A stretch of 64,000 nt of DNA from Alphaproteobacteria bacterium (GTDB taxonomy: Bacteria > Pseudomonadota > Alphaproteobacteria > RF32 > CAG-239), in assembly GCA_016288295.1 (NCBI GenBank), contig JAEEYV010000039.1, positions 10,156 to 74,155 of the forward strand. Direction: 5' to 3'. Position numbers and translations under genes: made by a program. Shown here piece by piece: positions 1 through 64,000 of the stretch (positions are counted from its first letter, which is position 1; every line of letters starts with the position of its first letter). The notes below the pieces were generated by a model. That model was not told the origin of the DNA, ran no database searches, and worked only from the letters and a program-made list of their open reading frames with translations.

Positions 1-4
1 TTGG

Positions 5-802
5 TTATCTGTTTCTCCTTCGCCATGCCATAACAGAACGCATTAGCTTAATATCATTGGCATCAACATTAATTTCTTCATTATGTTCTGACTGTTCACG
101 TGCTTTTTCAACTTCCGCCTCAGGCATTACCAAATCTTTATTAGAACCGTTATAATTACGGACTACCCCGACAATATATTTGTTATCTACCCTTCCGTGT
201 ACAAATCTTCCATAGCTTTCCAAAAATTCAAATTCTTCTATCGGCATATCCATAATAACCTGCGTATCGGCATATCGTGAATTATCAAAACAGGCAAAAT
301 CATCTTTTTTCATACTATTCCAAAACTCATCACTGTTCTCATAATAACTTGCCATTGCCGTAATATCCGTATAGCAAGCTCCGCCGACATTTACTTTTGC
401 CACACCGCGATTAAAGACCAAACCAGCATTTAGTATCATACCCACACTTTCGCTCATACAGCGATGTTTTAGCCTTATAAAACCTTCTTTCAGCGGTGGC
501 AACTCTTCTAACCTTGTTGCCACTTCTTTACCACCGGGCGTAAAAAGATGTTTGTTTTCAAAATTTGTTTTAGTATAATGCTTTTCACTATCGCGCTGAT
601 TAATTGAATAAAGTTTTCCGTAATTATCTTCATAAGTTACTTCTTCAATATTTCCCTTATTATCGACCCAACATTTAACATTTGTGGCCTCATATCCCGG
701 CAAGACAAACCTGGCAAATCGTCCGTCTTCTAGTCTTAACCAACGGTCGTGATTTATTACTTTAAATACCTCTGCTTTAACCGATTTAAGTTTTTCTGCC
801 AT
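5..802 (-). CDS. hypothetical protein, 265 aa, Arg-rich C-terminus (MAWRRRNR)
   Basis: Complete ORF in the track (stop at 5-7) with no competing ORF. No family motif recognised. Confidence 0.55.
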   Translation of the reverse strand: MAEKLKSVKAEVFKVINHDRWLRLEDGRFARFVLPGYEATNVKCWVDNKGNIEEVTYEDNYGKLYSINQRDSEKHYTKTNFENKHLFTPGGKEVATRLEELPPLKEGFIRLKHRCMSESVGMILNAGLVFNRGVAKVNVGGACYTDITAMASYYENSDEFWNSMKKDDFACFDNSRYADTQVIMDMPIEEFEFLESYGRFVHGRVDNKYIVGVVRNYNGSNKDLVMPEAEVEKAREQSEHNEEINVDANDIKLMRSVMAWRRRNR

Positions 803-895
803 ACTTCCTCCAACAGATTTCAGTATATCATATTTTCAGTCACAAATCAACAAACTCTTAGCTATTATTTTTCCTTTATTAAAAACAAAAACAAC

Positions 896-924
896 TTGCA
901 AATATCTTTGCAAAAGCTTAAAAT
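896..924 (+). promoter_or_regulatory. putative sigma70-type promoter of the Mur-ligase/LD-carboxypeptidase operon
   Basis: TTGCAA (896-901), 17-nt spacer, TAAAAT (919-924). A GGGAG Shine-Dalgarno precedes the ATG at 951. Confidence 0.4.
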
Positions 925-950
925 AATCGAGTTTATAACGGGAGATAAAG

Positions 951-2315
951 ATGACTAAAGTAGGTTTTTGCGGAATTTCCGGCAGTGGCATGAGCTCACT
1001 TGCTCAAATTTTGAAACTTTCCGGCTATGACGTATGTGGTTCTGACCGCAATTTTGATTTGGGACGAGATTTGACTACCAAAGAAAAAATGGAAAAAATG
1101 GGGATTTCCATATACCCCCAAGACGGCTCATGGATTTCACAGGACCTTCAATGGCTTTGTGCCTCAACTGCTGTAGAAGACAGCATTCCCGATGTTAAAG
1201 CCGCCAAAGAAAAAAATGTTATCATCAAAACCCGTCCTCAGTTATTGGCAGAGACTTTCCACTCCTACCGTTATGGCATTGCTGTCGGTGGCACCAGCGG
1301 CAAAACCACGACCACCGCGATGATTGGCTACATCCTTGACAAAGCCGGCAAAAAACCTTGCATGATTAACGGCGGACTTTTACGCGACTATGAAGGCACC
1401 AGTGCCATTCCTAACATCATTTATAACCGTGGCGAAATTTGTGTTGTTGAAGCTGATGAAAGTAACGGCAGCATTGACTTGTACAATCCTTATATTTCGG
1501 TAATAACCAACATTTCAGTCGATCACAAAACTTTGGATGAGCTTGCGGTTTTGTTCCAGAACTTTGCCAACCGCACCGAAAAAGCTGTTATCATTAATGA
1601 TGACTATGAACTTTGTCGCAAGCTGAAAATCAGCAAACCTGTACTCAGCTTTTCAACCCACAACCCTGCCGCCGATTTTTATGCCTCAGACATAACCCCT
1701 CTCGCCGGTGGTGTACAATACAGCTTTGACGGACATACATATACCCTAAAACTCATCGGGGAATTTAATGTTGCTAACGCTCTTGCCGCCATTGCCACCT
1801 GCTCTGCTATGGGACTGGACAAGCATTCAGCCGCCGAAATCTTACAAAATTTCCACGGCACCAAACGCCGTTTAGAAGTCATCGGGCAAAAAAATAATAT
1901 AACTGTAATTGATGATTTTGCGCACAATCCCGACAAAGTCAGAGCCTCGGTCAGCGCTCTTCGCGGTTATAACGGCAGACTTATTATCATGTTCCAACCA
2001 CATGGGTTTGCCCCAATGCGCTCACTCGGCAAAGAAATAATGACCGAATTCACTCATAATATGAATGATGAAGACATTTTGATAATGCCCGAAATCTTTT
2101 TTGTCGGTGGCACGGTAGCCAAAGACATTTCATCTCAAAATCTGATTGATTATGCCGTAGAGCAAGGCAAAAAGAATGCCTTTTTTGTTCCCAACAAAGC
2201 TGATGCCATGGAAAAAATTTTACAATTTGCCCAATCAGGCGACCGCATAGTAATTATGGGCGCTCGTGATAATTCATTAACCGACTTTTGCCGACAAATA
2301 TTGGAGAAACTATAA
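951..2315 (+). CDS. Mur ligase family protein, MurC/Mpl type (context suggests murein-peptide recycling ligase)
   Basis: N-terminal GISGSGMSSLA Rossmann motif, P-loop GGTSGKTTTT, EADESNGS, DHKT, DDFAHNPDKV. Overlaps an S66 peptidase gene by 1 nt (TAATG). Not located in a dcw cluster. Confidence 0.85.
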   Translation: MTKVGFCGISGSGMSSLAQILKLSGYDVCGSDRNFDLGRDLTTKEKMEKMGISIYPQDGSWISQDLQWLCASTAVEDSIPDVKAAKEKNVIIKTRPQLLAETFHSYRYGIAVGGTSGKTTTTAMIGYILDKAGKKPCMINGGLLRDYEGTSAIPNIIYNRGEICVVEADESNGSIDLYNPYISVITNISVDHKTLDELAVLFQNFANRTEKAVIINDDYELCRKLKISKPVLSFSTHNPAADFYASDITPLAGGVQYSFDGHTYTLKLIGEFNVANALAAIATCSAMGLDKHSAAEILQNFHGTKRRLEVIGQKNNITVIDDFAHNPDKVRASVSALRGYNGRLIIMFQPHGFAPMRSLGKEIMTEFTHNMNDEDILIMPEIFFVGGTVAKDISSQNLIDYAVEQGKKNAFFVPNKADAMEKILQFAQSGDRIVIMGARDNSLTDFCRQILEKL

Positions 2316-3205
2316 TGCACAAAATTAAACCCAGTGACAAAGTAGCCATAATTGCCCCTTGCGGACAAATCGGTAATAAAAGTAAAATTGACCTTGCCTT
2401 AAAATACCTCAAAAGCTTGGGACTAAAACCAGTACTTGGCAAACACTTGTTAAAAGTTCGCCGCTACATGGCCGGAACCGACTTTGAACGCGCCGCTGAT
2501 ATCAATTCTGCCTTTGCCGACAAAAGCATAAAAGCCATATTCTGTGTCCGCGCAGCTGCCGGCGGCACCAGAGTTCTCCCCTATATAGACTATGAACTTG
2601 CACACGCCAATCCTAAGCCGTTTATCGGTTTTTGCGACAATACCGCTGTTCAGTTGGCTCTATATCAAAAAAGCAAACTTGTTTCTTATGATGGTTTTGT
2701 AATGACCTATGATTTTAAGAGCGGATCTCTCGACCAACAGATTAGAACAGATCTTGAAAATCTTCTTAACCATGAACTGTTTGAAATAAAATCCGGCAAA
2801 ACCCTCCAAAAAGGCTCTGCCGAAGGAACCCTGATATGCTCCAACCTTACTGTAATCACACGTATGGCAGGAACTCCTTATTTTCCGGATTTTGCCGACA
2901 AAATTCTGCTGTTGGAAGAAGTCAATGAGCCGGTTTATAAAATTGACCTAATGTTACAACAACTCAAACAACAAAAACACTTTGACAAGCTTAAAGGTGT
3001 TATTTTCGGACAATTTACCGGCTCAAAAGCCGATGAAGAAGATGGCACCCTTGAGGATTGCCTGCACGACTTTTTGCAAGGCACTAATCTTCCGGCGATT
3101 TATGACTTTAATTTCGGACACACACCATCTCGTCGTGTTCTGCCCATCGGCGGCAAAGTTACTCTCAATGCTGACAAGGCTACTCTAAAGATCTTAAAAT
3201 ACTGA
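2315..3205 (+). CDS. S66 family LD-carboxypeptidase homologue (LdcA/MccF-like) with GFCDNT in place of the GxSDxT nucleophile motif
   Basis: Aligns by eye to LdcA blocks: VRAAAGGTRVL, GFCDNT, LLLEEVNEPVYKIDLMLQQL, FNFGHTPSRRVLPIG. Start moved to the ATG at 2315, which overlaps the upstream stop. Confidence 0.8.
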   Translation: MHKIKPSDKVAIIAPCGQIGNKSKIDLALKYLKSLGLKPVLGKHLLKVRRYMAGTDFERAADINSAFADKSIKAIFCVRAAAGGTRVLPYIDYELAHANPKPFIGFCDNTAVQLALYQKSKLVSYDGFVMTYDFKSGSLDQQIRTDLENLLNHELFEIKSGKTLQKGSAEGTLICSNLTVITRMAGTPYFPDFADKILLLEEVNEPVYKIDLMLQQLKQQKHFDKLKGVIFGQFTGSKADEEDGTLEDCLHDFLQGTNLPAIYDFNFGHTPSRRVLPIGGKVTLNADKATLKILKY

Positions 3206-3216
3206 TATAACACAAG

Positions 3217-3254
3217 AAAAGAGGATTGTGCCTGACCTGCACAACCCTCTTTTC
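3217..3254. terminator. bidirectional hairpin between convergent genes
   Basis: aaagaggattgtgc / gcacaaccctcttt stem (one mismatch) with a 6-nt loop, flanked by A/T runs. Confidence 0.6.
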
Positions 3255-3269
3255 TATCAAAAGACACCT

Positions 3270-3554
3270 TTAACGGTTCCAATCCATAATATGTATTCCA
3301 TATTTATCGACAACTGAAATCCCTATAGGAGTCCTACCGTCTTCAGCAAAAGCAATGCGTATCTGTGACCGACTGGTACTATCATTTCCCGGGTGATCAG
3401 CATCCGTGTACAACGCTATCGCACTTGGTTGTACACGTCCACCACGATACACCTCCGCCTCAATATACGGCGACAAAGGAACAATCTCGCTTACCACTCC
3501 ACCACTGCCGATAATTTGCGTCACAGTAGTAACTTCTTTCTTATGTGTAGCCAT
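3270..3554 (-). CDS. hypothetical protein, 94 aa
   Basis: ORF in the track. Preceded by its own copy of a duplicated promoter/leader cassette (3551-3644). Confidence 0.55.
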   Translation of the reverse strand: MATHKKEVTTVTQIIGSGGVVSEIVPLSPYIEAEVYRGGRVQPSAIALYTDADHPGNDSTSRSQIRIAFAEDGRTPIGISVVDKYGIHIMDWNR

Positions 3555-3644
3555 AATAAATACTGATTAATTGTTAGTAATATGAACAAAAATAAAATTA
3601 TATTCGCAACCTAAATCATTTTTATCCAATCGTCAACCATTTTA
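3551..3644 (-). promoter_or_regulatory. promoter plus 5' leader cassette, copy 1
   Basis: On the minus strand: TTGACG, 17-nt spacer, TAGGTT, then a ~55-nt AT-rich leader ending at the ATG. About 94 bp is homologous to 4174-4267, and the 47 nt next to the ATG are nearly identical. Confidence 0.5.
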
Positions 3645-3654
3645 GAACACACCG

Positions 3655-3692
3655 AAACACAAAACCCGCCAAGTCCTCACTCAGCGGGTTTA
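3655..3692 (-). terminator. intrinsic terminator of the 158-aa membrane protein gene
   Basis: Minus strand: AACCCGC, 14-nt loop, GCGGGTT, followed by ttgtgtttcgg. Confidence 0.55.
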
Positions 3693-3700
3693 ATCAAAAG

Positions 3701-4177
3701 CTATTCGGCGCGACATACCTGAATTTTGCCAAAGTAGATTTCAGAAAATTGTACATCCACCTCAAAACACCCTGCTTGCTCACCATTCAGATATACCTGC
3801 ACTGTTTTTCCATCAGCTGTTTCAATATTGCCGACATAATTCACTCCCGATTCGATACATGTACTTCCGATAACTGTCATTTTATATACCTTATCAGCCT
3901 CAAGCCTAGTGCACGGCAGATATGTATACCAAACAGCCAACACCCAAAAATACACGAACAAATACCCCAATATTGCAGGCAACCACTTTTCAGGCAAACC
4001 GCAACAAACGTTGTCATACACAATATATGCGGTCAACAGCGAGAACACCACTGCAAAAAATCGGTTATATACCTTCTTATTAATGCAGAATCTGATTCTC
4101 TGAGAACCATAAACCGCAAAAGCACAAACCAAACACACCAGAAACAAGACGAATCTGGATACATAATAGCCTTCCAT
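3701..4177 (-). CDS. hypothetical membrane protein, 158 aa (about 3 TM segments plus a C-terminal soluble domain)
   Basis: Start set at MEGYYVSRF (ATG at 4175-4177), because the duplicated leader ends exactly there as in copy 1. Hydrophobic N-terminal half. Confidence 0.55.
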   Translation of the reverse strand: MEGYYVSRFVLFLVCLVCAFAVYGSQRIRFCINKKVYNRFFAVVFSLLTAYIVYDNVCCGLPEKWLPAILGYLFVYFWVLAVWYTYLPCTRLEADKVYKMTVIGSTCIESGVNYVGNIETADGKTVQVYLNGEQAGCFEVDVQFSEIYFGKIQVCRAE

Positions 4178-4267
4178 AATAAATATTGATTGATTGTTAG
4201 TAATATAAACAAAAATAAAAACACGCCCACAACCTAGCGTATTTTTATTAATTGTCAATCGTTTTTA
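4174..4267 (-). promoter_or_regulatory. promoter plus 5' leader cassette, copy 2
   Basis: Minus strand: TTGACA, 16-nt spacer, TAGGTT, then a leader homologous to 3551-3644. Confidence 0.5.
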
Positions 4268-4273
4268 CATACA

Positions 4274-4993
4274 TCATCTGGCATTATCGGGATATTCTTT
4301 TCTTTTTGAATTTGATTTTTTTCTACAGGTCATCAAATCATCTATTTTATAGCCTCGTGGGCTTAATTGCACCATATTCCATCCTCCATTTGGTTGCTTG
4401 ACCGCAATTGCCGACAGTATTCCTGCTGTTTGTACTCTTCCCTCTGGCGAAACAAGTTTATCCCCCGGCTTTAACAAAATAAAATATTGTTTAATCGGCA
4501 TTGGAAACTTCAACACATTTAGAGCCTTACCGGCATTTTCTTGCCACATTTTTTCATCAACCTTTTGCCCGTCTTGCGTTATCAATTTTACACCTTTAGC
4601 CCAGTGTAAATTACCATTCCATATTGCCGGTTCAGTATTTTTTGCCCCAAAATCCGCATAATCATACAGTTTTTCAATCATATCCTTAATCCCCTGCGGT
4701 GTTTTATGCCAATCAGGATATTTTTTCAAAACTTCATTAAAATCATTTTCATTATCATAAACAACCAAACAATCACCAGGCATCAGCTTCTGATTTTCAA
4801 ATTCCGGCCCTCTCTCACCTCGTTTCCAACGAGCCAACAAATCAACATCCAAATCATCAGGGTTTGTAAACCCCACAACCTCATCACACGCCGTCGGAAT
4901 AATAATCCTCGCACTTTCAGAAGACATACACACGCCTGCTTTGCCGGATTTTAACTCTTTATCCAACATATCATAGGTATAAATAGTCATCAT
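4274..4993 (-). CDS. hypothetical protein, 239 aa, basic C-terminus (RKKSNSKRKEYPDNAR)
   Basis: ORF in the track with GAGGAA just upstream of ATGATG. No family recognised. Confidence 0.55.
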   Translation of the reverse strand: MMTIYTYDMLDKELKSGKAGVCMSSESARIIIPTACDEVVGFTNPDDLDVDLLARWKRGERGPEFENQKLMPGDCLVVYDNENDFNEVLKKYPDWHKTPQGIKDMIEKLYDYADFGAKNTEPAIWNGNLHWAKGVKLITQDGQKVDEKMWQENAGKALNVLKFPMPIKQYFILLKPGDKLVSPEGRVQTAGILSAIAVKQPNGGWNMVQLSPRGYKIDDLMTCRKKSNSKRKEYPDNAR

Positions 4994-5115
4994 TTCCTCT
5001 CATTTGTTCTCATATCACTATTTTACCCGAAAAATTTCTGGTAATCAAGAAATATCATCCATGAACTACAAGGCAAATACTTGACTTTTTAGATAATTAA
5101 AATATTATCTCATCT

Positions 5116-5769
5116 ATGATTGAAATTGCTTTTGACAAACATTTAGATCCTTTCTTTAAGGAGCAAGAACACCCCTTATTGGATGTACCTGACTTATGCA
5201 ACAAACCCTTTGATGCATACATTTCATATGCACAAAAGGCAATTAAACAGTACCGATCTCAAAAATATTTAATTGCCATATCCGACGACAGTCATTTTGA
5301 CACCAACCTTTTGTCATTAGCATTTTTTATTGCCTCCTGTTTAGATAATCAAAATACTGTTGACTGCCTTGTAATTAAAAATGAAAACTATAAAAAAGCA
5401 TTTGAAAATTACAAACCTTATATTGCTATTTCAATCGGCATCAAATATGCATTGCGCTTGATAAAAGAACCAGCCGATGTTATATATAAAGAACTTAAAT
5501 GTCTTAACTATCTAAATTTTTCAATTAAAGAAGATTGTGTACAAAACACTATATGCTACACTTTCAATTCTCAAAACACATCATATATTACAACAAACAA
5601 TACCTTTGAGGCACTAGTTTATGCCTCACTTTACAAAATTCTTGCTCTGGCAGAAATTGAAATTCCATTTAACCTAAACATTAGAATAACTAGTGATACT
5701 AGAGATATAGATGCTAAAGAAATAATTTCAACTATATTAGAAAAAGTATCACCCTATATTAACATTTAA
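5116..5769 (+). CDS. hypothetical protein, 217 aa
   Basis: ORF in the track. No motif recognised. Confidence 0.5.
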   Translation: MIEIAFDKHLDPFFKEQEHPLLDVPDLCNKPFDAYISYAQKAIKQYRSQKYLIAISDDSHFDTNLLSLAFFIASCLDNQNTVDCLVIKNENYKKAFENYKPYIAISIGIKYALRLIKEPADVIYKELKCLNYLNFSIKEDCVQNTICYTFNSQNTSYITTNNTFEALVYASLYKILALAEIEIPFNLNIRITSDTRDIDAKEIISTILEKVSPYINI

Positions 5770-5774
5770 CTCCT

Positions 5775-6386
5775 TTACCAATCTACTGAACTATAAACCT
5801 TAACTTCATCGGCAATTTTTCTGTATTTTTCTATGTATTCATTCACAAGCGCATACCTTTGCTCGATCATTTTTTTCGGAGTATGCCGTTTCGTAATGGC
5901 TTCCCGAACTTTCACTCTTTCTAATAACGTTTTCAAATCACTTATCACAAAATCAACCCTTGTTTTATATTTCAACTTCTTCAAATTACAAAACAACTCC
6001 AAGTGAGCCAGATTAACCCCACTATGCTCTAGCACTAATTTACATCCACTATCTACAGCTCTGCGCAAAATCTCATACCCGATAACTCTTGCAACAATTT
6101 CATTATTTTGAAATGCTTTCTTACTGCCATATTCTATCAAATCTTTTTGATATGATGGCAAATCCTCCATAATTTTATCAAAACTCAAAAAGCAACCATT
6201 GATTGATTTTTGGCAAAAAGTAGTTTTGCCGGCACCTGGGGCCCCGCTAACTTGTTCAAAAAATCTTTCTTTCGGACACTTACCTAAAAAATCACACACA
6301 ATTTTTTCATATTCTTCACTACGAATATGTTCATAATCATAAGGAATAAGATCCTTAACAGATGGCATCAAATCATATATTTTCAT
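5775..6386 (-). CDS. P-loop kinase, zeta-toxin/AAA_33-like
   Basis: Walker A SGAPGAGKTTF, LVLEHSG block, C-terminal RHTPKKMIEQRY block, as in zeta-toxin-type kinases. About 200 aa. Confidence 0.55.
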   Translation of the reverse strand: MKIYDLMPSVKDLIPYDYEHIRSEEYEKIVCDFLGKCPKERFFEQVSGAPGAGKTTFCQKSINGCFLSFDKIMEDLPSYQKDLIEYGSKKAFQNNEIVARVIGYEILRRAVDSGCKLVLEHSGVNLAHLELFCNLKKLKYKTRVDFVISDLKTLLERVKVREAITKRHTPKKMIEQRYALVNEYIEKYRKIADEVKVYSSVDW

Positions 6387-6740
6387 AATATTGCCTTATA
6401 ACACTTTTTACCTAATTTAGCAAGTACTTCAAACATTATGGGTTAAAGTTTTTTATCCTTATCACACTTATACATAAACAAGAAGTCCTCCAACAGTTAG
6501 CCGGAGGACTTTGTGTTTATAGGTAGCAGGCTATTCTTTGTGCTACAAGGACGTACCATACTAGCACACCAACAAAAAACACCCTTGTCCCAATACACAT
6601 TAATTCTAAAAAAATCAGAAACACAAGTATTTTGACAAAATATAAAAAAATCTAAAAAAATATTGACAAAGATTTAAAAATATGTTACATATACATCTGT
6701 ACAAGTCAGTATTATGTTTCATTATTAAAAGTAAGAATTC

Positions 6741-6986
6741 ATGAAAAAGAAAAAAAAGAAAGGTATGGTGACAAAACTTCGCCTTTTGCCACTGTACTGG
6801 AAAGTAATTGGAACGATTGCTATCTTCGGTGGCGGCGGTTGCTTGGCAAGTCAGTTGGTTACATCAGGGAGCGACGTGGGAGTATTTACAGGCATCATTC
6901 TTGCAGTGCTCGCTCTGTGGTTGCTCATTAACATGTGGCTACCCACAAAGGAGACTAACCCCCCCAAAAAACATCAACACAGTTGA
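6741..6986 (+). CDS. small membrane protein, 81 aa (2 TM), Lys-rich N-terminus
   Basis: ORF in the track, in a visibly G+C-richer patch shared with the downstream SPFH gene. Confidence 0.45.
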   Translation: MKKKKKKGMVTKLRLLPLYWKVIGTIAIFGGGGCLASQLVTSGSDVGVFTGIILAVLALWLLINMWLPTKETNPPKKHQHS

Positions 6987-7032
6987 TAACAATTTCAAAA
7001 AACAATTAAAAACAATTAAAAACAATTTGATC

Positions 7033-7920
7033 ATGAAGAAGAAAAATTTTTTGGTTATGGTTATGGCCATTTTTGTGGTCACAGTTTTCTCGTCGTGCAC
7101 TAGGGTCCCTCAGGGAACATTCGCGACCAAGACCTACGAATACGGAGACAGGAAGGGCGAGGTAGATATTCTTGGCCCAGGGTTGTATGCCAACCATTGG
7201 TTTGGCCGCTTTCACATCTACGTGTACCCCGCCAATGTGCAACAACACAGTTGGGTGAAAAGGAAAGATTCCGATGAACGGATCGCGTTCCAAGCCGAAG
7301 CTATGACGCTCAAGGCCGAAATAAACATCGAGTATGAGTTCTCGACCGTCGATGACGATCGCCGCAAAATGTACGTTTATTTCAAACGTACACCGCAAGA
7401 GATCGAAGAACAATTTATGAAGAAGGATATCGTGTCAGCGTTCAACACAGTATCGCAGACACTATCTGTCGAAGATGTTTATTCGACAAGAAAGGATAGC
7501 GTGAGGATTGCTGTACAGCAGATCGTACGAGACAAATATGCGCCTTACGGAATCCACATCAAAGAAGTAGCATACATGTCGCCCATTGATGTTCCTGAAG
7601 AAGTACGGGAAACGATAAATGCAAAAATTACGGCGACACAAGAGGCACAAAGGCGCGAAAATGAAGTTGCTAGCGAAAGAGCTGAGGCAATGAAAAAAAT
7701 TGAAAGGGCTCGCGGTGAAGCTGAAAGCATTAAAATCGCTGCTCAAGGCCGCGCGGAGGCAATTGACATAGAAGGTGCAGCCTTGCGTCGAAACCCCGAC
7801 ATCCTAAAATTGAAGCGCATCGAAACCCAAGCCATCGCAGCAAAATCAGCAGAAAACTGGAACGACCCAGTATTAGCTGCCGATCAAGCCAGTATTCTGC
7901 TAGGATTGGGTAAAGAGTAA
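7033..7920 (+). CDS. SPFH/band-7 (prohibitin/HflC-like) domain lipoprotein
   Basis: Start set at MKKKNFLV with lipobox VFSSC. SPFH-type core followed by an Ala/Glu/Arg-rich coiled coil (EAQRRENEVASERAEAMKKIERARGEAES). Confidence 0.75.
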   Translation: MKKKNFLVMVMAIFVVTVFSSCTRVPQGTFATKTYEYGDRKGEVDILGPGLYANHWFGRFHIYVYPANVQQHSWVKRKDSDERIAFQAEAMTLKAEINIEYEFSTVDDDRRKMYVYFKRTPQEIEEQFMKKDIVSAFNTVSQTLSVEDVYSTRKDSVRIAVQQIVRDKYAPYGIHIKEVAYMSPIDVPEEVRETINAKITATQEAQRRENEVASERAEAMKKIERARGEAESIKIAAQGRAEAIDIEGAALRRNPDILKLKRIETQAIAAKSAENWNDPVLAADQASILLGLGKE

Positions 7921-7937
7921 CCAAAAAACATTCACTC

Positions 7938-7975
7938 CGAAAGAGCGTTCACCTGAACGCTCTTTCGTTTATTTT
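7938..7975 (+). terminator. intrinsic terminator
   Basis: Perfect 13-bp stem cgaaagagcgttc / gaacgctctttcg, loop acct, then tttatttt. Confidence 0.85.
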
Positions 7976-8292
7976 AAGATTCTCAAAATTTGGAGTATTG
8001 TCCAACTAAACGAGAAAAATCCCTTGTTTCCAATAAGAAAACAACATAGACATCAAACAAAACAAGCCTATTTCAACTATCAAAAACCTACTGAAATATT
8101 TTTTTCTCATCGGCTCATATTTGCGCAAAATTTCAAACAACATCTTTTTCAATGTAACAATCCTAAATATCTTTTTAGATTACTTTAACAAACAAAACAT
8201 AAGGATATAGCCTCACTCCCCCATATTTAATCACCACTTTACTCCAAAAACATTGGCAAATCAATAAAATATCGTTTTTCATAACCTATCCT

Positions 8293-8321
8293 TTGACAAA
8301 CTCTATATCACGGTTTATAAA
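8293..8321 (+). promoter_or_regulatory. near-consensus sigma70 promoter of the CYTH-like gene
   Basis: TTGACA (8293-8298), 17-nt spacer, TATAAA (8316-8321). AGGAAG lies before the ATG at 8356. Confidence 0.55.
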
Positions 8322-8355
8322 ATTAGTATATATCATTGACAAAAGGAAGTCTTTT

Positions 8356-8983
<628 letters not shown>

Positions 8984-8987
8984 CTTC

Positions 8988-9016
8988 AAAACCGCCCACA
9001 ACAGGCGGTTTTTGTT
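8988..9016. terminator. bidirectional intrinsic terminator
   Basis: aaaaccgcc / ggcggtttt stem, 7-nt loop, T-run. Lies between convergent genes. Confidence 0.75.
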
Positions 9017-9037
9017 TGGGCAAAGACAGTAAATGCT

Positions 9038-9517
9038 TTATAAATTATTGAAATAGTTTTTCAACTTTGAAATTGCATCAACAACTCGAACCATGTTTTC
9101 TTTATTATTTCTTAGCATTTCTGCCTTTGTCATTAACTCACCAAGAACAGAATATTTATCTTTTATATCAATCAAATTATGAAGCGGAATTACAATAAAA
9201 TGAATATGCCCATCTGGCTTCTCATAAAAGGCATACGCAACTCTCTCACAATTAAATATATTTATAATCGCTTTTTTACAATGTGATAACAACATATTTA
9301 ATTCCTGTTGCTCATCCAAAGTTAGGTCAATATAATTAGAAACGTGCCGTAACGGTGACAAAATAATCATTCCGGGATACGCAATTTCAAAATCTTGAGC
9401 CAAATTCCATAATTTAGTTCTATAAATACGTCCTTTCATAAACTGTTTATTATTAGCTACAGTACAACCGATACAAGAAGTTTCAATTTCTTCGCCAAAT
9501 ACAGTCGTATACTTCAT
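9038..9517 (-). CDS. HIT (histidine triad)-like family protein
   Basis: N-terminal CIGC, and a DGHIHFIVIP block resembling the HxHxHxx triad. About 160 aa. Confidence 0.6.
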   Translation of the reverse strand: MKYTTVFGEEIETSCIGCTVANNKQFMKGRIYRTKLWNLAQDFEIAYPGMIILSPLRHVSNYIDLTLDEQQELNMLLSHCKKAIINIFNCERVAYAFYEKPDGHIHFIVIPLHNLIDIKDKYSVLGELMTKAEMLRNNKENMVRVVDAISKLKNYFNNL

Positions 9518-9701
9518 TTCATATAACCTTGATCAAAATTTCAACACCCAAAATATATTTTTTCATTTAACACAAACCCCATATACAATATTCGAATAAT
9601 TATTCTTTGTAAACATTTAACGTCACATGATTAATCTTAAGCTCACGCCGTTCAAGCCGTTGCCCCAAAACAAAAAACGCCCCTAAAGGGACGTTCTTTA
9701 C

Positions 9702-9777
9702 TGGCAGGGGCAGTAAGATTCGAACTCACGACACTCGGTTTTGGAGACCGATGCTCTACCAACTGAGCTATACCCCT
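9702..9777 (-). tRNA. tRNA-Trp (anticodon CCA), complete, CCA-3' encoded
   Basis: Folded by hand from the minus strand. Acceptor AGGGGTA/TGCCCCT. D arm GCTC-AGTTGGTA-GAGC. Anticodon arm TCGGT-CTCCAAA-ACCGA. T arm GTGAG-TTCGAAT-CTTAC. Discriminator G then CCA. Close to E. coli tRNA-Trp as I recall it. Confidence 0.93.
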
Positions 9778-9779
9778 AA
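9737..9779. repeat. left att core: 43-bp direct repeat (tRNA-Trp nt 1-41 plus 2 nt upstream)
   Basis: Identical to 19368-19410. Confidence 0.9.
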
Positions 9780-9791
9780 CGCTTGAAAATG

Positions 9792-9820
9792 CTTATAAAA
9801 CATTTCATCTCACAAATCAA
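9792..9820 (-). promoter_or_regulatory. putative promoter driving the intact tRNA-Trp (lies inside the element)
   Basis: Minus strand: TTGATT (9815-9820), 17-nt spacer, TATAAG (9792-9797), 14 nt before tRNA position 1. Confidence 0.5.
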
Positions 9821-10152
9821 GAACTTTTTTTATAATCCGCACACTTATTGCTTTTCAGCGGTTTTTGCCTTTAAAAAATCCTCATCTAAAGGAAGAATTT
9901 TTGACTTTTGTAAATGTCTGAATTTCTAACGATTAGACACCTGTAAAATCTTTTCCCTTTTTTATCCCTAAAGCCTTTCGGACATACCTATTTACAATGT
10001 TTTTGTTGGGGGTAAATCAAACCTCGTTAGCCTCAAAAGCCTCATTAGGTTTTGGCTTTTTTGCCCCACACCCTTAGTATGGCGGTTATTTTTTAAAGTT
10101 ACCAGACTTATTTTCTTAATTTTCAATAGGTTGGGGATAGTTATGGCATATT

Positions 10153-10974
10153 TTAAAATAAACTGTTTTGAATAACATTTGGCAAAGGGAATAATCCTAT
10201 AATAATGAAAGGATTTTTTGCTCGCCCGTGAAATTGTCTTGTTGTTCCTAAAAAGAAGTATAAATCTTTCTTTTTTGCATAATCTTCAAAAAACTTTTCT
10301 TTAATTTTTTGAAGTGCCATTTCTTCACTACCATAATGTTTTTTCCAGTTCCAAAATGCCGCACCAACTTCCCAGTCCTCAATCATTAAAGTAGATCGCT
10401 TGCCATTAATATCTTCAAAGATATATGAAAATTTATAGGGTAATTTATCTACAATCTTAAACACATCAACATCTTCATCTTTATTTGAAAATAAACTTAA
10501 TTGTTTTCTTTCAGCTTCTATAGCAGCCAATCTTTCTTTTGGGTACTCCCTGGAATCTTCTTCCCAGATAAAATCTATAATTTTCTTAGGTTTAAAAACT
10601 GCTAAAGACATATTGGTGGTGTTTGATTGTTTGATAAGTTTCGATAAATCATCATAAATTGCTTTTTTCAAAACAATATTACTTTTGCGTCCCCAGTCAT
10701 TAGATTTAATTTGTTCTAGTAGTTTTATCCTCTCGTAATCAACTTTATAACTCTCAATGCGTGGATCATCGTTTCCTTTATACATCCTAGCTTCAATCCA
10801 TCTATATTTACCATATTGTTTGTCATCATCTAACTTTCTAAATGGAATTGGATATAGTCTGTACCAATTTCCATCCTCATCCATACCGGCAGTACAAACA
10901 AGTTCTACATATTTCTTAGATATTGATGGATAAGTTTTTACAAGAATCAAAATTTTTTTAGTTATAAAGTCCAT
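10153..10974 (-). CDS. hypothetical protein, 273 aa, no family recognised (KTYP...VCTAG...WYRLYPIPFR N-terminal block)
   Basis: ORF in the track. Its ATG (10972-10974) directly abuts the TAG stop (10975-10977) of the upstream gene. Confidence 0.7.
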   Translation of the reverse strand: MDFITKKILILVKTYPSISKKYVELVCTAGMDEDGNWYRLYPIPFRKLDDDKQYGKYRWIEARMYKGNDDPRIESYKVDYERIKLLEQIKSNDWGRKSNIVLKKAIYDDLSKLIKQSNTTNMSLAVFKPKKIIDFIWEEDSREYPKERLAAIEAERKQLSLFSNKDEDVDVFKIVDKLPYKFSYIFEDINGKRSTLMIEDWEVGAAFWNWKKHYGSEEMALQKIKEKFFEDYAKKKDLYFFLGTTRQFHGRAKNPFIIIGLFPLPNVIQNSLF

Positions 10975-11853
10975 CTATATATGCTCCAATTCTAAATCTG
11001 GTCTCTTTTTGATTATAGCATTTGCTACTCTAGCACGGTGACACATATGGTAATCTGCTTCAAAACAGGTTAAGGCAACACGCTTATAGCGTTCTATCAA
11101 GTCAAGAATTTTATCTAAATAATATTCAGACTTAGCTAATGTCGTTTTTTCATATATTGAAAATAATTTGTTATAATCTGCCATAGTATTTAATTCAGTT
11201 CTTTGTTCAGACTCTATACCTAATTCAGGAATATTTATATAGGACAAACCAACCCGTTCTATTATATTTTGCATAGATGATTTAGAAAATCCATACTTCC
11301 TACTTATAGGATTTCGCCGAACATCACATACCAACTTGACATTATTTTGAATTAATCTGTTAATATAGCCATCTATACTGTCAGCTTCATATCCGATAGT
11401 AAAAAGTTTTCGTTTATTTGAAACTTCCAGTGTATATCTATTGGAATCTGGGCAGATTCTATCAAATATTTCACTTTTTAGAGTATAATATGGGTATTTT
11501 TCATATACATACTTAATTAAGTCATCTCCCTTATATTTGGAGTATATTTCCTTAAACTTTACAATTTTACTCTTATCAGAATTTTCTAATAATGAAATAA
11601 AATCAGCTTCTTTATCTCTTAACTCAATCTTATCGTTATAGGTGATATATTGGGATTGTTCCAAATTTCTAATATCTGCATAAGATTGGAAAGAAAAACA
11701 ACCAAACCTATAAGGAACAAAGGTATAATCCTTTTTATCTTTTGGTTGGCATATTTGTGTATATAAAAATAAATATTTTTGAAAATCTGTTTTATCAAGA
11801 CATCCACCAAATGCCTGCAAAAGCGATAAAACTAATTTTTGCCTGTAAAACAT
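10975..11853 (-). CDS. DUF488 domain protein with an N-terminal extension of about 150 aa (possibly SocA/Panacea DUF4065-like)
   Basis: C-terminal half carries DUF488 hallmarks: LVCDVRRNPISRKYGFSK, GLSYINIPELG, ALTCFEADYHMCHR. The N-terminus FQKYLFLY...FVPYRFGCFSF resembles the xLQKLLYx...yGP pattern. That assignment is from memory only. Confidence 0.7.
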   Translation of the reverse strand: MFYRQKLVLSLLQAFGGCLDKTDFQKYLFLYTQICQPKDKKDYTFVPYRFGCFSFQSYADIRNLEQSQYITYNDKIELRDKEADFISLLENSDKSKIVKFKEIYSKYKGDDLIKYVYEKYPYYTLKSEIFDRICPDSNRYTLEVSNKRKLFTIGYEADSIDGYINRLIQNNVKLVCDVRRNPISRKYGFSKSSMQNIIERVGLSYINIPELGIESEQRTELNTMADYNKLFSIYEKTTLAKSEYYLDKILDLIERYKRVALTCFEADYHMCHRARVANAIIKKRPDLELEHI

Positions 11854-11941
11854 TGTATTTCCTTAAATGATCTTTATAAGGTGATAATATATAAAAATAA
11901 AAGAATTTCAATAATTTTATTTAATTCTGCAATGGGGAATA

Positions 11942-12292
11942 TTAAAACTTAGTGAGCTCTAAAAGAGCTTCAATTTGTTTTTGAATGGTTTTGAGCGTAC
12001 GTGTGTCTTGGTTTTTAATCAGTTTTAATATGGCTTGCACATTCTCCGGCAGTTCCTCAATCGGTGGTTGCTCGTTGTCACTAAACAAAGAATCCACCGG
12101 AACATTCAAAGCTTCAGCCAAAGATAACAAAGTTGTTATTTTCGGATCGCTTAAACCTCGTTCTATATTGGAAATTGTGTTAATCATCTTGCCGGAAACT
12201 TCCGCAAATTCTTCTTGGTTCATTCCTTGTTGTTTGCGGAGTGTGGCAATTCGTCTACCTAAAGTTTTTAAAATTATATTTGATTCGGTCAT
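11942..12292 (-). CDS. XRE-family helix-turn-helix transcriptional regulator
   Basis: LRKQQGMNQEEFAEVSGKMINTISNIERG is a classic HTH_3 motif. 116 aa. Confidence 0.85.
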   Translation of the reverse strand: MTESNIILKTLGRRIATLRKQQGMNQEEFAEVSGKMINTISNIERGLSDPKITTLLSLAEALNVPVDSLFSDNEQPPIEELPENVQAILKLIKNQDTRTLKTIQKQIEALLELTKF

Positions 12293-12321
12293 ATTCAGCC
12301 TTTCAGATCACCGGTTATTTT

Positions 12322-12335
12322 CACATTTTAATGTG
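12322..12335. promoter_or_regulatory. palindromic candidate operator in the divergent XRE/nuclease intergenic region
   Basis: CACATTttAATGTG perfect 6-bp arms. A related cacattacactgtg lies at about 12398-12411, overlapping the -10 of the nuclease promoter. Confidence 0.35.
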
Positions 12336-12379
12336 TTAAATACCATAACGGTTGGCTGTGTTTTTTATTGTAATTTTGA

Positions 12380-12408
12380 TTGACACCGAATCTAATACAC
12401 ATTACACT
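12380..12408 (+). promoter_or_regulatory. putative promoter of the PD-(D/E)XK gene
   Basis: TTGACA (12380-12385), 17-nt spacer, TACACT (12403-12408). GGAG lies 9 nt before the ATG at 12450. Confidence 0.5.
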
Positions 12409-12449
12409 GTGTTTATGTTTTGCGATTATTCATAGTGGAGTGTATAAAA

Positions 12450-13376
12450 ATGAATCAGCCGAATATTTTTGATTATGCCACAAGTGAATTATCGCAAGAT
12501 GCTTTTCTTTGTTATATGTTGGCATTTGGAAAGGAAAAATATAAAAAGGATTTTCCTAATGAATACGTCATGGCACATATGTTTCTGGAAAAGTGTGAAA
12601 TTGATAAAAATGAAGAAATTTTATCAATCCAGCGTCAAGTAGATAATATAGATGTCTTAGTAGTAACGCAAAACTATATTCTTATTATTGAAGATAAGAC
12701 ATATACTAATGAACACGATGACCAAATCATTCGCTATGTTCGGAATATGCGTTCTCATGAAGAAAAGATTAATTCCGATAAGAAAATCAAAGTGTGTTAT
12801 TTCAAAACTGGAAATTATGTATATGGATATAAATCCTCCGATTGTTCTATTCTTCCGCAAAACGATTGCTGTTCACTCAAACGCCAAGATATGTTGGATA
12901 TTTTAAAGGATAAATGTTTCGGCAACATAATTTTTGAAAGTTTTTATCAACGGCTCAACTCTGTAGAGGAACGTGTAAAAGCCTGTGATGACACTGATAT
13001 TATGACTTGGAATAGCGAAAAATGGTTTGATTATCTTTATAATACATTGCAGGGGCATAATTTTAATATAGGTTGGGTACCTAATGCGAGCGGTGGTTTT
13101 TATGGCTGTTGGTTTGATTGGCGTGATGTGCTTAGCGGTGAAGATTACAAACAAATAGAAGTTTCTTTTGCCGACGGGAAAACATCACAAGTTAAATTGT
13201 GCTATAAGTTCTCCAGTAAAAGCAAAGAAATAACGCTTAATAGTAAATCTTTGTTAAAAGATTTACAGAGCAAGGTTGCGAAAGGTTTTAAATCAGCTAA
13301 TCGCATGGGAAAAACAACAACATATGCTTATAAAATCGCTGAAAACAAAAGTGATGTAGAAAAATTTATAGGATAA
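12450..13376 (+). CDS. PD-(D/E)XK nuclease superfamily protein
   Basis: N-terminal NIFDYATSELSQDAFLCYML block, typical of stand-alone PDDEXK proteins. Core IDVLVVTQNYILIIEDK (D...E-x-K) followed by DDQIIRY. Start set at the ATG at 12450. Confidence 0.7.
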   Translation: MNQPNIFDYATSELSQDAFLCYMLAFGKEKYKKDFPNEYVMAHMFLEKCEIDKNEEILSIQRQVDNIDVLVVTQNYILIIEDKTYTNEHDDQIIRYVRNMRSHEEKINSDKKIKVCYFKTGNYVYGYKSSDCSILPQNDCCSLKRQDMLDILKDKCFGNIIFESFYQRLNSVEERVKACDDTDIMTWNSEKWFDYLYNTLQGHNFNIGWVPNASGGFYGCWFDWRDVLSGEDYKQIEVSFADGKTSQVKLCYKFSSKSKEITLNSKSLLKDLQSKVAKGFKSANRMGKTTTYAYKIAENKSDVEKFIG

Positions 13377-13391
13377 GGAATAGATAATAAA

Positions 13392-13862
13392 ATGAATAAA
13401 ATACATAAATATTTTTTATTTGCATTTGGTTTTTCTTTTGTGGGGTATATTATTTGCAAATACTCTTTTTTACCAATTTGCAAATTCATTGCAAGCTTTT
13501 TTGATTGTGATTATGCGGTAGTTGCTTTGGGCATCTATCTGATAATTTTTGTTATTATTGGGTATGTGTTGAAAATGGTGAAAACAGATATAACAACGGA
13601 AACTTATTACAAAAATAATTTTACACCGGCAAAAGCCATTATATTAGCAACTATATTAATATTTTTTCACATTAATTTAATAAAAGACACCACAAGAATG
13701 GACAAAGAGGGGAAAATTTTAAACTTATACAGCACAATATTTGCTGAAAAATCTGAGAATAACAATATTAAGGAGGTAAAAAATGAGACAAATATTAAAG
13801 CCACAAAAAATAATGATTTTAGTTCTGATTCTGATACTGACGGGATGCGCTACAGAGATTAA
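13392..13862 (+). CDS. hypothetical membrane protein, 156 aa
   Basis: ORF in the track with 3-4 hydrophobic segments. Its 3' end overlaps the next gene by 80 nt, so the true extent is uncertain. Confidence 0.4.
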   Translation: MNKIHKYFLFAFGFSFVGYIICKYSFLPICKFIASFFDCDYAVVALGIYLIIFVIIGYVLKMVKTDITTETYYKNNFTPAKAIILATILIFFHINLIKDTTRMDKEGKILNLYSTIFAEKSENNNIKEVKNETNIKATKNNDFSSDSDTDGMRYRD

Positions 13863-14007
13863 ATCCTTACCAGAAATCGTTTCTACAAATGATTTTTGCA
13901 AAATATATGAGCCAATGTTACCTAGCCGAAAAGATACAAAGGAAACAGCTGAGCATGTTTTCAAATATTATAAAATCTGGAAAGAAAAATGTCATAACAG
14001 CAACTAG
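13783..14007 (+). CDS. small lipoprotein, 74 aa
   Basis: AAGGAGG 7 nt upstream of the ATG. Signal peptide with lipobox LTGC. Confidence 0.6.
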   Translation: MRQILKPQKIMILVLILILTGCATEIKSLPEIVSTNDFCKIYEPMLPSRKDTKETAEHVFKYYKIWKEKCHNSN

Positions 14008-14019
14008 AGGGTTTGTCTA

Positions 14020-14409
14020 ATGAAATCATATTTATTGTTATTAGTATTTGCATGGCTGATAGTGAAATGTTGGGGATTTTTCATATTTTTTAGTATATGT
14101 GTTATTATTTTTTATTTCAGATGCTTTTCGCATTTGATAATGGTAAAAAAAACAAGGAATCATATTTGTGAGCTTATGCTTAAATATGACGATGAAGAAA
14201 TTGTTTCTCGTATTTTAAATCAAAGTTTTTGGATTGGACAAACTGCTTCACAATTACTAGATTCTTTGGGCAATCCAGCTGATATTAGCGAATGGCGTAG
14301 TACTAAAGAATTTGGTGAAACATGGAAATATATTCAAACCGGTAAAAATCGTTATGCCTTAAAAATATATCTTGTCAATGATCAGGTTAGTGGATGGGAT
14401 AAAAAATGA
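14020..14409 (+). CDS. membrane-anchored protein, 129 aa, with a BamE/SmpA-OmlA-like C-terminal domain (tentative)
   Basis: N-terminal TM segments. C-terminal FWIGQTASQLLDSLGNPADI...WKY...KIYLVNDQVSGW resembles the small beta-sandwich lipoprotein pattern. Confidence 0.45.
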   Translation: MKSYLLLLVFAWLIVKCWGFFIFFSICVIIFYFRCFSHLIMVKKTRNHICELMLKYDDEEIVSRILNQSFWIGQTASQLLDSLGNPADISEWRSTKEFGETWKYIQTGKNRYALKIYLVNDQVSGWDKK

Positions 14410-14801
14410 GAAATATTAATCGCTTAAAGGAAGAAAAATTTTCATTCGGAATTAATGATATTATAAAAGATGCTACTATAGCATTTGTAGTTTGCTTGAT
14501 ATTATATTTATTTACCCAGCAATCCTTTATATTTGTTTTATTTATACCATTTTCTATCGCAGCAATAATTGGTGATTTAGTGAGAAAATATACAAGACCG
14601 AACGCTATTTCTACTAGAGGAAAAGCTTGGAAAGTATTGAATAATAAAATTTATTGGAGTATAGGACCTCAGATTGAAGCAATAATTTTATCTATTTTCT
14701 TTTTTTATATTTTTGTTCAAATGATAGGGGCAATTTCTTCACCTGAAAATCAAAAAAATGTAATATCCAATGTAAGAGAATCCGTTAGTTACAGGGATTA
14801 A
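14406..14801 (+). CDS. hypothetical membrane protein, 131 aa
   Basis: ATGA overlap with the upstream gene. Three hydrophobic segments. Confidence 0.5.
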   Translation: MRNINRLKEEKFSFGINDIIKDATIAFVVCLILYLFTQQSFIFVLFIPFSIAAIIGDLVRKYTRPNAISTRGKAWKVLNNKIYWSIGPQIEAIILSIFFFYIFVQMIGAISSPENQKNVISNVRESVSYRD

Positions 14802-14883
14802 ATGATATATTTCCGACTATATTTGTGACGCGTCGTTAGAACAATGGCGCGTTTGTTTTTTTATTTCATGAAAGGTAAAAACA

Positions 14884-15174
14884 ATGGCGCAAATATATGC
14901 TACAAATGATATATATTTTTTTCCGAAGGTGGTAAAAGTGTTTTTAGTTAGCGATAAATACGAAGCTGATTTATGGTTCTACAAAACAAGAGATATTTAT
15001 GAGGCTGATTGCAAAGATGAAATTTGGTATTTTTCCGATAGTGAATATGGTGCAACAGCAGTTATTTGTTGGGTTGATGATAAATATGATGCAGATATTT
15101 GGGTTTATCAGGTTCGGGATAAATACGAAGCTAGATGGAATAAAGGCAATAAATTTTTAGGGCGGCTAAGTTAA
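14884..15174 (+). CDS. small repeat protein, 96 aa, five D-x-Y-[EDG]-A-[DTR] units (DUF6150-like, tentative)
   Basis: Repeats DKYEADLWFY, DIYEADCKDEIWYF, SEYGATAVICWV, DKYDADIWVY and DKYEARW are visible in the translation. Confidence 0.55.
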   Translation: MAQIYATNDIYFFPKVVKVFLVSDKYEADLWFYKTRDIYEADCKDEIWYFSDSEYGATAVICWVDDKYDADIWVYQVRDKYEARWNKGNKFLGRLS

Positions 15175-15181
15175 CAAATCA

Positions 15182-15210
15182 AAAGGGCGAACCATTGAGA
15201 CTCGCCCTTT
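15182..15210. terminator. bidirectional terminator between cargo and replicase genes
   Basis: aaagggcga / tcgcccttt stem, 11-nt loop, T-rich on both strands. Confidence 0.7.
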
Positions 15211-15231
15211 CTGCTTTCCTTTTTCTAATTT

Positions 15232-17577
15232 TTAATAATTTTCTGCCAAAGCGTAAACTTCGGGATTTACATAATAAGTAGTCCGGCGTTTGCCTTTGGT
15301 TGTTCCGGCGCGTGTGCATTCATAACGTAGCCAATTCAGCTCCACCAATCTTTTAGCGGCAGTTTCTGTCGGCTCCTTGCGGCGCAGATATTTTACCGTG
15401 CCATTGTTATAAACATCACGTAAAATAAAGCTTTCAGGTTTGTTTTCGATAATCCATCGAGCCAATGCTCGTGCCTCAATATTATATACCGGACTATAAT
15501 ACATATAATAAACACGTTCACACATAGGTAATAAATAGGTATCGTAAAGATTTATAGCTGCCTTGACCGCGTCTTCGCTGACTTCTGTCGGCTCAGTAAA
15601 TTCCGAATTACTCCACCACAAAAGCTCTAAAAGTAACGCAAGCCTAAGGACATAACCTTGTCCTTTGCCAAGAAAATATTTGATATTGCTTTCTTCCTGC
15701 TGGGTTCTGGTTAAATGTTCAATATACCAAGTGCTAAAAACATCTTTTGCTTTTATACTTAATGGCAAGCATTTTTTCTGTTCTTCTGCAAAATCTGCAT
15801 ATGGATTTAATAAAGTATCCAGTTTTTGCAATGCTTTAAGCGCGGTTTCCGGCAAAGCAATATTTTGCGGTATAGCAGGCGGTATCACCGCTGGATACAC
15901 CCAAAGAAAGCGGGCAAGGAAGCCGTCGCCGCGCTCATCAAAAACCGTGTCTACGAGCCTTTGAGGCTGTATAGTGCCGAACACCGATACCAACAGATTT
16001 TTAATTTCTAATCGGTCGTCGTCATATTTAACGCGGTCGCATACAAACTTGTGCCCGTTAAATGCCTCGAGCCAAAAACCGCGCTCGGAACTGCCGCTGT
16101 TGTAACGATTCATACCACAAATCCACGCCGACAATTCATCGCGGAAAAGAATAGCCCCCTTTATGTTGCGCTCCATATCTTTGGTGATTGCCTCTTGTGT
16201 AGTATCACCGTAAACAAAGCGATATGTTTGCGGTTTTGCCGGAATAATAGCGGCATTTGGAAAATTGCTTGCAGTATCGGGATTTTCTTTGACCTTTTCT
16301 TCCCATTCTTTTTTGCGTTGCTTAGCAACTTCTCTAGTACGTTTCCATTCTGCTAGTTTTGCAAAATAAGGCTCTTTATGGTCTTCCTCAATTTGATTCA
16401 AAATACGCCGAATAGGAGTAGTTGCCGGTGTTTTGCCGGAGCTTGGCTCTCCGACAGCACCAATCCATAAACAGCATGGTTCAATCCATTCAGCCCAAGG
16501 TGAAACAGAACGCGACAAACCAATAACACCTGCTGCGCCGGCTAGCAATGAAAATGCCACATAGTCAACCGGCGCATTAGTATTTTGTGCCGTTTGCACT
16601 ACCCACGGCTCCAAGCTTTTAAATATGCTTGTATCAAGCCGTGGCGCCGGTAACAAGTCCTTAGTTTTAAGAATATCCATATCCGGTTCTGTGTCTGCTT
16701 GATTATCGCTGTGAGCTTCTGAAAACTTGATAGCATTGCTAACTGTTTTTACTGTCTCTGCTTTTGTTAATCCTGATTCAAGCGCGGCATTTACAACATC
16801 TTCTTTGATTTCAGAAATATCGCGAAATTGCCTATCTGCACTATTACAAATTTTGATAGTATTACTTAACAATCTATCGTTCCGTGTTCCCTCAGGAGCG
16901 TTGGCTATTTCATCAAGCAACATATCAATATCTGTTTTTTCGGGATTGTTAATTAAATCAATCAACCATTCTGGTGCAGTTGGAAAATCTTGACTAAAGT
17001 CAAAATTAACCCAAGTATATTTATTACCGTTTTCGTGAATAGATGGTGGTGCTACAACATAGCCTCCATTACCGCGTATATCAATATGCGGAGCTATTTT
17101 ACTCGTACTGCATTTGATTTCTACCCATTCCGGCATTTTGAAATACAAATGCTTACCTTTTCCGGTGCTAACGGTCGGGGCTTTGAGTTTACCATATTTA
17201 TTTTCAAACTCAGCTAAAGATTTTGCGCCGCTTTCACCATCTACATCAACAACAAAGATATTATTGATTGCTCCGGTCGGAATGCCTATATTGCAATCTG
17301 GAAATTGCTTATTCCATTCCTGCAATACGACTTTATCAGCGGTTGCGTCATTAAAACCATGCGGGCAAAGCGGTGATTTGCCTTGCTTTTTTACCGGAAA
17401 GGTTTTAATATTGCTTTGTGCGTAAAATGTAGCAATATCCAAAAAGTTGGTCGCTTCGTTGATATTGCAAACATTTTGGTTATTGAGAGCAGATGCGCTA
17501 ACATCTTCTCTCGGAGGGAGTGGAGAGGCTTGCGCCTCTCGCTCCATTTGTTCAATTAAAATGTTTTTTAGTTTCAT
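15232..17577 (-). CDS. bifunctional Prim-Pol domain fused to a P-loop NTPase (DUF3987/YfjI- or D5-like) replicase
   Basis: N-terminal PLCPHGFNDAT...IFVVDVDGE...GKGKHLYF...IDIRGNGGYVVAPPSIHENGNKYTW is the Prim-Pol pattern. Central Walker A GEPSSGKTPA. 781 aa. Confidence 0.85.
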   Translation of the reverse strand: MKLKNILIEQMEREAQASPLPPREDVSASALNNQNVCNINEATNFLDIATFYAQSNIKTFPVKKQGKSPLCPHGFNDATADKVVLQEWNKQFPDCNIGIPTGAINNIFVVDVDGESGAKSLAEFENKYGKLKAPTVSTGKGKHLYFKMPEWVEIKCSTSKIAPHIDIRGNGGYVVAPPSIHENGNKYTWVNFDFSQDFPTAPEWLIDLINNPEKTDIDMLLDEIANAPEGTRNDRLLSNTIKICNSADRQFRDISEIKEDVVNAALESGLTKAETVKTVSNAIKFSEAHSDNQADTEPDMDILKTKDLLPAPRLDTSIFKSLEPWVVQTAQNTNAPVDYVAFSLLAGAAGVIGLSRSVSPWAEWIEPCCLWIGAVGEPSSGKTPATTPIRRILNQIEEDHKEPYFAKLAEWKRTREVAKQRKKEWEEKVKENPDTASNFPNAAIIPAKPQTYRFVYGDTTQEAITKDMERNIKGAILFRDELSAWICGMNRYNSGSSERGFWLEAFNGHKFVCDRVKYDDDRLEIKNLLVSVFGTIQPQRLVDTVFDERGDGFLARFLWVYPAVIPPAIPQNIALPETALKALQKLDTLLNPYADFAEEQKKCLPLSIKAKDVFSTWYIEHLTRTQQEESNIKYFLGKGQGYVLRLALLLELLWWSNSEFTEPTEVSEDAVKAAINLYDTYLLPMCERVYYMYYSPVYNIEARALARWIIENKPESFILRDVYNNGTVKYLRRKEPTETAAKRLVELNWLRYECTRAGTTKGKRRTTYYVNPEVYALAENY

Positions 17578-17906
17578 TTCATACCTCCGCTTTTATAACT
17601 AAAAATTTGTGGTCGACTTTTAATAATTTCATTTTTTGTATTCTCCTTTTCATTTTCGGGGTTGCAAAATTTCTTTTTTATGTATAGGATTACATCGTTT
17701 ACATCATAGTAAGCTTTGCCGTTTACGTAGTAAACTTCGCCTATTCCTTTTTCTGGGTTTTCATAATCAATATTTCGTAATGTGTTTCTGCTCAGAAATG
17801 GGAGTATTTCGCAAAGCTTAACTCGGCTAATTAAAGGTGCTTGTTCGAGAAGTTTACTTTTGTAAATTTCAAAGAATCTTGGCGATAAATCATTGTTTTT
17901 CTTCAT
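17574..17906 (-). CDS. AlpA/excisionase-like HTH DNA-binding protein
   Basis: ISRVKLCEILPFLSRNTLRNI...VNGKAYYDVNDVILYI fits the MerR-type Xis/AlpA fold pattern. Start set at MKKNND (AGGAA RBS). Stop overlaps the replicase ATG (ATGA). Confidence 0.6.
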   Translation of the reverse strand: MKKNNDLSPRFFEIYKSKLLEQAPLISRVKLCEILPFLSRNTLRNIDYENPEKGIGEVYYVNGKAYYDVNDVILYIKKKFCNPENEKENTKNEIIKSRPQIFSYKSGGMK

Positions 17907-18066
17907 TTTTCGTTTCCTTTTTCGAAAGTTATGAAAAAACACCATTGTTTTTTCGCGCTATAACGACCAAAGACCTCAATTCACCTTTTTTGGGTGCAAA
18001 AATATTTTGAGTGCGGAACTAAAAAAAAGCCCCGAAATAATAAACAAAATAATATGTTAAACTGCT

Positions 18067-19194
18067 CTAATTAAGCTTAGAAACAGCCTCTCGTAGCGTT
18101 TCATTTGCCAAGTGTGAATAGCGTTGAGTCATTGCAATATCGGAATGTCCTAACAGTTCTTTGACTTCGTAAAGTGAAACGCGTTTTTGCACTAACCGAC
18201 TGGCAAATGTGTGCCTTAAAGAATGAAAAACTACTTTTTGCCTGCGGTCTGTAACACCTTTATTTAATCCCAATGCTTTGACTGCACGTTCAAAAGTGCG
18301 TGAAACGTGTTCTATTTTCTTTCCCTCTCTGCTTTGAAAGATTAATTCATTGCCTTCATGCTGTTTTAATTTTGAAAGTTCATCAAAAACACGGTCTGTC
18401 ATATAGGCATAACGATTCTTACTATTTTTGGTATCACGCAAAAATAGCATTTTTTCTTCTAGGCTTACATCTGCCCAAGTAAGTCTGAAAATTTCTCCGG
18501 CGCGTAGTCCGCAATCGGCGGAAATAAGTGCCATTACATAAACTTGATAGCTATGTTTCTTTATTTCTGTTAAAAGATTGTTTAAATCTTCTTCGCTTAA
18601 AAACTTTACACGTTGATTATCTTCCTTTTTCAGCTCGTCAAATCTTGCTGCTGGATTTTCCCCTGCAAATAGCTCATATTTAATTGCAAAATTGAAAACT
18701 TGTCGCGTTAGTGCAATAGCATAGCGTTTCGTACGATTAGATAAATGTTTTTTATCCATAGCTTGAATTAACCTAGTGAGGCTTTTGAGGCTAATGAGGT
18801 TTAACTTAACATCTCCCAAAAAAGGTCTAAGCCATACTTTATATAGGTTAACTTCTCTGTCATATGTTGATTTTTTGTCTTTATTTTGAATATGCGGCTG
18901 ATAATATTCTTCAAAAAGCTCCGAGAACGTCATATTTGCCGCCTCATTAGCAATTCTTTCTTGTTCGCGTTGGTTGTTTTTATCGCGTAAAGAAGATACT
19001 TTACCTGCTTTTATATCTTGTTTTAATTCTTTTAAAATTTCGTAGGTTTTTTCTGCCGTAAATCCGTCTGATTTATAACCGATGCCTTCTTCACACTGCT
19101 TACCGTTTTTGGTATAGCGAATAGAAAAGTAAATATCTTTTCTACCATTTCTTATGCGATTTGCTGTTCGCACTCCAGGAAAACTTTTTACCAT
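18067..19194 (-). CDS. tyrosine recombinase / phage-type integrase
   Basis: C-terminal catalytic blocks: ADCGLRAGEI (Arg), HSLRHTFAS (H-x-x-R), LGHSDIAMTQRYSH (His, Tyr). Start set at MVKSFPG with a GGAGA RBS. Confidence 0.9.
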   Translation of the reverse strand: MVKSFPGVRTANRIRNGRKDIYFSIRYTKNGKQCEEGIGYKSDGFTAEKTYEILKELKQDIKAGKVSSLRDKNNQREQERIANEAANMTFSELFEEYYQPHIQNKDKKSTYDREVNLYKVWLRPFLGDVKLNLISLKSLTRLIQAMDKKHLSNRTKRYAIALTRQVFNFAIKYELFAGENPAARFDELKKEDNQRVKFLSEEDLNNLLTEIKKHSYQVYVMALISADCGLRAGEIFRLTWADVSLEEKMLFLRDTKNSKNRYAYMTDRVFDELSKLKQHEGNELIFQSREGKKIEHVSRTFERAVKALGLNKGVTDRRQKVVFHSLRHTFASRLVQKRVSLYEVKELLGHSDIAMTQRYSHLANETLREAVSKLN

Positions 19195-19367
19195 TTCAAA
19201 ATCTCCGTTTCGGTTTATCTGATACCTAAAGTATACCGAAACGGTTCGGAAAATCGAGAACACCTAGGTACGCCAAGGTACGCTAGGCAAAAAATTTTTT
19301 TTGCTTAAACTGTTTGAAAAATCAATAAAAAATGTGGAAATTTAAATACTTGGAAAATTCTATTTTG

Positions 19368-19410
19368 GGTTTTGGAGACCGATGCTCTACCAACTGAGCT
19401 ATACCCCTAA
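19368..19410. repeat. right att core: orphan 5' half of tRNA-Trp
   Basis: Identical to 9737-9779. The sequence to its left (19321-19367) has no similarity to the tRNA 3' half. Confidence 0.9.
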
Positions 19411-19422
19411 TGACTGGATAGA

Positions 19423-19450
19423 TTAATACACTATCCTAAAAATAAATCAA
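19423..19450 (-). promoter_or_regulatory. putative native tRNA-Trp promoter, now driving only the tRNA fragment
   Basis: Minus strand: TTGATT (19445-19450), 16-nt spacer, TATTAA (19423-19428), 14 nt before tRNA position 1. The -35 region aaaagtgcTTGATTt is nearly identical to that at 9815-9829. Confidence 0.45.
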
Positions 19451-19484
19451 GCACTTTTTCACCTATCACTAATTTCCTTCAAGA

Positions 19485-20027
19485 TCATGCGGACATTACT
19501 GCGATAAATTCGTGGCGATGCCCATCAATATCGCACCACATTTCATAAAATTCATCTGCTCTAACCAGGCGCGTTTCATCATAATACGGATCATAAAACA
19601 AAATTCGATGTTCTTTTAAGTCACCCTTTCCACCTGTAGCAATATAAGCCAAAACAACAACCCAATGAGCACAATTATACAAGCATTCAGCCATAACATA
19701 ATATTTTTCTTTCAAAAGGTTATTCAACAATTTAAGTGATATTTCTTGATTGGCAAAATCTAAACATGACAGCACTTTTTTCTTGCCAAGCATTTTTTTA
19801 CTCATAATTTCTTCGGTATAGTGAGGCCCCTTAACCAAATCGTACTTTTTTATAAACTCTGCCTCAGATAAAACCTTATCACCAAAAGCCGACAAAATCG
19901 TCCTGATTGCCGCCACTGAACAAGTCCAGTTTTTTTCCTGCCGGTACAACCTAGGTGGGACCATACCACACGATACATAGGATTCACTTTTTCTCATCTT
20001 CAAACCTTCATCTTTGCATTTTCTCAT
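19485..20027 (-). CDS. papain-fold cysteine peptidase, C39-like domain protein
   Basis: Q-x5-WTC (NWTCSVAAIRTIL), AHWVVVLAY and FYDPYYD fit a Cys-His-Asp arrangement. Start ambiguous (20027 or 19997). The track start at 20099 would overlap lptG. Confidence 0.55.
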   Translation of the reverse strand: MRKCKDEGLKMRKSESYVSCGMVPPRLYRQEKNWTCSVAAIRTILSAFGDKVLSEAEFIKKYDLVKGPHYTEEIMSKKMLGKKKVLSCLDFANQEISLKLLNNLLKEKYYVMAECLYNCAHWVVVLAYIATGGKGDLKEHRILFYDPYYDETRLVRADEFYEMWCDIDGHRHEFIAVMSA

Positions 20028-20052
20028 ACCGGTTTTCCTAAAAAAGCTTTCT

Positions 20053-21171
20053 TTAATTTCCCTCCAAATGAAGCAGGAGTGATGTCGCCACCATTGCAAT
20101 AATCAACGTTGGTGTCCACACTGCCAACAATATCGGAATGTAATTATTAATTCCGAATGCATAAATAATCTGCGACATAAAATATACAATAAATCCGGTT
20201 GTAATTCCTCCAACAATCATGTACATCACGCCGCCTCGGCGATTATTGCCACGCAGAGAAAACACCGCTGCAATCAAAACCATTGCCATCAGCAAAAAAG
20301 GTGATGCCCACAGTGACAGATACCGCATCTTGTGGCGAACCACTGAAAAACCTGACTTCTCGTAAAATTCTATCGTATTCGGCAAATCCCAAAACGAAAT
20401 CGCCTCCGGCTCAATAAAGTTTTCTTTAATTCGCTCAATAGTTAGTGACGTCTTATAATCAAAATCATTAAGCTTTTGCGTCGGTTTTCCGGTTTCAAAA
20501 ATCCGAACATCTTTCATTTCTATTTTATTATTATGCAGTTCTGCGGCATAAGCCTCGACGCGCTTCAATAACATTGAATTTGGGCTCATTTCCAACAAAC
20601 TGACTTTACGCATCAGCAACAAATCATCTTCTTGCCGAACCGATTTTGCCTCCAACACCAAGATATTTCCGTTTTCTCCGGCCTCTCTAATCCATAGTCC
20701 TTTGTTTGAAAACAATACTGCATCAGGGTTTTGGGTCTTAAAACGATAATTCATAGTTTCATATACTTCATACATATACGATGAAATCGGATTAATTATT
20801 CCTATATTAACAATTCCGACCAAAAATACTATTGCCAACACCGGTATCAAGAATCCCCAGATCGACACTCCCGCTGCGCGCATAATCACAAATTCATTTG
20901 ACCGACTGACTTTCCAAAAAGTCACCATAGCTGCAATCATCATTACAAAAGGAAAAACAAGCTCAAACGATCGTGGCATTTTTACTAACGCCATTTTTAC
21001 CACAAAACCAAATCCCACATCAGGACGATCAGCTGTACGCCGCAAAAGTTCGATAATATCAAACATCATAATAATGCCGACAATCATCAGCAATACCACT
21101 AAAAAACTCATCAACATTTGACGCGATAAATATCTGCCTAAAATTGAATTTGGTCTCATATCATTCCTCAA
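20053..21171 (-). CDS. lptG: LPS export ABC transporter permease LptG (YjgP/YjgQ family)
   Basis: 372 aa with 6 TM segments and a central periplasmic beta-jellyroll region. The N-terminal ILGRYLSRQ pattern is typical of LptF/G. Confidence 0.8.
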   Translation of the reverse strand: MRNDMRPNSILGRYLSRQMLMSFLVVLLMIVGIIMMFDIIELLRRTADRPDVGFGFVVKMALVKMPRSFELVFPFVMMIAAMVTFWKVSRSNEFVIMRAAGVSIWGFLIPVLAIVFLVGIVNIGIINPISSYMYEVYETMNYRFKTQNPDAVLFSNKGLWIREAGENGNILVLEAKSVRQEDDLLLMRKVSLLEMSPNSMLLKRVEAYAAELHNNKIEMKDVRIFETGKPTQKLNDFDYKTSLTIERIKENFIEPEAISFWDLPNTIEFYEKSGFSVVRHKMRYLSLWASPFLLMAMVLIAAVFSLRGNNRRGGVMYMIVGGITTGFIVYFMSQIIYAFGINNYIPILLAVWTPTLIIAMVATSLLLHLEGN

Positions 21172-21216
21172 TCGGTTGGTTGAAGCATAACCAAAAATAA
21201 CCCTTTTTGCAAGCCG

Positions 21217-21885
21217 TCATTTTATTGATTCTGCTTCTTCCATCAACTCTTTCACAAAATGTTCAAGTCCTTTCTGCTGACGAGTGCGCTTCATTCTCTC
21301 ACCCCAGATAATGTGCATAATTGTTTCAGATGCATATTCTGGATTTTCGCATACGACAACATAATCAAATTCCTGCCAGTGACTAAGTTTCTCGCCTATA
21401 AGTTTCATCCGCTTCTCAATTACTTCATGGCTGTCCGTTCCACGCTTTTCCAGTCTTCTTCTCACCTCTTTAACTGACGGCGGTAACATATAAATCGTAA
21501 CCACATCTTGAGGAGCTTTTTCTTTTACCTGTCGAGCCCCCATCCAATCAATGTCAAAAATCACATCTTCACCAAGAGCCAAAAATCTATCAACTTCCGA
21601 ACGCAAAGTAGCATAACGATTCCCATACTGCGAATCTACATATTCATAAAAAGCATCTTCCTCCTTATATTTATCATATTGCTCGTCCGAAATAAAATGA
21701 TAATCCACTCCATCAACCTCGTTACTCCGTGGTGGGCGGGTTGTTACGGATACCGAAAATTTCAGCTTATCATCTTTCTTCAGCAACTCTTTAATTATTG
21801 TTCCTTTTCCTGTTCCCGACGGAGCCTCAATCAAAAACATTGCCCCTCGTCTTTCCCGGCTCAAGTAATCAATAACATCTTCCAT
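21217..21885 (-). CDS. gmk: guanylate kinase
   Basis: PSGTGKGT P-loop. SVSVTTRPPRSNEVDGVDYHF signature. Confidence 0.92.
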   Translation of the reverse strand: MEDVIDYLSRERRGAMFLIEAPSGTGKGTIIKELLKKDDKLKFSVSVTTRPPRSNEVDGVDYHFISDEQYDKYKEEDAFYEYVDSQYGNRYATLRSEVDRFLALGEDVIFDIDWMGARQVKEKAPQDVVTIYMLPPSVKEVRRRLEKRGTDSHEVIEKRMKLIGEKLSHWQEFDYVVVCENPEYASETIMHIIWGERMKRTRQQKGLEHFVKELMEEAESIK

Positions 21886-21888
21886 AGC

Positions 21889-22773
21889 TTACTCCATATT
21901 CTGCACTTGTTCTCTAAATTGTTCAATTGTCGCCTTTAATTCCATGCCACAATTTATAATTTCAACATCTGCGGCTTTAGAACAGGTTGTATTAGCCTCA
22001 CGATTAAGTTCCTGACACAAAAAATCGAGTCTGCGCCCCACACTTTGGCCACTTTGCAATAATTGCTCAGCTGTCTTAATATGTGCCTGCAAACGATCAG
22101 TTTCTTCTCTGATATCGGCACGATTTACCAAAAACACAATTTCTTGCGCTAACCGCTCTTCACTAACATCGGCATTTTCACCTAAATATTCAGCAATTTG
22201 TTGTTTAAGCTTTTCCGCGATTTGTTCCGGCATTTTATCAGCTTTTGCAATTATTTGCTCAACAATACTTTTAATCTTTTGCAATAATACAGACAAAGCT
22301 TTAGCGATTTTTTCACCCTCACGTTGCCGATCTACCTGCAATTCAGCGCAACATTTTTCAAAACCTTCTTTTAACTCATTACCCAACTTTACCAAAGTAT
22401 CTTCATCAAAAGTTCTGCGCTCAATCTCAATTACACCGTTAACATTCAACAACTCACCCATTGTCGGCATTTGCAAATTTCCGTTTTTACAAAACTCTTT
22501 TGATGTTTCCATCAGTTTAGCCAACAATTCATTATTGATTTTTACATTATCGGCACTCTGCTCGGTCTTTACATCTAAATTTACGTTCACCGTTCCGCGC
22601 TCAAAATATTTTTGTGCAATTGTTTTCAGTTCACCGCTCATATTTTCCAACATTTGCGGTGCTCTCATCTTAAAATCAAAATTTTTAGCATTAACGCTTT
22701 TAGCCTCGAAAGCCCAATCAAAAGCAATCTCATCAATTTCACAATGACCGCTTGAACGCCCGAAACCTGTCAT
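21889..22773 (-). CDS. YicC family stress-induced protein
   Basis: MTGFGRS N-terminus and C-terminal DFLCQELNREANTTCSKA block. Start moved to 22773. Confidence 0.85.
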   Translation of the reverse strand: MTGFGRSSGHCEIDEIAFDWAFEAKSVNAKNFDFKMRAPQMLENMSGELKTIAQKYFERGTVNVNLDVKTEQSADNVKINNELLAKLMETSKEFCKNGNLQMPTMGELLNVNGVIEIERRTFDEDTLVKLGNELKEGFEKCCAELQVDRQREGEKIAKALSVLLQKIKSIVEQIIAKADKMPEQIAEKLKQQIAEYLGENADVSEERLAQEIVFLVNRADIREETDRLQAHIKTAEQLLQSGQSVGRRLDFLCQELNREANTTCSKAADVEIINCGMELKATIEQFREQVQNME

Positions 22774-22858
22774 ACTGGATATATTCAAAAATTTTCTCCT
22801 CAAATTATTTTTTTTGTTATTATATCCATAAAAGATTAACAATTAATGGATAAAAGCC

Positions 22859-23620
22859 ATGACCAAATTCAAAAATATTTTAATAACCGGTGCATCATCC
22901 GGTATCGGTGAAGCTTTAGCTTTGCATTACGCCGCAATTGGTGCTGAAAATATTTTTATTTGCGGACGTAATGCCGACCGCCTTGAACAAGTTGCTCAAA
23001 GATGTTCTGCAAAAGGTGTCAAGGTTCACACCCAAATCCTTGATGTCAGCGATAAAAACACTGTTCTTAACTGGATTAATGAGGCAAATACCCAAGCCCC
23101 ACTCAATCTTGTAATTGCCAACGCCGGAGTTGCTACTTTGCAGGAAACCCCCGACAACATTTATAATACCTTCAATATCAATGTTTTTGGCGTTCTAAAC
23201 ACCATTCATCCTACACTTGATATTTATCAAAATCGTAAAGACGATTCGCCTAAAGCTATTGCAATCTTAAGTTCAATTGCCGGCTATCACGGATTAGCCG
23301 CCTGCCCGTCTTATAGTGCCAGCAAAGCATGCGTAAAAGCCTATGGCGAAGCCCTACGTGCCGCTTACTTAAAACAAAACATTCAAATCAACGTTATCTG
23401 TCCCGGCTTTGTAAAATCACGCATAACAGACAAAAACACTTGCCCGATGCCCTTTTTTATGTCTGCTGAAAAAGCCGCTGACATAATAGCTTCACGCCTG
23501 GAAAGAAATGTCGGGCTCATTGCCTTTCCTTGGCCAATGCGATTTGCCACCTGGGCATTATCCATTGTCCCAAATTGCGTAAGTACTTACATATATTCAA
23601 AACTACCACATAAAGTGTAA
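22859..23620 (+). CDS. short-chain dehydrogenase/reductase (SDR) family oxidoreductase
   Basis: TGASSGIGEA cofactor motif, NAG, YSASKA catalytic motif. Confidence 0.9.
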   Translation: MTKFKNILITGASSGIGEALALHYAAIGAENIFICGRNADRLEQVAQRCSAKGVKVHTQILDVSDKNTVLNWINEANTQAPLNLVIANAGVATLQETPDNIYNTFNINVFGVLNTIHPTLDIYQNRKDDSPKAIAILSSIAGYHGLAACPSYSASKACVKAYGEALRAAYLKQNIQINVICPGFVKSRITDKNTCPMPFFMSAEKAADIIASRLERNVGLIAFPWPMRFATWALSIVPNCVSTYIYSKLPHKV

Positions 23621-23631
23621 TTAGTGCCACC

Positions 23632-23769
23632 ACCATAAACCAACGTTTATGTCAACCAATTTTGTCAATTTTTTACAAAAAAAGAATCGTGAAAATACAG
23701 CTAGTTATATCTTAGGTTAAAATCAAAAAATCATGTAAACACCTATCATCATAAACGTTGGTTTATGGT
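23632..23769. promoter_or_regulatory. pair of identical palindromic sites (CATAAAC-N4-GTTTATG) forming a perfect 20-bp inverted repeat
   Basis: 23632-23651 accataaaccaacgtttatg. 23750-23769 cataaacgttggtttatggt is its exact reverse complement. Each arm is itself a 7-bp-armed palindrome. Confidence 0.5.
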
Positions 23770-23822
23770 AAGATAAGGCATATAAATTATAATTAATATT
23801 TATTAACCTAAATTTTATCGAA

Positions 23823-24080
23823 ATGTCAGAAACAACGAAAGATGCTGTCGAGCGCGCACAAGAGTTTTTTAGCAAGCCGGGACGCGAAATTCCCAAATTG
23901 GCTTTTGTCTATGCACAAGAACTTTGCAGACGGTACGGCGGTTGCTGTGAGGTTATCATTTCTGCCTATGCGCACTACGCACAGTTAGAAGAAGGACTGC
24001 CCTGCAATGATGACCTCTATTGCGCATCAGAAGAAGATAAGGAGCTCTTTGCTTCGGTTAAAGCTTCTTTGACAGACTAA
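23823..24080 (+). CDS. hypothetical protein, 85 aa, Cys-containing, in a G+C-richer patch
   Basis: ORF in the track, followed by a hairpin terminator. Confidence 0.5.
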   Translation: MSETTKDAVERAQEFFSKPGREIPKLAFVYAQELCRRYGGCCEVIISAYAHYAQLEEGLPCNDDLYCASEEDKELFASVKASLTD

Positions 24081-24095
24081 CATTCTGCTTGATCT

Positions 24096-24136
24096 AAAAA
24101 AGACTAGCCGCCAAACAACGCGGCTGGTCTTTTTTA
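24096..24136 (+). terminator. intrinsic terminator
   Basis: aaaaaagactagccg / cggctggtctttttt stem with one G-T pair. Confidence 0.7.
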
Positions 24137-24154
24137 GTATGGCTCATATACCAT

Positions 24155-24182
24155 AAAAAAGCCACCGCTATGGTGGCTTTTC
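24155..24182 (-). terminator. intrinsic terminator of the dsbA-like gene
   Basis: gccacc / ggtggc stem flanked by an A-run and a T-run. Confidence 0.65.
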
Positions 24183-24200
24183 ATTAATCAAGTTTCAACA

Positions 24201-24923
24201 CTATTTGCTAGCGTCAATTTTTGATTGAATAGCTGTCGGGGCAGATTGAACCAATTCACCATTAATAATCAATGATGGAACACCTTCAATCTGAATTTTC
24301 TCAGCCAAAGAATGGTTGTTTTCAAAAGCCGCATTTACTTTATCAGATTTCATATCAGCTTTCATCTTTTCAACATCAATACCAACTTTAGCAGCCAATT
24401 CATCAACTAATTTGTCATCCAATTGTTTTGGAGCACTAAACAGCTCTTTATGCAACTCACTAAATTTGCCCTGTTCATCAGCAGCCAAAACTGCACGAGC
24501 AGCATACTCAGAATACTGAGAAACATAAGCCAAAGGTCTGAACAAAACCTTTACATCTGTATTCTTAGCCAACAATTTATCCAATTCCGGATACAGTCTG
24601 CGGCAGTATCCGCAAGCATAGTCATAAAATTCAACCATAACAATCTTAGAATCAGCCGGACCTTGGAAAGGAGCATTATTTTCAGTCAATTTGGCTTCAT
24701 TTTCCTTAATCATAGCTTGATGTTTAGCTTCAGCTTCTTCTCTCATCTTTATTTCATATGCCTGCAAAGCTCCGACAACATATTCCGGATGATCTTTCAA
24801 AACCTGCTCTACATTAACTGGCGGGACAGGAGCAGTTTTATGTGTACATGGGAGATATTCTTTTACCAATGCGACAACAGCAACCAAAAGTGCTAAAATC
24901 GAAATAACTAATGATTTTTTCAT
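24201..24923 (-). CDS. DsbA-family thiol:disulfide oxidoreductase
   Basis: Signal anchor plus YACGYCRRL CxxC thioredoxin motif. C-terminal GVPSLIING. Confidence 0.85.
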   Translation of the reverse strand: MKKSLVISILALLVAVVALVKEYLPCTHKTAPVPPVNVEQVLKDHPEYVVGALQAYEIKMREEAEAKHQAMIKENEAKLTENNAPFQGPADSKIVMVEFYDYACGYCRRLYPELDKLLAKNTDVKVLFRPLAYVSQYSEYAARAVLAADEQGKFSELHKELFSAPKQLDDKLVDELAAKVGIDVEKMKADMKSDKVNAAFENNHSLAEKIQIEGVPSLIINGELVQSAPTAIQSKIDASK

Positions 24924-25066
24924 AACATATTCCTCAATTTGTGAATTAATTCATCTTAAGACAGGAGTCAATTTAACCAATCTTCAAGCAAATTACAAGC
25001 TAAAAATATTTATTGTTATTTAACCTTTATGTCCTATGTTTACAGCTATACTAACGGAGAAAAATA

Positions 25067-25726
25067 ATGTTCAAGATAAAAATTTCGCTTTTTCCCAAAA
25101 CCAAATCCCTTGAAAACAAAATTGACAGTTTTCATGATAAAGTCATCGATTCGGCCATACTTTTTCGCAAAGCGATTGAAGTCTTTTTAACCCCGAACAG
25201 CAAAGACGAATACCGTTCGGTCAACAAACAAATCAAACAAATTGAGCATGATGCTGACGGCCTGCGCCGTGAGATTGAAAACCAACTCTACGCCCAAAAT
25301 CTGCTCCCCAACCTTCAGGCTGACGTACTTGAGCTTATTGAAAGCATAGATAAGATCAATAATCAAATCAATGATGTTGCCTACAAAATTTATGTAGAAC
25401 AACCCGAAATTCCTAACAACCTGCACAGTTTGGTCAAAAACCTGTGTAAACAAGTTGCTGAGTGTTGTGAAAATATGGGAATAGCCTCACGAGCTTTTTT
25501 CAAAGATTTAAGTATTGTTCGTGACTACACCCACAAGGTTTATCTGATGGAACAAGAATCTGATTTAACCCGCAACGAAATAAAGAAGTCGATTTTTTCT
25601 TCCAATCTTCCGCTTGCTAACAAAATTCAACTTGATTTGTTGATTACCGAAATCGACCAAATCGCAGACATTGCTGAAGATTGCGCCGATAAATTGTTAA
25701 TCTTCGCAATCAAGAGAGATATCTGA
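25067..25726 (+). CDS. DUF47 / PhoU-like phosphate transport regulator
   Basis: Helical, about 215 aa, immediately upstream of and overlapping a PiT transporter gene. This is the canonical pairing. Confidence 0.75.
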   Translation: MFKIKISLFPKTKSLENKIDSFHDKVIDSAILFRKAIEVFLTPNSKDEYRSVNKQIKQIEHDADGLRREIENQLYAQNLLPNLQADVLELIESIDKINNQINDVAYKIYVEQPEIPNNLHSLVKNLCKQVAECCENMGIASRAFFKDLSIVRDYTHKVYLMEQESDLTRNEIKKSIFSSNLPLANKIQLDLLITEIDQIADIAEDCADKLLIFAIKRDI

Positions 25727-26775
25727 TGGGTGCCTTTATATTTTTCTTAAGTAGCGGACTTTTTCTAGGCTGGTCATTAGGTGCCAACGACGGAGCTAAT
25801 ATTTTTGGTACCGCTGTCGGAACCAGGATGTTGCGTTTTAGAACCGCTGCAATTATTGCTTCTATATTTATAGTTCTCGGTGCTGTTTTGGCCGGTAGCG
25901 GTGCCACCGATACCTTAAATGAACTTGGAAACATAAACACTCTTCCCGGAGCTTTTATGGCCGAACTCGCCGCCGCTATTACCATTTATCTTATGGTGCG
26001 TTCTCGCATTTTAACTTCTACCTCACAAGCCATCGTCGGAGCCATTATCGGTTGGAACATATATAGTGCCAAACCTACTGACTTATCTCTTGTATCAACT
26101 ATTGCCTCAACTTGGATAATTTGCCCGATTCTATCAGGTATCTTTGCTATAATAATCTATTATCTCACCAAAATGTTCCTTAAATTGCATTGTGTATCAT
26201 TGCTTAAACAAGATACATACACCCGTATCGGATTAATTATTGCCGGCGCTTTTGGAGCTTATGCTTTGGGAGCAAATAACATTGCCAACGTCATGGGCGT
26301 ATTTGTCGGAGCCAATATGCTTCATAGTTTGCCTTTACCCTATGGATTCTCATTATCACCTGAACAAGTTTTGTTCATGCTTGGTGCCATTGCCGTTGCC
26401 ATAGGAATTTTCACCTACTCTCACAAGACCATGGACATCGTCGGTCGTAATATCATGCAAATGAGTCCTATCGCCGCATGGATTATAGTTATATCCCAAT
26501 CATTGGTCTTGTTTTTATTCGCCTCACCTAACCTACACAGTTTTTTGATTGCACATAATCTTCCAACCATTCCTTTAGTGCCGGTTTCAAGTTCTCAAGC
26601 CGTAATCGGAGCAGTTATGTCTATTGGTTTAATAAAGGGTAGAAGTTCAATTAATTGGCATTTAATCAGAAAAATAATCACCGGTTGGATAGCCACCCCG
26701 ATAATCAGTGCATTAATTTGTTATATTTCACTATTTGTACTGGCAAATGTTTTCAATTTACAGGTATATAACTAA
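25726..26775 (+). CDS. PiT family inorganic phosphate transporter
   Basis: GANDGANIFGTAVG and a second GANNIANVMG signature repeat. Polytopic. Confidence 0.9.
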   Translation: MGAFIFFLSSGLFLGWSLGANDGANIFGTAVGTRMLRFRTAAIIASIFIVLGAVLAGSGATDTLNELGNINTLPGAFMAELAAAITIYLMVRSRILTSTSQAIVGAIIGWNIYSAKPTDLSLVSTIASTWIICPILSGIFAIIIYYLTKMFLKLHCVSLLKQDTYTRIGLIIAGAFGAYALGANNIANVMGVFVGANMLHSLPLPYGFSLSPEQVLFMLGAIAVAIGIFTYSHKTMDIVGRNIMQMSPIAAWIIVISQSLVLFLFASPNLHSFLIAHNLPTIPLVPVSSSQAVIGAVMSIGLIKGRSSINWHLIRKIITGWIATPIISALICYISLFVLANVFNLQVYN

Positions 26776-26778
26776 ATA

Positions 26779-27219
26779 TTATTCGCGGTGATAAGGATGT
26801 CCGGCAATTATCGTTTGAATTCGATAAATTTGCTCCGCCAATACAGCCCTCATCAATATATGAGGCAGAGTCAATTTACCAAAAGATAATATTAAATCGG
26901 CTTTATCTCTCGTCGATTGTAAATGTCCGTCCGCTCCACCTATCAAAAAACAAACCTCAGAGCATCCGTTAAGTTGCCAATCTGCAACTCTTTCGGCCAA
27001 TTCAAGGCTCTTAATATTTACTCCTCGCTCATCTAACACAACAACTTTTGCGCCATGAGGAATTGCCGCTTGCAAAAACTTGGCTTCTTCTTCCTGATTA
27101 GAATTATCTGCCTCTTTTATCACTATATTCCAACTTGAGCGTTTAATATACTCGTCAATCAAAGTTCTTTCTGCAGAACCTTTTTTACATTTTCCGATTG
27201 CGGCAATTGTAACTTTCAT
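26779..27219 (-). CDS. rlmH: 23S rRNA (pseudouridine1915-N3)-methyltransferase RlmH
   Basis: MKVTIAAIGK start, SPOUT C-terminus LSFGKLTLPHILMRAVLAEQIYR...HPYHR. Confidence 0.9.
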   Translation of the reverse strand: MKVTIAAIGKCKKGSAERTLIDEYIKRSSWNIVIKEADNSNQEEEAKFLQAAIPHGAKVVVLDERGVNIKSLELAERVADWQLNGCSEVCFLIGGADGHLQSTRDKADLILSFGKLTLPHILMRAVLAEQIYRIQTIIAGHPYHRE

Positions 27220-27221
27220 AC

Positions 27222-27572
27222 TTATTCTTCTCGCATATTCGCTACTGCATTCCACATTTTTTCAAGATTATAAAACTCGCGAACTTCCGGTCTGAAAATA
27301 TGGACAATTACATCATATGCATCAATCAAAACCCAATCGCCTTTTTCTTCTCCTTCACTCACCGATTTATAACCGGCAGCTTTCAAATTTTCCTGCACTC
27401 TTTGTGCCAAAGAAACCACATGACGATCTGATGTTCCCGATGCAACCACCATCTCATTGGCAATAGAAGTTTTACCACGCAAATCAATTACGACAACATC
27501 TTCTGCTTTACCATCATCAAGCGATTCTTCAACAATTTTCAAAATCTTATCTTCTTCTTTTTTCTTCACCAA
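27222..27572 (-). CDS. rsfS: ribosome silencing factor RsfS
   Basis: LDDGKAEDVVVIDL...DWVLIDAYDVIVHIF...REFYNLEKMW. Confidence 0.92.
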   Translation of the reverse strand: MVKKKEEDKILKIVEESLDDGKAEDVVVIDLRGKTSIANEMVVASGTSDRHVVSLAQRVQENLKAAGYKSVSEGEEKGDWVLIDAYDVIVHIFRPEVREFYNLEKMWNAVANMREE

Positions 27573-27590
27573 TGTTCTAATCCTCTCTAA

Positions 27591-28694
<1,104 letters not shown>

Positions 28695-28716
28695 TCCACC
28701 GTAAAGATTACATCAA

Positions 28717-28968
28717 CTATTCGGTAACAACTGAAACAAAAGTCTTATCACCTGATTTTCTAAAAGCAACTTTGCCCTCTACCAAAGCGAAAATAGTATG
28801 ATCTTTACCCATACCAACATTTTCACCCGGGTGATATTTAGTGCCACGTTGACGAATAATGATATTTCCTGCAATAACAGCCTGACCGCCAGACTTTTTC
28901 AAGCCCAAACGACGACCTTCGGTATCGCGTCCGTTATCACTGCTACCGCCAGATTTCTTATGTGCCAT
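28717..28968 (-). CDS. rpmA: 50S ribosomal protein L27
   Basis: [10 protein letters not shown]...[15 protein letters not shown]. Confidence 0.97.
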
Positions 28969-28997
28969 AACTTATCTCCTCTTCAACTTTCTATCGA

Positions 28998-29303
28998 TTA
29001 AGCGATTTCGCCAATTTTAACGATAGTAATGTTCTGTCTGTGGCCGTTTTTACGACGATAGTTCTGTCTTCTTTTCTTTTTGAAAACAATAACCTTATCA
29101 GCCTTAGCCTGTTTAATAATGGTTGCATTAACCGATGCACCGGCAACCAAAGGAGTTCCGACGACATCGCCTTTTGCTAACACTTCGCCGAAAACAACTT
29201 TTCCGCCTTCTTCACCAGCGATTTTTTCGATTTTTATAACATCGCCAGAAGCTACTTTATATTGTTTTCCGCCTGTTCTAATTACTGCGTACATTTTCTT
29301 CAC
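28998..29303 (-). CDS. rplU: 50S ribosomal protein L21
   Basis: MYAVIRTGGKQYKV. The true start may be the ATG at 29294. Confidence 0.95.
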   Translation of the reverse strand: MKKMYAVIRTGGKQYKVASGDVIKIEKIAGEEGGKVVFGEVLAKGDVVGTPLVAGASVNATIIKQAKADKVIVFKKKRRQNYRRKNGHRQNITIVKIGEIA

Positions 29304-29393
29304 CTAATTTATTTTGATTATTTAAACACAAAACGTTGTTTGCAATATACATAAGTTTTTTTTGCTGTCAACAACATTTTCAATAAAAATTAA

Positions 29394-29897
29394 CTATTCT
29401 CGCCTGTTTTTAAAACGAAATAGTTCAGGACGCATAAATTTTCCTTGCCAAACGCCACGTTTATCCTTTTTTGCTACCGCCTCCGCTCTTTCATAAATAC
29501 CGTCTTCATCACGATAAGCAACAGCCCAACCGGCCAACACCATAGCCTCATTTAAATTTTGCTTGCCCGAATAACATTCTGACAAGCTACGTTTATATCT
29601 GTCTTTTGATATTTCATGACACTCTATATTTCCTTGAGCAATCAACTTTTCCATATATTTTTTGGCCTTAATGCCGCAAGAATACTTTTTATGTTGCTTG
29701 TCATAACAATTTTGCACATATTCTGGCGAGTCGATACCAAACAGTCTTATTCTCTTGCTGCCTATTTCCAAACTATCACCATCTACAACCTTGATTCTTT
29801 CATTGGCATTTACTTTTACGACACCCGCACTCACTCCCAAATACCAAATGCCAACGATTAGTATCACAAAAATTAAAATTCTCAATATTTTCCACAT
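29394..29897 (-). CDS. thermonuclease (staphylococcal nuclease, SNase) family protein with N-terminal membrane anchor
   Basis: VVDGDSLEI...IRLFGIDSPE...RYKRSLSECY...LAGWAVAY. Confidence 0.85.
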   Translation of the reverse strand: MWKILRILIFVILIVGIWYLGVSAGVVKVNANERIKVVDGDSLEIGSKRIRLFGIDSPEYVQNCYDKQHKKYSCGIKAKKYMEKLIAQGNIECHEISKDRYKRSLSECYSGKQNLNEAMVLAGWAVAYRDEDGIYERAEAVAKKDKRGVWQGKFMRPELFRFKNRRE

Positions 29898-30050
29898 TGC
29901 TACACTCCTTGAAAGCGAGTATAATTTAACCGCTTAAATTATGCAAACCCTAAATTATCATTTAATAAACTTAAAAAACTCTTGGTTGTTTGTGTTTTTT
30001 ATTTTATTATAAGCCCAGTTTTTGAAATTAATAATTGAGGATTCAAAGTC

Positions 30051-30914
30051 GTGTCTAGGTTAAAAGCCCTTACTTTGTTTGGTTTAGTTTTGTTTACCGT
30101 CAGCAACTGCAGTTTTTGGAACCGCAGTCTTCAAGATGTCATCAATGATCCTTTTGATTATCAACACACAACTTATGGTGTTAAACGCAGTGTTTATATG
30201 GCTCCGCTACAAATGCCGCGCAATGTTATTGTATGTCGCGCTAAACAATGCGCTCCTCTCAAAATTTCAACTTCCAAAGAATATATATACAACAGCTTGG
30301 TACAATTAATGCAAAATAATAATAACGAAAAAGCCTTGCTTTGTACTGCGGATACCGGCACACACAACTGTTACATGAATTATGTTTCTTTGCCGATTAC
30401 CGTTGGTATCACTCCTGCTTATATGTATATCGATTATGTAAAAATCAGTGATGTACATATTTCTAAAGGAAATTCTTCCATCAAACTGTTACTCAATTAT
30501 AATGTAACATATAATGGTCAAACTCCTGATTGTGCCCCGGATAGTACATTAATGTTTGTTAAAAATACCGACAACATCGTTATGGAAGATGATGGATACC
30601 AGTGCAAAATGACCACAATTGGCACCACTACAATCAAAACCCTGTTCTTGGTTGACTATATTGATTTGGATTATGGCTTTATCGGTGGATACTATTCAAT
30701 CGGTCTTTCCGGTCCGGCATACGGCGGTGGCAGCGGTTATATGTTATTACGTCTGCAAAAGATGTCTTATCCGTTAAAAGCAAACTTTGTAGCTCCGCCG
30801 GAAAAAACAAAGGCTCAGAAAAAGGCTGATGAATATATGCAAGCTCCTGCAAATGCTGAAGCCGAAAGCAAAACAACAAAGGGAGTACAAGTATTTCCAA
30901 TCAATAAAAAGTAA
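30051..30914 (+). CDS. hypothetical lipoprotein, 287 aa (GTG start)
   Basis: Signal peptide with lipobox VSNC. No family recognised. Confidence 0.55.
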   Translation: MSRLKALTLFGLVLFTVSNCSFWNRSLQDVINDPFDYQHTTYGVKRSVYMAPLQMPRNVIVCRAKQCAPLKISTSKEYIYNSLVQLMQNNNNEKALLCTADTGTHNCYMNYVSLPITVGITPAYMYIDYVKISDVHISKGNSSIKLLLNYNVTYNGQTPDCAPDSTLMFVKNTDNIVMEDDGYQCKMTTIGTTTIKTLFLVDYIDLDYGFIGGYYSIGLSGPAYGGGSGYMLLRLQKMSYPLKANFVAPPEKTKAQKKADEYMQAPANAEAESKTTKGVQVFPINKK

Positions 30915-30930
30915 ATCTTAATACTACAAC

Positions 30931-30959
30931 AAAAAACGCTGCCGACCGCAGCGTTTTTT
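30931..30959. terminator. bidirectional intrinsic terminator
   Basis: acgctgc / gcagcgt stem, A6 before and T6 after. Confidence 0.8.
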
Positions 30960-30972
30960 ATTTACACTCTAT

Positions 30973-31812
30973 CTACTCACTCTTCATTTTATACGAGCAG
31001 TATCTTGGTTGCTCATAAACAATAACACGCAAAATTCGCTCAAACGAACAGGTCTTGCTTCCGTAGATAATCTTTCCGTCCTGACACGGCATCTCACCAT
31101 GACGTTCTTGATACTCTTTCAAATCACGCAGGCTCATAAACACACCGTTATCAAAAAAGACATTCCAACCATACGCAGAACGAACATCAACATGAATAAC
31201 ACGAATTGTTTTATCACTATCCAAAAACTCAGGCATATTATCAACCGATATTCTATAACTTTTATCTCTTAAAGAACCGCTATACCAATTCATAATCTCT
31301 TGCTGGCGTTCACTATCATTTTCATCAAAATCAGTATCATTTACTGTTGAAGCTTGCATCAAAGGTGGTTTTTCTTCGGCCAATTGATTAACCGCCACCT
31401 CGGAAGCCGAAACATTAACATTTGCCTGCTGATCATGATTTGTCACAATTTGCATACCGGTAGCTTTTCCAGCCCTTGCAGCCTTATACGAATTTAAGGC
31501 CGCATCAAAATCACTCATATTCAGGCTTGCAAAATCACCTTCCTGCGCTTGCGATAACTTTGCTACTTCCGTAATTTCTTCAGCTTCTTCTTCTTTTTCG
31601 GTTTCCTTATTCTCCGATACGATTTCATCAACCGTCAAAGATGTATCATCAACGCTCTCTTCTGCGCTATTATTAAATGGCGATGCATCTTGCAAAACAA
31701 CATCAGAATTAACATCCGACAAAAAATCATCAAGCCCGGATTCCTTAATATCATCCAAACTTATATCATTTTCAGCAACCATGTTATCCAAATCATCATC
31801 AAGCATTTTCAA
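30973..31812 (-). CDS. hypothetical protein, 279 aa, highly acidic N-terminal half
   Basis: ORF in the track. No family recognised. Confidence 0.55.
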   Translation of the reverse strand: MKMLDDDLDNMVAENDISLDDIKESGLDDFLSDVNSDVVLQDASPFNNSAEESVDDTSLTVDEIVSENKETEKEEEAEEITEVAKLSQAQEGDFASLNMSDFDAALNSYKAARAGKATGMQIVTNHDQQANVNVSASEVAVNQLAEEKPPLMQASTVNDTDFDENDSERQQEIMNWYSGSLRDKSYRISVDNMPEFLDSDKTIRVIHVDVRSAYGWNVFFDNGVFMSLRDLKEYQERHGEMPCQDGKIIYGSKTCSFERILRVIVYEQPRYCSYKMKSE

Positions 31813-31909
31813 ATTCCTTATAATAACTCTTAGACTATTTATACCTTACAATTTTCAAACTCAACACCGAATGTTCACTTAACGAAAAACATATTTTCGG
31901 ACATGCGAA

Positions 31910-33280
31910 TTATAAGGGAATACTAATGAGTACCCTCAAGCCTCCCATAGCTGAATCTTGCAGTTCGATTTTTCCACCATGAGATGTAATCACATCCTTA
32001 GCAATTGAAAGTCCCAGTCCAACACCTCCGGTTTCTTTATTCCTTGATTCTTCCAAACGATAAAACGCCTTAAACACGTCCTCACGCTTATCCTCAGGAA
32101 TTCCCGGACCGTCATCATCTACACTAATTTCTACTTTATTGCCGACACTTTCCAAATTGACTGCAATCGTCTTTGCGTACTTAAAGGCATTACCGATAAC
32201 ATTGCTCAAAGCTCGTTTTAATGCCTGCTCTCTTCCTTGTACCGCACTCACCTGATCATTTGTAGAATAACGGATTAAAGCTTTATTTGAAGTTCTGAAC
32301 TTATTAATAATACTCAAGATCATCTCATTCAAATCAACAAAAGTTGGTTCTTCTCCGCCTTCTCCACTAACGAATGACAGGTAACCCTCAAGCATTTTTT
32401 CCATCTCGGTTACATCTTGCAAAAACTCTTCTTTATCAATTCCATCTTTAGTCTTTTCATCAGGCAACAAAGCCAATTGCAATTTCATTCTTGTCAACGG
32501 TGTGCGCAAATCATGCGAAACTCCGGCCAACATTCGTGTACGCTCGCTAATTTGACGCTGTATACGTTCTTTCATTTTTATAAAAGCAATACCTGCCTTA
32601 CGCACTTCAGATGAACCATACGGTTTAAAGCTTTTATCATCAACGCCTTTACCAAAATTTTCTGCCGCTTCAGCCAGGTTGGCAATTGAACGTACCTGAA
32701 TACGCAAAAAACCGACCGCAACAACAAAAAGCAACAAAGATGTTCCTACCATCCATGCCATAAATCCAAAAATAGATGTAGAAAAAATATTTTTTGAACT
32801 GGTTGTAAATTCATATAAAGCATCGGCTGTTTCAATAAACACCAATAAATTATTATGTTTTAAATAAATACTGGTAATGTCATCCGGAAATTCTTTATTA
32901 AGTGATTCTTCCAAAAACCCCGTAATCATTTTATTATTACGGCGCACCTTGCGAATAACATCATGCTTTTCATCATTGCTATAATACTTAAAACCCAAAT
33001 CATAATGCTGCAAAGCCAGTCTCTGAATTTCATCAATATTTTCGGGAGCCTCTTCTGCCAACTTCATTGTAAAAGCCATATTAGAAGTCAAATTACTTGA
33101 CAATCTTCGACCAACTCTGCCCCATGAGCCATCAAAAAAAGCTACTATTGACACAATCTGCACTACAATAAGTGGTATAAAGATCAACAGCATCGTTCTA
33201 AAAAACAATGTTTTTGGCATATACTTAATACGCACATATCTCAAGATATCGTCAACTTTATTTGGCAGTTTCAAATGCAT
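31910..33280 (-). CDS. two-component sensor histidine kinase (EnvZ/ChvG-like: 2 TM, HAMP, HisKA, HATPase_c)
   Basis: H-box GVSHDLRTPLT, N-box NVIGNAFKY, G-boxes DDDGPGI and GGVGLGLSI. Confidence 0.92.
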   Translation of the reverse strand: MHLKLPNKVDDILRYVRIKYMPKTLFFRTMLLIFIPLIVVQIVSIVAFFDGSWGRVGRRLSSNLTSNMAFTMKLAEEAPENIDEIQRLALQHYDLGFKYYSNDEKHDVIRKVRRNNKMITGFLEESLNKEFPDDITSIYLKHNNLLVFIETADALYEFTTSSKNIFSTSIFGFMAWMVGTSLLLFVVAVGFLRIQVRSIANLAEAAENFGKGVDDKSFKPYGSSEVRKAGIAFIKMKERIQRQISERTRMLAGVSHDLRTPLTRMKLQLALLPDEKTKDGIDKEEFLQDVTEMEKMLEGYLSFVSGEGGEEPTFVDLNEMILSIINKFRTSNKALIRYSTNDQVSAVQGREQALKRALSNVIGNAFKYAKTIAVNLESVGNKVEISVDDDGPGIPEDKREDVFKAFYRLEESRNKETGGVGLGLSIAKDVITSHGGKIELQDSAMGGLRVLISIPL

Positions 33281-33293
33281 TATTTTTCTCCGT

Positions 33294-33983
33294 TTACTCC
33301 GTCAACAACATGTATCCTTTGCCTCTGACCGTCTGCAGATAGCGAGGATTTTTTGAATCTTTTTCAATTTTTTTGCGCAACCTTGTAACCTGTACATCAA
33401 TTGAACGAGGACCTTGCCCGGCCCCCAACAATTCCGCCAACTTGTCGCGACTAAATATCTGTCCTGATTTTTGCCCCAACAATGACAACATTGCCTGTTC
33501 CACCGGTGTAATATGAATAATCTGTCCTTGCTTATTGGTTAGCTCCTTTTTCTCCAAGTCATACCAACACAATCCCAAGTTCAATTTACTGTTTCCAGTT
33601 TCATCATCTTGTGGCGTACGTTTCAAAATATTTTTAATCCGCAACACCAGCTCCTTTGGTTCAAACGGTTTAGGAAGATAATCGTCGGCGCCACGTTCCA
33701 AACCATTAATTCTGTCGCCACTTTCCCCCATAGCAGTCAACAAAATTACTGGAACATTATCTTCTTTGCGCAACTTATCCAAAAACTCTAAACCGCTCTC
33801 TCCCGGCATCATAATATCAACAATCAATAAATCAAACTTATACTGCTTCAACATCGCCCTAGCTTCTGGTGCTCCTTTAGCAGAAGATACCATAAAATCG
33901 CTCTCCCTTAAAAATCTTGTTAAGAGAGAGCGTAATCTGGTATCATCATCAACTACCAAAATGTGGGCTTTTTTGTTGATCAT
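33294..33983 (-). CDS. OmpR-family response regulator
   Basis: Receiver domain (ILVVDDD...DLLIVDIMMPG...K) plus winged-helix C-terminus (IDVQVTRLRKKIE...LQTVRGKGY). Confidence 0.93.
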   Translation of the reverse strand: MINKKAHILVVDDDTRLRSLLTRFLRESDFMVSSAKGAPEARAMLKQYKFDLLIVDIMMPGESGLEFLDKLRKEDNVPVILLTAMGESGDRINGLERGADDYLPKPFEPKELVLRIKNILKRTPQDDETGNSKLNLGLCWYDLEKKELTNKQGQIIHITPVEQAMLSLLGQKSGQIFSRDKLAELLGAGQGPRSIDVQVTRLRKKIEKDSKNPRYLQTVRGKGYMLLTE

Positions 33984-33998
33984 TTCTGATCTCCGAAA

Positions 33999-34775
33999 TT
34001 ATTTTTCGGCAACTGGTGCCTTAGGCTCTGCCTTTTTAACGGAACTTTTGGCTTTCTTCTTAGCAACAGAAGATTTTTTAGTTACCGGCTTGGCAGGAGA
34101 TTTTGTTATATTTTTCTTTTGAGCCTGCTGTTTTACTTTTTCAGAAACAGCGGTTTTAACTTTTTCGGCAATTTTAATAACTTCTTGTTCAACAGCCTTA
34201 ACCGGATTCTTTTTGTTATTTTCAACTGTATAAATATAATCTATACATTTTTCAAAGTATTGATATCCAGTAACAAAAGTCAAGATACCGGCAATCCACA
34301 ACAACCATTCGCCGACAAAACCAACCACATCTCCGATAACATAAAGATGCTGCAACAAAATCATCGAGATTGCAGTCATTTGGCAGGCAGTTTTCCACTT
34401 AGCCAAACGTGTAACCGGCATACCAACACGGAATTCTGCCAAAAACTCACGCATACCCGAAACCAATACTTCTCGGCACATTATGATAATAACCGGAATA
34501 TATGTAACCGGACTAACCATACGGTTGGCAACAATAATCAACAACGCCGAAACCACCAAAAGCTTGTCAGCGATTGGATCAAGTAAGCGTCCCAGAACAG
34601 AATTTTGGTTACGTGAACGAGCAAAATACCCGTCCAAATAATCCGTGATTGATGCAATCACAAACAGAACACCCGCAAAAATTGACCATAATGCAGAATG
34701 AATATAAATAGCTAAAAAGATAACAGGGATAACGACAATTCGCGAAATTGTCAAAATATTAGGAAGATTATACAT
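33999..34775 (-). CDS. pgsA: CDP-diacylglycerol--glycerol-3-phosphate 3-phosphatidyltransferase with a ~70-aa Lys/Ala-rich C-terminal extension
   Basis: CDP-alcohol transferase motif DYLDGYFAR...G...DPIADK. The tail has KKNITKSPAKPVTKKSSVAKKKAKSSVKKAEPKAPVAEK. Confidence 0.88.
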   Translation of the reverse strand: MYNLPNILTISRIVVIPVIFLAIYIHSALWSIFAGVLFVIASITDYLDGYFARSRNQNSVLGRLLDPIADKLLVVSALLIIVANRMVSPVTYIPVIIIMCREVLVSGMREFLAEFRVGMPVTRLAKWKTACQMTAISMILLQHLYVIGDVVGFVGEWLLWIAGILTFVTGYQYFEKCIDYIYTVENNKKNPVKAVEQEVIKIAEKVKTAVSEKVKQQAQKKNITKSPAKPVTKKSSVAKKKAKSSVKKAEPKAPVAEK

Positions 34776-34826
34776 AATTTTGCACCTATCTGTTAATTAA
34801 CACACCCTAATAATATTGCATATTTT

Positions 34827-44591: not shown

Positions 44592-47288
44592 TTAGCAGGC
44601 TTTTTTGCAGCAACAACTATCTCCGCCTTCCTTCTTCTCATCATTCTTATGACGAACCGCAGCTTGAGCAGCCGCCAGACGAGCTACCGGTACACGGAAC
44701 GGTGAACATGAAACATAGTTCATGCCGCAAGTCTGGAAGAAATCGATTGATGCAGGATCACCACCGTGTTCACCGCAAACACCAAGCCAAATTTTCGGAT
44801 TCGATGAACGTGCTTTGCAACAAGCCATCTTAACCAACATACCGACACCCTCAACATCGATTGATGCAAATGGATCGGCAACATAAACACCGCGAGCGCG
44901 ATATTCATCCAAGATAGCACCTGTATCATCACGGCTCATACCAAGAGTCGTTTGAGTCAAGTCATTGGTACCAAAACCGAAGAACTCGGCAGATTGAGCC
45001 AATTCGTCAGCTTTCAAAGCAGCACGAGGCAATTCAATCATTGAACCGACTTCATATTTAACTTTTTTGCCTTTTTCAGCAAAAACTTTCTCAGCTGTAG
45101 TATCAATAATGTTCTTAACAATATCGAGCTCTTTCTTTGAACCTGTCAAAGGAACTTCGATTTCCGGAATAACTTTAATACCGGCATCTTCACATTCAAT
45201 AGCAGCTTCCAAGATAGCACGAGTCTGCATTTCACAAATTTCTGGATAGGTAATTGGCAAACGGCAACCACGATGACCAAGCATCGGATTAGCCTCGTGC
45301 AAAGCATCTGCACGATTCTTAACCTGTTGCAAAGTCATACCCATCTTGTTTGCCAACTCTTGCATTTCAGCATCTGTGTGCGGCAAAAATTCATGAAGTG
45401 GTGGGTCAAGCAAACGAACAACAACCGGCAGACCATTCATAATCTTGAACAAATCCTTAAAGTCTTGTTTTTGATATGGCAACAAACGAGCCAAGGCCGC
45501 ACGACGACCTTCTTCATTGTCAGACAAAATCATTGCACGCATATCAGGGATACGTTCAGCATCAAAGAACATATGTTCAGTACGAGCCAGACCGATTCCT
45601 TGTGCACCAAAGTCACGAGCTTGTTGAGCATCTTTCGGAGTTTCGGCATTTGCACGAACTTCCATTGTGCGGAGTTCATCAACCCAGCCCATCAATTTAC
45701 CAAAGTTACCGCTATTGGTATCAGCTTTAACTGTCGGAACCTGACCTTCAATAATCTGGCCTTTACCGCCATCTAAAGATACCCAATCACCTTCTTTAAC
45801 AACAACACCAGATTTTGTTGTCATGGTCTTGTCTTTGTAGCTGATAACAATATCATGAGAACCCGAAACGCAAGGAGTACCCATACCGCGAGCAACAACC
45901 GCTGCGTGAGATGTCATACCGCCGCGAGCAGTAATAACACCTTGTGAAGCATGCATACCGCCGATATCTTCCGGAGAAGTTTCGTTACGGATAAGGATAA
46001 CTTTTTCACCTTTTGCAGCCCAAGCTTCAGCATCTTCAGCACAGAATACTGCACGACCGACAGCCGCACCAGGAGAAGCCGGAAGACCTGTAGCTATAAC
46101 ATTCTTCTTAGCTTTCGGATCAAGCATCGGGTGCAACAATTGGTCTAATTGGTCAGCACCAACGCGCATAATAGCTTCTTCTTTATTAAGCAAACCTTCT
46201 TCAACCATTTCTACGGCCATACGAACTGCTGCTTGTGCAGTACGTTTACCATTACGGCATTGCAACATCCAGAGCTTACCATGCTCAATGGTAAATTCCA
46301 TATCTTGCATATCTTTGTAATGAGCTTCCAAATTATTACGAACATCAACCAACTCTTTATACAGGTTAGGCCATTTTTCTTCCAGAGAAGTGCCGTCACC
46401 TTTTGAACCCATCGGTTGCGGAGTACGAATACCGGCCACAACGTCTTCACCTTGAGCATTAACCAGATATTCGCCGTAATATACGTTTTCACCAGTTGCC
46501 GGGTCACGTGAGAAGCAAACACCTGTTGCACAATCATCACCGGCATTACCGAATACCATGGTTTGAACGTTAACGGCAGTGCCCCAGTCGCCCGGAATAT
46601 TGTTCAATTTACGATAAGTAATGGCACGATCAACCATCCAAGAACCAAATACGGCACCGATTCCGGCCCACAATTGATCCCACGGATCCTGTGGTACAAC
46701 TTTACCGATTTTCTGACCGATTTCTTTATATTGAACAACCAAAGCCTTCAAATCATCAGCAGTCAAATCCGTATCAGATTTATAACCCTTAGATTTTTTC
46801 ATATTTTCCAAAGCTTCTTCATACAATTCCAGGTCAGCACCTAAAACCACGTCAGAAAACATTTGGAGAAAACGACGATAAGAGTCATAAGCAAAACGCT
46901 CCGAACCGGAAGCTTTAGCCAAAGCTTTAACTGTTTCGTCATTCAAACCGAGGTTCAAAACCGTATCCATCATACCCGGCATAGAAACTCTTGCACCGGA
47001 ACGAACCGAGAAAAGCAACGGATTGTTGGCATCAGCAAACTTCTTGCCCATAATTTTCTCAACACCGGCAACAGCCTCTTTTACCTGTTCTTTCAAATCT
47101 GCGGGATAAGTTTTGTTATTGTTGTAATAATATGTACAAACTTCAGTAGTAACTGTAAATCCTGGAGGAACCGGCAAACCGACCTTGTTCATTTCAGCAA
47201 GATTAGCACCTTTACCGCCAAGAAGATTACGCATGGTGGCATCACCCTCGGCTTTGCCGTTTCCAAATGTATATACCCATTTACTCAT
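44592..47288 (-). CDS. ppdK: pyruvate, phosphate dikinase
   Basis: 898 aa. Phosphohistidine-domain motif GGMTSHAAVVARG, C-terminal PEP-utilising TIM barrel (GTNDLTQ, CGEHGGDP). Unusual C-terminal tail KKEGGDSCCCKKAC. Confidence 0.96.
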   Translation of the reverse strand: MSKWVYTFGNGKAEGDATMRNLLGGKGANLAEMNKVGLPVPPGFTVTTEVCTYYYNNNKTYPADLKEQVKEAVAGVEKIMGKKFADANNPLLFSVRSGARVSMPGMMDTVLNLGLNDETVKALAKASGSERFAYDSYRRFLQMFSDVVLGADLELYEEALENMKKSKGYKSDTDLTADDLKALVVQYKEIGQKIGKVVPQDPWDQLWAGIGAVFGSWMVDRAITYRKLNNIPGDWGTAVNVQTMVFGNAGDDCATGVCFSRDPATGENVYYGEYLVNAQGEDVVAGIRTPQPMGSKGDGTSLEEKWPNLYKELVDVRNNLEAHYKDMQDMEFTIEHGKLWMLQCRNGKRTAQAAVRMAVEMVEEGLLNKEEAIMRVGADQLDQLLHPMLDPKAKKNVIATGLPASPGAAVGRAVFCAEDAEAWAAKGEKVILIRNETSPEDIGGMHASQGVITARGGMTSHAAVVARGMGTPCVSGSHDIVISYKDKTMTTKSGVVVKEGDWVSLDGGKGQIIEGQVPTVKADTNSGNFGKLMGWVDELRTMEVRANAETPKDAQQARDFGAQGIGLARTEHMFFDAERIPDMRAMILSDNEEGRRAALARLLPYQKQDFKDLFKIMNGLPVVVRLLDPPLHEFLPHTDAEMQELANKMGMTLQQVKNRADALHEANPMLGHRGCRLPITYPEICEMQTRAILEAAIECEDAGIKVIPEIEVPLTGSKKELDIVKNIIDTTAEKVFAEKGKKVKYEVGSMIELPRAALKADELAQSAEFFGFGTNDLTQTTLGMSRDDTGAILDEYRARGVYVADPFASIDVEGVGMLVKMACCKARSSNPKIWLGVCGEHGGDPASIDFFQTCGMNYVSCSPFRVPVARLAAAQAAVRHKNDEKKEGGDSCCCKKAC

Positions 47289-47427
47289 GGTCTATCTGTG
47301 CTCCTATTAGCATTAAAGTTAAAAAACAAAAATCATATAAACTACGATTTTTCACTTACAATTCGCGCTTAATTTATAACACTTACATTGATTCTTCAAG
47401 CAAAAAATCACTTTAGCATTCAAAACC

Positions 47428-47472
47428 AAAAAAGCCACGCAAAATCATTTTGACTCGCGTGGCTCCAAAAAA
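47428..47472 (-). terminator. intrinsic terminator after the atp F0 operon
   Basis: agccacgc / gcgtggct stem with a 16-nt loop, T-run on the minus strand. Confidence 0.7.
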
Positions 47473-47482
47473 ATATTTTAAG

Positions 47483-48109
47483 CTATTTCAGTTCAGATAT
47501 CGCTTCAATTGACTTATCAATCAAACTCTTTTGATCTTTTGCGCTCAATCCGTCCGCAATTACAATCTTTAAAGCTCTCATTGCCTTATTAACAACCATC
47601 ATAGACGATTCGTTAATCATTTTTTGTTCATAAGATTTGATTACCGTTGAAGTATATCTTTCCTGAGTTGCCAAATCATTTTCAAGTTTTTTAAGCTCCT
47701 CGGATTTAAAATCTCTTGCATCTTTTTGAGCCTTTTTAATTATTTTATCAGCCTTTGATTGCATGCCATCAATTTTTTGCTCATAATCAGCCAAAAAATT
47801 GCGAGCCTCATCGCGGAGTTGCTCGGCTTCTTTAATCTGCGCAACAACCCCATCTATACGTTTTTGTAACAACGCTGACAAAATTTTCTTAATTGGTTTA
47901 TACAAAAAGCATAAAACGGCAACAAAAGCTACACCGACCCAAAACTCCGCAGATTGATAAAATACTTCATGATGCCCATTAGAAATTTCTTCTGTCGTTG
48001 TTTTAATGATATTACCAACATCACTAACGGCACCGATTACTGCTTCTTGAGTAGCATCAATCAATTCTTTTCCTGCACTGTTTTCAAGCATTTCATCCAT
48101 TGCTGACAT
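47483..48109 (-). CDS. atpF: F0F1 ATP synthase subunit b
   Basis: Single TM segment followed by a long charged helix. Last gene of the atpI-B-E-b'-b cluster. Confidence 0.8.
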   Translation of the reverse strand: MSAMDEMLENSAGKELIDATQEAVIGAVSDVGNIIKTTTEEISNGHHEVFYQSAEFWVGVAFVAVLCFLYKPIKKILSALLQKRIDGVVAQIKEAEQLRDEARNFLADYEQKIDGMQSKADKIIKKAQKDARDFKSEELKKLENDLATQERYTSTVIKSYEQKMINESSMMVVNKAMRALKIVIADGLSAKDQKSLIDKSIEAISELK

Positions 48110-48581
48110 CCTTTTTTAAGGCCTCATCAATTTTTTCGCGTCCAATACCCGAAATATTCAATTTGCTGACAATTTGTTCCGACAAATCAGCGGCCATCAC
48201 ATCAACTTTTGATTTTACGGCTTTTTCAAACTGTCGCAAATTTTTCTCATTATCTTCCAAACGCTTTTTCAAACGTTCATTCATCTCTGTTTGCAAACTT
48301 TCTGACTGTTTTTTTATCTCGTCTTGAGCTTTTTGCCAAGTATCATTAGCCTGCTCTTCAGCCCTTGCGACTGCCGCATTATAACGAGAAATCAGCTCTT
48401 CCGCCGAAGCCTTAAAACCTTCGGCGGCAGAGATACAATCATCAATTTTGCGTTGACGTCGCTTAATAATTTCACCGATTCTCGGTACAACAAATTTACC
48501 GACAACCAACCACATAATTACAAAGCTGACTATCAACCAAAAAATTTGTGATACAAACGTTGCACTATTAAGTTGTGGCAT
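48093..48581 (-). CDS. F0F1 ATP synthase subunit b'
   Basis: N-terminal TM (FVSQIFWLIVSFVIMW) plus charged helix. Its position between c and b is typical of the alphaproteobacterial F0 operon. Confidence 0.8.
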   Translation of the reverse strand: MPQLNSATFVSQIFWLIVSFVIMWLVVGKFVVPRIGEIIKRRQRKIDDCISAAEGFKASAEELISRYNAAVARAEEQANDTWQKAQDEIKKQSESLQTEMNERLKKRLEDNEKNLRQFEKAVKSKVDVMAADLSEQIVSKLNISGIGREKIDEALKKDVSNG

Positions 48582-48599
48582 AACTAAGCTCTGTACCTA

Positions 48600-48827
48600 C
48601 TATTTTCCACCACCGGTCAACATAACCAACGAAATAACCAAAGCATACAAAGCAATAGCTTCTACGGCAGCAAATCCGGCCCAACCATAAATATCAACAT
48701 CTTTTTTAACCTGAGGATTACGTCCTACAGTTGTAATAATTGTCGTCCAAACTTTAGCAACACCCCATGCTGCAACAGTCATTGTCAAAGCACAAATTGC
48801 TGCACCAATATAAGCCATAGGTTCCAT
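48600..48827 (-). CDS. atpE: F0F1 ATP synthase subunit c
   Basis: 75-aa hairpin proteolipid with GRNP loop and a conserved acidic residue (AVEAIALY). Confidence 0.93.
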   Translation of the reverse strand: MEPMAYIGAAICALTMTVAAWGVAKVWTTIITTVGRNPQVKKDVDIYGWAGFAAVEAIALYALVISLVMLTGGGK

Positions 48828-48852
48828 TTTTTTATCCTTTCAATATAATTAA

Positions 48853-49575
48853 TCAGTGACTATGTATTGCATCACTCAAATAAATACAGCTTAAAACCGT
48901 ATAAATAAAAGCTTGCAATAAAGCTATAAACAGTTCAAATACAATAATAATAGCGTCAAACAATAGCGGAACAACTCCTGCAACTCCTAACGCAACAATA
49001 AATCCGGCTATTATTTTTAACATAATATGCCCGACTGTCATATTTGCTACCAAACGAATAGTCAAACTAAACGGCTTTGATAACAACGAAATTGTTTCAA
49101 TAGGCATAACCAAAGGTGCCAAAACCCAAGGAATACCTTTGGGCATAATCGTATGAATATACCCCCATTTTTTCTTTTTTATACCAATCACAATATTAAA
49201 TACCAGAGCCAACAAAGATAATGCTCCCACCGCTGCTACATGTGATGTAAAAGTAAACGCATATGGAAATAGCCCTAACACATTACCAAAAGCTATAAAC
49301 AAAAATAACGAGAATATAAAACTAAAATACTTTAATCCTTCAGTCCCGACATTACTCTTTACCAACCCGAAAATAAAGTCATACACCATTTCTGCAAAAG
49401 CTTGCCCCTTCTGCGGTACGATAGTTCTTTTGGTAAGACACGCCAAAAACAGCGTCGAACACGCTACCACAGCCAACAGCATGAACAACGACGAATTCGT
49501 AAAAGATATATCATAATCTCCGATGTGCAACGGAATAATCGTTTTCACATCAAATTGTTCCATTGGATTTGACAA
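48853..49575 (-). CDS. atpB: F0F1 ATP synthase subunit a
   Basis: Polytopic. Conserved LSLTIRLVANMTVGH arginine motif. Confidence 0.93.
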   Translation of the reverse strand: MSNPMEQFDVKTIIPLHIGDYDISFTNSSLFMLLAVVACSTLFLACLTKRTIVPQKGQAFAEMVYDFIFGLVKSNVGTEGLKYFSFIFSLFLFIAFGNVLGLFPYAFTFTSHVAAVGALSLLALVFNIVIGIKKKKWGYIHTIMPKGIPWVLAPLVMPIETISLLSKPFSLTIRLVANMTVGHIMLKIIAGFIVALGVAGVVPLLFDAIIIVFELFIALLQAFIYTVLSCIYLSDAIHSH

Positions 49576-49896
49576 CTATAAACTCTCCTGTCTTTTCCCT
49601 CGTTTTTCTTCATCTTTAACAGTGCGATAAACATTCACAAAACCTGCTGCGCCACCAAATAGCAAAAACACAGCCAGCATTAAAGGCTTTGTACCAAACA
49701 TAGAATCAAGCAACCATCCTATACCGGCACCGACTATTACTGCCGCCAATAAATCAGTTGCAACTTGCAACCCGATTCTCGCCGCAGAATAACGCCCCGA
49801 CCTTTTCTTATTTGTATCATCCCCCTTTGCCTGGCGCATTTTACAAATTTTTGCTTCCAATGCTCGCAGTTCTTCAGGAATATTTTCGCGTTTCAA
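49576..49896 (-). CDS. atpI: AtpI/AtpZ-like ATP synthase protein I
   Basis: 106 aa, two TM segments, immediately upstream of atpB. Confidence 0.7.
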   Translation of the reverse strand: MKRENIPEELRALEAKICKMRQAKGDDTNKKRSGRYSAARIGLQVATDLLAAVIVGAGIGWLLDSMFGTKPLMLAVFLLFGGAAGFVNVYRTVKDEEKRGKRQESL

Positions 49897-49932
49897 AACT
49901 TATACTACCCAAAAGTTACCGACTTATTAACC

Positions 49933-50640
49933 TTACAAATTTTTATTCAAAATTTCACTTAATTTTGAATAACTGGGCACACCGGTTATCAACTCATCAC
50001 CATTTGCTGAACGAATCAAAAACGAAGGTGTTGCCTTAATATCAAGTTTTTCCATTGCTTGCTGGCGAACGTATAAGATTTCAGACGCCACACTGTTATC
50101 GTTCATGCACTTCTTAGCCATTTCTGGGCTCATTCCTTCTTCCTGAGCATAGCCGATAAAAAGTTTTTCACTCTTAAAAGATAGCCCCCACGTTGCCTGC
50201 TTTTTAAACAACGTTCCTAAAAAATCAAAATATTGTTCACCGGAAAAACAATGTGCTAACATTGCTGCCTGCATTGATTTTTTATCAATTGGAAAATCCG
50301 CAAAAACCAATTTTACCTTTCCGGTATCAATAAATTCTCGCTCCAATCGCGGCAATACGCCCAAATGAAAATCCGAGCAGTGAGTACATCCTAACGACGA
50401 AAACTCATAAATTGTAATTGGAGCATTCAGGTTACCAAGTACATGCGTAGCTTCAATATTAAAAGTACCTGGAGTAATTTTCCGAACCGCCACATCTTCC
50501 GCACGAGCTACTTTTACCAGTTCTATGCCGTTTGGACCTGCAACAAAACCTTTTTGCATAAGATAAAAACCATCCGCCAAAAGAAACACTACTACGATTG
50601 CTAAAAAACGGCTAATCATTTTTACATTTTTCTCAAACAT
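49933..50640 (-). CDS. DsbA-family thioredoxin-fold protein
   Basis: Membrane anchor plus SSLGCTHCSDF CxxC motif. Start ambiguous (50640 or 50619). The track start would overlap the upstream gene. Confidence 0.8.
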   Translation of the reverse strand: MFEKNVKMISRFLAIVVVFLLADGFYLMQKGFVAGPNGIELVKVARAEDVAVRKITPGTFNIEATHVLGNLNAPITIYEFSSLGCTHCSDFHLGVLPRLEREFIDTGKVKLVFADFPIDKKSMQAAMLAHCFSGEQYFDFLGTLFKKQATWGLSFKSEKLFIGYAQEEGMSPEMAKKCMNDNSVASEILYVRQQAMEKLDIKATPSFLIRSANGDELITGVPSYSKLSEILNKNL

Positions 50641-50650
50641 ACTTATCAAC

Positions 50651-51172
50651 TCACTTATGGTTTTGACTAAACACAACCTCGCCAATCTCTCTTAATTTTT
50701 CTCGCAGTTCGGCATTGGTAATGTCCTCGGTTACTCGGCTAATATAATTTTGTTCTTCTTTGCTTACAAGATTTTTTTGCATAGGCGGTTGATTACTTTT
50801 AGATTCTAAACTTCTAAAAGTGCCAACATCTTGTATAATCTTGATTTCTTCAACAGCATTATACCCGAAAAACGTATTAATACGCTCAACCAAAAATTTT
50901 TCTCTATGTCGAAGTTCTAAAGCAAAAGCTCCTCCGGGTACTTTCAGCCATAGAGTTCCTCTGTCCCGAGCCCCCTTAACAAATTCCAATTTTTCGGGAA
51001 TGGTATATTGCGCAACTTCATTTCCGACAATGCGTTCCCACATTGTTATAATATCAGCAGATACCATACCTTTTTTATGCATAAGTTTTCTTAACAACGG
51101 CAATGCCGCTGAAGCTAAAGAACTCAATCCTCCGCTATTTCTGGATTCAATATTTTCCTGTCCATCAGTCAT
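50651..51172 (-). CDS. DUF721 (DciA-like) domain protein
   Basis: W-x-x-IVG...TLWLKVPGGAFALELRHREKFLVERINTFFG pattern, typical of DUF721. Confidence 0.7.
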   Translation of the reverse strand: MTDGQENIESRNSGGLSSLASAALPLLRKLMHKKGMVSADIITMWERIVGNEVAQYTIPEKLEFVKGARDRGTLWLKVPGGAFALELRHREKFLVERINTFFGYNAVEEIKIIQDVGTFRSLESKSNQPPMQKNLVSKEEQNYISRVTEDITNAELREKLREIGEVVFSQNHK

Positions 51173-51323
51173 GCTTCATAAATATCACAATATTAACTTT
51201 TTTTTCAACATTTTTATTTAATCTAAAGAAAGTTAATAAAAAAACTTGATTTTATACAAAAATTATTGTATTTTCGGAATTGTTACAAATATTTGTCTAA
51301 CACTTTTAAAAGGAAACCTGTAT

Positions 51324-51947
51324 ATGTTAAATAAAATGATGATTGGTATTTCCGCCGTAGTACTTGGACTGGCAACTGCCAGTGCGGCTCGTGCCGAATG
51401 TGACGGAATTTACCTCGCAGTCCGTGGTGGCGGTTCAAGCCCTACATTGGACGATAAAAGTAAAGGTGAAAACCGTTTTGACATTGGGGGTACTGACCTT
51501 ATGGTAAGTGGCGCTCTCGGTTATCGTTATGAATATTTCCGTGCTGAAGTTGAATATATCTGGCGCAACACTAATGAAGAAAATCATACTGATGTTATCG
51601 AAAGAGAAGGAGAACCACCTCTTACCAGCAAATCAGAGGCAGAGTTTGATTATACCTCTTATATGTTCAATGTATATCTTGATTTAGCTCCATATTCTTG
51701 GTTTACACCTTACTTAAGTGCTGGTGTCGGTTTAACTGAAATGGAATACAACTTCACATACAACGATTCAATGAATTACAATTACAAGAAAGAAAACTTC
51801 ACTTGGTCAGTCGGTGCTGGTCTTTCTGCTAAGATGACCAATCGTTTGAATCTTGATGTCGGTTACCGTTATTTTGACTTTGGTAAGATTCGTGGAGCTC
51901 AAATCCATGATCACGAAGTTTACGGTGGTTTGCGTTACGTATTCTAA
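51324..51947 (+). CDS. outer-membrane beta-barrel protein (OmpA-like 8-strand / Omp25-type)
   Basis: Signal peptide ending ASAARA, alternating aromatic beta-strand pattern, C-terminal GGLRYVF. Confidence 0.8.
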   Translation: MLNKMMIGISAVVLGLATASAARAECDGIYLAVRGGGSSPTLDDKSKGENRFDIGGTDLMVSGALGYRYEYFRAEVEYIWRNTNEENHTDVIEREGEPPLTSKSEAEFDYTSYMFNVYLDLAPYSWFTPYLSAGVGLTEMEYNFTYNDSMNYNYKKENFTWSVGAGLSAKMTNRLNLDVGYRYFDFGKIRGAQIHDHEVYGGLRYVF

Positions 51948-51964
51948 CTGAATTTAATTCATTT

Positions 51965-51996
51965 AAAAAACCTCCTTCAATTGGAGGTTTTTTTAT
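51965..51996 (+). terminator. intrinsic terminator
   Basis: aacctcc / ggaggtt stem, T7 run. Confidence 0.8.
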
Positions 51997-52088
51997 GCCC
52001 AATATTTTATTTTCCTTCAAAAAGGCTTGACTCTTTGGCCTTTTAATGGCGTAAAGTATACAGATTGACTAACCAATGAAAGCTTCCG

Positions 52089-53252
52089 ATGAATAACAAT
52101 ATTTATCTTAATCAGGCCCAACTTAACGCTGAAATAAATCGTTGCCTCAATTGCAAAAATCATCCCTGTATGACAGCTTGCCCAATCAGCTGCAATCCGC
52201 AGGAATTTATTCAACTTGCAAAAAACGGGAACTATAGCGGCGCGGTAAAGTCAATATCTGATGCCAATCCCATGGGACAGACTTGCGGCCTGATCTGCCC
52301 GGATAAATTTTGCATGAAAGCTTGTACTCGAAGCCGACTTGACTTTCCGATCAATATTCCCAAAGTTCAAGCTTCTATAATGGAAAAACACCACAACATT
52401 CAAGACACATTAAAATCTCCCCGTTCAAACGGTCATAAAATTGCCATAATCGGCGCCGGACCTGCCGGAATTGCAGCTTGTTTTCAACTCTTAAAAAAAG
52501 GATACAACGTAATTATATTTGAAGCTTCTGACAAGGTTGGCGGAGCCCTCAACCTTATTCCGGGAAACCGTCTTCCTTCTGAAGTCATCAACAAAGAATG
52601 GGGGTTTATTAAAGATAATCCTTTGCTCGAAACTCATTTCAATACTGTAATTAAAAATCCGCAATCACTGCTTAAACAGGGGTTTGAACACATAATTGTT
52701 GCCTCAGGTGAACCTAATGTCATCAATCTTGATATCGAAGGCGAGGAGCTCACCGTTTCATACATTGATTATTTGCATAACCCTCAAAAATATGCTACCA
52801 ATGGCAATGTTGCAATAATTGGTGGTGGAGCAGTTGCAACAGATTGCGCTCTAACTGCCCGAAACACCGGAGCACAAAATGTCGAAATGTTCATCCGCCG
52901 TAGAATTTCCGACATGCGCATAACTAACGAAGAAAGAAAAAATCTGCTTGAAAACGGTATCGATCTCACAGGTATGACCAAAATTAAAAAGGTTCAAACT
53001 GAAAAAAATCTGCTAACCCTTCATACCTGTAAAACCAAATTTGTCGGCAACAAACTTGAAGAAATACCTGAAACCACCATTAAACGTCCTGATTTTAGCT
53101 TAATTATCAAAGCGATCGGAAGTTATGCCCCTCACTTTGAAGACACTGACAAAATAACCTATGCCGGTGATTGCAAGACCGGCGGCTCCACAATTGTTGA
53201 AGCTTTATCTTCAGGAAAATCAGCTGCTGAAAAAATCATTCAACAATATTAA
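52089..53252 (+). CDS. FAD/NAD(P)-dependent oxidoreductase with N-terminal Fe-S cluster domain (GltD/PreT family)
   Basis: CLNCKNHPCMTACP cluster motif. IAIIGAGPAGIAA and VAIIGGGAVATDCA dinucleotide-binding motifs. Confidence 0.8.
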   Translation: MNNNIYLNQAQLNAEINRCLNCKNHPCMTACPISCNPQEFIQLAKNGNYSGAVKSISDANPMGQTCGLICPDKFCMKACTRSRLDFPINIPKVQASIMEKHHNIQDTLKSPRSNGHKIAIIGAGPAGIAACFQLLKKGYNVIIFEASDKVGGALNLIPGNRLPSEVINKEWGFIKDNPLLETHFNTVIKNPQSLLKQGFEHIIVASGEPNVINLDIEGEELTVSYIDYLHNPQKYATNGNVAIIGGGAVATDCALTARNTGAQNVEMFIRRRISDMRITNEERKNLLENGIDLTGMTKIKKVQTEKNLLTLHTCKTKFVGNKLEEIPETTIKRPDFSLIIKAIGSYAPHFEDTDKITYAGDCKTGGSTIVEALSSGKSAAEKIIQQY

Positions 53253-63700: not shown

Positions 63701-64000
63701 AGGAAATACTTTGGCCTTAAATAATGTCGATATCAAAGATAACATCAATGGCATTGTCAACAATGGCAACCTTGATTTGACCGGCAACAACCTCATAGAC
63801 AGTGCCATATCAAACGCCACCGCCTCAGATGGCACATTTAACCTTATTTCCGGAACAACCACAATTGGAAACAACGCCAATGTAGAACAAGGCACAATTA
63901 AAACCGCTGCAGCTTCTTTGCTTGCTATCGATGGCACAGTAACAGTTACCGATCAACTTGATAACCTCGGAACAATCAACGTTGGAAACACCGGCACCCT
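60747..64000 (+). CDS. very large surface protein with Pmp-type (GGAI / FxxN) repeats, probably an autotransporter passenger; 3' end lies beyond the window
   Basis: Translated by hand from the ATG at 60747: signal peptide MQNFLKASTLGFLLIASQSFA. From about 61450 there are repeating units such as GGAIYN...ITGDFVQNYA, GGAISN...IASNFIANYA, GGAIHN...INGDFVGNYT. The frame was spot-checked open at 62463, 62883, 63243, 63423 and 63903. It is absent from the ORF track because it has no stop in the window. Confidence 0.85.
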   Translation, partial: MQNFLKASTLGFLLIASQSFADDTLSSLQTDLTDFANSRSAEAYTLTTSSSNGDTAIIFRTQDGNTIDSKTYYFTPSDDERAILTRLASSGNIFLKEASEGENVLFDINGVGYTIDLDAVSQLSLNTANITETTSPTDTSIIINDKYYNINPRSYDNAQNINPTSYEAGKIATKYFQWDTENNHLVLNETGETSDSNVAVTYITDPQHNRQKADLAGANLIGFNFYNLSNSSETGGAINNQSGYSIGNIASYFIENHTPKGNGGAIYNAGQINSITGDFVQNYATINTSSFGGAISNINGTIGTIASNFIANYATSNSDVHGGAIHNASSIGSINGDFVGNYTSSSNNHSYGGAISNRQNGKITDITGNFIGNYTYSSAAYISTGNKNANGGAIANYQNISTIGHLVGSFIANYALSDNNSANGGAIYNATSNATIGEIIADFIGNYAQGDVGAQGGAIYNNLGSTTMARIGAITGDFRGNYAMSASGGALGGAIYNENTGTGTTIGHIGKINSNFEGNYAYGDYANGGAIYSSKAIIDSITGNFENNYAIGYDTDYTGGGAVYNIDSNITFIDSSFLNNATNGYGGAIANMQHDNYVQTVINIIAQNQDVEFTGNTQYADISEQDGIFVVENGESNAIYNEATVNLNAKEDYSITFNDNIDGNAGQININSDTENMGGNYIFNADVSGNTINLQNDGTITVGSTGSLNLDGLTNDDNHGTLNAINDTAQDLSLGAIDLNSDLNFAMDLDISDTSNIQSDTITVDGANSTGNIVISDINLTGGINIEDLEEDFNITQQILYGADEYTTITLGSDVLDEYNGTKTRETTGSDEWSGPDINWNDDFGGYTITTTIESSISVTGSDSSNILQDSITWAVHVSEGDKVYTDKADNLALVNQFETTSERNFNFDTADDEYTVIKDSGTTAGGKLVINGVQNDNGQKSTINGTDSDGQRHNLFDITSNQTTVVEINNTQIIGADTVATVGTGNTLALNNVDIKDNINGIVNNGNLDLTGNNLIDSAISNATASDGTFNLISGTTTIGNNANVEQGTIKTAAASLLAIDGTVTVTDQLDNLGTINVGNTGT

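What the first reader, a model, noticed from the sequence alone, without database searches (positions are those of the whole stretch)
9737..19410. Integrative element in tRNA-Trp bounded by a 43-bp repeat of the tRNA 5' half, mirroring the usual 3'-end geometry
Seen: 9737-9779 and 19368-19410 are identical (ggttttggagaccgatgctctaccaactgagctatacccctaa). On the minus strand this is tRNA-Trp nt 1-41 plus 2 upstream nt. Only the left copy continues into the tRNA 3' half (9702-9736). The integrase gene lies next to the orphan 5'-half fragment, not next to the intact gene. Established: tRNA-targeting tyrosine integrases normally cross over in the anticodon or T loop. Their attP carries the tRNA segment from that point to the 3' end, so the duplicated block is 3'-terminal. 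Here the identity block runs from the 3' side of the anticodon stem to the 5' end. Inference: after insertion the functional gene is a chimera of a chromosomal 3' half and an element-supplied 5' half.
Basis: partly seen in the sequence, partly recalled or inferred. Interest (0 to 1): 0.65.

Follow-up and report, generated by a model that had tools for sequence, protein, structure and literature searches.

The report
Mobile element replacing tRNA-Trp's front half
A 9.6-kb mobile element sits in the tryptophan tRNA gene of a gut alphaproteobacterium and rebuilds the gene by supplying its front half and probably a promoter, a mirror image of the usual arrangement that is already known but rarely seen in bacteria.

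Summary
Bases 9737-9779 and 19368-19410 are an exact 43-bp direct repeat. It covers tRNA-Trp(CCA) nucleotides 1-41 plus 2 upstream bases. Only the left copy continues into the 3' half, giving an intact tRNA at 9702-9777 on the minus strand.

Between the copies lie an intact tyrosine integrase, a PrimPol/DUF3987 replicase, an HTH regulator and a candidate defence gene pair (PADLOC PDC-M19).

A strain with 99.25% identical flanking DNA (L091) has the empty site. Its native promoter runs straight into the full tRNA, and its identity to the window's right flank stops exactly at tRNA position 41.

Ten related elements in other gut and rumen Alphaproteobacteria show the same layout. Each carries a conserved A-tract, TTGATT, 17 bp, TATAAG motif upstream of the half it supplies.

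The nearest integrase relatives target tRNA-His in the usual way, duplicating positions 25-29 to 76. More distant relatives do the same with tRNA-Lys, Asn, Arg and Thr. All blocks share the anticodon loop, next to the same integrase-side arm. The Trp clade therefore uses the anticodon stem-loop flipped.

The kind is already described but rare: Zhao and Williams 2002 in bacteria, pTN3-like elements in archaea. I class this as a new member of a known kind, of moderate interest.

The parts
9702..9777 (-). Regenerated tRNA-Trp(CCA) gene at the junction far from the integrase. Nt 42-76 (9702-9736) are chromosomal. Nt 1-41 lie in the identity block, and the part up to the crossover is element-supplied.
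   Evidence: ARAGORN; Rfam 68.3 bits; cloverleaf fold; 100% identical to the tRNA of the empty-site strain L091.
9737..9779 (-). Left copy of the 43-bp identity block (tRNA nt 1-41 plus 2 upstream nt).
   Evidence: Exact repeat, none expected by chance.
9792..9831 (-). Promoter-like region supplied by the element: A-tract (9825-9831), -35-like TTGATT (9815-9820), 17-bp spacer, -10-like TATAAG (9792-9797). The second hexamer ends 14 nt upstream of tRNA +1.
   Evidence: The motif and its position relative to tRNA +1 (within one base) are conserved in 9 of 9 element-supplied upstream regions. CTTGATTT occurs only 8 times in the window, and 2 of these are at the two tRNA 5'-half copies. The simple sigma-70 scan does not call it, because the sixth base of the second hexamer is G.
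10153..11853 (-). Cargo: a two-gene candidate defence system. PDC-M19A (10975-11853) contains DUF488. PDC-M19B is at 10153-10974.
   Evidence: PADLOC E 1.2e-102 and 8e-100; DUF488 in Pfam.
11942..12292 (-). Cro/CI-type HTH regulator.
   Evidence: Pfam HTH_3 E 8e-16; PHROGs transcriptional regulator or repressor; conserved in related elements.
12420..15174 (+). Accessory genes: PD-(D/E)XK_4 nuclease-like (12420-13376), three ORFs of unknown function (13392-13862, 14020-14409, 14406-14801) and DUF6150/Septknot (14884-15174).
   Evidence: Pfam. They are 96-100% identical in protein sequence to the L012 element.
15232..17577 (-). PrimPol plus DUF3987 primase-helicase, the presumed replication protein of the element.
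   Evidence: Pfam E 2e-41 and 1e-61; PHROGs primase and helicase; present in every family member.
17574..17945 (-). Small ORF (123 aa) between the integrase and the replicase. Its function is unknown. An excisionase or regulator role is only a guess from its position.
   Evidence: No hit in Pfam, PHROGs, PADLOC or NCBIfam. A weakly conserved ORF holds the same position in relatives.
18067..19194 (-). Tyrosine integrase (375 aa from the ATG at 19194).
   Evidence: PF00589 E 2.9e-33. The catalytic residues R231, K256, H324, R327, H350 and Y359 are invariant in a 14-sequence alignment. More than 100 homologue clusters share 74-91% identity.
19195..19367 (-). Integrase-side arm of the attachment site. 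It holds two tandem GCGTACCT repeats (19266-19273 and 19276-19283), inferred to be arm-type binding sites. It also holds the conserved segment CAAAATAGAATTTTCCAAGTATTTAAATTTCC, which follows the block directly.
   Evidence: Conserved across the Trp-clade loci. Exact GCGTACCT occurs only at these two places in the window. The first bases after the block (ACC|CCAAAT) are shared with the canonical tRNA-His relative L096.
19368..19410 (-). Right copy of the identity block: the orphan chromosomal tRNA-Trp 5' fragment next to the integrase.
   Evidence: The match between L091 and the window's right flank ends exactly at 19368.
19423..19458 (-). Native tRNA-Trp promoter-like region, now pointing at the orphan fragment and the integrase gene: -35-like TTGATT (19445-19450), 16-bp spacer, -10-like TATTAA (19423-19428).
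   Evidence: In the empty-site strain the identical sequence lies directly upstream of the intact tRNA (L091 9130-9181). The motif is shared by all 9 native upstream regions examined.

Best explanation
Bases 9780-19367, together with one copy of the 43-bp block (9,631 bp in all), form an integrative element. It has a tyrosine integrase, a PrimPol-helicase replicase, an HTH regulator and variable cargo. It inserted by site-specific recombination into the anticodon stem-loop of the host's tRNA-Trp gene.

Its attachment site (attP) is built as a mirror image of the usual one. Read towards the integrase gene, it contains a promoter-like region, tRNA-Trp nt 1-41, an integrase-side arm of about 173 bp, and then the integrase gene.

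Insertion joins the element's promoter and 5' half to the chromosomal 3' half (nt 42-76). This regenerates a full tRNA-Trp at the end of the element far from the integrase. The chromosomal promoter and 5' half are left as an orphan fragment just upstream of the integrase.

Shown here: the repeat, the intact and fragmentary tRNA copies, the empty site with exact boundaries, the same layout in a monophyletic integrase clade, and the usual 3'-half layout in its relatives.

Inferred: strand exchange takes place in the 7-nt anticodon loop. The conserved TTGATT-17-TATAAG motif is the promoter that now drives the tRNA. The flipped orientation arose because the two stem arms read the same on either strand, so only the loop fixes direction.
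For: Repeat, tRNA and fragment.

Element genes. Integrase catalytic residues.

Empty site: L091, L092 and L094 carry YicC-Gmk-LptF/G, a 180-aa ORF, an intact tRNA-Trp and the HIT-like gene with no element. L091 is 99.25% identical to the window up to base 19368, which is tRNA position 41.

Recurrence: L001/L012, L003-L007, L010, L011, L014-L016, L019 and L021 have integrases 74-86% identical to the window's. All have a 5'-half copy 171-176 bp upstream of the integrase. All have an intact, co-oriented tRNA-Trp 6.7-9.5 kb downstream (3.6 kb in the shortened copy L005). In nine of the ten loci tabulated the block ends at position 41, although the host flanks differ. L010 is the exception and runs to position 43.

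Relatives: tRNA-His elements L096 and L098 (66% and 62% identity) duplicate positions 29-76 and 25-81. Nine elements at about 40% identity, in tRNA-Lys, Arg, Asn and Thr, duplicate positions 26-32 to at least the 3' end (76, or 73 in the 72-nt tRNA-Thr). In all of them the tRNA lies on the strand opposite to the integrase. The two block types overlap only at positions 32-41, that is, the anticodon loop plus part of the stem.

Core comparison: Trp reads TCGGT-CTCCAAA-ACC|C(C)AAAT and L096 reads CCGGT-ACCACAA-ACC|CCAAATT.

Phylogeny (neighbour-joining, 200 bootstraps): Trp clade 199/200, sister to canonical L096 198/200, nested among tRNA-His users 200/200.

Promoter motif: conserved in 9 of 9 element-supplied and 9 of 9 native upstream regions.

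Recent mobility: presence or absence varies within one species. A copy of the integrase-proximal half, 97% identical over 4.6 kb with different cargo beyond it, sits in a different host context in L009.
Against: The crossover point is not shown experimentally. From this locus alone it could lie anywhere in the 43-bp block.

The simple sigma-70 consensus scan did not call either promoter. No expression data exist. The cargo operon points the same way as the tRNA, and no terminator was detected between them, so read-through could also transcribe the tRNA.

No unambiguous circular attP junction was recovered. L106 has an attP-like junction, but it could equally be a tandem copy or a remnant. L002 is simply a contig bounded by the repeat.

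In L010 the regenerated tRNA carries three G-to-C changes, two of which break base pairs. Not every copy is demonstrably functional.

The copy number of tRNA-Trp in the genome could not be checked.
Confidence: 0.85

Rival explanations
1. The element really uses the usual 3'-end layout, and the 5'-half repeat is incidental. It might be a leftover of another event, or a second, undetected 3' duplication might mark the true ends.
For: This is the default expectation from the literature for tRNA-targeting integrases (PMC1635311; PMC8371274). A degenerate tRNA 3'-end copy does exist beside this tRNA in the sister strain (L091 9788-9818).
Against: The window holds no second copy of the 3' half, even at 3 mismatches. 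Comparison with the empty site places both breakpoints exactly at the edges of the 43-bp block. The same 5'-half layout recurs in ten further independent loci. The degenerate 3' copy in L091 flanks a different 553-bp cutA1 segment, not this element.
Confidence: 0.02
2. The layout is as described, but strand exchange does not occur in the anticodon loop. It occurs elsewhere in the 43-bp block, for example in the D stem-loop or at the 5' end of the gene, so the element does not belong to the anticodon-loop class.
For: Within this locus, identity spans -2 to 41 with no internal mismatch to narrow down the crossover. In L010 the identity runs to position 43 and breaks at position 15, which does not fit the simple picture neatly.
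Against: In nine of the ten Trp loci tabulated the block ends at position 41 beside the integrase-side arm, while its other end varies from 0 to -10. Relatives with the usual layout have blocks starting at positions 25-32 beside the same arm. The only interval common to both is the loop plus part of the stem. Half-sites and arm-side bases are shared between the Trp clade and L096. Published mapping of classical integrases puts cleavage at the borders of the anticodon loop (PMC8371274).
Confidence: 0.12
3. The element-borne TTGATT-17-TATAAG motif is not what drives the regenerated tRNA. The tRNA is instead transcribed by read-through from the co-directional cargo operon, or it is poorly expressed and a second tRNA-Trp gene elsewhere covers the need.
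For: The consensus scan does not call the motif. The PDC-M19 genes point towards the tRNA, and no terminator was detected in the 375 bp between them. The regenerated tRNA in L010 looks damaged.
Against: The motif, its spacing and its distance from tRNA +1 are conserved across elements whose cargo differs completely. The same A-tract plus CTTGATTT signature precedes every native tRNA-Trp examined. The minimal 4.9-kb derivative L005 keeps the motif although it has lost the cargo.
Confidence: 0.15
4. The element is an immobile relic. The layout records an old event and the integrase no longer works.
For: No unambiguous circular junction was found. Remnants and shortened copies exist (L005; L107).
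Against: The integrase ORF is intact with all catalytic residues. The two repeats are 100% identical. Presence varies between strains that are 99.25% identical. The integrase-proximal half of the element (4.6 kb) recurs at 97% identity in a different host context (L009).
Confidence: 0.1

Closest known systems
[quoted passage not shown]
   Same: It is a tyrosine-integrase element that recombines with the 5' rather than the 3' part of a tRNA gene. PMC6563490 cites it as the bacterial example of the 'considerably less frequent' 5'-distal recombination.
   Different: The paper is not held in the library, so its host, tRNA and integrase could not be compared. I know its content only from its title and from how others cite it. 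The present family lives in uncultured gut and rumen Alphaproteobacteria. Its integrase has no phage relative above 32% identity and reaches no NCBIfam subfamily cut-off.
pTN3-like integrated plasmids and TKV4-type proviruses of Thermococcales (Cossu et al. 2017; Krupovic and Bamford 2008, as summarised in PMC8371274)
   Same: attB corresponds to the 5' half of a tRNA gene. An uninterrupted tRNA is restored and is expressed from an element-borne promoter rather than its original one.
   Different: Those are archaeal SSV-type 'suicidal' integrases. Their attP lies inside the integrase ORF, so insertion splits the integrase gene. Here the integrase gene stays intact and attP lies 173 bp upstream of it. 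In the archaeal elements the promoter is the integrase promoter. Here, in the integrated state, the supplied promoter sits at the end of the element opposite the integrase.
Classical tRNA-targeting islands and phages of the anticodon-loop class (Williams 2002; Islander database, PMC4383910)
   Same: They share a tyrosine integrase, an attP that carries part of the tRNA so the gene is regenerated, an identity block that ends at the anticodon stem-loop, and an integrase gene next to attP. The close relatives L096 and L098 (tRNA-His) and about nine more distant relatives are ordinary members of this class.
   Different: In the window's clade the half carried by attP is the 5' half. The tRNA is co-oriented with the integrase instead of opposed to it. 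A promoter also has to be supplied.
P4-like and PICI-like phage satellites, and small mobilisable defence islands
   Same: They share a similar size (about 5-11 kb) and a similar gene set: integrase, small ORF, primase-helicase replicase, Cro/CI-type regulator, and a variable cargo slot that holds candidate defence genes.
   Different: No capsid, packaging or helper-interaction genes were recognised. There are no close relatives in IMG/VR. Dependence on a helper phage is untested.

Membership tests
tRNA-integrated genomic island with tyrosine integrase (Islander definition) | An integrase of the tyrosine recombinase family is encoded within the island, with its catalytic residues intact. | tested here: met
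   PF00589 E 2.9e-33. R231, K256, H324, R327, H350 and Y359 are invariant in alignment A2.
tRNA-integrated genomic island with tyrosine integrase (Islander definition) | An intact tRNA gene and a co-oriented end fragment of the same gene bracket the island in an allowed configuration (5' fragment upstream of the gene, or 3' fragment downstream). | tested here: met
   The intact tRNA is at 9702-9777 (-) and the fragment, nt 1-41, is at 19368-19408 (-). The fragment lies upstream of the gene in the gene's own orientation. The configuration rule is quoted from PMC4383910.
tRNA-integrated genomic island with tyrosine integrase (Islander definition) | An uninterrupted target site exists in a related genome, with breakpoints at the repeat. 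| tested here: met
   L091, L092 and L094. The 99.25% identity ends at window base 19368, and the tRNA is 100% identical.
tRNA-integrated genomic island with tyrosine integrase (Islander definition) | The element excises to a circular form that carries attP. | tested here: inconclusive
   IMG/VR holds no close relative. The metagenome scan found an attP-like junction (L106) that cannot be told apart from a tandem copy or remnant. L002 is only a contig bounded by the repeat.
Elements that recombine with the 5' part of a tRNA gene (reversed orientation; Zhao and Williams 2002; pTN3-like) | The sequence shared by attP and attB is the 5' portion of the tRNA gene, so the element supplies the 5' part of the regenerated gene. 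| tested here: met
   The block covers nt -2 to 41. The empty-site comparison confirms the assignment. Ten further loci show the same layout.
Elements that recombine with the 5' part of a tRNA gene (reversed orientation; Zhao and Williams 2002; pTN3-like) | The regenerated tRNA is expressed from an element-borne promoter. | tested here: inconclusive
   A-tract, TTGATT, 17 bp, TATAAG is conserved at a near-fixed distance (within one base) in 9 of 9 elements and resembles the native promoters. The consensus scan does not call it, and there are no transcription data.
pTN3/SSV-type 'suicidal' integrases | attP lies inside the integrase ORF, so integration splits the integrase gene. | tested here: not met
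   The integrase ORF 18067-19194 is intact in the integrated state, and the block lies 173 bp upstream of its start.
Anticodon-loop class of tRNA integration sites (Williams 2002) | [quoted passage not shown] | tested here: inconclusive
   The block boundary is met: position 41 in nine of ten Trp loci, and 25-32 in relatives with the usual layout. The crossover position itself is inferred, not shown.
Phage satellites (P4-like or PICI-like) | Mobilisation depends on a helper phage, with genes that redirect packaging or capsid assembly. | not testable with these tools
   Only an integrase, a replicase and a regulator were recognised. No structural or packaging hits were found in PHROGs.

The most novel reading that the evidence does not exclude
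Integration swaps two promoters. In the free circular form, the element's tRNA-type promoter and the tRNA 5' half lie directly upstream of the integrase gene, pointing the same way. After insertion that promoter drives the host's tRNA-Trp. The integrase then sits downstream of the host's native tRNA-Trp promoter, behind an orphan half-tRNA leader.

If both promoters are active, two things follow. Integrase expression in the integrated state would track the host's tRNA (growth-rate or stringent) control. The host's supply of tRNA-Trp, probably from a single gene, would depend on a promoter the element brought in.

The same integrase family also contains a second non-canonical layout (tRNA-His elements of the L099 type) and ordinary members. 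It could therefore serve as a natural series for studying how attP sites are rebuilt.
Probability: 0.2. Interest if true: 0.6.

Novelty: new member of a known kind. Interest (0 to 1): 0.4.

Why it matters
It gives a clean bacterial example of a rarely documented arrangement, validated by an empty site: an integrative element rebuilds its tRNA target from the 5' side, and so very probably brings the promoter too.

The example is not a one-off. It is an abundant, monophyletic family in gut and rumen Alphaproteobacteria. One integrase variant alone is listed in 167 blocks of the assembly collection.

The family's nearest relatives use the ordinary layout on tRNA-His, with the same half-sites and the same integrase-side arm. 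The family therefore shows how a target switch can flip gene orientation: the stem arms read the same on both strands, and only the loop sets direction.

There is also a practical point. Prophage and island finders that look only for 3' tRNA fragments next to integrases would mis-map or miss these elements. Phage_Finder's stated logic is of this kind (PMC1635311).

Tried and rejected
- Exact-sequence look-up of the window's HIT-like flank protein found nothing. A homology search was needed instead and led to the empty site.
- The IMG/VR scan with the integrase gave only two remote, irrelevant hits. The element is not catalogued as viral.
- The simple sigma-70 and terminator scans did not call the promoter-like motifs, and called only a weak terminator-like hairpin upstream of the integrase. 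The promoter argument therefore rests on comparative conservation alone.
- The metagenome scan for an attP-type junction returned two contigs. One (L107) is a remnant or tandem context beside LptF/G. The other (L106) is too short upstream to separate a circle from a tandem copy.
- L002, whose length nearly equals the element's, is just a contig broken at the repeat with an 18-nt terminal overlap. It is not evidence of a circle.
- I first suspected that L009 and L010 were tandem arrays, because the sequence upstream of their fragment resembles the element's promoter. Their upstream genes proved to be host genes in L009 (L21, Obg, RsfS and an outer-membrane protein). In L010 they are LptF/G followed by about 2.7 kb of ORFs with no or only sub-threshold Pfam matches. 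None of the window element's proteins match upstream in either locus.
- A conserved RNA hairpin in the integrase leader was tested by RNAalifold. Covariation is weak, with a covariation term of -0.57 kcal/mol, so I make no claim.
- Zhao and Williams 2002, Williams 2002 and Mageeney 2020 are not held in the library. Precedent is cited through papers that cite them.
- The first bootstrap attempt timed out and was redone with a faster distance routine.

Full report

Yes. The 43-mer occurs exactly twice in the window, at 9737-9779 and 19368-19410. None of 100 shuffles produced a match (sequence).

ARAGORN finds a single tRNA in the 64 kb, tRNA-Trp(cca) at 9702-9777 on the minus strand. Rfam scores it 68.3 bits against a gathering score of 29, and it folds as a cloverleaf. 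On the minus strand the repeat covers tRNA nt 1-41 plus two upstream bases. It ends three bases into the 3' strand of the anticodon stem.

The right copy matches the tRNA model only over its 5' part, at 26.7 bits, which is below gathering. The 3' half (9702-9736) has no other copy in the window, even with 3 mismatches.

**2. What lies between the copies?**

A compact mobile-element gene set:

- a tyrosine integrase at 18067-19194 (-), with PF00589 E 2.9e-33;
- a small unknown ORF at 17574-17945 (-);
- a PrimPol plus DUF3987 primase-helicase at 15232-17577 (-);
- DUF6150, three unknown ORFs and a PD-(D/E)XK protein on the plus strand at 12420-15174;
- a Cro/CI-type HTH regulator at 11942-12292 (-);
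- a gene pair at 10153-11853 (-) that matches the PADLOC candidate defence system PDC-M19 A/B, at E 1e-102 and 8e-100.

Integrase homologues are 375-378 aa, so the integrase starts at 19194, 173 bp from the orphan fragment. The catalytic residues R, K, H-x-x-R, H and Y are invariant in a 14-sequence alignment.

The flanks are host genes. On the right are LptF/G, Gmk and YicC. On the left is a HIT-like protein.

**3. The empty site**

The HIT-like flank protein has a 97% identical homologue, P0121. Contigs carrying it (L091, L092, L094) show YicC, Gmk, LptF/G, a 180-aa ORF, tRNA-Trp and the HIT-like gene, with no element.

BLASTN gives three key matches:

- L091 1-9222 equals window 28590-19368 at 99.25%. 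The match stops exactly at the inner edge of the right repeat, which is tRNA position 41.
- L091 9180-9257 equals window 9779-9702 at 100%.
- L091 9811 onward continues into window 9709 and below.

In L091 the sequence that flanks the orphan fragment in the window (...GAAAAAGTGCTTGATTTATTTTTAGGATAGTGTATTAATCTATCCAGTCATT) runs straight into a complete tRNA-Trp. This is the uninterrupted attB.

It follows that the regenerated gene in the window consists of a chromosomal 3' half and an element-supplied 5' half. It also follows that everything upstream of 9779 on the minus strand came with the element. Its three stated refutation tests all fail to refute it.

**4. It is a property of a family**

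Integrases 74-86% identical to the window's are very common in gut and rumen metagenomes. More than 100 clusters were returned, and one variant alone is listed in 167 blocks of the collection.

I examined every locus that was long enough: L001/L012, L003-L007, L010, L011, L014-L016, L019 and L021. All are uncultured Alphaproteobacteria MAGs or gut metagenomes. In each one:

- a copy of tRNA-Trp starting between positions -10 and 0 (position 16 in L010) lies 171-176 bp upstream of the integrase;
- that copy ends at position 41 in nine of the ten loci tabulated, and at position 43 in L010;
- an intact, co-oriented tRNA-Trp lies 6.7-9.5 kb downstream of the integrase, or 3.6 kb downstream in the shortened copy L005.

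The host flanks differ between species (rsfS, secE-nusG or LptF/G on the fragment side). These are therefore independent host contexts.

**5. What the relatives do, and where the crossover probably is**

The next-closest integrases are L096 at 66% identity and L098 at 62%. Both target tRNA-His in the ordinary way. The tRNA sits at the far end, on the strand opposite the integrase. The block next to the integrase covers positions 29-76 in L096 and 25-81 in L098.

Nine relatives at about 40% identity, mostly from Desulfobacterota and related deltaproteobacterial MAGs, do the same with tRNA-Lys, Arg, Asn and Thr. [quoted passage not shown]

In all cases the block lies 150-260 bp upstream of the integrase, with its anticodon-loop end facing the integrase. 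The two block types overlap only at positions 32-41.

The junctions are alike when read towards the integrase:

- Trp clade: TCGGT-CTCCAAA-ACC|C(C)AAAT
- L096: CCGGT-ACCACAA-ACC|CCAAATT

They share the same stem half-sites and the same first arm bases. The loop is read on the opposite strand.

A neighbour-joining tree with 200 bootstraps gives these supports:

| Grouping | Bootstrap support |
|---|---|
| Trp clade monophyletic | 199/200 |
| Trp clade sister to canonical L096 | 198/200 |
| Trp clade nested among tRNA-His users | 200/200 |

My inference has three parts. Strand exchange occurs in the 7-nt anticodon loop, as in classical integrases (PMC8371274). The flipped layout is derived from the usual one. 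The flip was possible because a stem's two arms read identically on either strand, so only the loop fixes direction. None of this is experimentally shown.

**6. The promoter**

A tRNA rebuilt from the 5' side needs a promoter from the element. Upstream of the regenerated tRNA, all nine elements compared carry an A-tract, then CTTGATTT, a 17-bp spacer and TATAA(G/A). The distance from tRNA +1 is the same to within one base. In the window this is TTGATT at 9815-9820 and TATAAG at 9792-9797.

All nine native upstream regions, next to the orphan fragments, also carry the A-tract plus CTTGATTT. In those the distance to the tRNA varies. CTTGATTT occurs only 8 times on both strands of the window, and two of these are at these two sites.

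The tool's strict sigma-70 scan does not call either site, because the sixth base of the second hexamer is not T. The case is therefore comparative only.

In hosts L009 and L010 the native promoter is nearly identical to the element type. The 29 bases upstream of the tRNA in L010 equal those of the L012 element. This suggests the element's promoter and 5' half were captured from such a host. The reverse is also possible: some hosts may have inherited a promoter from a decayed element, as the remnant in L107 hints.

**7. Comparison with what is known**

Recombination with the 5' part of a tRNA gene is documented but uncommon.

- PMC6563490 calls it 'considerably less frequent'. It cites Zhao and Williams 2002 for bacteria and several archaeal cases.
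[quoted passage not shown] It adds that pTN3-like archaeal integrases use the 5' half and express the tRNA from the integrase promoter, a situation 'seldomly encountered in bacteria'.
- Islander's configuration filter allows a 5' fragment upstream of the gene.

The window's element is therefore a new, well-supported member of a known but rare kind. It is not a pTN3/SSV-type element, because its integrase gene is not split by insertion. The integrase has no phage relative above 32% identity and reaches no NCBIfam subfamily cut-off.

**8. Mobility**

Evidence for recent activity:

- the two repeats are identical;
- the integrase is intact;
- presence varies between strains that are 99.25% identical;
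- the integrase-proximal 4.6 kb of the element recurs at 97% identity in a different host context, L009, with different cargo beyond it.

A circular form was not demonstrated.

**9. Verdict**

Novelty is modest, because the mirror layout has precedent. Three things add value:

- the exact empty site;
- the conservation of the layout and of a supplied promoter across a whole clade;
- the finding that the closest relatives use the ordinary layout on a different tRNA with the same core half-sites.

Interest is 0.4.

Noticed in passing
L099 9632-9708 and 17269-17315; also L103 1-30 and L104 1317-1393: A sister integrase clade (53-61% identical to the window's) shows a second non-canonical layout on tRNA-His. 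The intact tRNA lies directly upstream of the integrase with its 5' end facing it. The 47-nt block repeated at the far end of the element covers tRNA positions -7 to 39. This is again a 5'-half block, but the tRNA keeps the usual orientation relative to the integrase. The supplied promoter would have to lie in the roughly 290 bp between the tRNA and the integrase gene, as in archaeal pTN3.
   Followed up: partly
window 9702-9709 versus L091 9258-9818: The empty-site strain carries a 553-bp segment encoding CutA1 between the tRNA-Trp 3' end and the downstream flank. The window lacks it. In L091 the segment ends with a degenerate copy of the tRNA T-arm and 3' end (TCGTGAATT...ACTGTTGACCCTACCA). 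It looks like the remnant of an ordinary 3'-side island at the same tRNA.
   Followed up: partly
window 6583-7921: A 1.34-kb segment carrying an SPFH/Band 7 ORF (6808-7920, G+C about 0.45 against about 0.30 around it) is absent from the otherwise collinear L091. This is a second strain-specific insertion or deletion.
   Followed up: no
window 10153-11853, compared with L001 17605-19323 and L003 16513-18525: The slot next to the regenerated tRNA holds different cargo in different family members. The window has the PDC-M19 candidate defence pair, L001 has GIY-YIG plus an AAA_21 ATPase, and L003 has a 670-aa unknown protein. This is the pattern of a small defence-carrying island.
   Followed up: partly
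L024 9737-9834 and 19319-19416: In a Desulfarculus MAG, a relative at about 43% identity is flanked by two full-length tRNA-SeC genes. They differ only by one compensatory base-pair change in the variable arm. Its attP therefore seems to carry a whole tRNA gene rather than a half.
   Followed up: partly
L010 20576-20651: The regenerated tRNA-Trp of this element has three G-to-C differences from the consensus (positions 15, 42 and 67). Two of them break base pairs. It is either a decaying copy or a MAG consensus error.
   Followed up: no
L009 9730-9790, L010 9730-9790 and L107 (reverse complement) about 5340-5770: In some hosts the promoter next to the orphan fragment is nearly identical to the element-type promoter. 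L107 has a remnant, an element-like ORF plus an element-type promoter, between host LptF/G and the block. Promoter capture by the element and promoter replacement in the host cannot be told apart here.
   Followed up: partly
L005 10001-14830: A 4.9-kb derivative sits in the same species and site as L003. It keeps only the integrase, the small ORF, the PrimPol-helicase, the promoter and the tRNA 5' half. This suggests these parts form the minimal element.
   Followed up: no
window 19205-19217 and 19232-19244: A 13-nt inverted repeat lies just upstream of, and abuts, the integrase ribosome-binding site. Relatives have different sequences with similar symmetry, but covariation support is weak.
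   Followed up: partly
L106 (reverse complement) 1-140: This 7.1-kb metagenome contig begins with element far-end sequence (TTAAACGCTGCAAACGCAATGTTTGCAAG...), followed by the promoter, the tRNA 5' half, the integrase-side arm and the integrase gene. That is the junction expected for circular attP, but a tandem copy would look the same.
   Followed up: partly

What the first reader, a model, noticed from the sequence alone, without database searches (positions are those of the whole stretch)
9778..9830. The element supplies its own promoter for the host tRNA-Trp, and that promoter is homologous to the displaced native one
Seen: upstream of the intact tRNA (minus strand) is TTGATT, 17-nt spacer, TATAAG, then 14 nt to tRNA position 1 (9792-9820). 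Upstream of the orphan fragment is TTGATT, 16-nt spacer, TATTAA, then 14 nt to position 1 (19423-19450). The -35 neighbourhoods are nearly identical (aaaaagttcTTGATTt versus aaaagtgcTTGATTt), while the spacers have diverged. By the logic of site-specific insertion, the 9.8-kb copy lies inside the element and the 19.4-kb copy is chromosomal. Inference: attP carries a captured tRNA-Trp 5' half together with its promoter, probably from a related genome. Transcription of tRNA-Trp, often a single-copy gene in small genomes, now depends on element DNA. The native promoter would transcribe a 41-nt tRNA fragment reading into the element towards int.
Basis: partly seen in the sequence, partly recalled or inferred. 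Interest (0 to 1): 0.6.

Follow-up and report, generated by a model that had tools for sequence, protein, structure and literature searches.

The report
Mobile element brings tRNA-Trp its promoter
A 9.6-kb mobile element sits inside this gut bacterium's only tryptophan tRNA gene the unusual way round, replacing the gene's front half and its promoter with its own copies; related species that have lost the rest of the element still use its promoter.

Summary
An intact tRNA-Trp (9702-9777, minus strand) and an orphan copy of its first 41 nt (19368-19408) lie within an exact 43-bp direct repeat. Each copy is preceded by TTGATT-N17/16-TATxxx.

Between the repeats lies an integrase / Prim-Pol element. 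The closest relative, G028, has the empty site: LptG, native promoter, tRNA-Trp, LdcA. So the 19.4-kb promoter is chromosomal and the 9.8-kb one belongs to the element.

This genome has only one tRNA-Trp gene.

Nineteen of 282 species in the family carry the same kind of element. In 15 of 15 elements where the far end is known, it carries an A-tract, TTGATTT, N17 and TATA, all invariant, while the spacer and leader vary. Several genomes with no integrase and no orphan keep the element-type promoter and element DNA next to housekeeping genes. In those genomes it appears to be the only promoter for tRNA-Trp.

The claim of homology to the displaced native promoter is weak. The two share only a 16-nt A-tract/-35 block that unrelated tRNA promoters of this genome match as well. 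Capture from a related lineage is plausible.

This is a new member of the rare, known class of elements that displace the 5' part of a tRNA gene.

The parts
9702..9777 (-). Intact tRNA-Trp(CCA), the only one in the genome. Its 5' 41 nt is supplied by the element and its 3' 35 nt is chromosomal.
   Evidence: ARAGORN on the window and on the whole genome.
9671..9700 (-). Intrinsic terminator hairpin plus U-run directly after the tRNA (host DNA).
   Evidence: Fold energy -16.3 kcal/mol, z-score -3.4. About 56 nt downstream of the tRNA, which includes this hairpin, still align with G028.
9737..9779 (-). attR copy of the 43-bp identity block (tRNA positions -2 to 41).
   Evidence: Exact direct repeat.
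9792..9820 (-). Element-borne promoter core: -35 TTGATT (9815-9820), 17-nt spacer, -10 TATAAG (9792-9797), then 14 nt to tRNA position 1.
   Evidence: Sequence. TTGATTT and TATA are invariant in 15 of 15 element-borne copies.
9821..9833 (-). A-tract just upstream of the -35 box, resembling an UP element.
   Evidence: Invariant A5 run plus T at -3 and C at -1 in 15 of 15 elements. It is a general feature of tRNA promoters in this genome.
9834..9866 (-). Element-specific conserved end segment (aaaccgctgaaaagcaataagtgtgcggatt). It marks element origin and is not part of the promoter.
   Evidence: Shared by subfamily-1 elements G020, G061, G062 and G063, and by G253, which has no detected orphan.
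10153..11853 (-). Cargo pair (273 aa plus a DUF488 protein), co-oriented with the tRNA. It is the last gene pair before the promoter.
   Evidence: Pfam. The same pair sits next to tRNA-Trp in the G031 remnant.
15232..17577 (-). Prim-Pol plus DUF3987 replication protein of the element.
   Evidence: Pfam E-values 2e-41 and 1e-61; PHROG primase and helicase families.
18067..19194 (-). Tyrosine integrase, 375 aa from the conserved ATG. The longest ORF begins at a GTG at 19263.
   Evidence: PF00589 E-value 3e-33. Motifs LRAGE, HSLRH and LGH..QRY are present. The ATG and a GGAG ribosome-binding site are conserved in 17 elements.
19205..19306 (-). Conserved leader between the orphan and int: an AT palindrome (19287-19306), two GCGTACCT direct repeats (19263-19283) and a hairpin next to the int ribosome-binding site (19205-19249).
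   Evidence: Alignment of 17 elements; hairpin fold -16.3 kcal/mol, z-score -2.6. Function is inferred only.
19368..19410 (-). attL copy of the identity block: the orphan tRNA-Trp 5' half (positions 1-41 = 19408-19368).
   Evidence: Exact repeat. The same orphan lies roughly 100-200 nt upstream of int in 16 of 16 loci with a close int relative.
19423..19460 (-). Displaced native promoter: A-tract, -35 TTGATT (19445-19450), 16-nt spacer, -10 TATTAA (19423-19428).
   Evidence: About 90% identical to the sequence upstream of the intact tRNA-Trp in the element-free relatives G028, G003 and G012.
20053..21171 (-). LptF/LptG permease gene, the chromosomal flank that anchors the native side.
   Evidence: Pfam. 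It is 91% identical in protein sequence to G028's gene and lies next to the tRNA-Trp promoter there.

Best explanation
A 9.6-kb integrative element (tyrosine integrase, Prim-Pol/DUF3987 replicase, HTH/PD-(D/E)XK pair, DUF488 pair) has recombined with the single tRNA-Trp gene in the reverse of the usual orientation. Its attP carries tRNA positions -2 to 41 rather than the 3' end. The identity block stops in the 3' strand of the anticodon stem, so the crossover probably lies in or near the anticodon loop (inferred).

Integration pushed the native promoter and native 5' half 9.6 kb away, next to int. It joined the element's 5' half to the chromosomal 3' half and terminator. Because the native promoter left with the native 5' half, the element has to supply transcription signals. 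It does so with its own sigma-70-type tRNA promoter (A-tract, TTGATT, 17 nt, TATAAG, 14-nt leader), which is a conserved module of the whole element family.

Shown: the geometry, the empty site in a relative, the single gene copy, the family-wide conservation, and int-less remnants that still carry this promoter.

Inferred: that this promoter is the one that fires, and that it descends from a tRNA-Trp promoter of a related lineage.
For: - Geometry and boundaries.
- Empty site: G028 has YicC-gmk-LptG, 64 nt, tRNA-Trp, LdcA, Mur ligase. The joined flanks of the window align across that junction at 88%.
- Occupied and empty alleles at 97-99% flank identity: G010 against three metagenome contigs. 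Homology ends exactly at tRNA position 41.
- Family: all 16 loci with int at 76% identity or more have the orphan upstream of int. At least ten have both ends on one contig, 8-11.7 kb apart. That makes 19 of 282 species in the family: 13 from the census plus 6 of subfamily 1.
- Promoter: 15 of 15 element-borne copies keep the A-tract, TTGATTT and TATA at a 17-nt spacing, while spacer and leader vary.
- Natural loss of the native promoter: G009 (LptG 440 nt upstream), G021 (a class I aminoacyl-tRNA synthetase gene, probably LeuRS, within 3.3 kb; positions -107 to -5 are 100% identical to the G034 element end) and G031 (TypA/BipA within 3 kb). These genomes have no close integrase and no orphan, yet carry the element-type promoter and element DNA at their only detected tRNA-Trp.
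- Covariation across the joint: the element-borne 5' half carries G26 where the host has A44 (G065), and C27 where the host has G43 (G066, G069). The G065 and G069 elements are 86-94% identical, while their host flanks are unalignable upstream and 77% identical downstream.
- Single tRNA-Trp gene in the genome.
Against: - There is no transcript evidence of any kind.
- The strict consensus scanner calls neither promoter.
- The cargo genes at 10153-11853 are co-oriented with the tRNA, and no terminator was predicted between them and it. Read-through could therefore contribute.
- No excised circular (attP) junction was found in the viral or metagenome contig collections.
- All genomes are metagenome-assembled. 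The 'no integrase' remnants rest on contiguous contigs but could still miss DNA.
- The genome is 90.6% complete, so a second tRNA-Trp cannot be excluded absolutely.
Confidence: 0.8

Rival explanations
1. The resemblance between the two promoters in this window is convergence on the lineage's generic tRNA-promoter consensus. It is not descent from a common tRNA-Trp promoter. The element's promoter need not have been captured from any tRNA-Trp gene.
For: Only the 16-nt A-tract/-35 block aligns. The tRNA-Thr (contig C46) promoter scores higher against the element promoter, and the tRNA-Leu, Thr and Val promoters score higher against the native one. The -10 region and leader are no better than shuffles. 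An A-tract followed by CTTGnnn occurs upstream of many tRNAs in this genome.
Against: The element necessarily captured the tRNA-Trp 5' half itself, and the promoter is contiguous with it. The -35 box is specifically TTGATT(T) in almost every tRNA-Trp gene of the family, native or element-borne (two native genes have TTGCTT), but in only 5 of the 45 or so tRNA upstream regions of this genome. Chromosomal TATA-type Trp promoters next to chromosomal ORFs exist in G173, G188 and G068. The G068 promoter is identical over all 44 nt from the -35 box to the tRNA start to the promoter that the G034 element carries; G021 has exactly this sequence and G034 itself differs at two leader positions.
Confidence: 0.3
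2. The outward-facing promoter exists mainly to drive int when the element is circular, as the Pcirc promoter does in ICEclc (recalled from memory). In the circle it would read through the 5' half into int. Transcription of the tRNA after integration would be a side effect.
For: By geometry, attP places this promoter and the 5' half directly upstream of int, on the same strand. A conserved roughly 170-nt leader, with repeats and a hairpin next to the int ribosome-binding site, lies between the orphan and the int ATG.
Against: After integration int sits behind the native tRNA promoter in the same arrangement, so the promoter gives no on/off switch between the circular and integrated states. Remnants that have lost int keep the promoter intact at the tRNA. 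The two roles are not exclusive.
Confidence: 0.25
3. tRNA-Trp is transcribed by read-through from the element's cargo operon (10153-11853), and the TTGATT/TATAAG motif is inactive.
For: The genes are on the same strand, the gap is 375 nt, and no terminator-like site was found in 9500-10200. The consensus scanner does not call the promoter.
Against: The motif is invariant in 15 elements whose adjacent cargo differs (DUF488 pair, HTH, PD-(D/E)XK, DnaB-like), and in remnants with different upstream genes.
Confidence: 0.08
4. The assignment is the other way round: the 9.8-kb promoter is native and the 19.4-kb copy came in with the element.
For: None beyond the symmetry of a direct repeat.
Against: Element-free relatives carry the 19.4-kb type of promoter directly after LptG and in front of an intact tRNA. 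The 9.8-kb type is preceded by sequence shared only with other elements.
Confidence: 0.01

Closest known systems
Integrative elements that recombine with the 5' part of a tRNA gene (Zhao & Williams 2002, J Bacteriol 184:859; cited in PMC6563490 alongside archaeal cases as 'considerably less frequent' than 3' integration)
   Same: A tyrosine-integrase element whose attP carries the 5' part of the tRNA gene rather than the 3' part, so the 5' fragment is displaced upstream and the element must provide transcription signals.
   Different: I could not read the 2002 paper because it is not held, so details of that element are from memory only. Here there is a whole family (19 of 282 species), the promoter module is shown to be conserved, and int-less remnants retain it. 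The host clade (uncultured gut and rumen Alphaproteobacteria) and the target (tRNA-Trp) are new as far as I can tell.
Canonical tRNA/tmRNA-gene genomic islands (Islander definition, PMC4383910)
   Same: An integrase gene, an intact tDNA and a co-oriented displaced tDNA fragment that mark the ends, with size inside the 2-200 kb filter. Islander's configuration filter accepts a 5' fragment upstream of the tDNA.
   Different: The usual case displaces the 3' fragment and leaves the native promoter in charge. Here the promoter is replaced.
dusA-specific islands (Farrugia et al. 2015, PMC4482086)
   Same: The element replaces the 5' end of its target gene with its own sequence, and putative -35/-10 boxes are present upstream both before and after integration.
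   Different: That target is a non-essential protein-coding gene, and the integrase family is different. Here the target is a single-copy and presumably essential tRNA.
Int / Prim-Pol-helicase backbones of P4-like satellites and related small islands
   Same: Co-oriented int, a small protein, and a Prim-Pol plus DUF3987 fusion; no capsid or conjugation genes were seen.
   Different: Integrase is at most 32% identical to any phage integrase in the phage collection. I did not test any relation to a helper phage.

Membership tests
tDNA-targeting tyrosine-integrase genomic island (Islander criteria) | A tyrosine recombinase gene inside the island | tested here: met
   PF00589 E-value 2.9e-33 and phrog_1 4e-67; motifs LRAGE, HSLRH and LGH..QRY are present.
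tDNA-targeting tyrosine-integrase genomic island (Islander criteria) | An intact tDNA and a co-oriented end fragment of the same tDNA bound the island | tested here: met
   Exact 43-nt repeat, same strand, 9631 nt apart.
tDNA-targeting tyrosine-integrase genomic island (Islander criteria) | An uninterrupted site in related genomes, with breakpoints at the repeat | tested here: met
   G028 synteny. G010 against the occupied contigs L113, L114 and L116 shows homology ending at tRNA position 41.
tDNA-targeting tyrosine-integrase genomic island (Islander criteria) | Excision to a circular form with an attP junction | not testable with these tools
No attP junction was found in viral or metagenome contigs.
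Reversed-orientation (5'-displacing) tDNA integrators | The duplicated segment is the 5' part of the tRNA, and the displaced fragment lies upstream of the regenerated gene | tested here: met
   The repeat is tRNA positions -2 to 41, and the orphan lies upstream in tRNA orientation.
Reversed-orientation (5'-displacing) tDNA integrators | The element supplies the transcription signals for the regenerated gene | tested here: inconclusive
   A conserved promoter motif in 15 of 15 elements, and remnants where it appears to be the only promoter. There is no transcript or reporter data.
Sigma-70-type promoter | -35 and -10 hexamers that match the consensus at 16-18 nt spacing | tested here: inconclusive
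   TTGATT (4 of 6), 17 nt, TATAAG (5 of 6).
Sigma-70-type promoter | The hexamers are conserved while the spacer and leader diverge | tested here: met
   2.0 bits at the A-tract, TTGATTT and TATA; 0.2-1.0 bits at most spacer positions.
Sigma-70-type promoter | A mapped transcription start | not testable with these tools

The most novel reading that the evidence does not exclude
The reversed geometry acts as a ratchet. Once the element is resident, the cell's only tRNA-Trp depends on element DNA, while the displaced native promoter and 5' half are free to be lost. Deletions that remove int and the orphan then fix the element's promoter permanently. On this reading a mobile element has repeatedly and irreversibly replaced the promoter of an essential single-copy tRNA gene across a bacterial family. 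TATA-type promoters stand at 53 of 282 species, and about 10 of them have demonstrably element-derived flanks but no detected orphan. The dependence may also stabilise the element, as a form of addiction without a toxin.
Probability: 0.3. Interest if true: 0.7.

Novelty: new member of a known kind. Interest (0 to 1): 0.5.

Why it matters
Integration into tRNA genes is usually described as harmless because the element restores the 3' end and the native promoter stays in place. Here the element takes over the promoter of a single-copy tRNA, the sole decoder of UGG.

The comparative data add three points:
- The promoter is a conserved module of the element, not an accident of one insertion.
- The element's 5' half co-varies with the host's 3' half across the recombination joint.
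- Lineages that lost the integrase still run tRNA-Trp from the element's promoter.

Together these give a concrete, testable case of a mobile element rewiring expression of a core translation gene. They also define a family of small islands in uncultured gut and rumen Alphaproteobacteria, and an attB (tRNA-Trp positions 1-41) for an integrase with unusual polarity.

Tried and rejected
- The Zhao & Williams 2002 and Williams 2002 papers are not held. Literature searches for explicit statements about promoter supply by 5'-integrating tRNA elements found only secondary citations.
- The consensus promoter scan does not report either promoter. I therefore relied on conservation.
- A search for the circular attP junction found nothing in viral contigs. 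The five metagenome hits were all attL.
- The census pattern returned zero only because I set the leader gap one base too short. Disregard it; one search is the corrected run. The orphan pattern misses subfamily 1, including this window, so those six genomes were added.
- I considered that all chromosomal TATA-type promoters are element scars. I rejected this as a general rule, because in G173 and G188 the promoter sits next to a chromosomal LdcA-like gene with no element signature, and the G068 orphan-side promoter directly follows the end of an ORF that matches the end of the G173 gene.
- I looked for a tRNA 3'-end repeat that would bound the accessory block on the other side of the tRNA. 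There is none.

Full report
**Observation**

The window holds one tRNA gene, tRNA-Trp(CCA), at 9702-9777 on the minus strand. An exact 43-nt direct repeat lies at 9737-9779 and 19368-19410. It corresponds to tRNA positions -2 to 41, so the copy at 19.4 kb is an orphan 5' half.

Read on the minus strand, the intact gene is preceded by an A-tract, TTGATT (9820-9815), 17 nt, TATAAG (9797-9792) and a 14-nt leader. The orphan is preceded by an A-tract, TTGATT (19450-19445), 16 nt, TATTAA (19428-19423) and 14 nt.

A hairpin followed by a U-run lies directly after the tRNA (9700-9671; -16.3 kcal/mol, z-score -3.4). The gene is therefore a compact unit of promoter, tRNA and terminator.

**What lies between the repeats**

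The interval encodes these products:
- a tyrosine integrase (conserved ATG at 19194, 375 aa, with the LRAGE, HSLRH and LGH..QRY motifs);
- a 123-aa protein;
- a Prim-Pol plus DUF3987 fusion;
- a DUF6150 protein;
- several small proteins;
- an HTH_3 / PD-(D/E)XK pair;
- a 273-aa / DUF488 pair.

To the right come LptF/G, guanylate kinase and YicC, which are chromosomal genes.

The genome is a 1.47-Mb, 62-contig, 38.7% GC metagenome-assembled genome. Record titles of its relatives place it among uncultured gut and rumen Alphaproteobacteria. ARAGORN finds a single tRNA-Trp in the whole assembly.

**Which copy is native**

In the closest relative, G028 (LptG 91% and YicC 91% identical in protein sequence), the order is YicC, gmk, LptG, 64 nt, tRNA-Trp, LdcA, Mur ligase. 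The 75 nt upstream of that intact tRNA are about 90% identical to the sequence upstream of the orphan in this window. Joining the window's two flanks reproduces the G028 locus across the junction at 88% identity.

The 19.4-kb promoter is therefore the displaced chromosomal one.

A second line of evidence comes from G010, which has an intact gene with its native promoter and no integrase. Three metagenome contigs share that flank at 97-99% identity but carry the orphan followed by the element. Homology ends exactly at tRNA position 41.

**An element family with a fixed design**

All 16 public loci that encode an integrase at least 76% identical to this one have the same 41-nt orphan roughly 100-200 nt upstream of int, on the same strand. 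It is followed by conserved element sequence. At least ten genomes have the orphan and the intact gene on one contig, 8-11.7 kb apart.

In a census of the 282 species representatives of the family, the subfamily-2 orphan junction occurs in 13 genomes from 8 of 23 genera. Subfamily 1, to which this window belongs, adds six more.

For 15 elements the end next to the intact tRNA is known. All 15 carry an A5 run, T at -3, C at -1, TTGATTT, and TATA starting 17 nt after the -35 hexamer. Each of these positions is invariant at 2.0 bits. Most spacer and leader positions carry 0.2-1.0 bits.

Upstream of the A-tract, the elements share non-promoter sequence found nowhere in native loci: aaaccgctgaaaagcaata.gtgcggatt in subfamily 1, and aaacgc.gcaaacgcaatgtttgcaagg in subfamily 2.

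Native promoters (those upstream of orphans, or of intact genes in element-free genomes) are mostly of a different type. They read TTGATT, 14 nt (13 in this genome), GTGTAT[C/G/T][A/T]A, with long and variable leaders. Thirteen of 17 orphan-side promoters are of this type, against none of 15 element-side promoters. Fisher's exact test gives p = 7e-6, not corrected for phylogeny.

**Does the element promoter work?**

The simple consensus scanner calls neither site, because both -10 hexamers lack the final T. The argument is therefore indirect. It has three parts.

1. Conservation, as described above.
2. Covariation across the recombination joint. In G065 the element-borne 5' half has G26 where the host 3' half has A44. 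In G066 and G069 it has C27 where the host has G43. The G065 and G069 elements are 86-94% identical, while their host flanks are unalignable upstream and 77% identical downstream. The chimeric gene is thus kept foldable, either by selection or by conversion from the orphan copy.
3. Natural experiments in which the native promoter has been lost.
   - G009 has LptG, a 440-nt stretch holding a fragment of an element gene, the element-type promoter and tRNA-Trp.
   - G021 matches the G034 element end at 100% from -107 to -5, and a class I aminoacyl-tRNA synthetase gene, probably LeuRS, lies within 3.3 kb.
   - G031 keeps the 273-aa / DUF488 pair and the promoter, and TypA/BipA lies within 3 kb.
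   - None of the three has a close integrase or an orphan, and each has one detected tRNA-Trp.
   - G005, G026, G032, G246, G253, G279 and G286 also show element-derived DNA next to the promoter without a detected orphan.

In those remnant genomes I found no other promoter candidate in front of the only decoder of UGG.

Across the family, 53 of 282 species have the TTGATT-N17-TATA type at an intact tRNA-Trp.

**The homology claim**

Within this window the two promoters share only AAAAAGT[T/G]CTTGATTT, 15 of 16 positions. This beats shuffled sequence (2 of 2000 shuffles reach it). However, the promoter of an unrelated tRNA-Thr in the same genome scores higher against the element promoter (30 against 27). 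The tRNA-Leu, Thr and Val promoters score higher against the native Trp promoter than the element's promoter does. The remaining 37 nt are no better than chance. An A-tract followed by CTTGnnn is the general signature of tRNA promoters in this genome.

Homology to the displaced native promoter therefore cannot be shown from this pair.

The broader inference, capture from a related genome, is reasonable. The promoter is contiguous with a 5' half that must have been captured. TTGATT is the -35 box of nearly every tRNA-Trp gene in the family but of only 5 of the 45 or so tRNA upstream regions here.

Chromosomal promoters of the element's TATA type also exist. In G173 and G188 they sit next to a chromosomal LdcA-like gene with no element signature. 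In G068 the orphan-side promoter follows directly on the end of an ORF that matches the end of the G173 gene, and all 44 nt from its -35 box to the tRNA start are identical to the promoter that the G034 element carries. G021 has exactly this sequence; G034 itself differs at two leader positions.

Traffic probably goes both ways: hosts to elements by capture, and elements to hosts by scarring. I could not polarise every case.

**Mechanism**

The identity block ends at position 41, in the 3' strand of the anticodon stem. The likely crossover is at or near the anticodon loop, as in the common anticodon-loop class of tRNA integrases (recalled from Williams 2002). Here, though, the homology extends towards the 5' end instead of the 3' end.

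In both states int lies behind a tRNA-Trp promoter and a 41-nt 5' half: the element's promoter in the circle and the host's after integration. The roughly 170-nt leader in between is conserved. It contains an AT palindrome, two GCGTACCT direct repeats and a hairpin next to the int ribosome-binding site. These may bind Int or an excision factor, or limit read-through. That is inference.

**Comparison with known systems**

Recombination with the 5' part of a tRNA gene is known but rare. PMC6563490 calls it 'considerably less frequent' than 3' integration and cites Zhao & Williams 2002 and several archaeal cases. Islander's rules accept the configuration. The dusA islands are the protein-gene analogue, with putative promoters before and after insertion.

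This element meets the structural criteria of a tDNA island and of the reversed-orientation subclass. Excision and promoter activity remain untested. I file it as a new member of a known, rare kind.

The new content is the size of the family, the demonstrably conserved promoter module, the covariation across the joint, and the int-less remnants that retain the promoter.

**Verdict**

- Observation: confirmed.
- Interpretation: partly supported. The geometry, the dependence on element DNA and the promoter supply hold. Homology to this host's displaced promoter is not demonstrable.
- Confidence in the main explanation: 0.8.
- Interest: 0.5.

Noticed in passing
window 3206-9701: Relative to G028, where tRNA-Trp is followed within 66 nt by LdcA and Mur ligase, this genome has about 6.5 kb of extra low-GC DNA on the 3' side of the tRNA. 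It encodes a zeta-toxin-like kinase, an SPFH protein, a HIT-like protein and orphan ORFs. There is no integrase and no repeat of the tRNA 3' end.
   Followed up: partly
window 10000-10051 and 18770-18821: A 52-nt inverted repeat, 81% complementary, containing GAGGCT motifs. One arm lies about 250 nt upstream of the element promoter and the other lies inside the int coding region. These are possible arm-type recombinase binding sites of attP.
   Followed up: no
window 19205-19306: The leader between the orphan 5' half and int is conserved in 17 elements. It holds an AT palindrome, two GCGTACCT direct repeats, and a hairpin next to the GGAG ribosome-binding site. The hairpin's arms look different in sequence between subfamilies, but I did not count the pairs.
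   Followed up: partly
window 18067-19263: The longest int ORF (398 aa, GTG at 19263) overshoots. All relatives start at a conserved ATG with a GGAG ribosome-binding site, at 19194 (375 aa).
   Followed up: yes
L030 (G020:C35), intact tRNA-Trp at locus position 11537: The regenerated tRNA-Trp of G020 has three G-to-C differences (positions 15, 42 and 67). Two of them break stem pairs. This is either consensus error in the assembly or a damaged chimeric tRNA.
   Followed up: no
window 19485-20099: A 204-aa ORF with no family match lies between LptG and the native tRNA-Trp promoter. It is absent in G028, G003 and G012 and present in G002 (71% DNA identity). This is a variable gene at the native side of the locus.
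   Followed up: no
whole genome (G000), regions upstream of tRNA genes: Most tRNA genes are preceded by an A-rich tract, CTTG(A/C)nn, about 17 nt, and a TAnnnn box with a short leader. This is a clear lineage-specific signature of stable-RNA promoters.
   Followed up: partly
G071 (L071 on contig C46; L085 and L098 on contig C47): This genome bin holds two intact tRNA-Trp genes. One is element-borne, with its orphan on the same contig. The other has a native-type promoter that resembles G074's rather than the one upstream of the bin's own orphan. The bin is probably mixed.
   Followed up: no

What the first reader, a model, noticed from the sequence alone, without database searches (positions are those of the whole stretch)
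10153..11853. Translationally coupled two-gene cargo module (extended DUF488 protein plus unclassifiable 273-aa partner): best candidate for an undescribed conflict/defence system
Seen in sequence: the 292-aa gene ends with TAG at 10975-10977 and the 273-aa gene starts with ATG at 10972-10974, so stop and start abut (TAGATG) and expression is obligately coupled. The C-terminal half of the first protein carries DUF488 hallmarks (CDVRRNPISRKYGFSK, SYINIPELG, LTCFEADYHMCHR). Its first ~150 aa are an extra domain whose FQKYLFLY...VPYRFGCFSF pattern reminds me of the SocA/Panacea (DUF4065) antitoxin-type domain. The partner (KTYP...VCTAGMDEDGNWYRLYPIPFRKL...) matches nothing I recognise and has no obvious catalytic motif. 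Context: the pair sits at the distal cargo end of an int/alpA/Prim-Pol element, next to an XRE regulator and a PD-(D/E)XK nuclease. Established: P4-like satellites and similar islands concentrate anti-phage and toxin-antitoxin systems in such cargo slots. DUF488 has no assigned function. Inference: a two-component toxin-antitoxin, abortive-infection or nucleic-acid-targeting module.
Basis: partly seen in the sequence, partly recalled or inferred. Interest (0 to 1): 0.8.

Follow-up and report, generated by a model that had tools for sequence, protein, structure and literature searches.

The report
Catalogued, untested DUF488/OB-fold defence candidate pair
The two coupled genes are real and form a very widespread, tightly conserved pair that often sits beside or inside restriction-modification systems, but PADLOC already lists it as the untested phage-defence candidate PDC-M19, so it is a good experimental target rather than an undescribed system.

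Summary
Gene A (292 aa, 11853-10975) ends in TAG, and the ATG of gene B (273 aa, 10974-10153) follows directly.

A has a C-terminal DUF488 domain (Pfam E 7.5e-23). Its N-terminal domain is plausibly, but only weakly, SocA/Panacea-like. B has no Pfam family; a confident AlphaFold model resembles tandem OB-fold DNA binders (RPA70, HIN-200).

The pair is not undescribed. Both proteins match, full length, the PADLOC candidate system PDC-M19 (E 1e-102 and 8e-100). This is one of 145 candidates predicted from embedding in restriction-modification (RM), BREX or DISARM loci. I found no experimental test of it.

In 79 of 80 species genomes carrying B, a gene A homologue lies immediately upstream, with a short or overlapping junction. 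The two proteins co-evolve (r = 0.76). RM genes are the only recurrent neighbours, including Mod-A-B-Res arrangements.

In this window the pair is cargo of a 9.6-kb integrative island at tRNA-Trp, bounded by 43-nt direct repeats.

Most likely it is an RM-linked defence module: an OB-fold nucleic-acid binder partnered with a cysteine-phosphatase-like enzyme acting on nucleic-acid termini. That mechanism is inferred, not shown.

The parts
10975..11853 (-). Gene A (292 aa): PDC-M19A-type protein, an N-terminal Panacea-like domain plus a C-terminal DUF488 domain.
   Evidence: ORF and translation. PADLOC PDLC04505 E 1.2e-102, residues 1-291. Pfam DUF488 E 7.5e-23. AlphaFold2 model with pLDDT 93.1 and pTM 0.89.
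11434..11853 (-). N-terminal domain of A (about residues 1-140): possible distant SocA/Panacea (YwgA-like) domain. A related module is matched at the C-terminal end of one PADLOC type I specificity-subunit model.
   Evidence: Pfam SocA_Panacea E 0.023, below the cut-off. Weak hits in 11 of 119 members, and DUF7078 hits in 42 of 119. hhalign against a YwgA/Panacea-like family: probability 68.9%, E 4.5e-5. PADLOC Specificity_I PDLC03184 positions 431-549, E 1.7e-7. The domain is missing from the DUF488 partners of divergent B relatives.
10978..11415 (-). DUF488 domain of A (about residues 147-292): a Rossmann-like alpha/beta domain resembling cysteine phosphatases.
   Evidence: Pfam PF04343, 81.9 bits against a cut-off of 22.2. 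Weak Foldseek hits to DUSP/PTP phosphatases, the capping-enzyme RNA triphosphatase, viral DUF488 proteins and RapZ-C. Invariant residues T152 G154 Y155 E156 D177 R179 N181 S184 R185 K186.
11035..11067 (-). Invariant C263-F-E-x5-C271-H-R273 motif, lying between strand 258-263 and helix 273-283. This is the position of a PTP/rhodanese active-site loop.
   Evidence: Invariant columns. Secondary structure of the model. Reading it as an active site is inference.
10972..10977 (-). TAG stop of A abutting the ATG start of B, same frame, no spacer.
   Evidence: Junctions of -4 to +4 nt predominate across the 79 species genomes measured.
10984..10987 (-). SD-like GGAG, 9 nt upstream of B's ATG, inside the 3' end of A.
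   Evidence: Read directly from the sequence.
10153..10974 (-). Gene B (273 aa): PDC-M19B-type protein, predicted tandem OB-fold nucleic-acid-binding subunit with no Pfam family.
   Evidence: PADLOC PDLC04508 E 8e-100. No consistent Pfam hit in 120 members. Model pLDDT 85.4. Foldseek hits to RPA70, HIN-200, Teb1 and SSB. 21 aromatic and 11 basic residues are at least 90% conserved; pI 9.1.
11884..11911 (-). Promoter-like site (TTGAAA-16-TATTAT), about 30 nt upstream of A's ATG.
   Evidence: It is a consensus match only, and such matches are not more frequent here than in shuffled sequence.
11942..12292 (-). XRE/HTH_3 regulator (116 aa), upstream on the same strand. It accompanies the pair only in this island lineage, so it is context rather than a core part.
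   Evidence: Pfam HTH_3 E 8e-16. PADLOC HTH_VI and capH-like. Conserved upstream of the pair in L001-L005 only.
9737..9779 (.). att repeat copy 1 (43 nt), overlapping the 5' part of tRNA-Trp (9702-9777, minus strand): the island boundary next to gene B.
19368..19410 (.). att repeat copy 2 (43 nt, identical), just beyond the integrase gene: the other island boundary.
   Evidence: Similarity to related scaffolds ends exactly at 19410.
15232..19263 (-). Island backbone: tyrosine integrase (18067-19263), a 123-aa protein (17574-17945) and Prim-Pol/DUF3987 (15232-17577).
   Evidence: Pfam.

Best explanation
**What it is.** The pair is a member of PDC-M19, a two-gene phage-defence candidate catalogued in PADLOC. 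Here it is carried as cargo on a 9.6-kb integrative island at tRNA-Trp.

**Proposed working model**
1. B is a basic protein with tandem OB folds. It binds single-stranded nucleic acid or DNA ends and acts as the sensing or targeting subunit.
2. A is made with B through a tightly coupled junction. It supplies the chemistry through its DUF488 domain, a cysteine-phosphatase/rhodanese-like domain with an invariant C263...C271-H-R273 loop and a basic R-x-N-P-x-S-R-K loop.
3. That domain is predicted to transfer or remove a terminal phosphate on a nucleic-acid end or a nucleotide sugar. The effect would be to damage or mark invading DNA or RNA.
4. The Panacea-like N-terminal domain of A would regulate or tether the enzyme.
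5. The module works alone, as in this window. It is also often linked to restriction-modification (RM) systems, possibly acting on their cleavage products or backing them up.

**Shown:** gene structure, family membership, strict pairing, co-evolution, RM association, and the fold-level resemblances.
**Inferred:** the defence function itself, nucleic-acid binding by B, the phosphotransfer chemistry, and a physical complex between A and B.
For: **Family membership.** Both proteins match the PDC-M19A and PDC-M19B models over their full length (E 1.2e-102 and 8e-100). PDC systems were defined from genes embedded in BREX, DISARM or type I RM loci.

**Pairing**
- A lies immediately upstream of B in 79 of 80 species genomes spanning many phyla.
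- Most junctions measured in those 79 genomes lie between -4 and +4 nt.
- Pairwise identities of A and B correlate (r = 0.76, Mantel p <= 0.001).
- Even B relatives at 28-36% identity keep an adjacent DUF488 gene. This holds in most viral-contig loci, in Gordonia phage BatStarr and on Rhizobium plasmid pRL8.

**Context**
- RM families are the only recurrent neighbours: Eco57I, N6_Mtase, MmeI_Mtase, ResIII, Methylase_S and HsdR (PADLOC view).
- Mod-A-B-Res arrangements occur in L086, L088, L027 and L045.
- A type IIG methyltransferase precedes the pair in L085.
- The pair is adjacent to type I and type II RM systems and to TA genes in L125 and L124.
- In BatStarr the pair lies between the immunity repressor and the integrase.

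**Folds**
- B's best structural matches are RPA70, HIN-200, Teb1 and SSB (E down to 5e-5, probability 0.93-0.99).
- B has 21 aromatic and 11 basic residues that are at least 90% conserved, and a pI of 9.1.
- A's DUF488 domain matches DUSP/PTP phosphatases, the cysteine-type RNA triphosphatase of the capping enzyme, viral DUF488 proteins and RapZ-C.
- The sister family DUF4326 is predicted to process terminal phosphates on ribose (PMC9503650).
Against: - I found no experimental test of PDC-M19. The name appears in no paper of the library.
- In this window there is no RM system within the island. Some instances sit among housekeeping genes (L123).
- The pair is rare on viral contigs: 31 loci among 2.9 million.
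- Structural matches for DUF488 are weak (E 3e-3 to 0.3, TM 0.3-0.6 on the target). The top hit is a tetrapyrrole-type methyltransferase.
- B's tandem-OB matches have low TM scores (0.2-0.4). Only single-OB matches superpose well (TM on the target 0.5-0.63).
- No recognisable nuclease or other classical effector is present.
- Conservation of 42-53% identity across phyla is higher than is usual for fast-evolving immune genes.
- The loop has C-x9-R or C-x-R spacing, not the canonical C-x5-R of PTPs.
Confidence: 0.45

Rival explanations
1. Toxin-antitoxin or abortive-infection module. The Panacea-like N-terminal domain of A would act as an antitoxin-type neutraliser, holding in check either B (in trans) or the fused DUF488 domain (in cis). 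Phage infection or loss of the element would release the toxic activity and stop growth.
For: - The N-terminal domain shows weak but convergent similarity to SocA/Panacea. From my own knowledge (Kurata et al. 2022 PNAS), the Panacea domain neutralises many unrelated toxin domains.
- The genes form a tightly coupled two-gene operon.
- The pair lies in TA-rich islands (L125) and on mobile elements.
- An XRE regulator lies upstream here.
- Annotators of phage BatStarr noted gp42, the DUF488 protein, as toxin-like.
Against: - The Panacea similarity is below Pfam's cut-off (16 bits against 25.7), and Foldseek gave no Panacea hit.
- Divergent pairs lack the N-terminal domain yet keep DUF488 plus B, so that domain is not the core of the system.
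- From my own knowledge, Panacea antitoxins pair with many different toxins. Here the partner is invariant and co-evolves.
- Both proteins are large (292 and 273 aa) and well conserved, unlike typical type II TA pairs.
- B looks like a nucleic-acid binder, not a known toxin.
Confidence: 0.25
2. Accessory or repair factor of restriction-modification systems, not an autonomous immune system. An ssDNA/end-binding protein plus an end-processing enzyme would heal or mark DNA ends made by RM enzymes. This could limit self-damage, or feed fragments to recombination or CRISPR adaptation.
For: - The pair recurs inside or next to type I, II, IIG and III RM loci, co-directional with Mod and Res.
- The N-terminal domain of A matches the C-terminal part of a PADLOC type I specificity-subunit model.
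- Conservation is high across phyla.
- The only DUF488 phenotype in the library concerns DNA metabolism: deleting E. coli yeaO skews CRISPR spacer acquisition (bioRxiv 10.1101/2024.05.24.595836).
Against: - Many instances have no RM neighbour, including this window and L123. The pair also travels alone on a phage, on plasmids and on islands.
- The neighbouring RM type varies, which argues against a specific biochemical partnership.
Confidence: 0.17
3. Function serving the mobile element itself, for example replication or recombination help (an SSB-like protein plus an end-processing enzyme), or counter-defence against host immunity.
For: - The pair is found on an integrative Prim-Pol island, on conjugative plasmids including Sulfolobus plasmids, and in a temperate phage.
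- B has an OB fold like SSB and RPA.
Against: - Most instances are chromosomal, and the pair is not consistently linked to replication or transfer genes.
- The pair is very rare in viral contigs.
- In BatStarr it sits in the lysogeny/immunity region, not among replication genes.
Confidence: 0.08

Closest known systems
PADLOC-DB phage defence candidate PDC-M19 (Payne et al., bioRxiv 10.1101/2024.01.29.577857)
   Same: Both proteins match the most specific PDC-M19A and PDC-M19B models end to end (E 1.2e-102 and 8e-100). The genes are adjacent and co-directional. Relatives are embedded in RM loci, which is how PDC systems were defined.
   Different: In this window the pair is not embedded in an RM, BREX or DISARM locus. 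It is cargo at the end of a tRNA-Trp integrative island. PDC-M19 itself has no published phenotype, domain analysis or mechanism that I could find.
[quoted passage not shown]
   Same: Strong Pfam match. All 119 family members also touch the DUF488-N3a model weakly. The C-x-E...C-H-R hallmark is retained. Fold matches go to PTP/DUSP phosphatases, the capping-enzyme triphosphatase, viral DUF488 proteins and RapZ-C.
   Different: This protein carries an extra N-terminal domain of about 140 aa and has an obligatory OB-fold partner. No DUF488 protein has a demonstrated activity. The loop spacing differs from the C-x5-R of canonical PTPs.
Panacea (SocA, DUF4065, PF13274) antitoxin-domain systems (PanA/PanT)
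   Same: The N-terminal domain of A shares the K-x2-(Y/F)-L...(Y/F)-x-(F/Y)-x3-Y-G-(P/C)-(Y/F)-S core with a YwgA/Panacea-like family (hhalign probability 69%). The genes form a coupled two-gene operon on mobile islands.
   Different: The match is below Pfam's threshold. The partner is fixed rather than variable. The domain is dispensable in divergent pairs. Here it is fused to an enzyme-like domain.
RM-embedded guard genes such as PrrC (anticodon nuclease within type I RM loci)
   Same: Both sit between or beside RM subunit genes. The PDC paper names PrrC as the archetype of an embedded defence gene.
   Different: There is no sequence or fold relationship. The pair also occurs alone. There is no evidence that it is silenced by, or monitors, the RM complex.
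Tandem OB-fold DNA binders: RPA70 DBD-A/B, HIN-200 domains (AIM2, IFI16, p204), Teb1
   Same: These are the best structural matches of B (E 5e-5 to 1e-3, probability 0.93-0.99). B is rich in conserved aromatic and basic residues.
   Different: Sequence identity is 5-10% and TM scores are only 0.2-0.4. The second half of B carries long helical insertions. There is no evidence of common descent with eukaryotic HIN domains.
PADLOC candidate PDC-M45 (subunits B and C)
   Same: The DUF488 domain of A also matches PDC-M45B and PDC-M45C (E 1.7e-14 and 1.9e-10). DUF488 therefore recurs in RM/BREX-embedded candidate systems.
   Different: The match covers only the DUF488 domain. I saw no counterpart of B in that system's models.

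Membership tests
PADLOC candidate system PDC-M19 | A protein matching a PDC-M19A model. | tested here: met
   PDLC04505 E 1.2e-102, protein residues 1-291 against model positions 1-293 of 294.
PADLOC candidate system PDC-M19 | A protein matching a PDC-M19B model. | tested here: met
   PDLC04508 E 8e-100, protein residues 5-273 against model positions 3-269 of 269.
PADLOC candidate system PDC-M19 | The two genes adjacent on one strand. | tested here: met
   The stop of A abuts the start of B. The same order is seen in 79 of 80 species genomes.
PADLOC candidate system PDC-M19 | Embedding in an RM, BREX or DISARM locus (the criterion by which PDC systems were found; not needed for every instance). 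| tested here: not met
   There is no RM gene in the island. The criterion is met in relatives L027, L045, L086 and L088.
Anti-phage defence system (functional class) | Protection against phage infection when expressed. | not testable with these tools
   I found no published test. PDC systems are predictions.
DUF488 (Pfam PF04343) | Score above Pfam's gathering threshold. | tested here: met
   81.9 bits against 22.2, residues 160-279 against model positions 2-120 of 121.
Rhodanese-phosphatase (PTP-like) superfamily | Rossmann-like fold with a conserved Cys in the loop between a strand end and a helix start, plus an Arg. | tested here: inconclusive
   C263 lies at the end of strand 258-263 and R273 at the start of helix 273-283; both are invariant. 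Foldseek hits to PTP/DUSP and the capping-enzyme triphosphatase are only E 4.5e-3 to 0.3. The spacing is not C-x5-R.
Rhodanese-phosphatase (PTP-like) superfamily | Phosphatase or phosphotransfer activity through a Cys intermediate. | not testable with these tools
   Needs an enzyme assay.
SocA/Panacea domain (Pfam PF13274) | Score above Pfam's gathering threshold. | tested here: not met
   16.0 bits against 25.7, E 0.023 for residues 1-145. Only 11 of 119 members give any hit; best E 0.0075.
SocA/Panacea domain (remote homology) | Profile-profile similarity over the conserved core. | tested here: inconclusive
   hhalign probability 68.9%, E 4.5e-5, 71 columns, against a YwgA-type family in which some members carry PF13274. 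No Panacea hit by Foldseek.
Type II toxin-antitoxin system | One product toxic alone and neutralised by the other. | not testable with these tools
   Needs expression experiments.
OB-fold nucleic-acid-binding proteins (tandem, RPA/HIN-like) | Five-stranded beta-barrel(s) that superpose on known OB domains. | tested here: inconclusive
   Single-OB matches: Rim1 SSB with TM on the target 0.63 and rmsd 3.6; an RPA domain with 0.52. Tandem matches to RPA70 and HIN have probability 0.93-0.99 but TM 0.2-0.4.
OB-fold nucleic-acid-binding proteins (tandem, RPA/HIN-like) | Binding of ssDNA, dsDNA or RNA. | not testable with these tools
   Indirect evidence only: pI 9.1 and conserved aromatic and basic residues.
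Integrative island (tyrosine-integrase element at a tRNA gene) | Integrase gene plus flanking direct repeats, one of them in a tRNA gene. | tested here: met
   Phage_integrase E 2.9e-33. A perfect 43-nt repeat, one copy of it inside tRNA-Trp. The same island sits between different outer flanks in other scaffolds.

The most novel reading that the evidence does not exclude
The pair could be an autonomous immune system with a new kind of effector chemistry. A HIN/RPA-like tandem-OB sensor would recognise phage DNA ends or ssDNA intermediates. It would hand them to a DUF488 cysteine-dependent enzyme that removes, transfers or covalently traps a terminal phosphate or sugar-phosphate on the nucleic acid, so that invading DNA cannot be replicated, ligated or packaged. 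This would give DUF488, a domain found across bacteria, archaea and viruses, its first function. It would also reveal a prokaryotic counterpart of OB-fold DNA sensing in innate immunity.
Probability: 0.15. Interest if true: 0.8.

Novelty: new member of a known kind. Interest (0 to 1): 0.5.

Why it matters
DUF488 is a large domain family found across bacteria, archaea and viruses, and it has no demonstrated activity. In the library searched, the only phenotype is an E. coli yeaO deletion that skews CRISPR spacer acquisition.

The B family is also large. It comprises 2813 clusters at 50% identity, occurs in at least 572 of the species genomes scanned, and has no Pfam model.

Several features make PDC-M19 one of the better-defined untested candidates:
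- strict pairing of the two genes;
- co-evolution of the two proteins;
- translational coupling;
- recurrent placement beside or inside type I, II, IIG and III restriction-modification loci.

A positive test would name a widespread defence system and assign a biochemical role to two orphan families. It could also uncover phosphotransfer on nucleic-acid ends as an immune mechanism.

For the genome scan, the practical lesson is that a PADLOC search would have labelled this locus at once.

Tried and rejected
1. **Read-through or split gene.** Stop and start are in the same frame, which could suggest read-through, recoding or a split gene. Rejected: in the 79 other genomes measured the junction takes all frames, with overlaps of 4 or 1 nt and gaps up to 46 nt. 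No fused protein appears among the best 150 representatives of the B family.
2. **Sequence searches of the PDB.** Single proteins and family profiles found nothing. NCBIfam found nothing.
3. **Gordonia phage CarolAnn defence genes 43/44.** I considered these because B relatives occur in related Gordonia phages. They are RexAB-like and unrelated.
4. **ARPP (PMC9503650).** This is a rhodanese-phosphatase-associated protein with a conserved Cys and Gln in a beta-barrel, which loosely resembles B (invariant C27 and Q158). I had no ARPP sequence, and its reported partners do not include DUF488, so this stays an untested lead.
5. **Counting RM adjacency per locus.**
   - A [DNS]PP[YFWH] methyltransferase motif was too crude: 15 of 78 loci near the pair against 9 of 61 further away.
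   - phmmer with six seed proteins was too insensitive: hits in 12 of 80 loci.
   - The Pfam and PADLOC tallies give gene counts, not exact per-locus fractions.
6. **Wider search with the N-terminal domain.** A family HMM of that domain, run against all ORFs of the fetched loci, gave one non-family hit. That hit led to the hhalign test.
7. **Burroughs & Aravind 2023.** The paper could not be read, so its content is cited from memory only.
8. **Rfam.** A scan of the whole window found only the tRNA.
Full report
**1. The observation**

The two ORFs are real and lie on the minus strand. Gene A is 11853..10975 (292 aa) and gene B is 10974..10153 (273 aa). The TAG stop of A (10977-10975) is followed directly, in the same frame, by the ATG of B (10974-10972). 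An SD-like GGAG (10987-10984) lies 9 nt upstream of B's ATG, inside the end of A. Coupling is therefore likely, but 'obligate' is too strong. A promoter-like hexamer pair (11911-11884) lies just upstream of A, but such matches are no more frequent here than in shuffled sequence. The pair has 28-31% G+C, against 36-40% in the flanks outside the island.

**2. Context in the window**

The stated neighbours are confirmed:
- an XRE/HTH_3 regulator (11942-12292, same strand);
- a divergent PDDEXK_4 nuclease (12420-13376);
- small membrane-like ORFs and a DUF6150 gene;
- Prim-Pol/DUF3987 (15232-17577);
- a 123-aa protein with no Pfam hit;
- a tyrosine integrase (18067-19263).

A perfect 43-nt direct repeat (9737-9779 and 19368-19410) bounds a 9.6-kb island. 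One copy overlaps tRNA-Trp at 9702-9777. The same island, 96-99% identical, occurs in other gut-metagenome scaffolds. Similarity to those scaffolds stops at the repeat (19410) and just beyond the tRNA (9698), and gene calls beyond those points differ from the window's. The closest genome is a rumen 'uncultured proteobacterium' MAG (L005, B 92% identical). The closest named relative of A is from Candidatus Scatocola faecipullorum, order Rhodospirillales.

**3. What the proteins are**

*Protein A.* Residues 160-279 match Pfam DUF488 (E 7.5e-23). B has no Pfam or NCBIfam family.

*The decisive result.* In PADLOC-DB, A matches PDC-M19A (E 1.2e-102) and B matches PDC-M19B (E 8e-100), each over the full length. 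PDC systems are 145 'phage defence candidates'. They were predicted because members are embedded inside BREX, DISARM or type I RM loci, and were then added to PADLOC (Payne et al., bioRxiv 10.1101/2024.01.29.577857). The string 'PDC-M19' occurs in no paper of the library. Papers that tested or discussed other PDC systems do not mention it. The pair is therefore catalogued but uncharacterised.

*Model of A.* AlphaFold2 models built from family alignments are confident: A has pLDDT 93.1 and B has 85.4. A has two domains.
- The DUF488 domain (about residues 147-292) is a Rossmann-like alpha/beta domain.
  - Against the PDB its matches are weak (E 3e-3 to 0.3). Among them are the cysteine-type RNA 5'-triphosphatase of the mammalian capping enzyme, dual-specificity phosphatases and the Sulfolobus PTP. 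The top hit, however, is a tetrapyrrole-type methyltransferase.
  - Against viral models it matches viral DUF488 proteins, PTP/DUSP phosphatases and RapZ-C proteins.
[quoted passage not shown] I cite that paper (Burroughs & Aravind 2023) from memory, because it is not held.
- A held paper from the same group describes the sister family DUF4326 as a rhodanese-phosphatase clade predicted to process terminal phosphates on ribose (PMC9503650).
- Invariant residues of the family include T152 G154 Y155 E156, D177 R179 N181 S184 R185 K186 G188 F189 S190, and C263 F264 E265 ... C271 H272 R273.
- C263 ends strand 258-263 and R273 starts helix 273-283. This is the position of a PTP/rhodanese active-site loop, but the spacing is not C-x5-R.

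The evidence is weak but points one way:
- The window's domain alone gives Pfam SocA_Panacea E 0.023, which is 16 bits against a cut-off of 25.7.
- 11 of 119 family members give sub-threshold hits, and 42 of 119 hit DUF7078.
- My family HMM of the domain found one non-family ORF in the ORFs of all fetched loci (L030:9593-10141).
  - That ORF hits SocA_Panacea at E 8e-4.
  - It belongs to a 'YwgA' family, some members of which carry PF13274.
- hhalign between the two family alignments gives probability 68.9% and E 4.5e-5 over 71 columns. The aligned core is QKYLFLFTQ...YEFVPYKYGCFSF in A.
- Foldseek gave no Panacea hit.
- The domain also matches the C-terminal 120 positions of one PADLOC type I specificity-subunit model (E 1.7e-7).

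*Protein B.*
- Its best structural matches are tandem OB-fold DNA binders: RPA70 (E 5e-5), HIN-200 domains of p205, an AIM2-like protein, IFI16 and p204, Teb1, and the Oxytricha telomere-end-binding protein. Probabilities are 0.93-0.99 but TM scores only 0.2-0.4.
- Single-OB proteins superpose better: Rim1 SSB has TM on the target 0.63, and an archaeal RPA domain has 0.52.
- B is basic (pI 9.1). Of its 273 residues, 85 are at least 90% conserved, including 21 aromatic and 11 basic residues.
- I could not inspect the model coordinates, so the topology is not verified.

**4. Distribution and linkage**

- The B family has 5284 clusters at 90% identity and 2813 clusters at 50% identity with E <= 1e-3. 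The best 150 representatives are stand-alone proteins of up to about 330 aa, mostly 260-290 aa, with no fusion to a DUF488 protein.
- The 80 loci kept span many phyla. They include Pseudomonadota, Bacteroidota, Bacillota, Cyanobacteria/Gastranaerophilales, Planctomycetota, Acidobacteriota, Verrucomicrobiota, Spirochaetota and Nitrospirota.
- In 79 of these 80 loci an A homologue lies immediately upstream on the same strand. The exception is cut by a contig end.
- Junction spacing: -4 nt in 13 loci, -1 in 11, 0 in 2, and +1 to +4 in 31. The rest range up to +46 nt.
- Pairwise identities of A and B over 71 loci correlate (r = 0.76, Mantel p <= 0.001). Mean identity is 42% for A and 53% for B.
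- Only 31 loci were found among 2.9 million viral contigs. In 29 of them a DUF488 ORF is adjacent. B relatives at 29-36% identity pair with short DUF488 proteins of about 200 aa that lack the N-terminal domain. The conserved core is therefore DUF488 plus B.
- More distant B relatives (28-35% identity) occur in three further settings:
  - on plasmids such as Rhizobium pRL8, where the DUF488 gene is convergent;
  - in Gordonia CZ1 temperate phages, where BatStarr gp43 is B-like and gp42 is a DUF488 protein (Pfam E 1.2e-29), lying between the immunity repressor and the integrase;
  - on Sulfolobus plasmid pSOG2, where the downstream partner is not DUF488 but a 168-aa protein with a PD-(D/E)xK-like motif that I read by eye only.

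**5. Neighbours elsewhere**

For the two genes on each side of the pair in the 80 genomes, the only recurrent Pfam families are RM families. Counts are upstream + downstream:
- Eco57I 7+4;
- N6_Mtase 6+4;
- ResIII 5+8;
- MmeI_Mtase 4+2;
- Methylase_S 3+2;
- SWI2_SNF2 3+2;
- HsdR parts.

All other families are singletons or near-singletons. PADLOC shows the same picture: type I, II, IIG, III and IV components, PglX, mad2 and PbeA.

Loci with precomputed annotation show:
- Mod-A-B-Res in L086 and L088;
- a methyltransferase just upstream of the pair in L087;
- a type IIG enzyme followed by A-B in L085;
- a type II RM and integrase remnants in L124;
- a type I RM and TA genes in L125;
- one solo insertion between ndk and holC in L123.

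phmmer with seed proteins adds Mod-A-B-Res arrangements in L027 and L045. I could not obtain an exact per-locus fraction. My motif and seed counts were too crude.

**6. Interpretation**

*Shown:* a real, coupled gene pair; membership of PDC-M19; strict pairing and co-evolution; variable genomic context with recurrent RM association and carriage on mobile elements.

*Inferred:* a defence function, from context only. B would be a nucleic-acid-binding sensor or targeting subunit. DUF488 would be a cysteine-dependent phosphotransfer enzyme acting on nucleic-acid termini or nucleotide sugars. The N-terminal domain would be a regulatory or tethering module.

I put about 0.7 on 'conflict/defence module', but only about 0.25 on the specific chemistry. 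The overall confidence in the stated explanation is 0.45.

*Rivals:*
- a Panacea-type toxin-antitoxin or abortive-infection module (0.25);
- an RM accessory or end-repair factor (0.17);
- a function serving the mobile element itself (0.08).

*Points against a simple defence reading:* no recognisable nuclease, unusually high conservation across phyla, rarity on viral contigs, and instances among housekeeping genes.

**7. Novelty and score**

The locus is a new member of a catalogued but untested candidate family. It is not an undescribed system, and a PADLOC run would have labelled it. What this analysis adds:
- the domain anatomy (Panacea-like domain, DUF488 domain, and a tandem-OB partner);
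- the finding that DUF488 plus B is the conserved core;
- the co-evolution of the two proteins;
- the range of RM types involved;
- relatives in a temperate-phage immunity region and on archaeal plasmids.

Interest is 0.5. A defence-systems specialist would not be surprised by the locus, but it is a well-defined and widespread target that could give DUF488 its first function.

Noticed in passing
window 9702-9779 and 19368-19410: The 43-nt att repeat covers the 5' part of tRNA-Trp (minus strand), not the 3' end. The integrase lies at the far end of the island from the intact tRNA. In related scaffolds, similarity to the window ends at the repeat (19410) and just beyond the tRNA (9698), and the outer flanks differ.
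   Followed up: partly
window 8562-8603 (ORFs 8293-8625 and 8693-8983): A (GA)n dinucleotide repeat of about 21 units lies at the end of a 110-aa ORF, giving an ERERER... tail. It is followed by a 96-aa ORF that looks like the continuation of one gene. This may be a phase-variable or broken gene. By eye it resembles a CYTH-like protein; I did not test that.
   Followed up: no
window 11942-12292 (-) and 12420-13376 (+): The XRE regulator matches the PADLOC capH model almost end to end (E 5.8e-10), but no CapP-type peptidase is nearby. It is divergent from a PDDEXK_4 nuclease whose core weakly matches the single-gene candidate PDC-S26 (E 1.5e-7). That nuclease may be a second defence-type cargo gene.
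   Followed up: partly
window 13392-15174: The remaining island cargo is unexplained. It comprises a 156-aa and two overlapping 129/131-aa hydrophobic proteins with no family hit, and a DUF6150 ('Septknot') protein.
   Followed up: no
L120 (Gordonia phage BatStarr, KX557273.1) 4007-5265: gp43 is a distant B relative. The convergent gp42, annotated 'toxin in toxin/antitoxin, HipA-like', is actually a 150-aa DUF488 protein (Pfam E 1.2e-29). The two lie between the immunity repressor and the integrase, a position that in my understanding often holds prophage defence genes.
   Followed up: partly
L121 (Sulfolobus islandicus plasmid pSOG2) 3995-5355: An archaeal B relative (32% identity) is followed, with a short overlap, by a 168-aa protein rather than a DUF488 gene. 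That protein has a PD-(D/E)xK-like 'EIDLVAL...AFEMK' pattern, seen by eye and without a Pfam hit. This hints that B can pair with a different effector.
   Followed up: partly
PADLOC model PDLC03184 (Specificity_I), positions 431-549: The N-terminal domain of A (residues 22-131) matches the C-terminal extension of a type I RM specificity-subunit model (E 1.7e-7). This suggests that some HsdS proteins carry the same module.
   Followed up: no
L025:733-1554 and L058:9138-9989: In two genomes the A homologue keeps only about the first 110 positions of the N-terminal domain. Both are about 270-285 aa long and both have the ATGA overlap with B. In L025 a type IIG-like gene lies immediately downstream of the pair.
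   Followed up: no
window 6808-7000: The 370-aa ORF at 6808-7920 begins with about 60 residues that look non-coding. The 7000-7999 bin is the most G+C-rich sampled between 4000 and 26000 (0.45). Rfam found no RNA family there.
   Followed up: no
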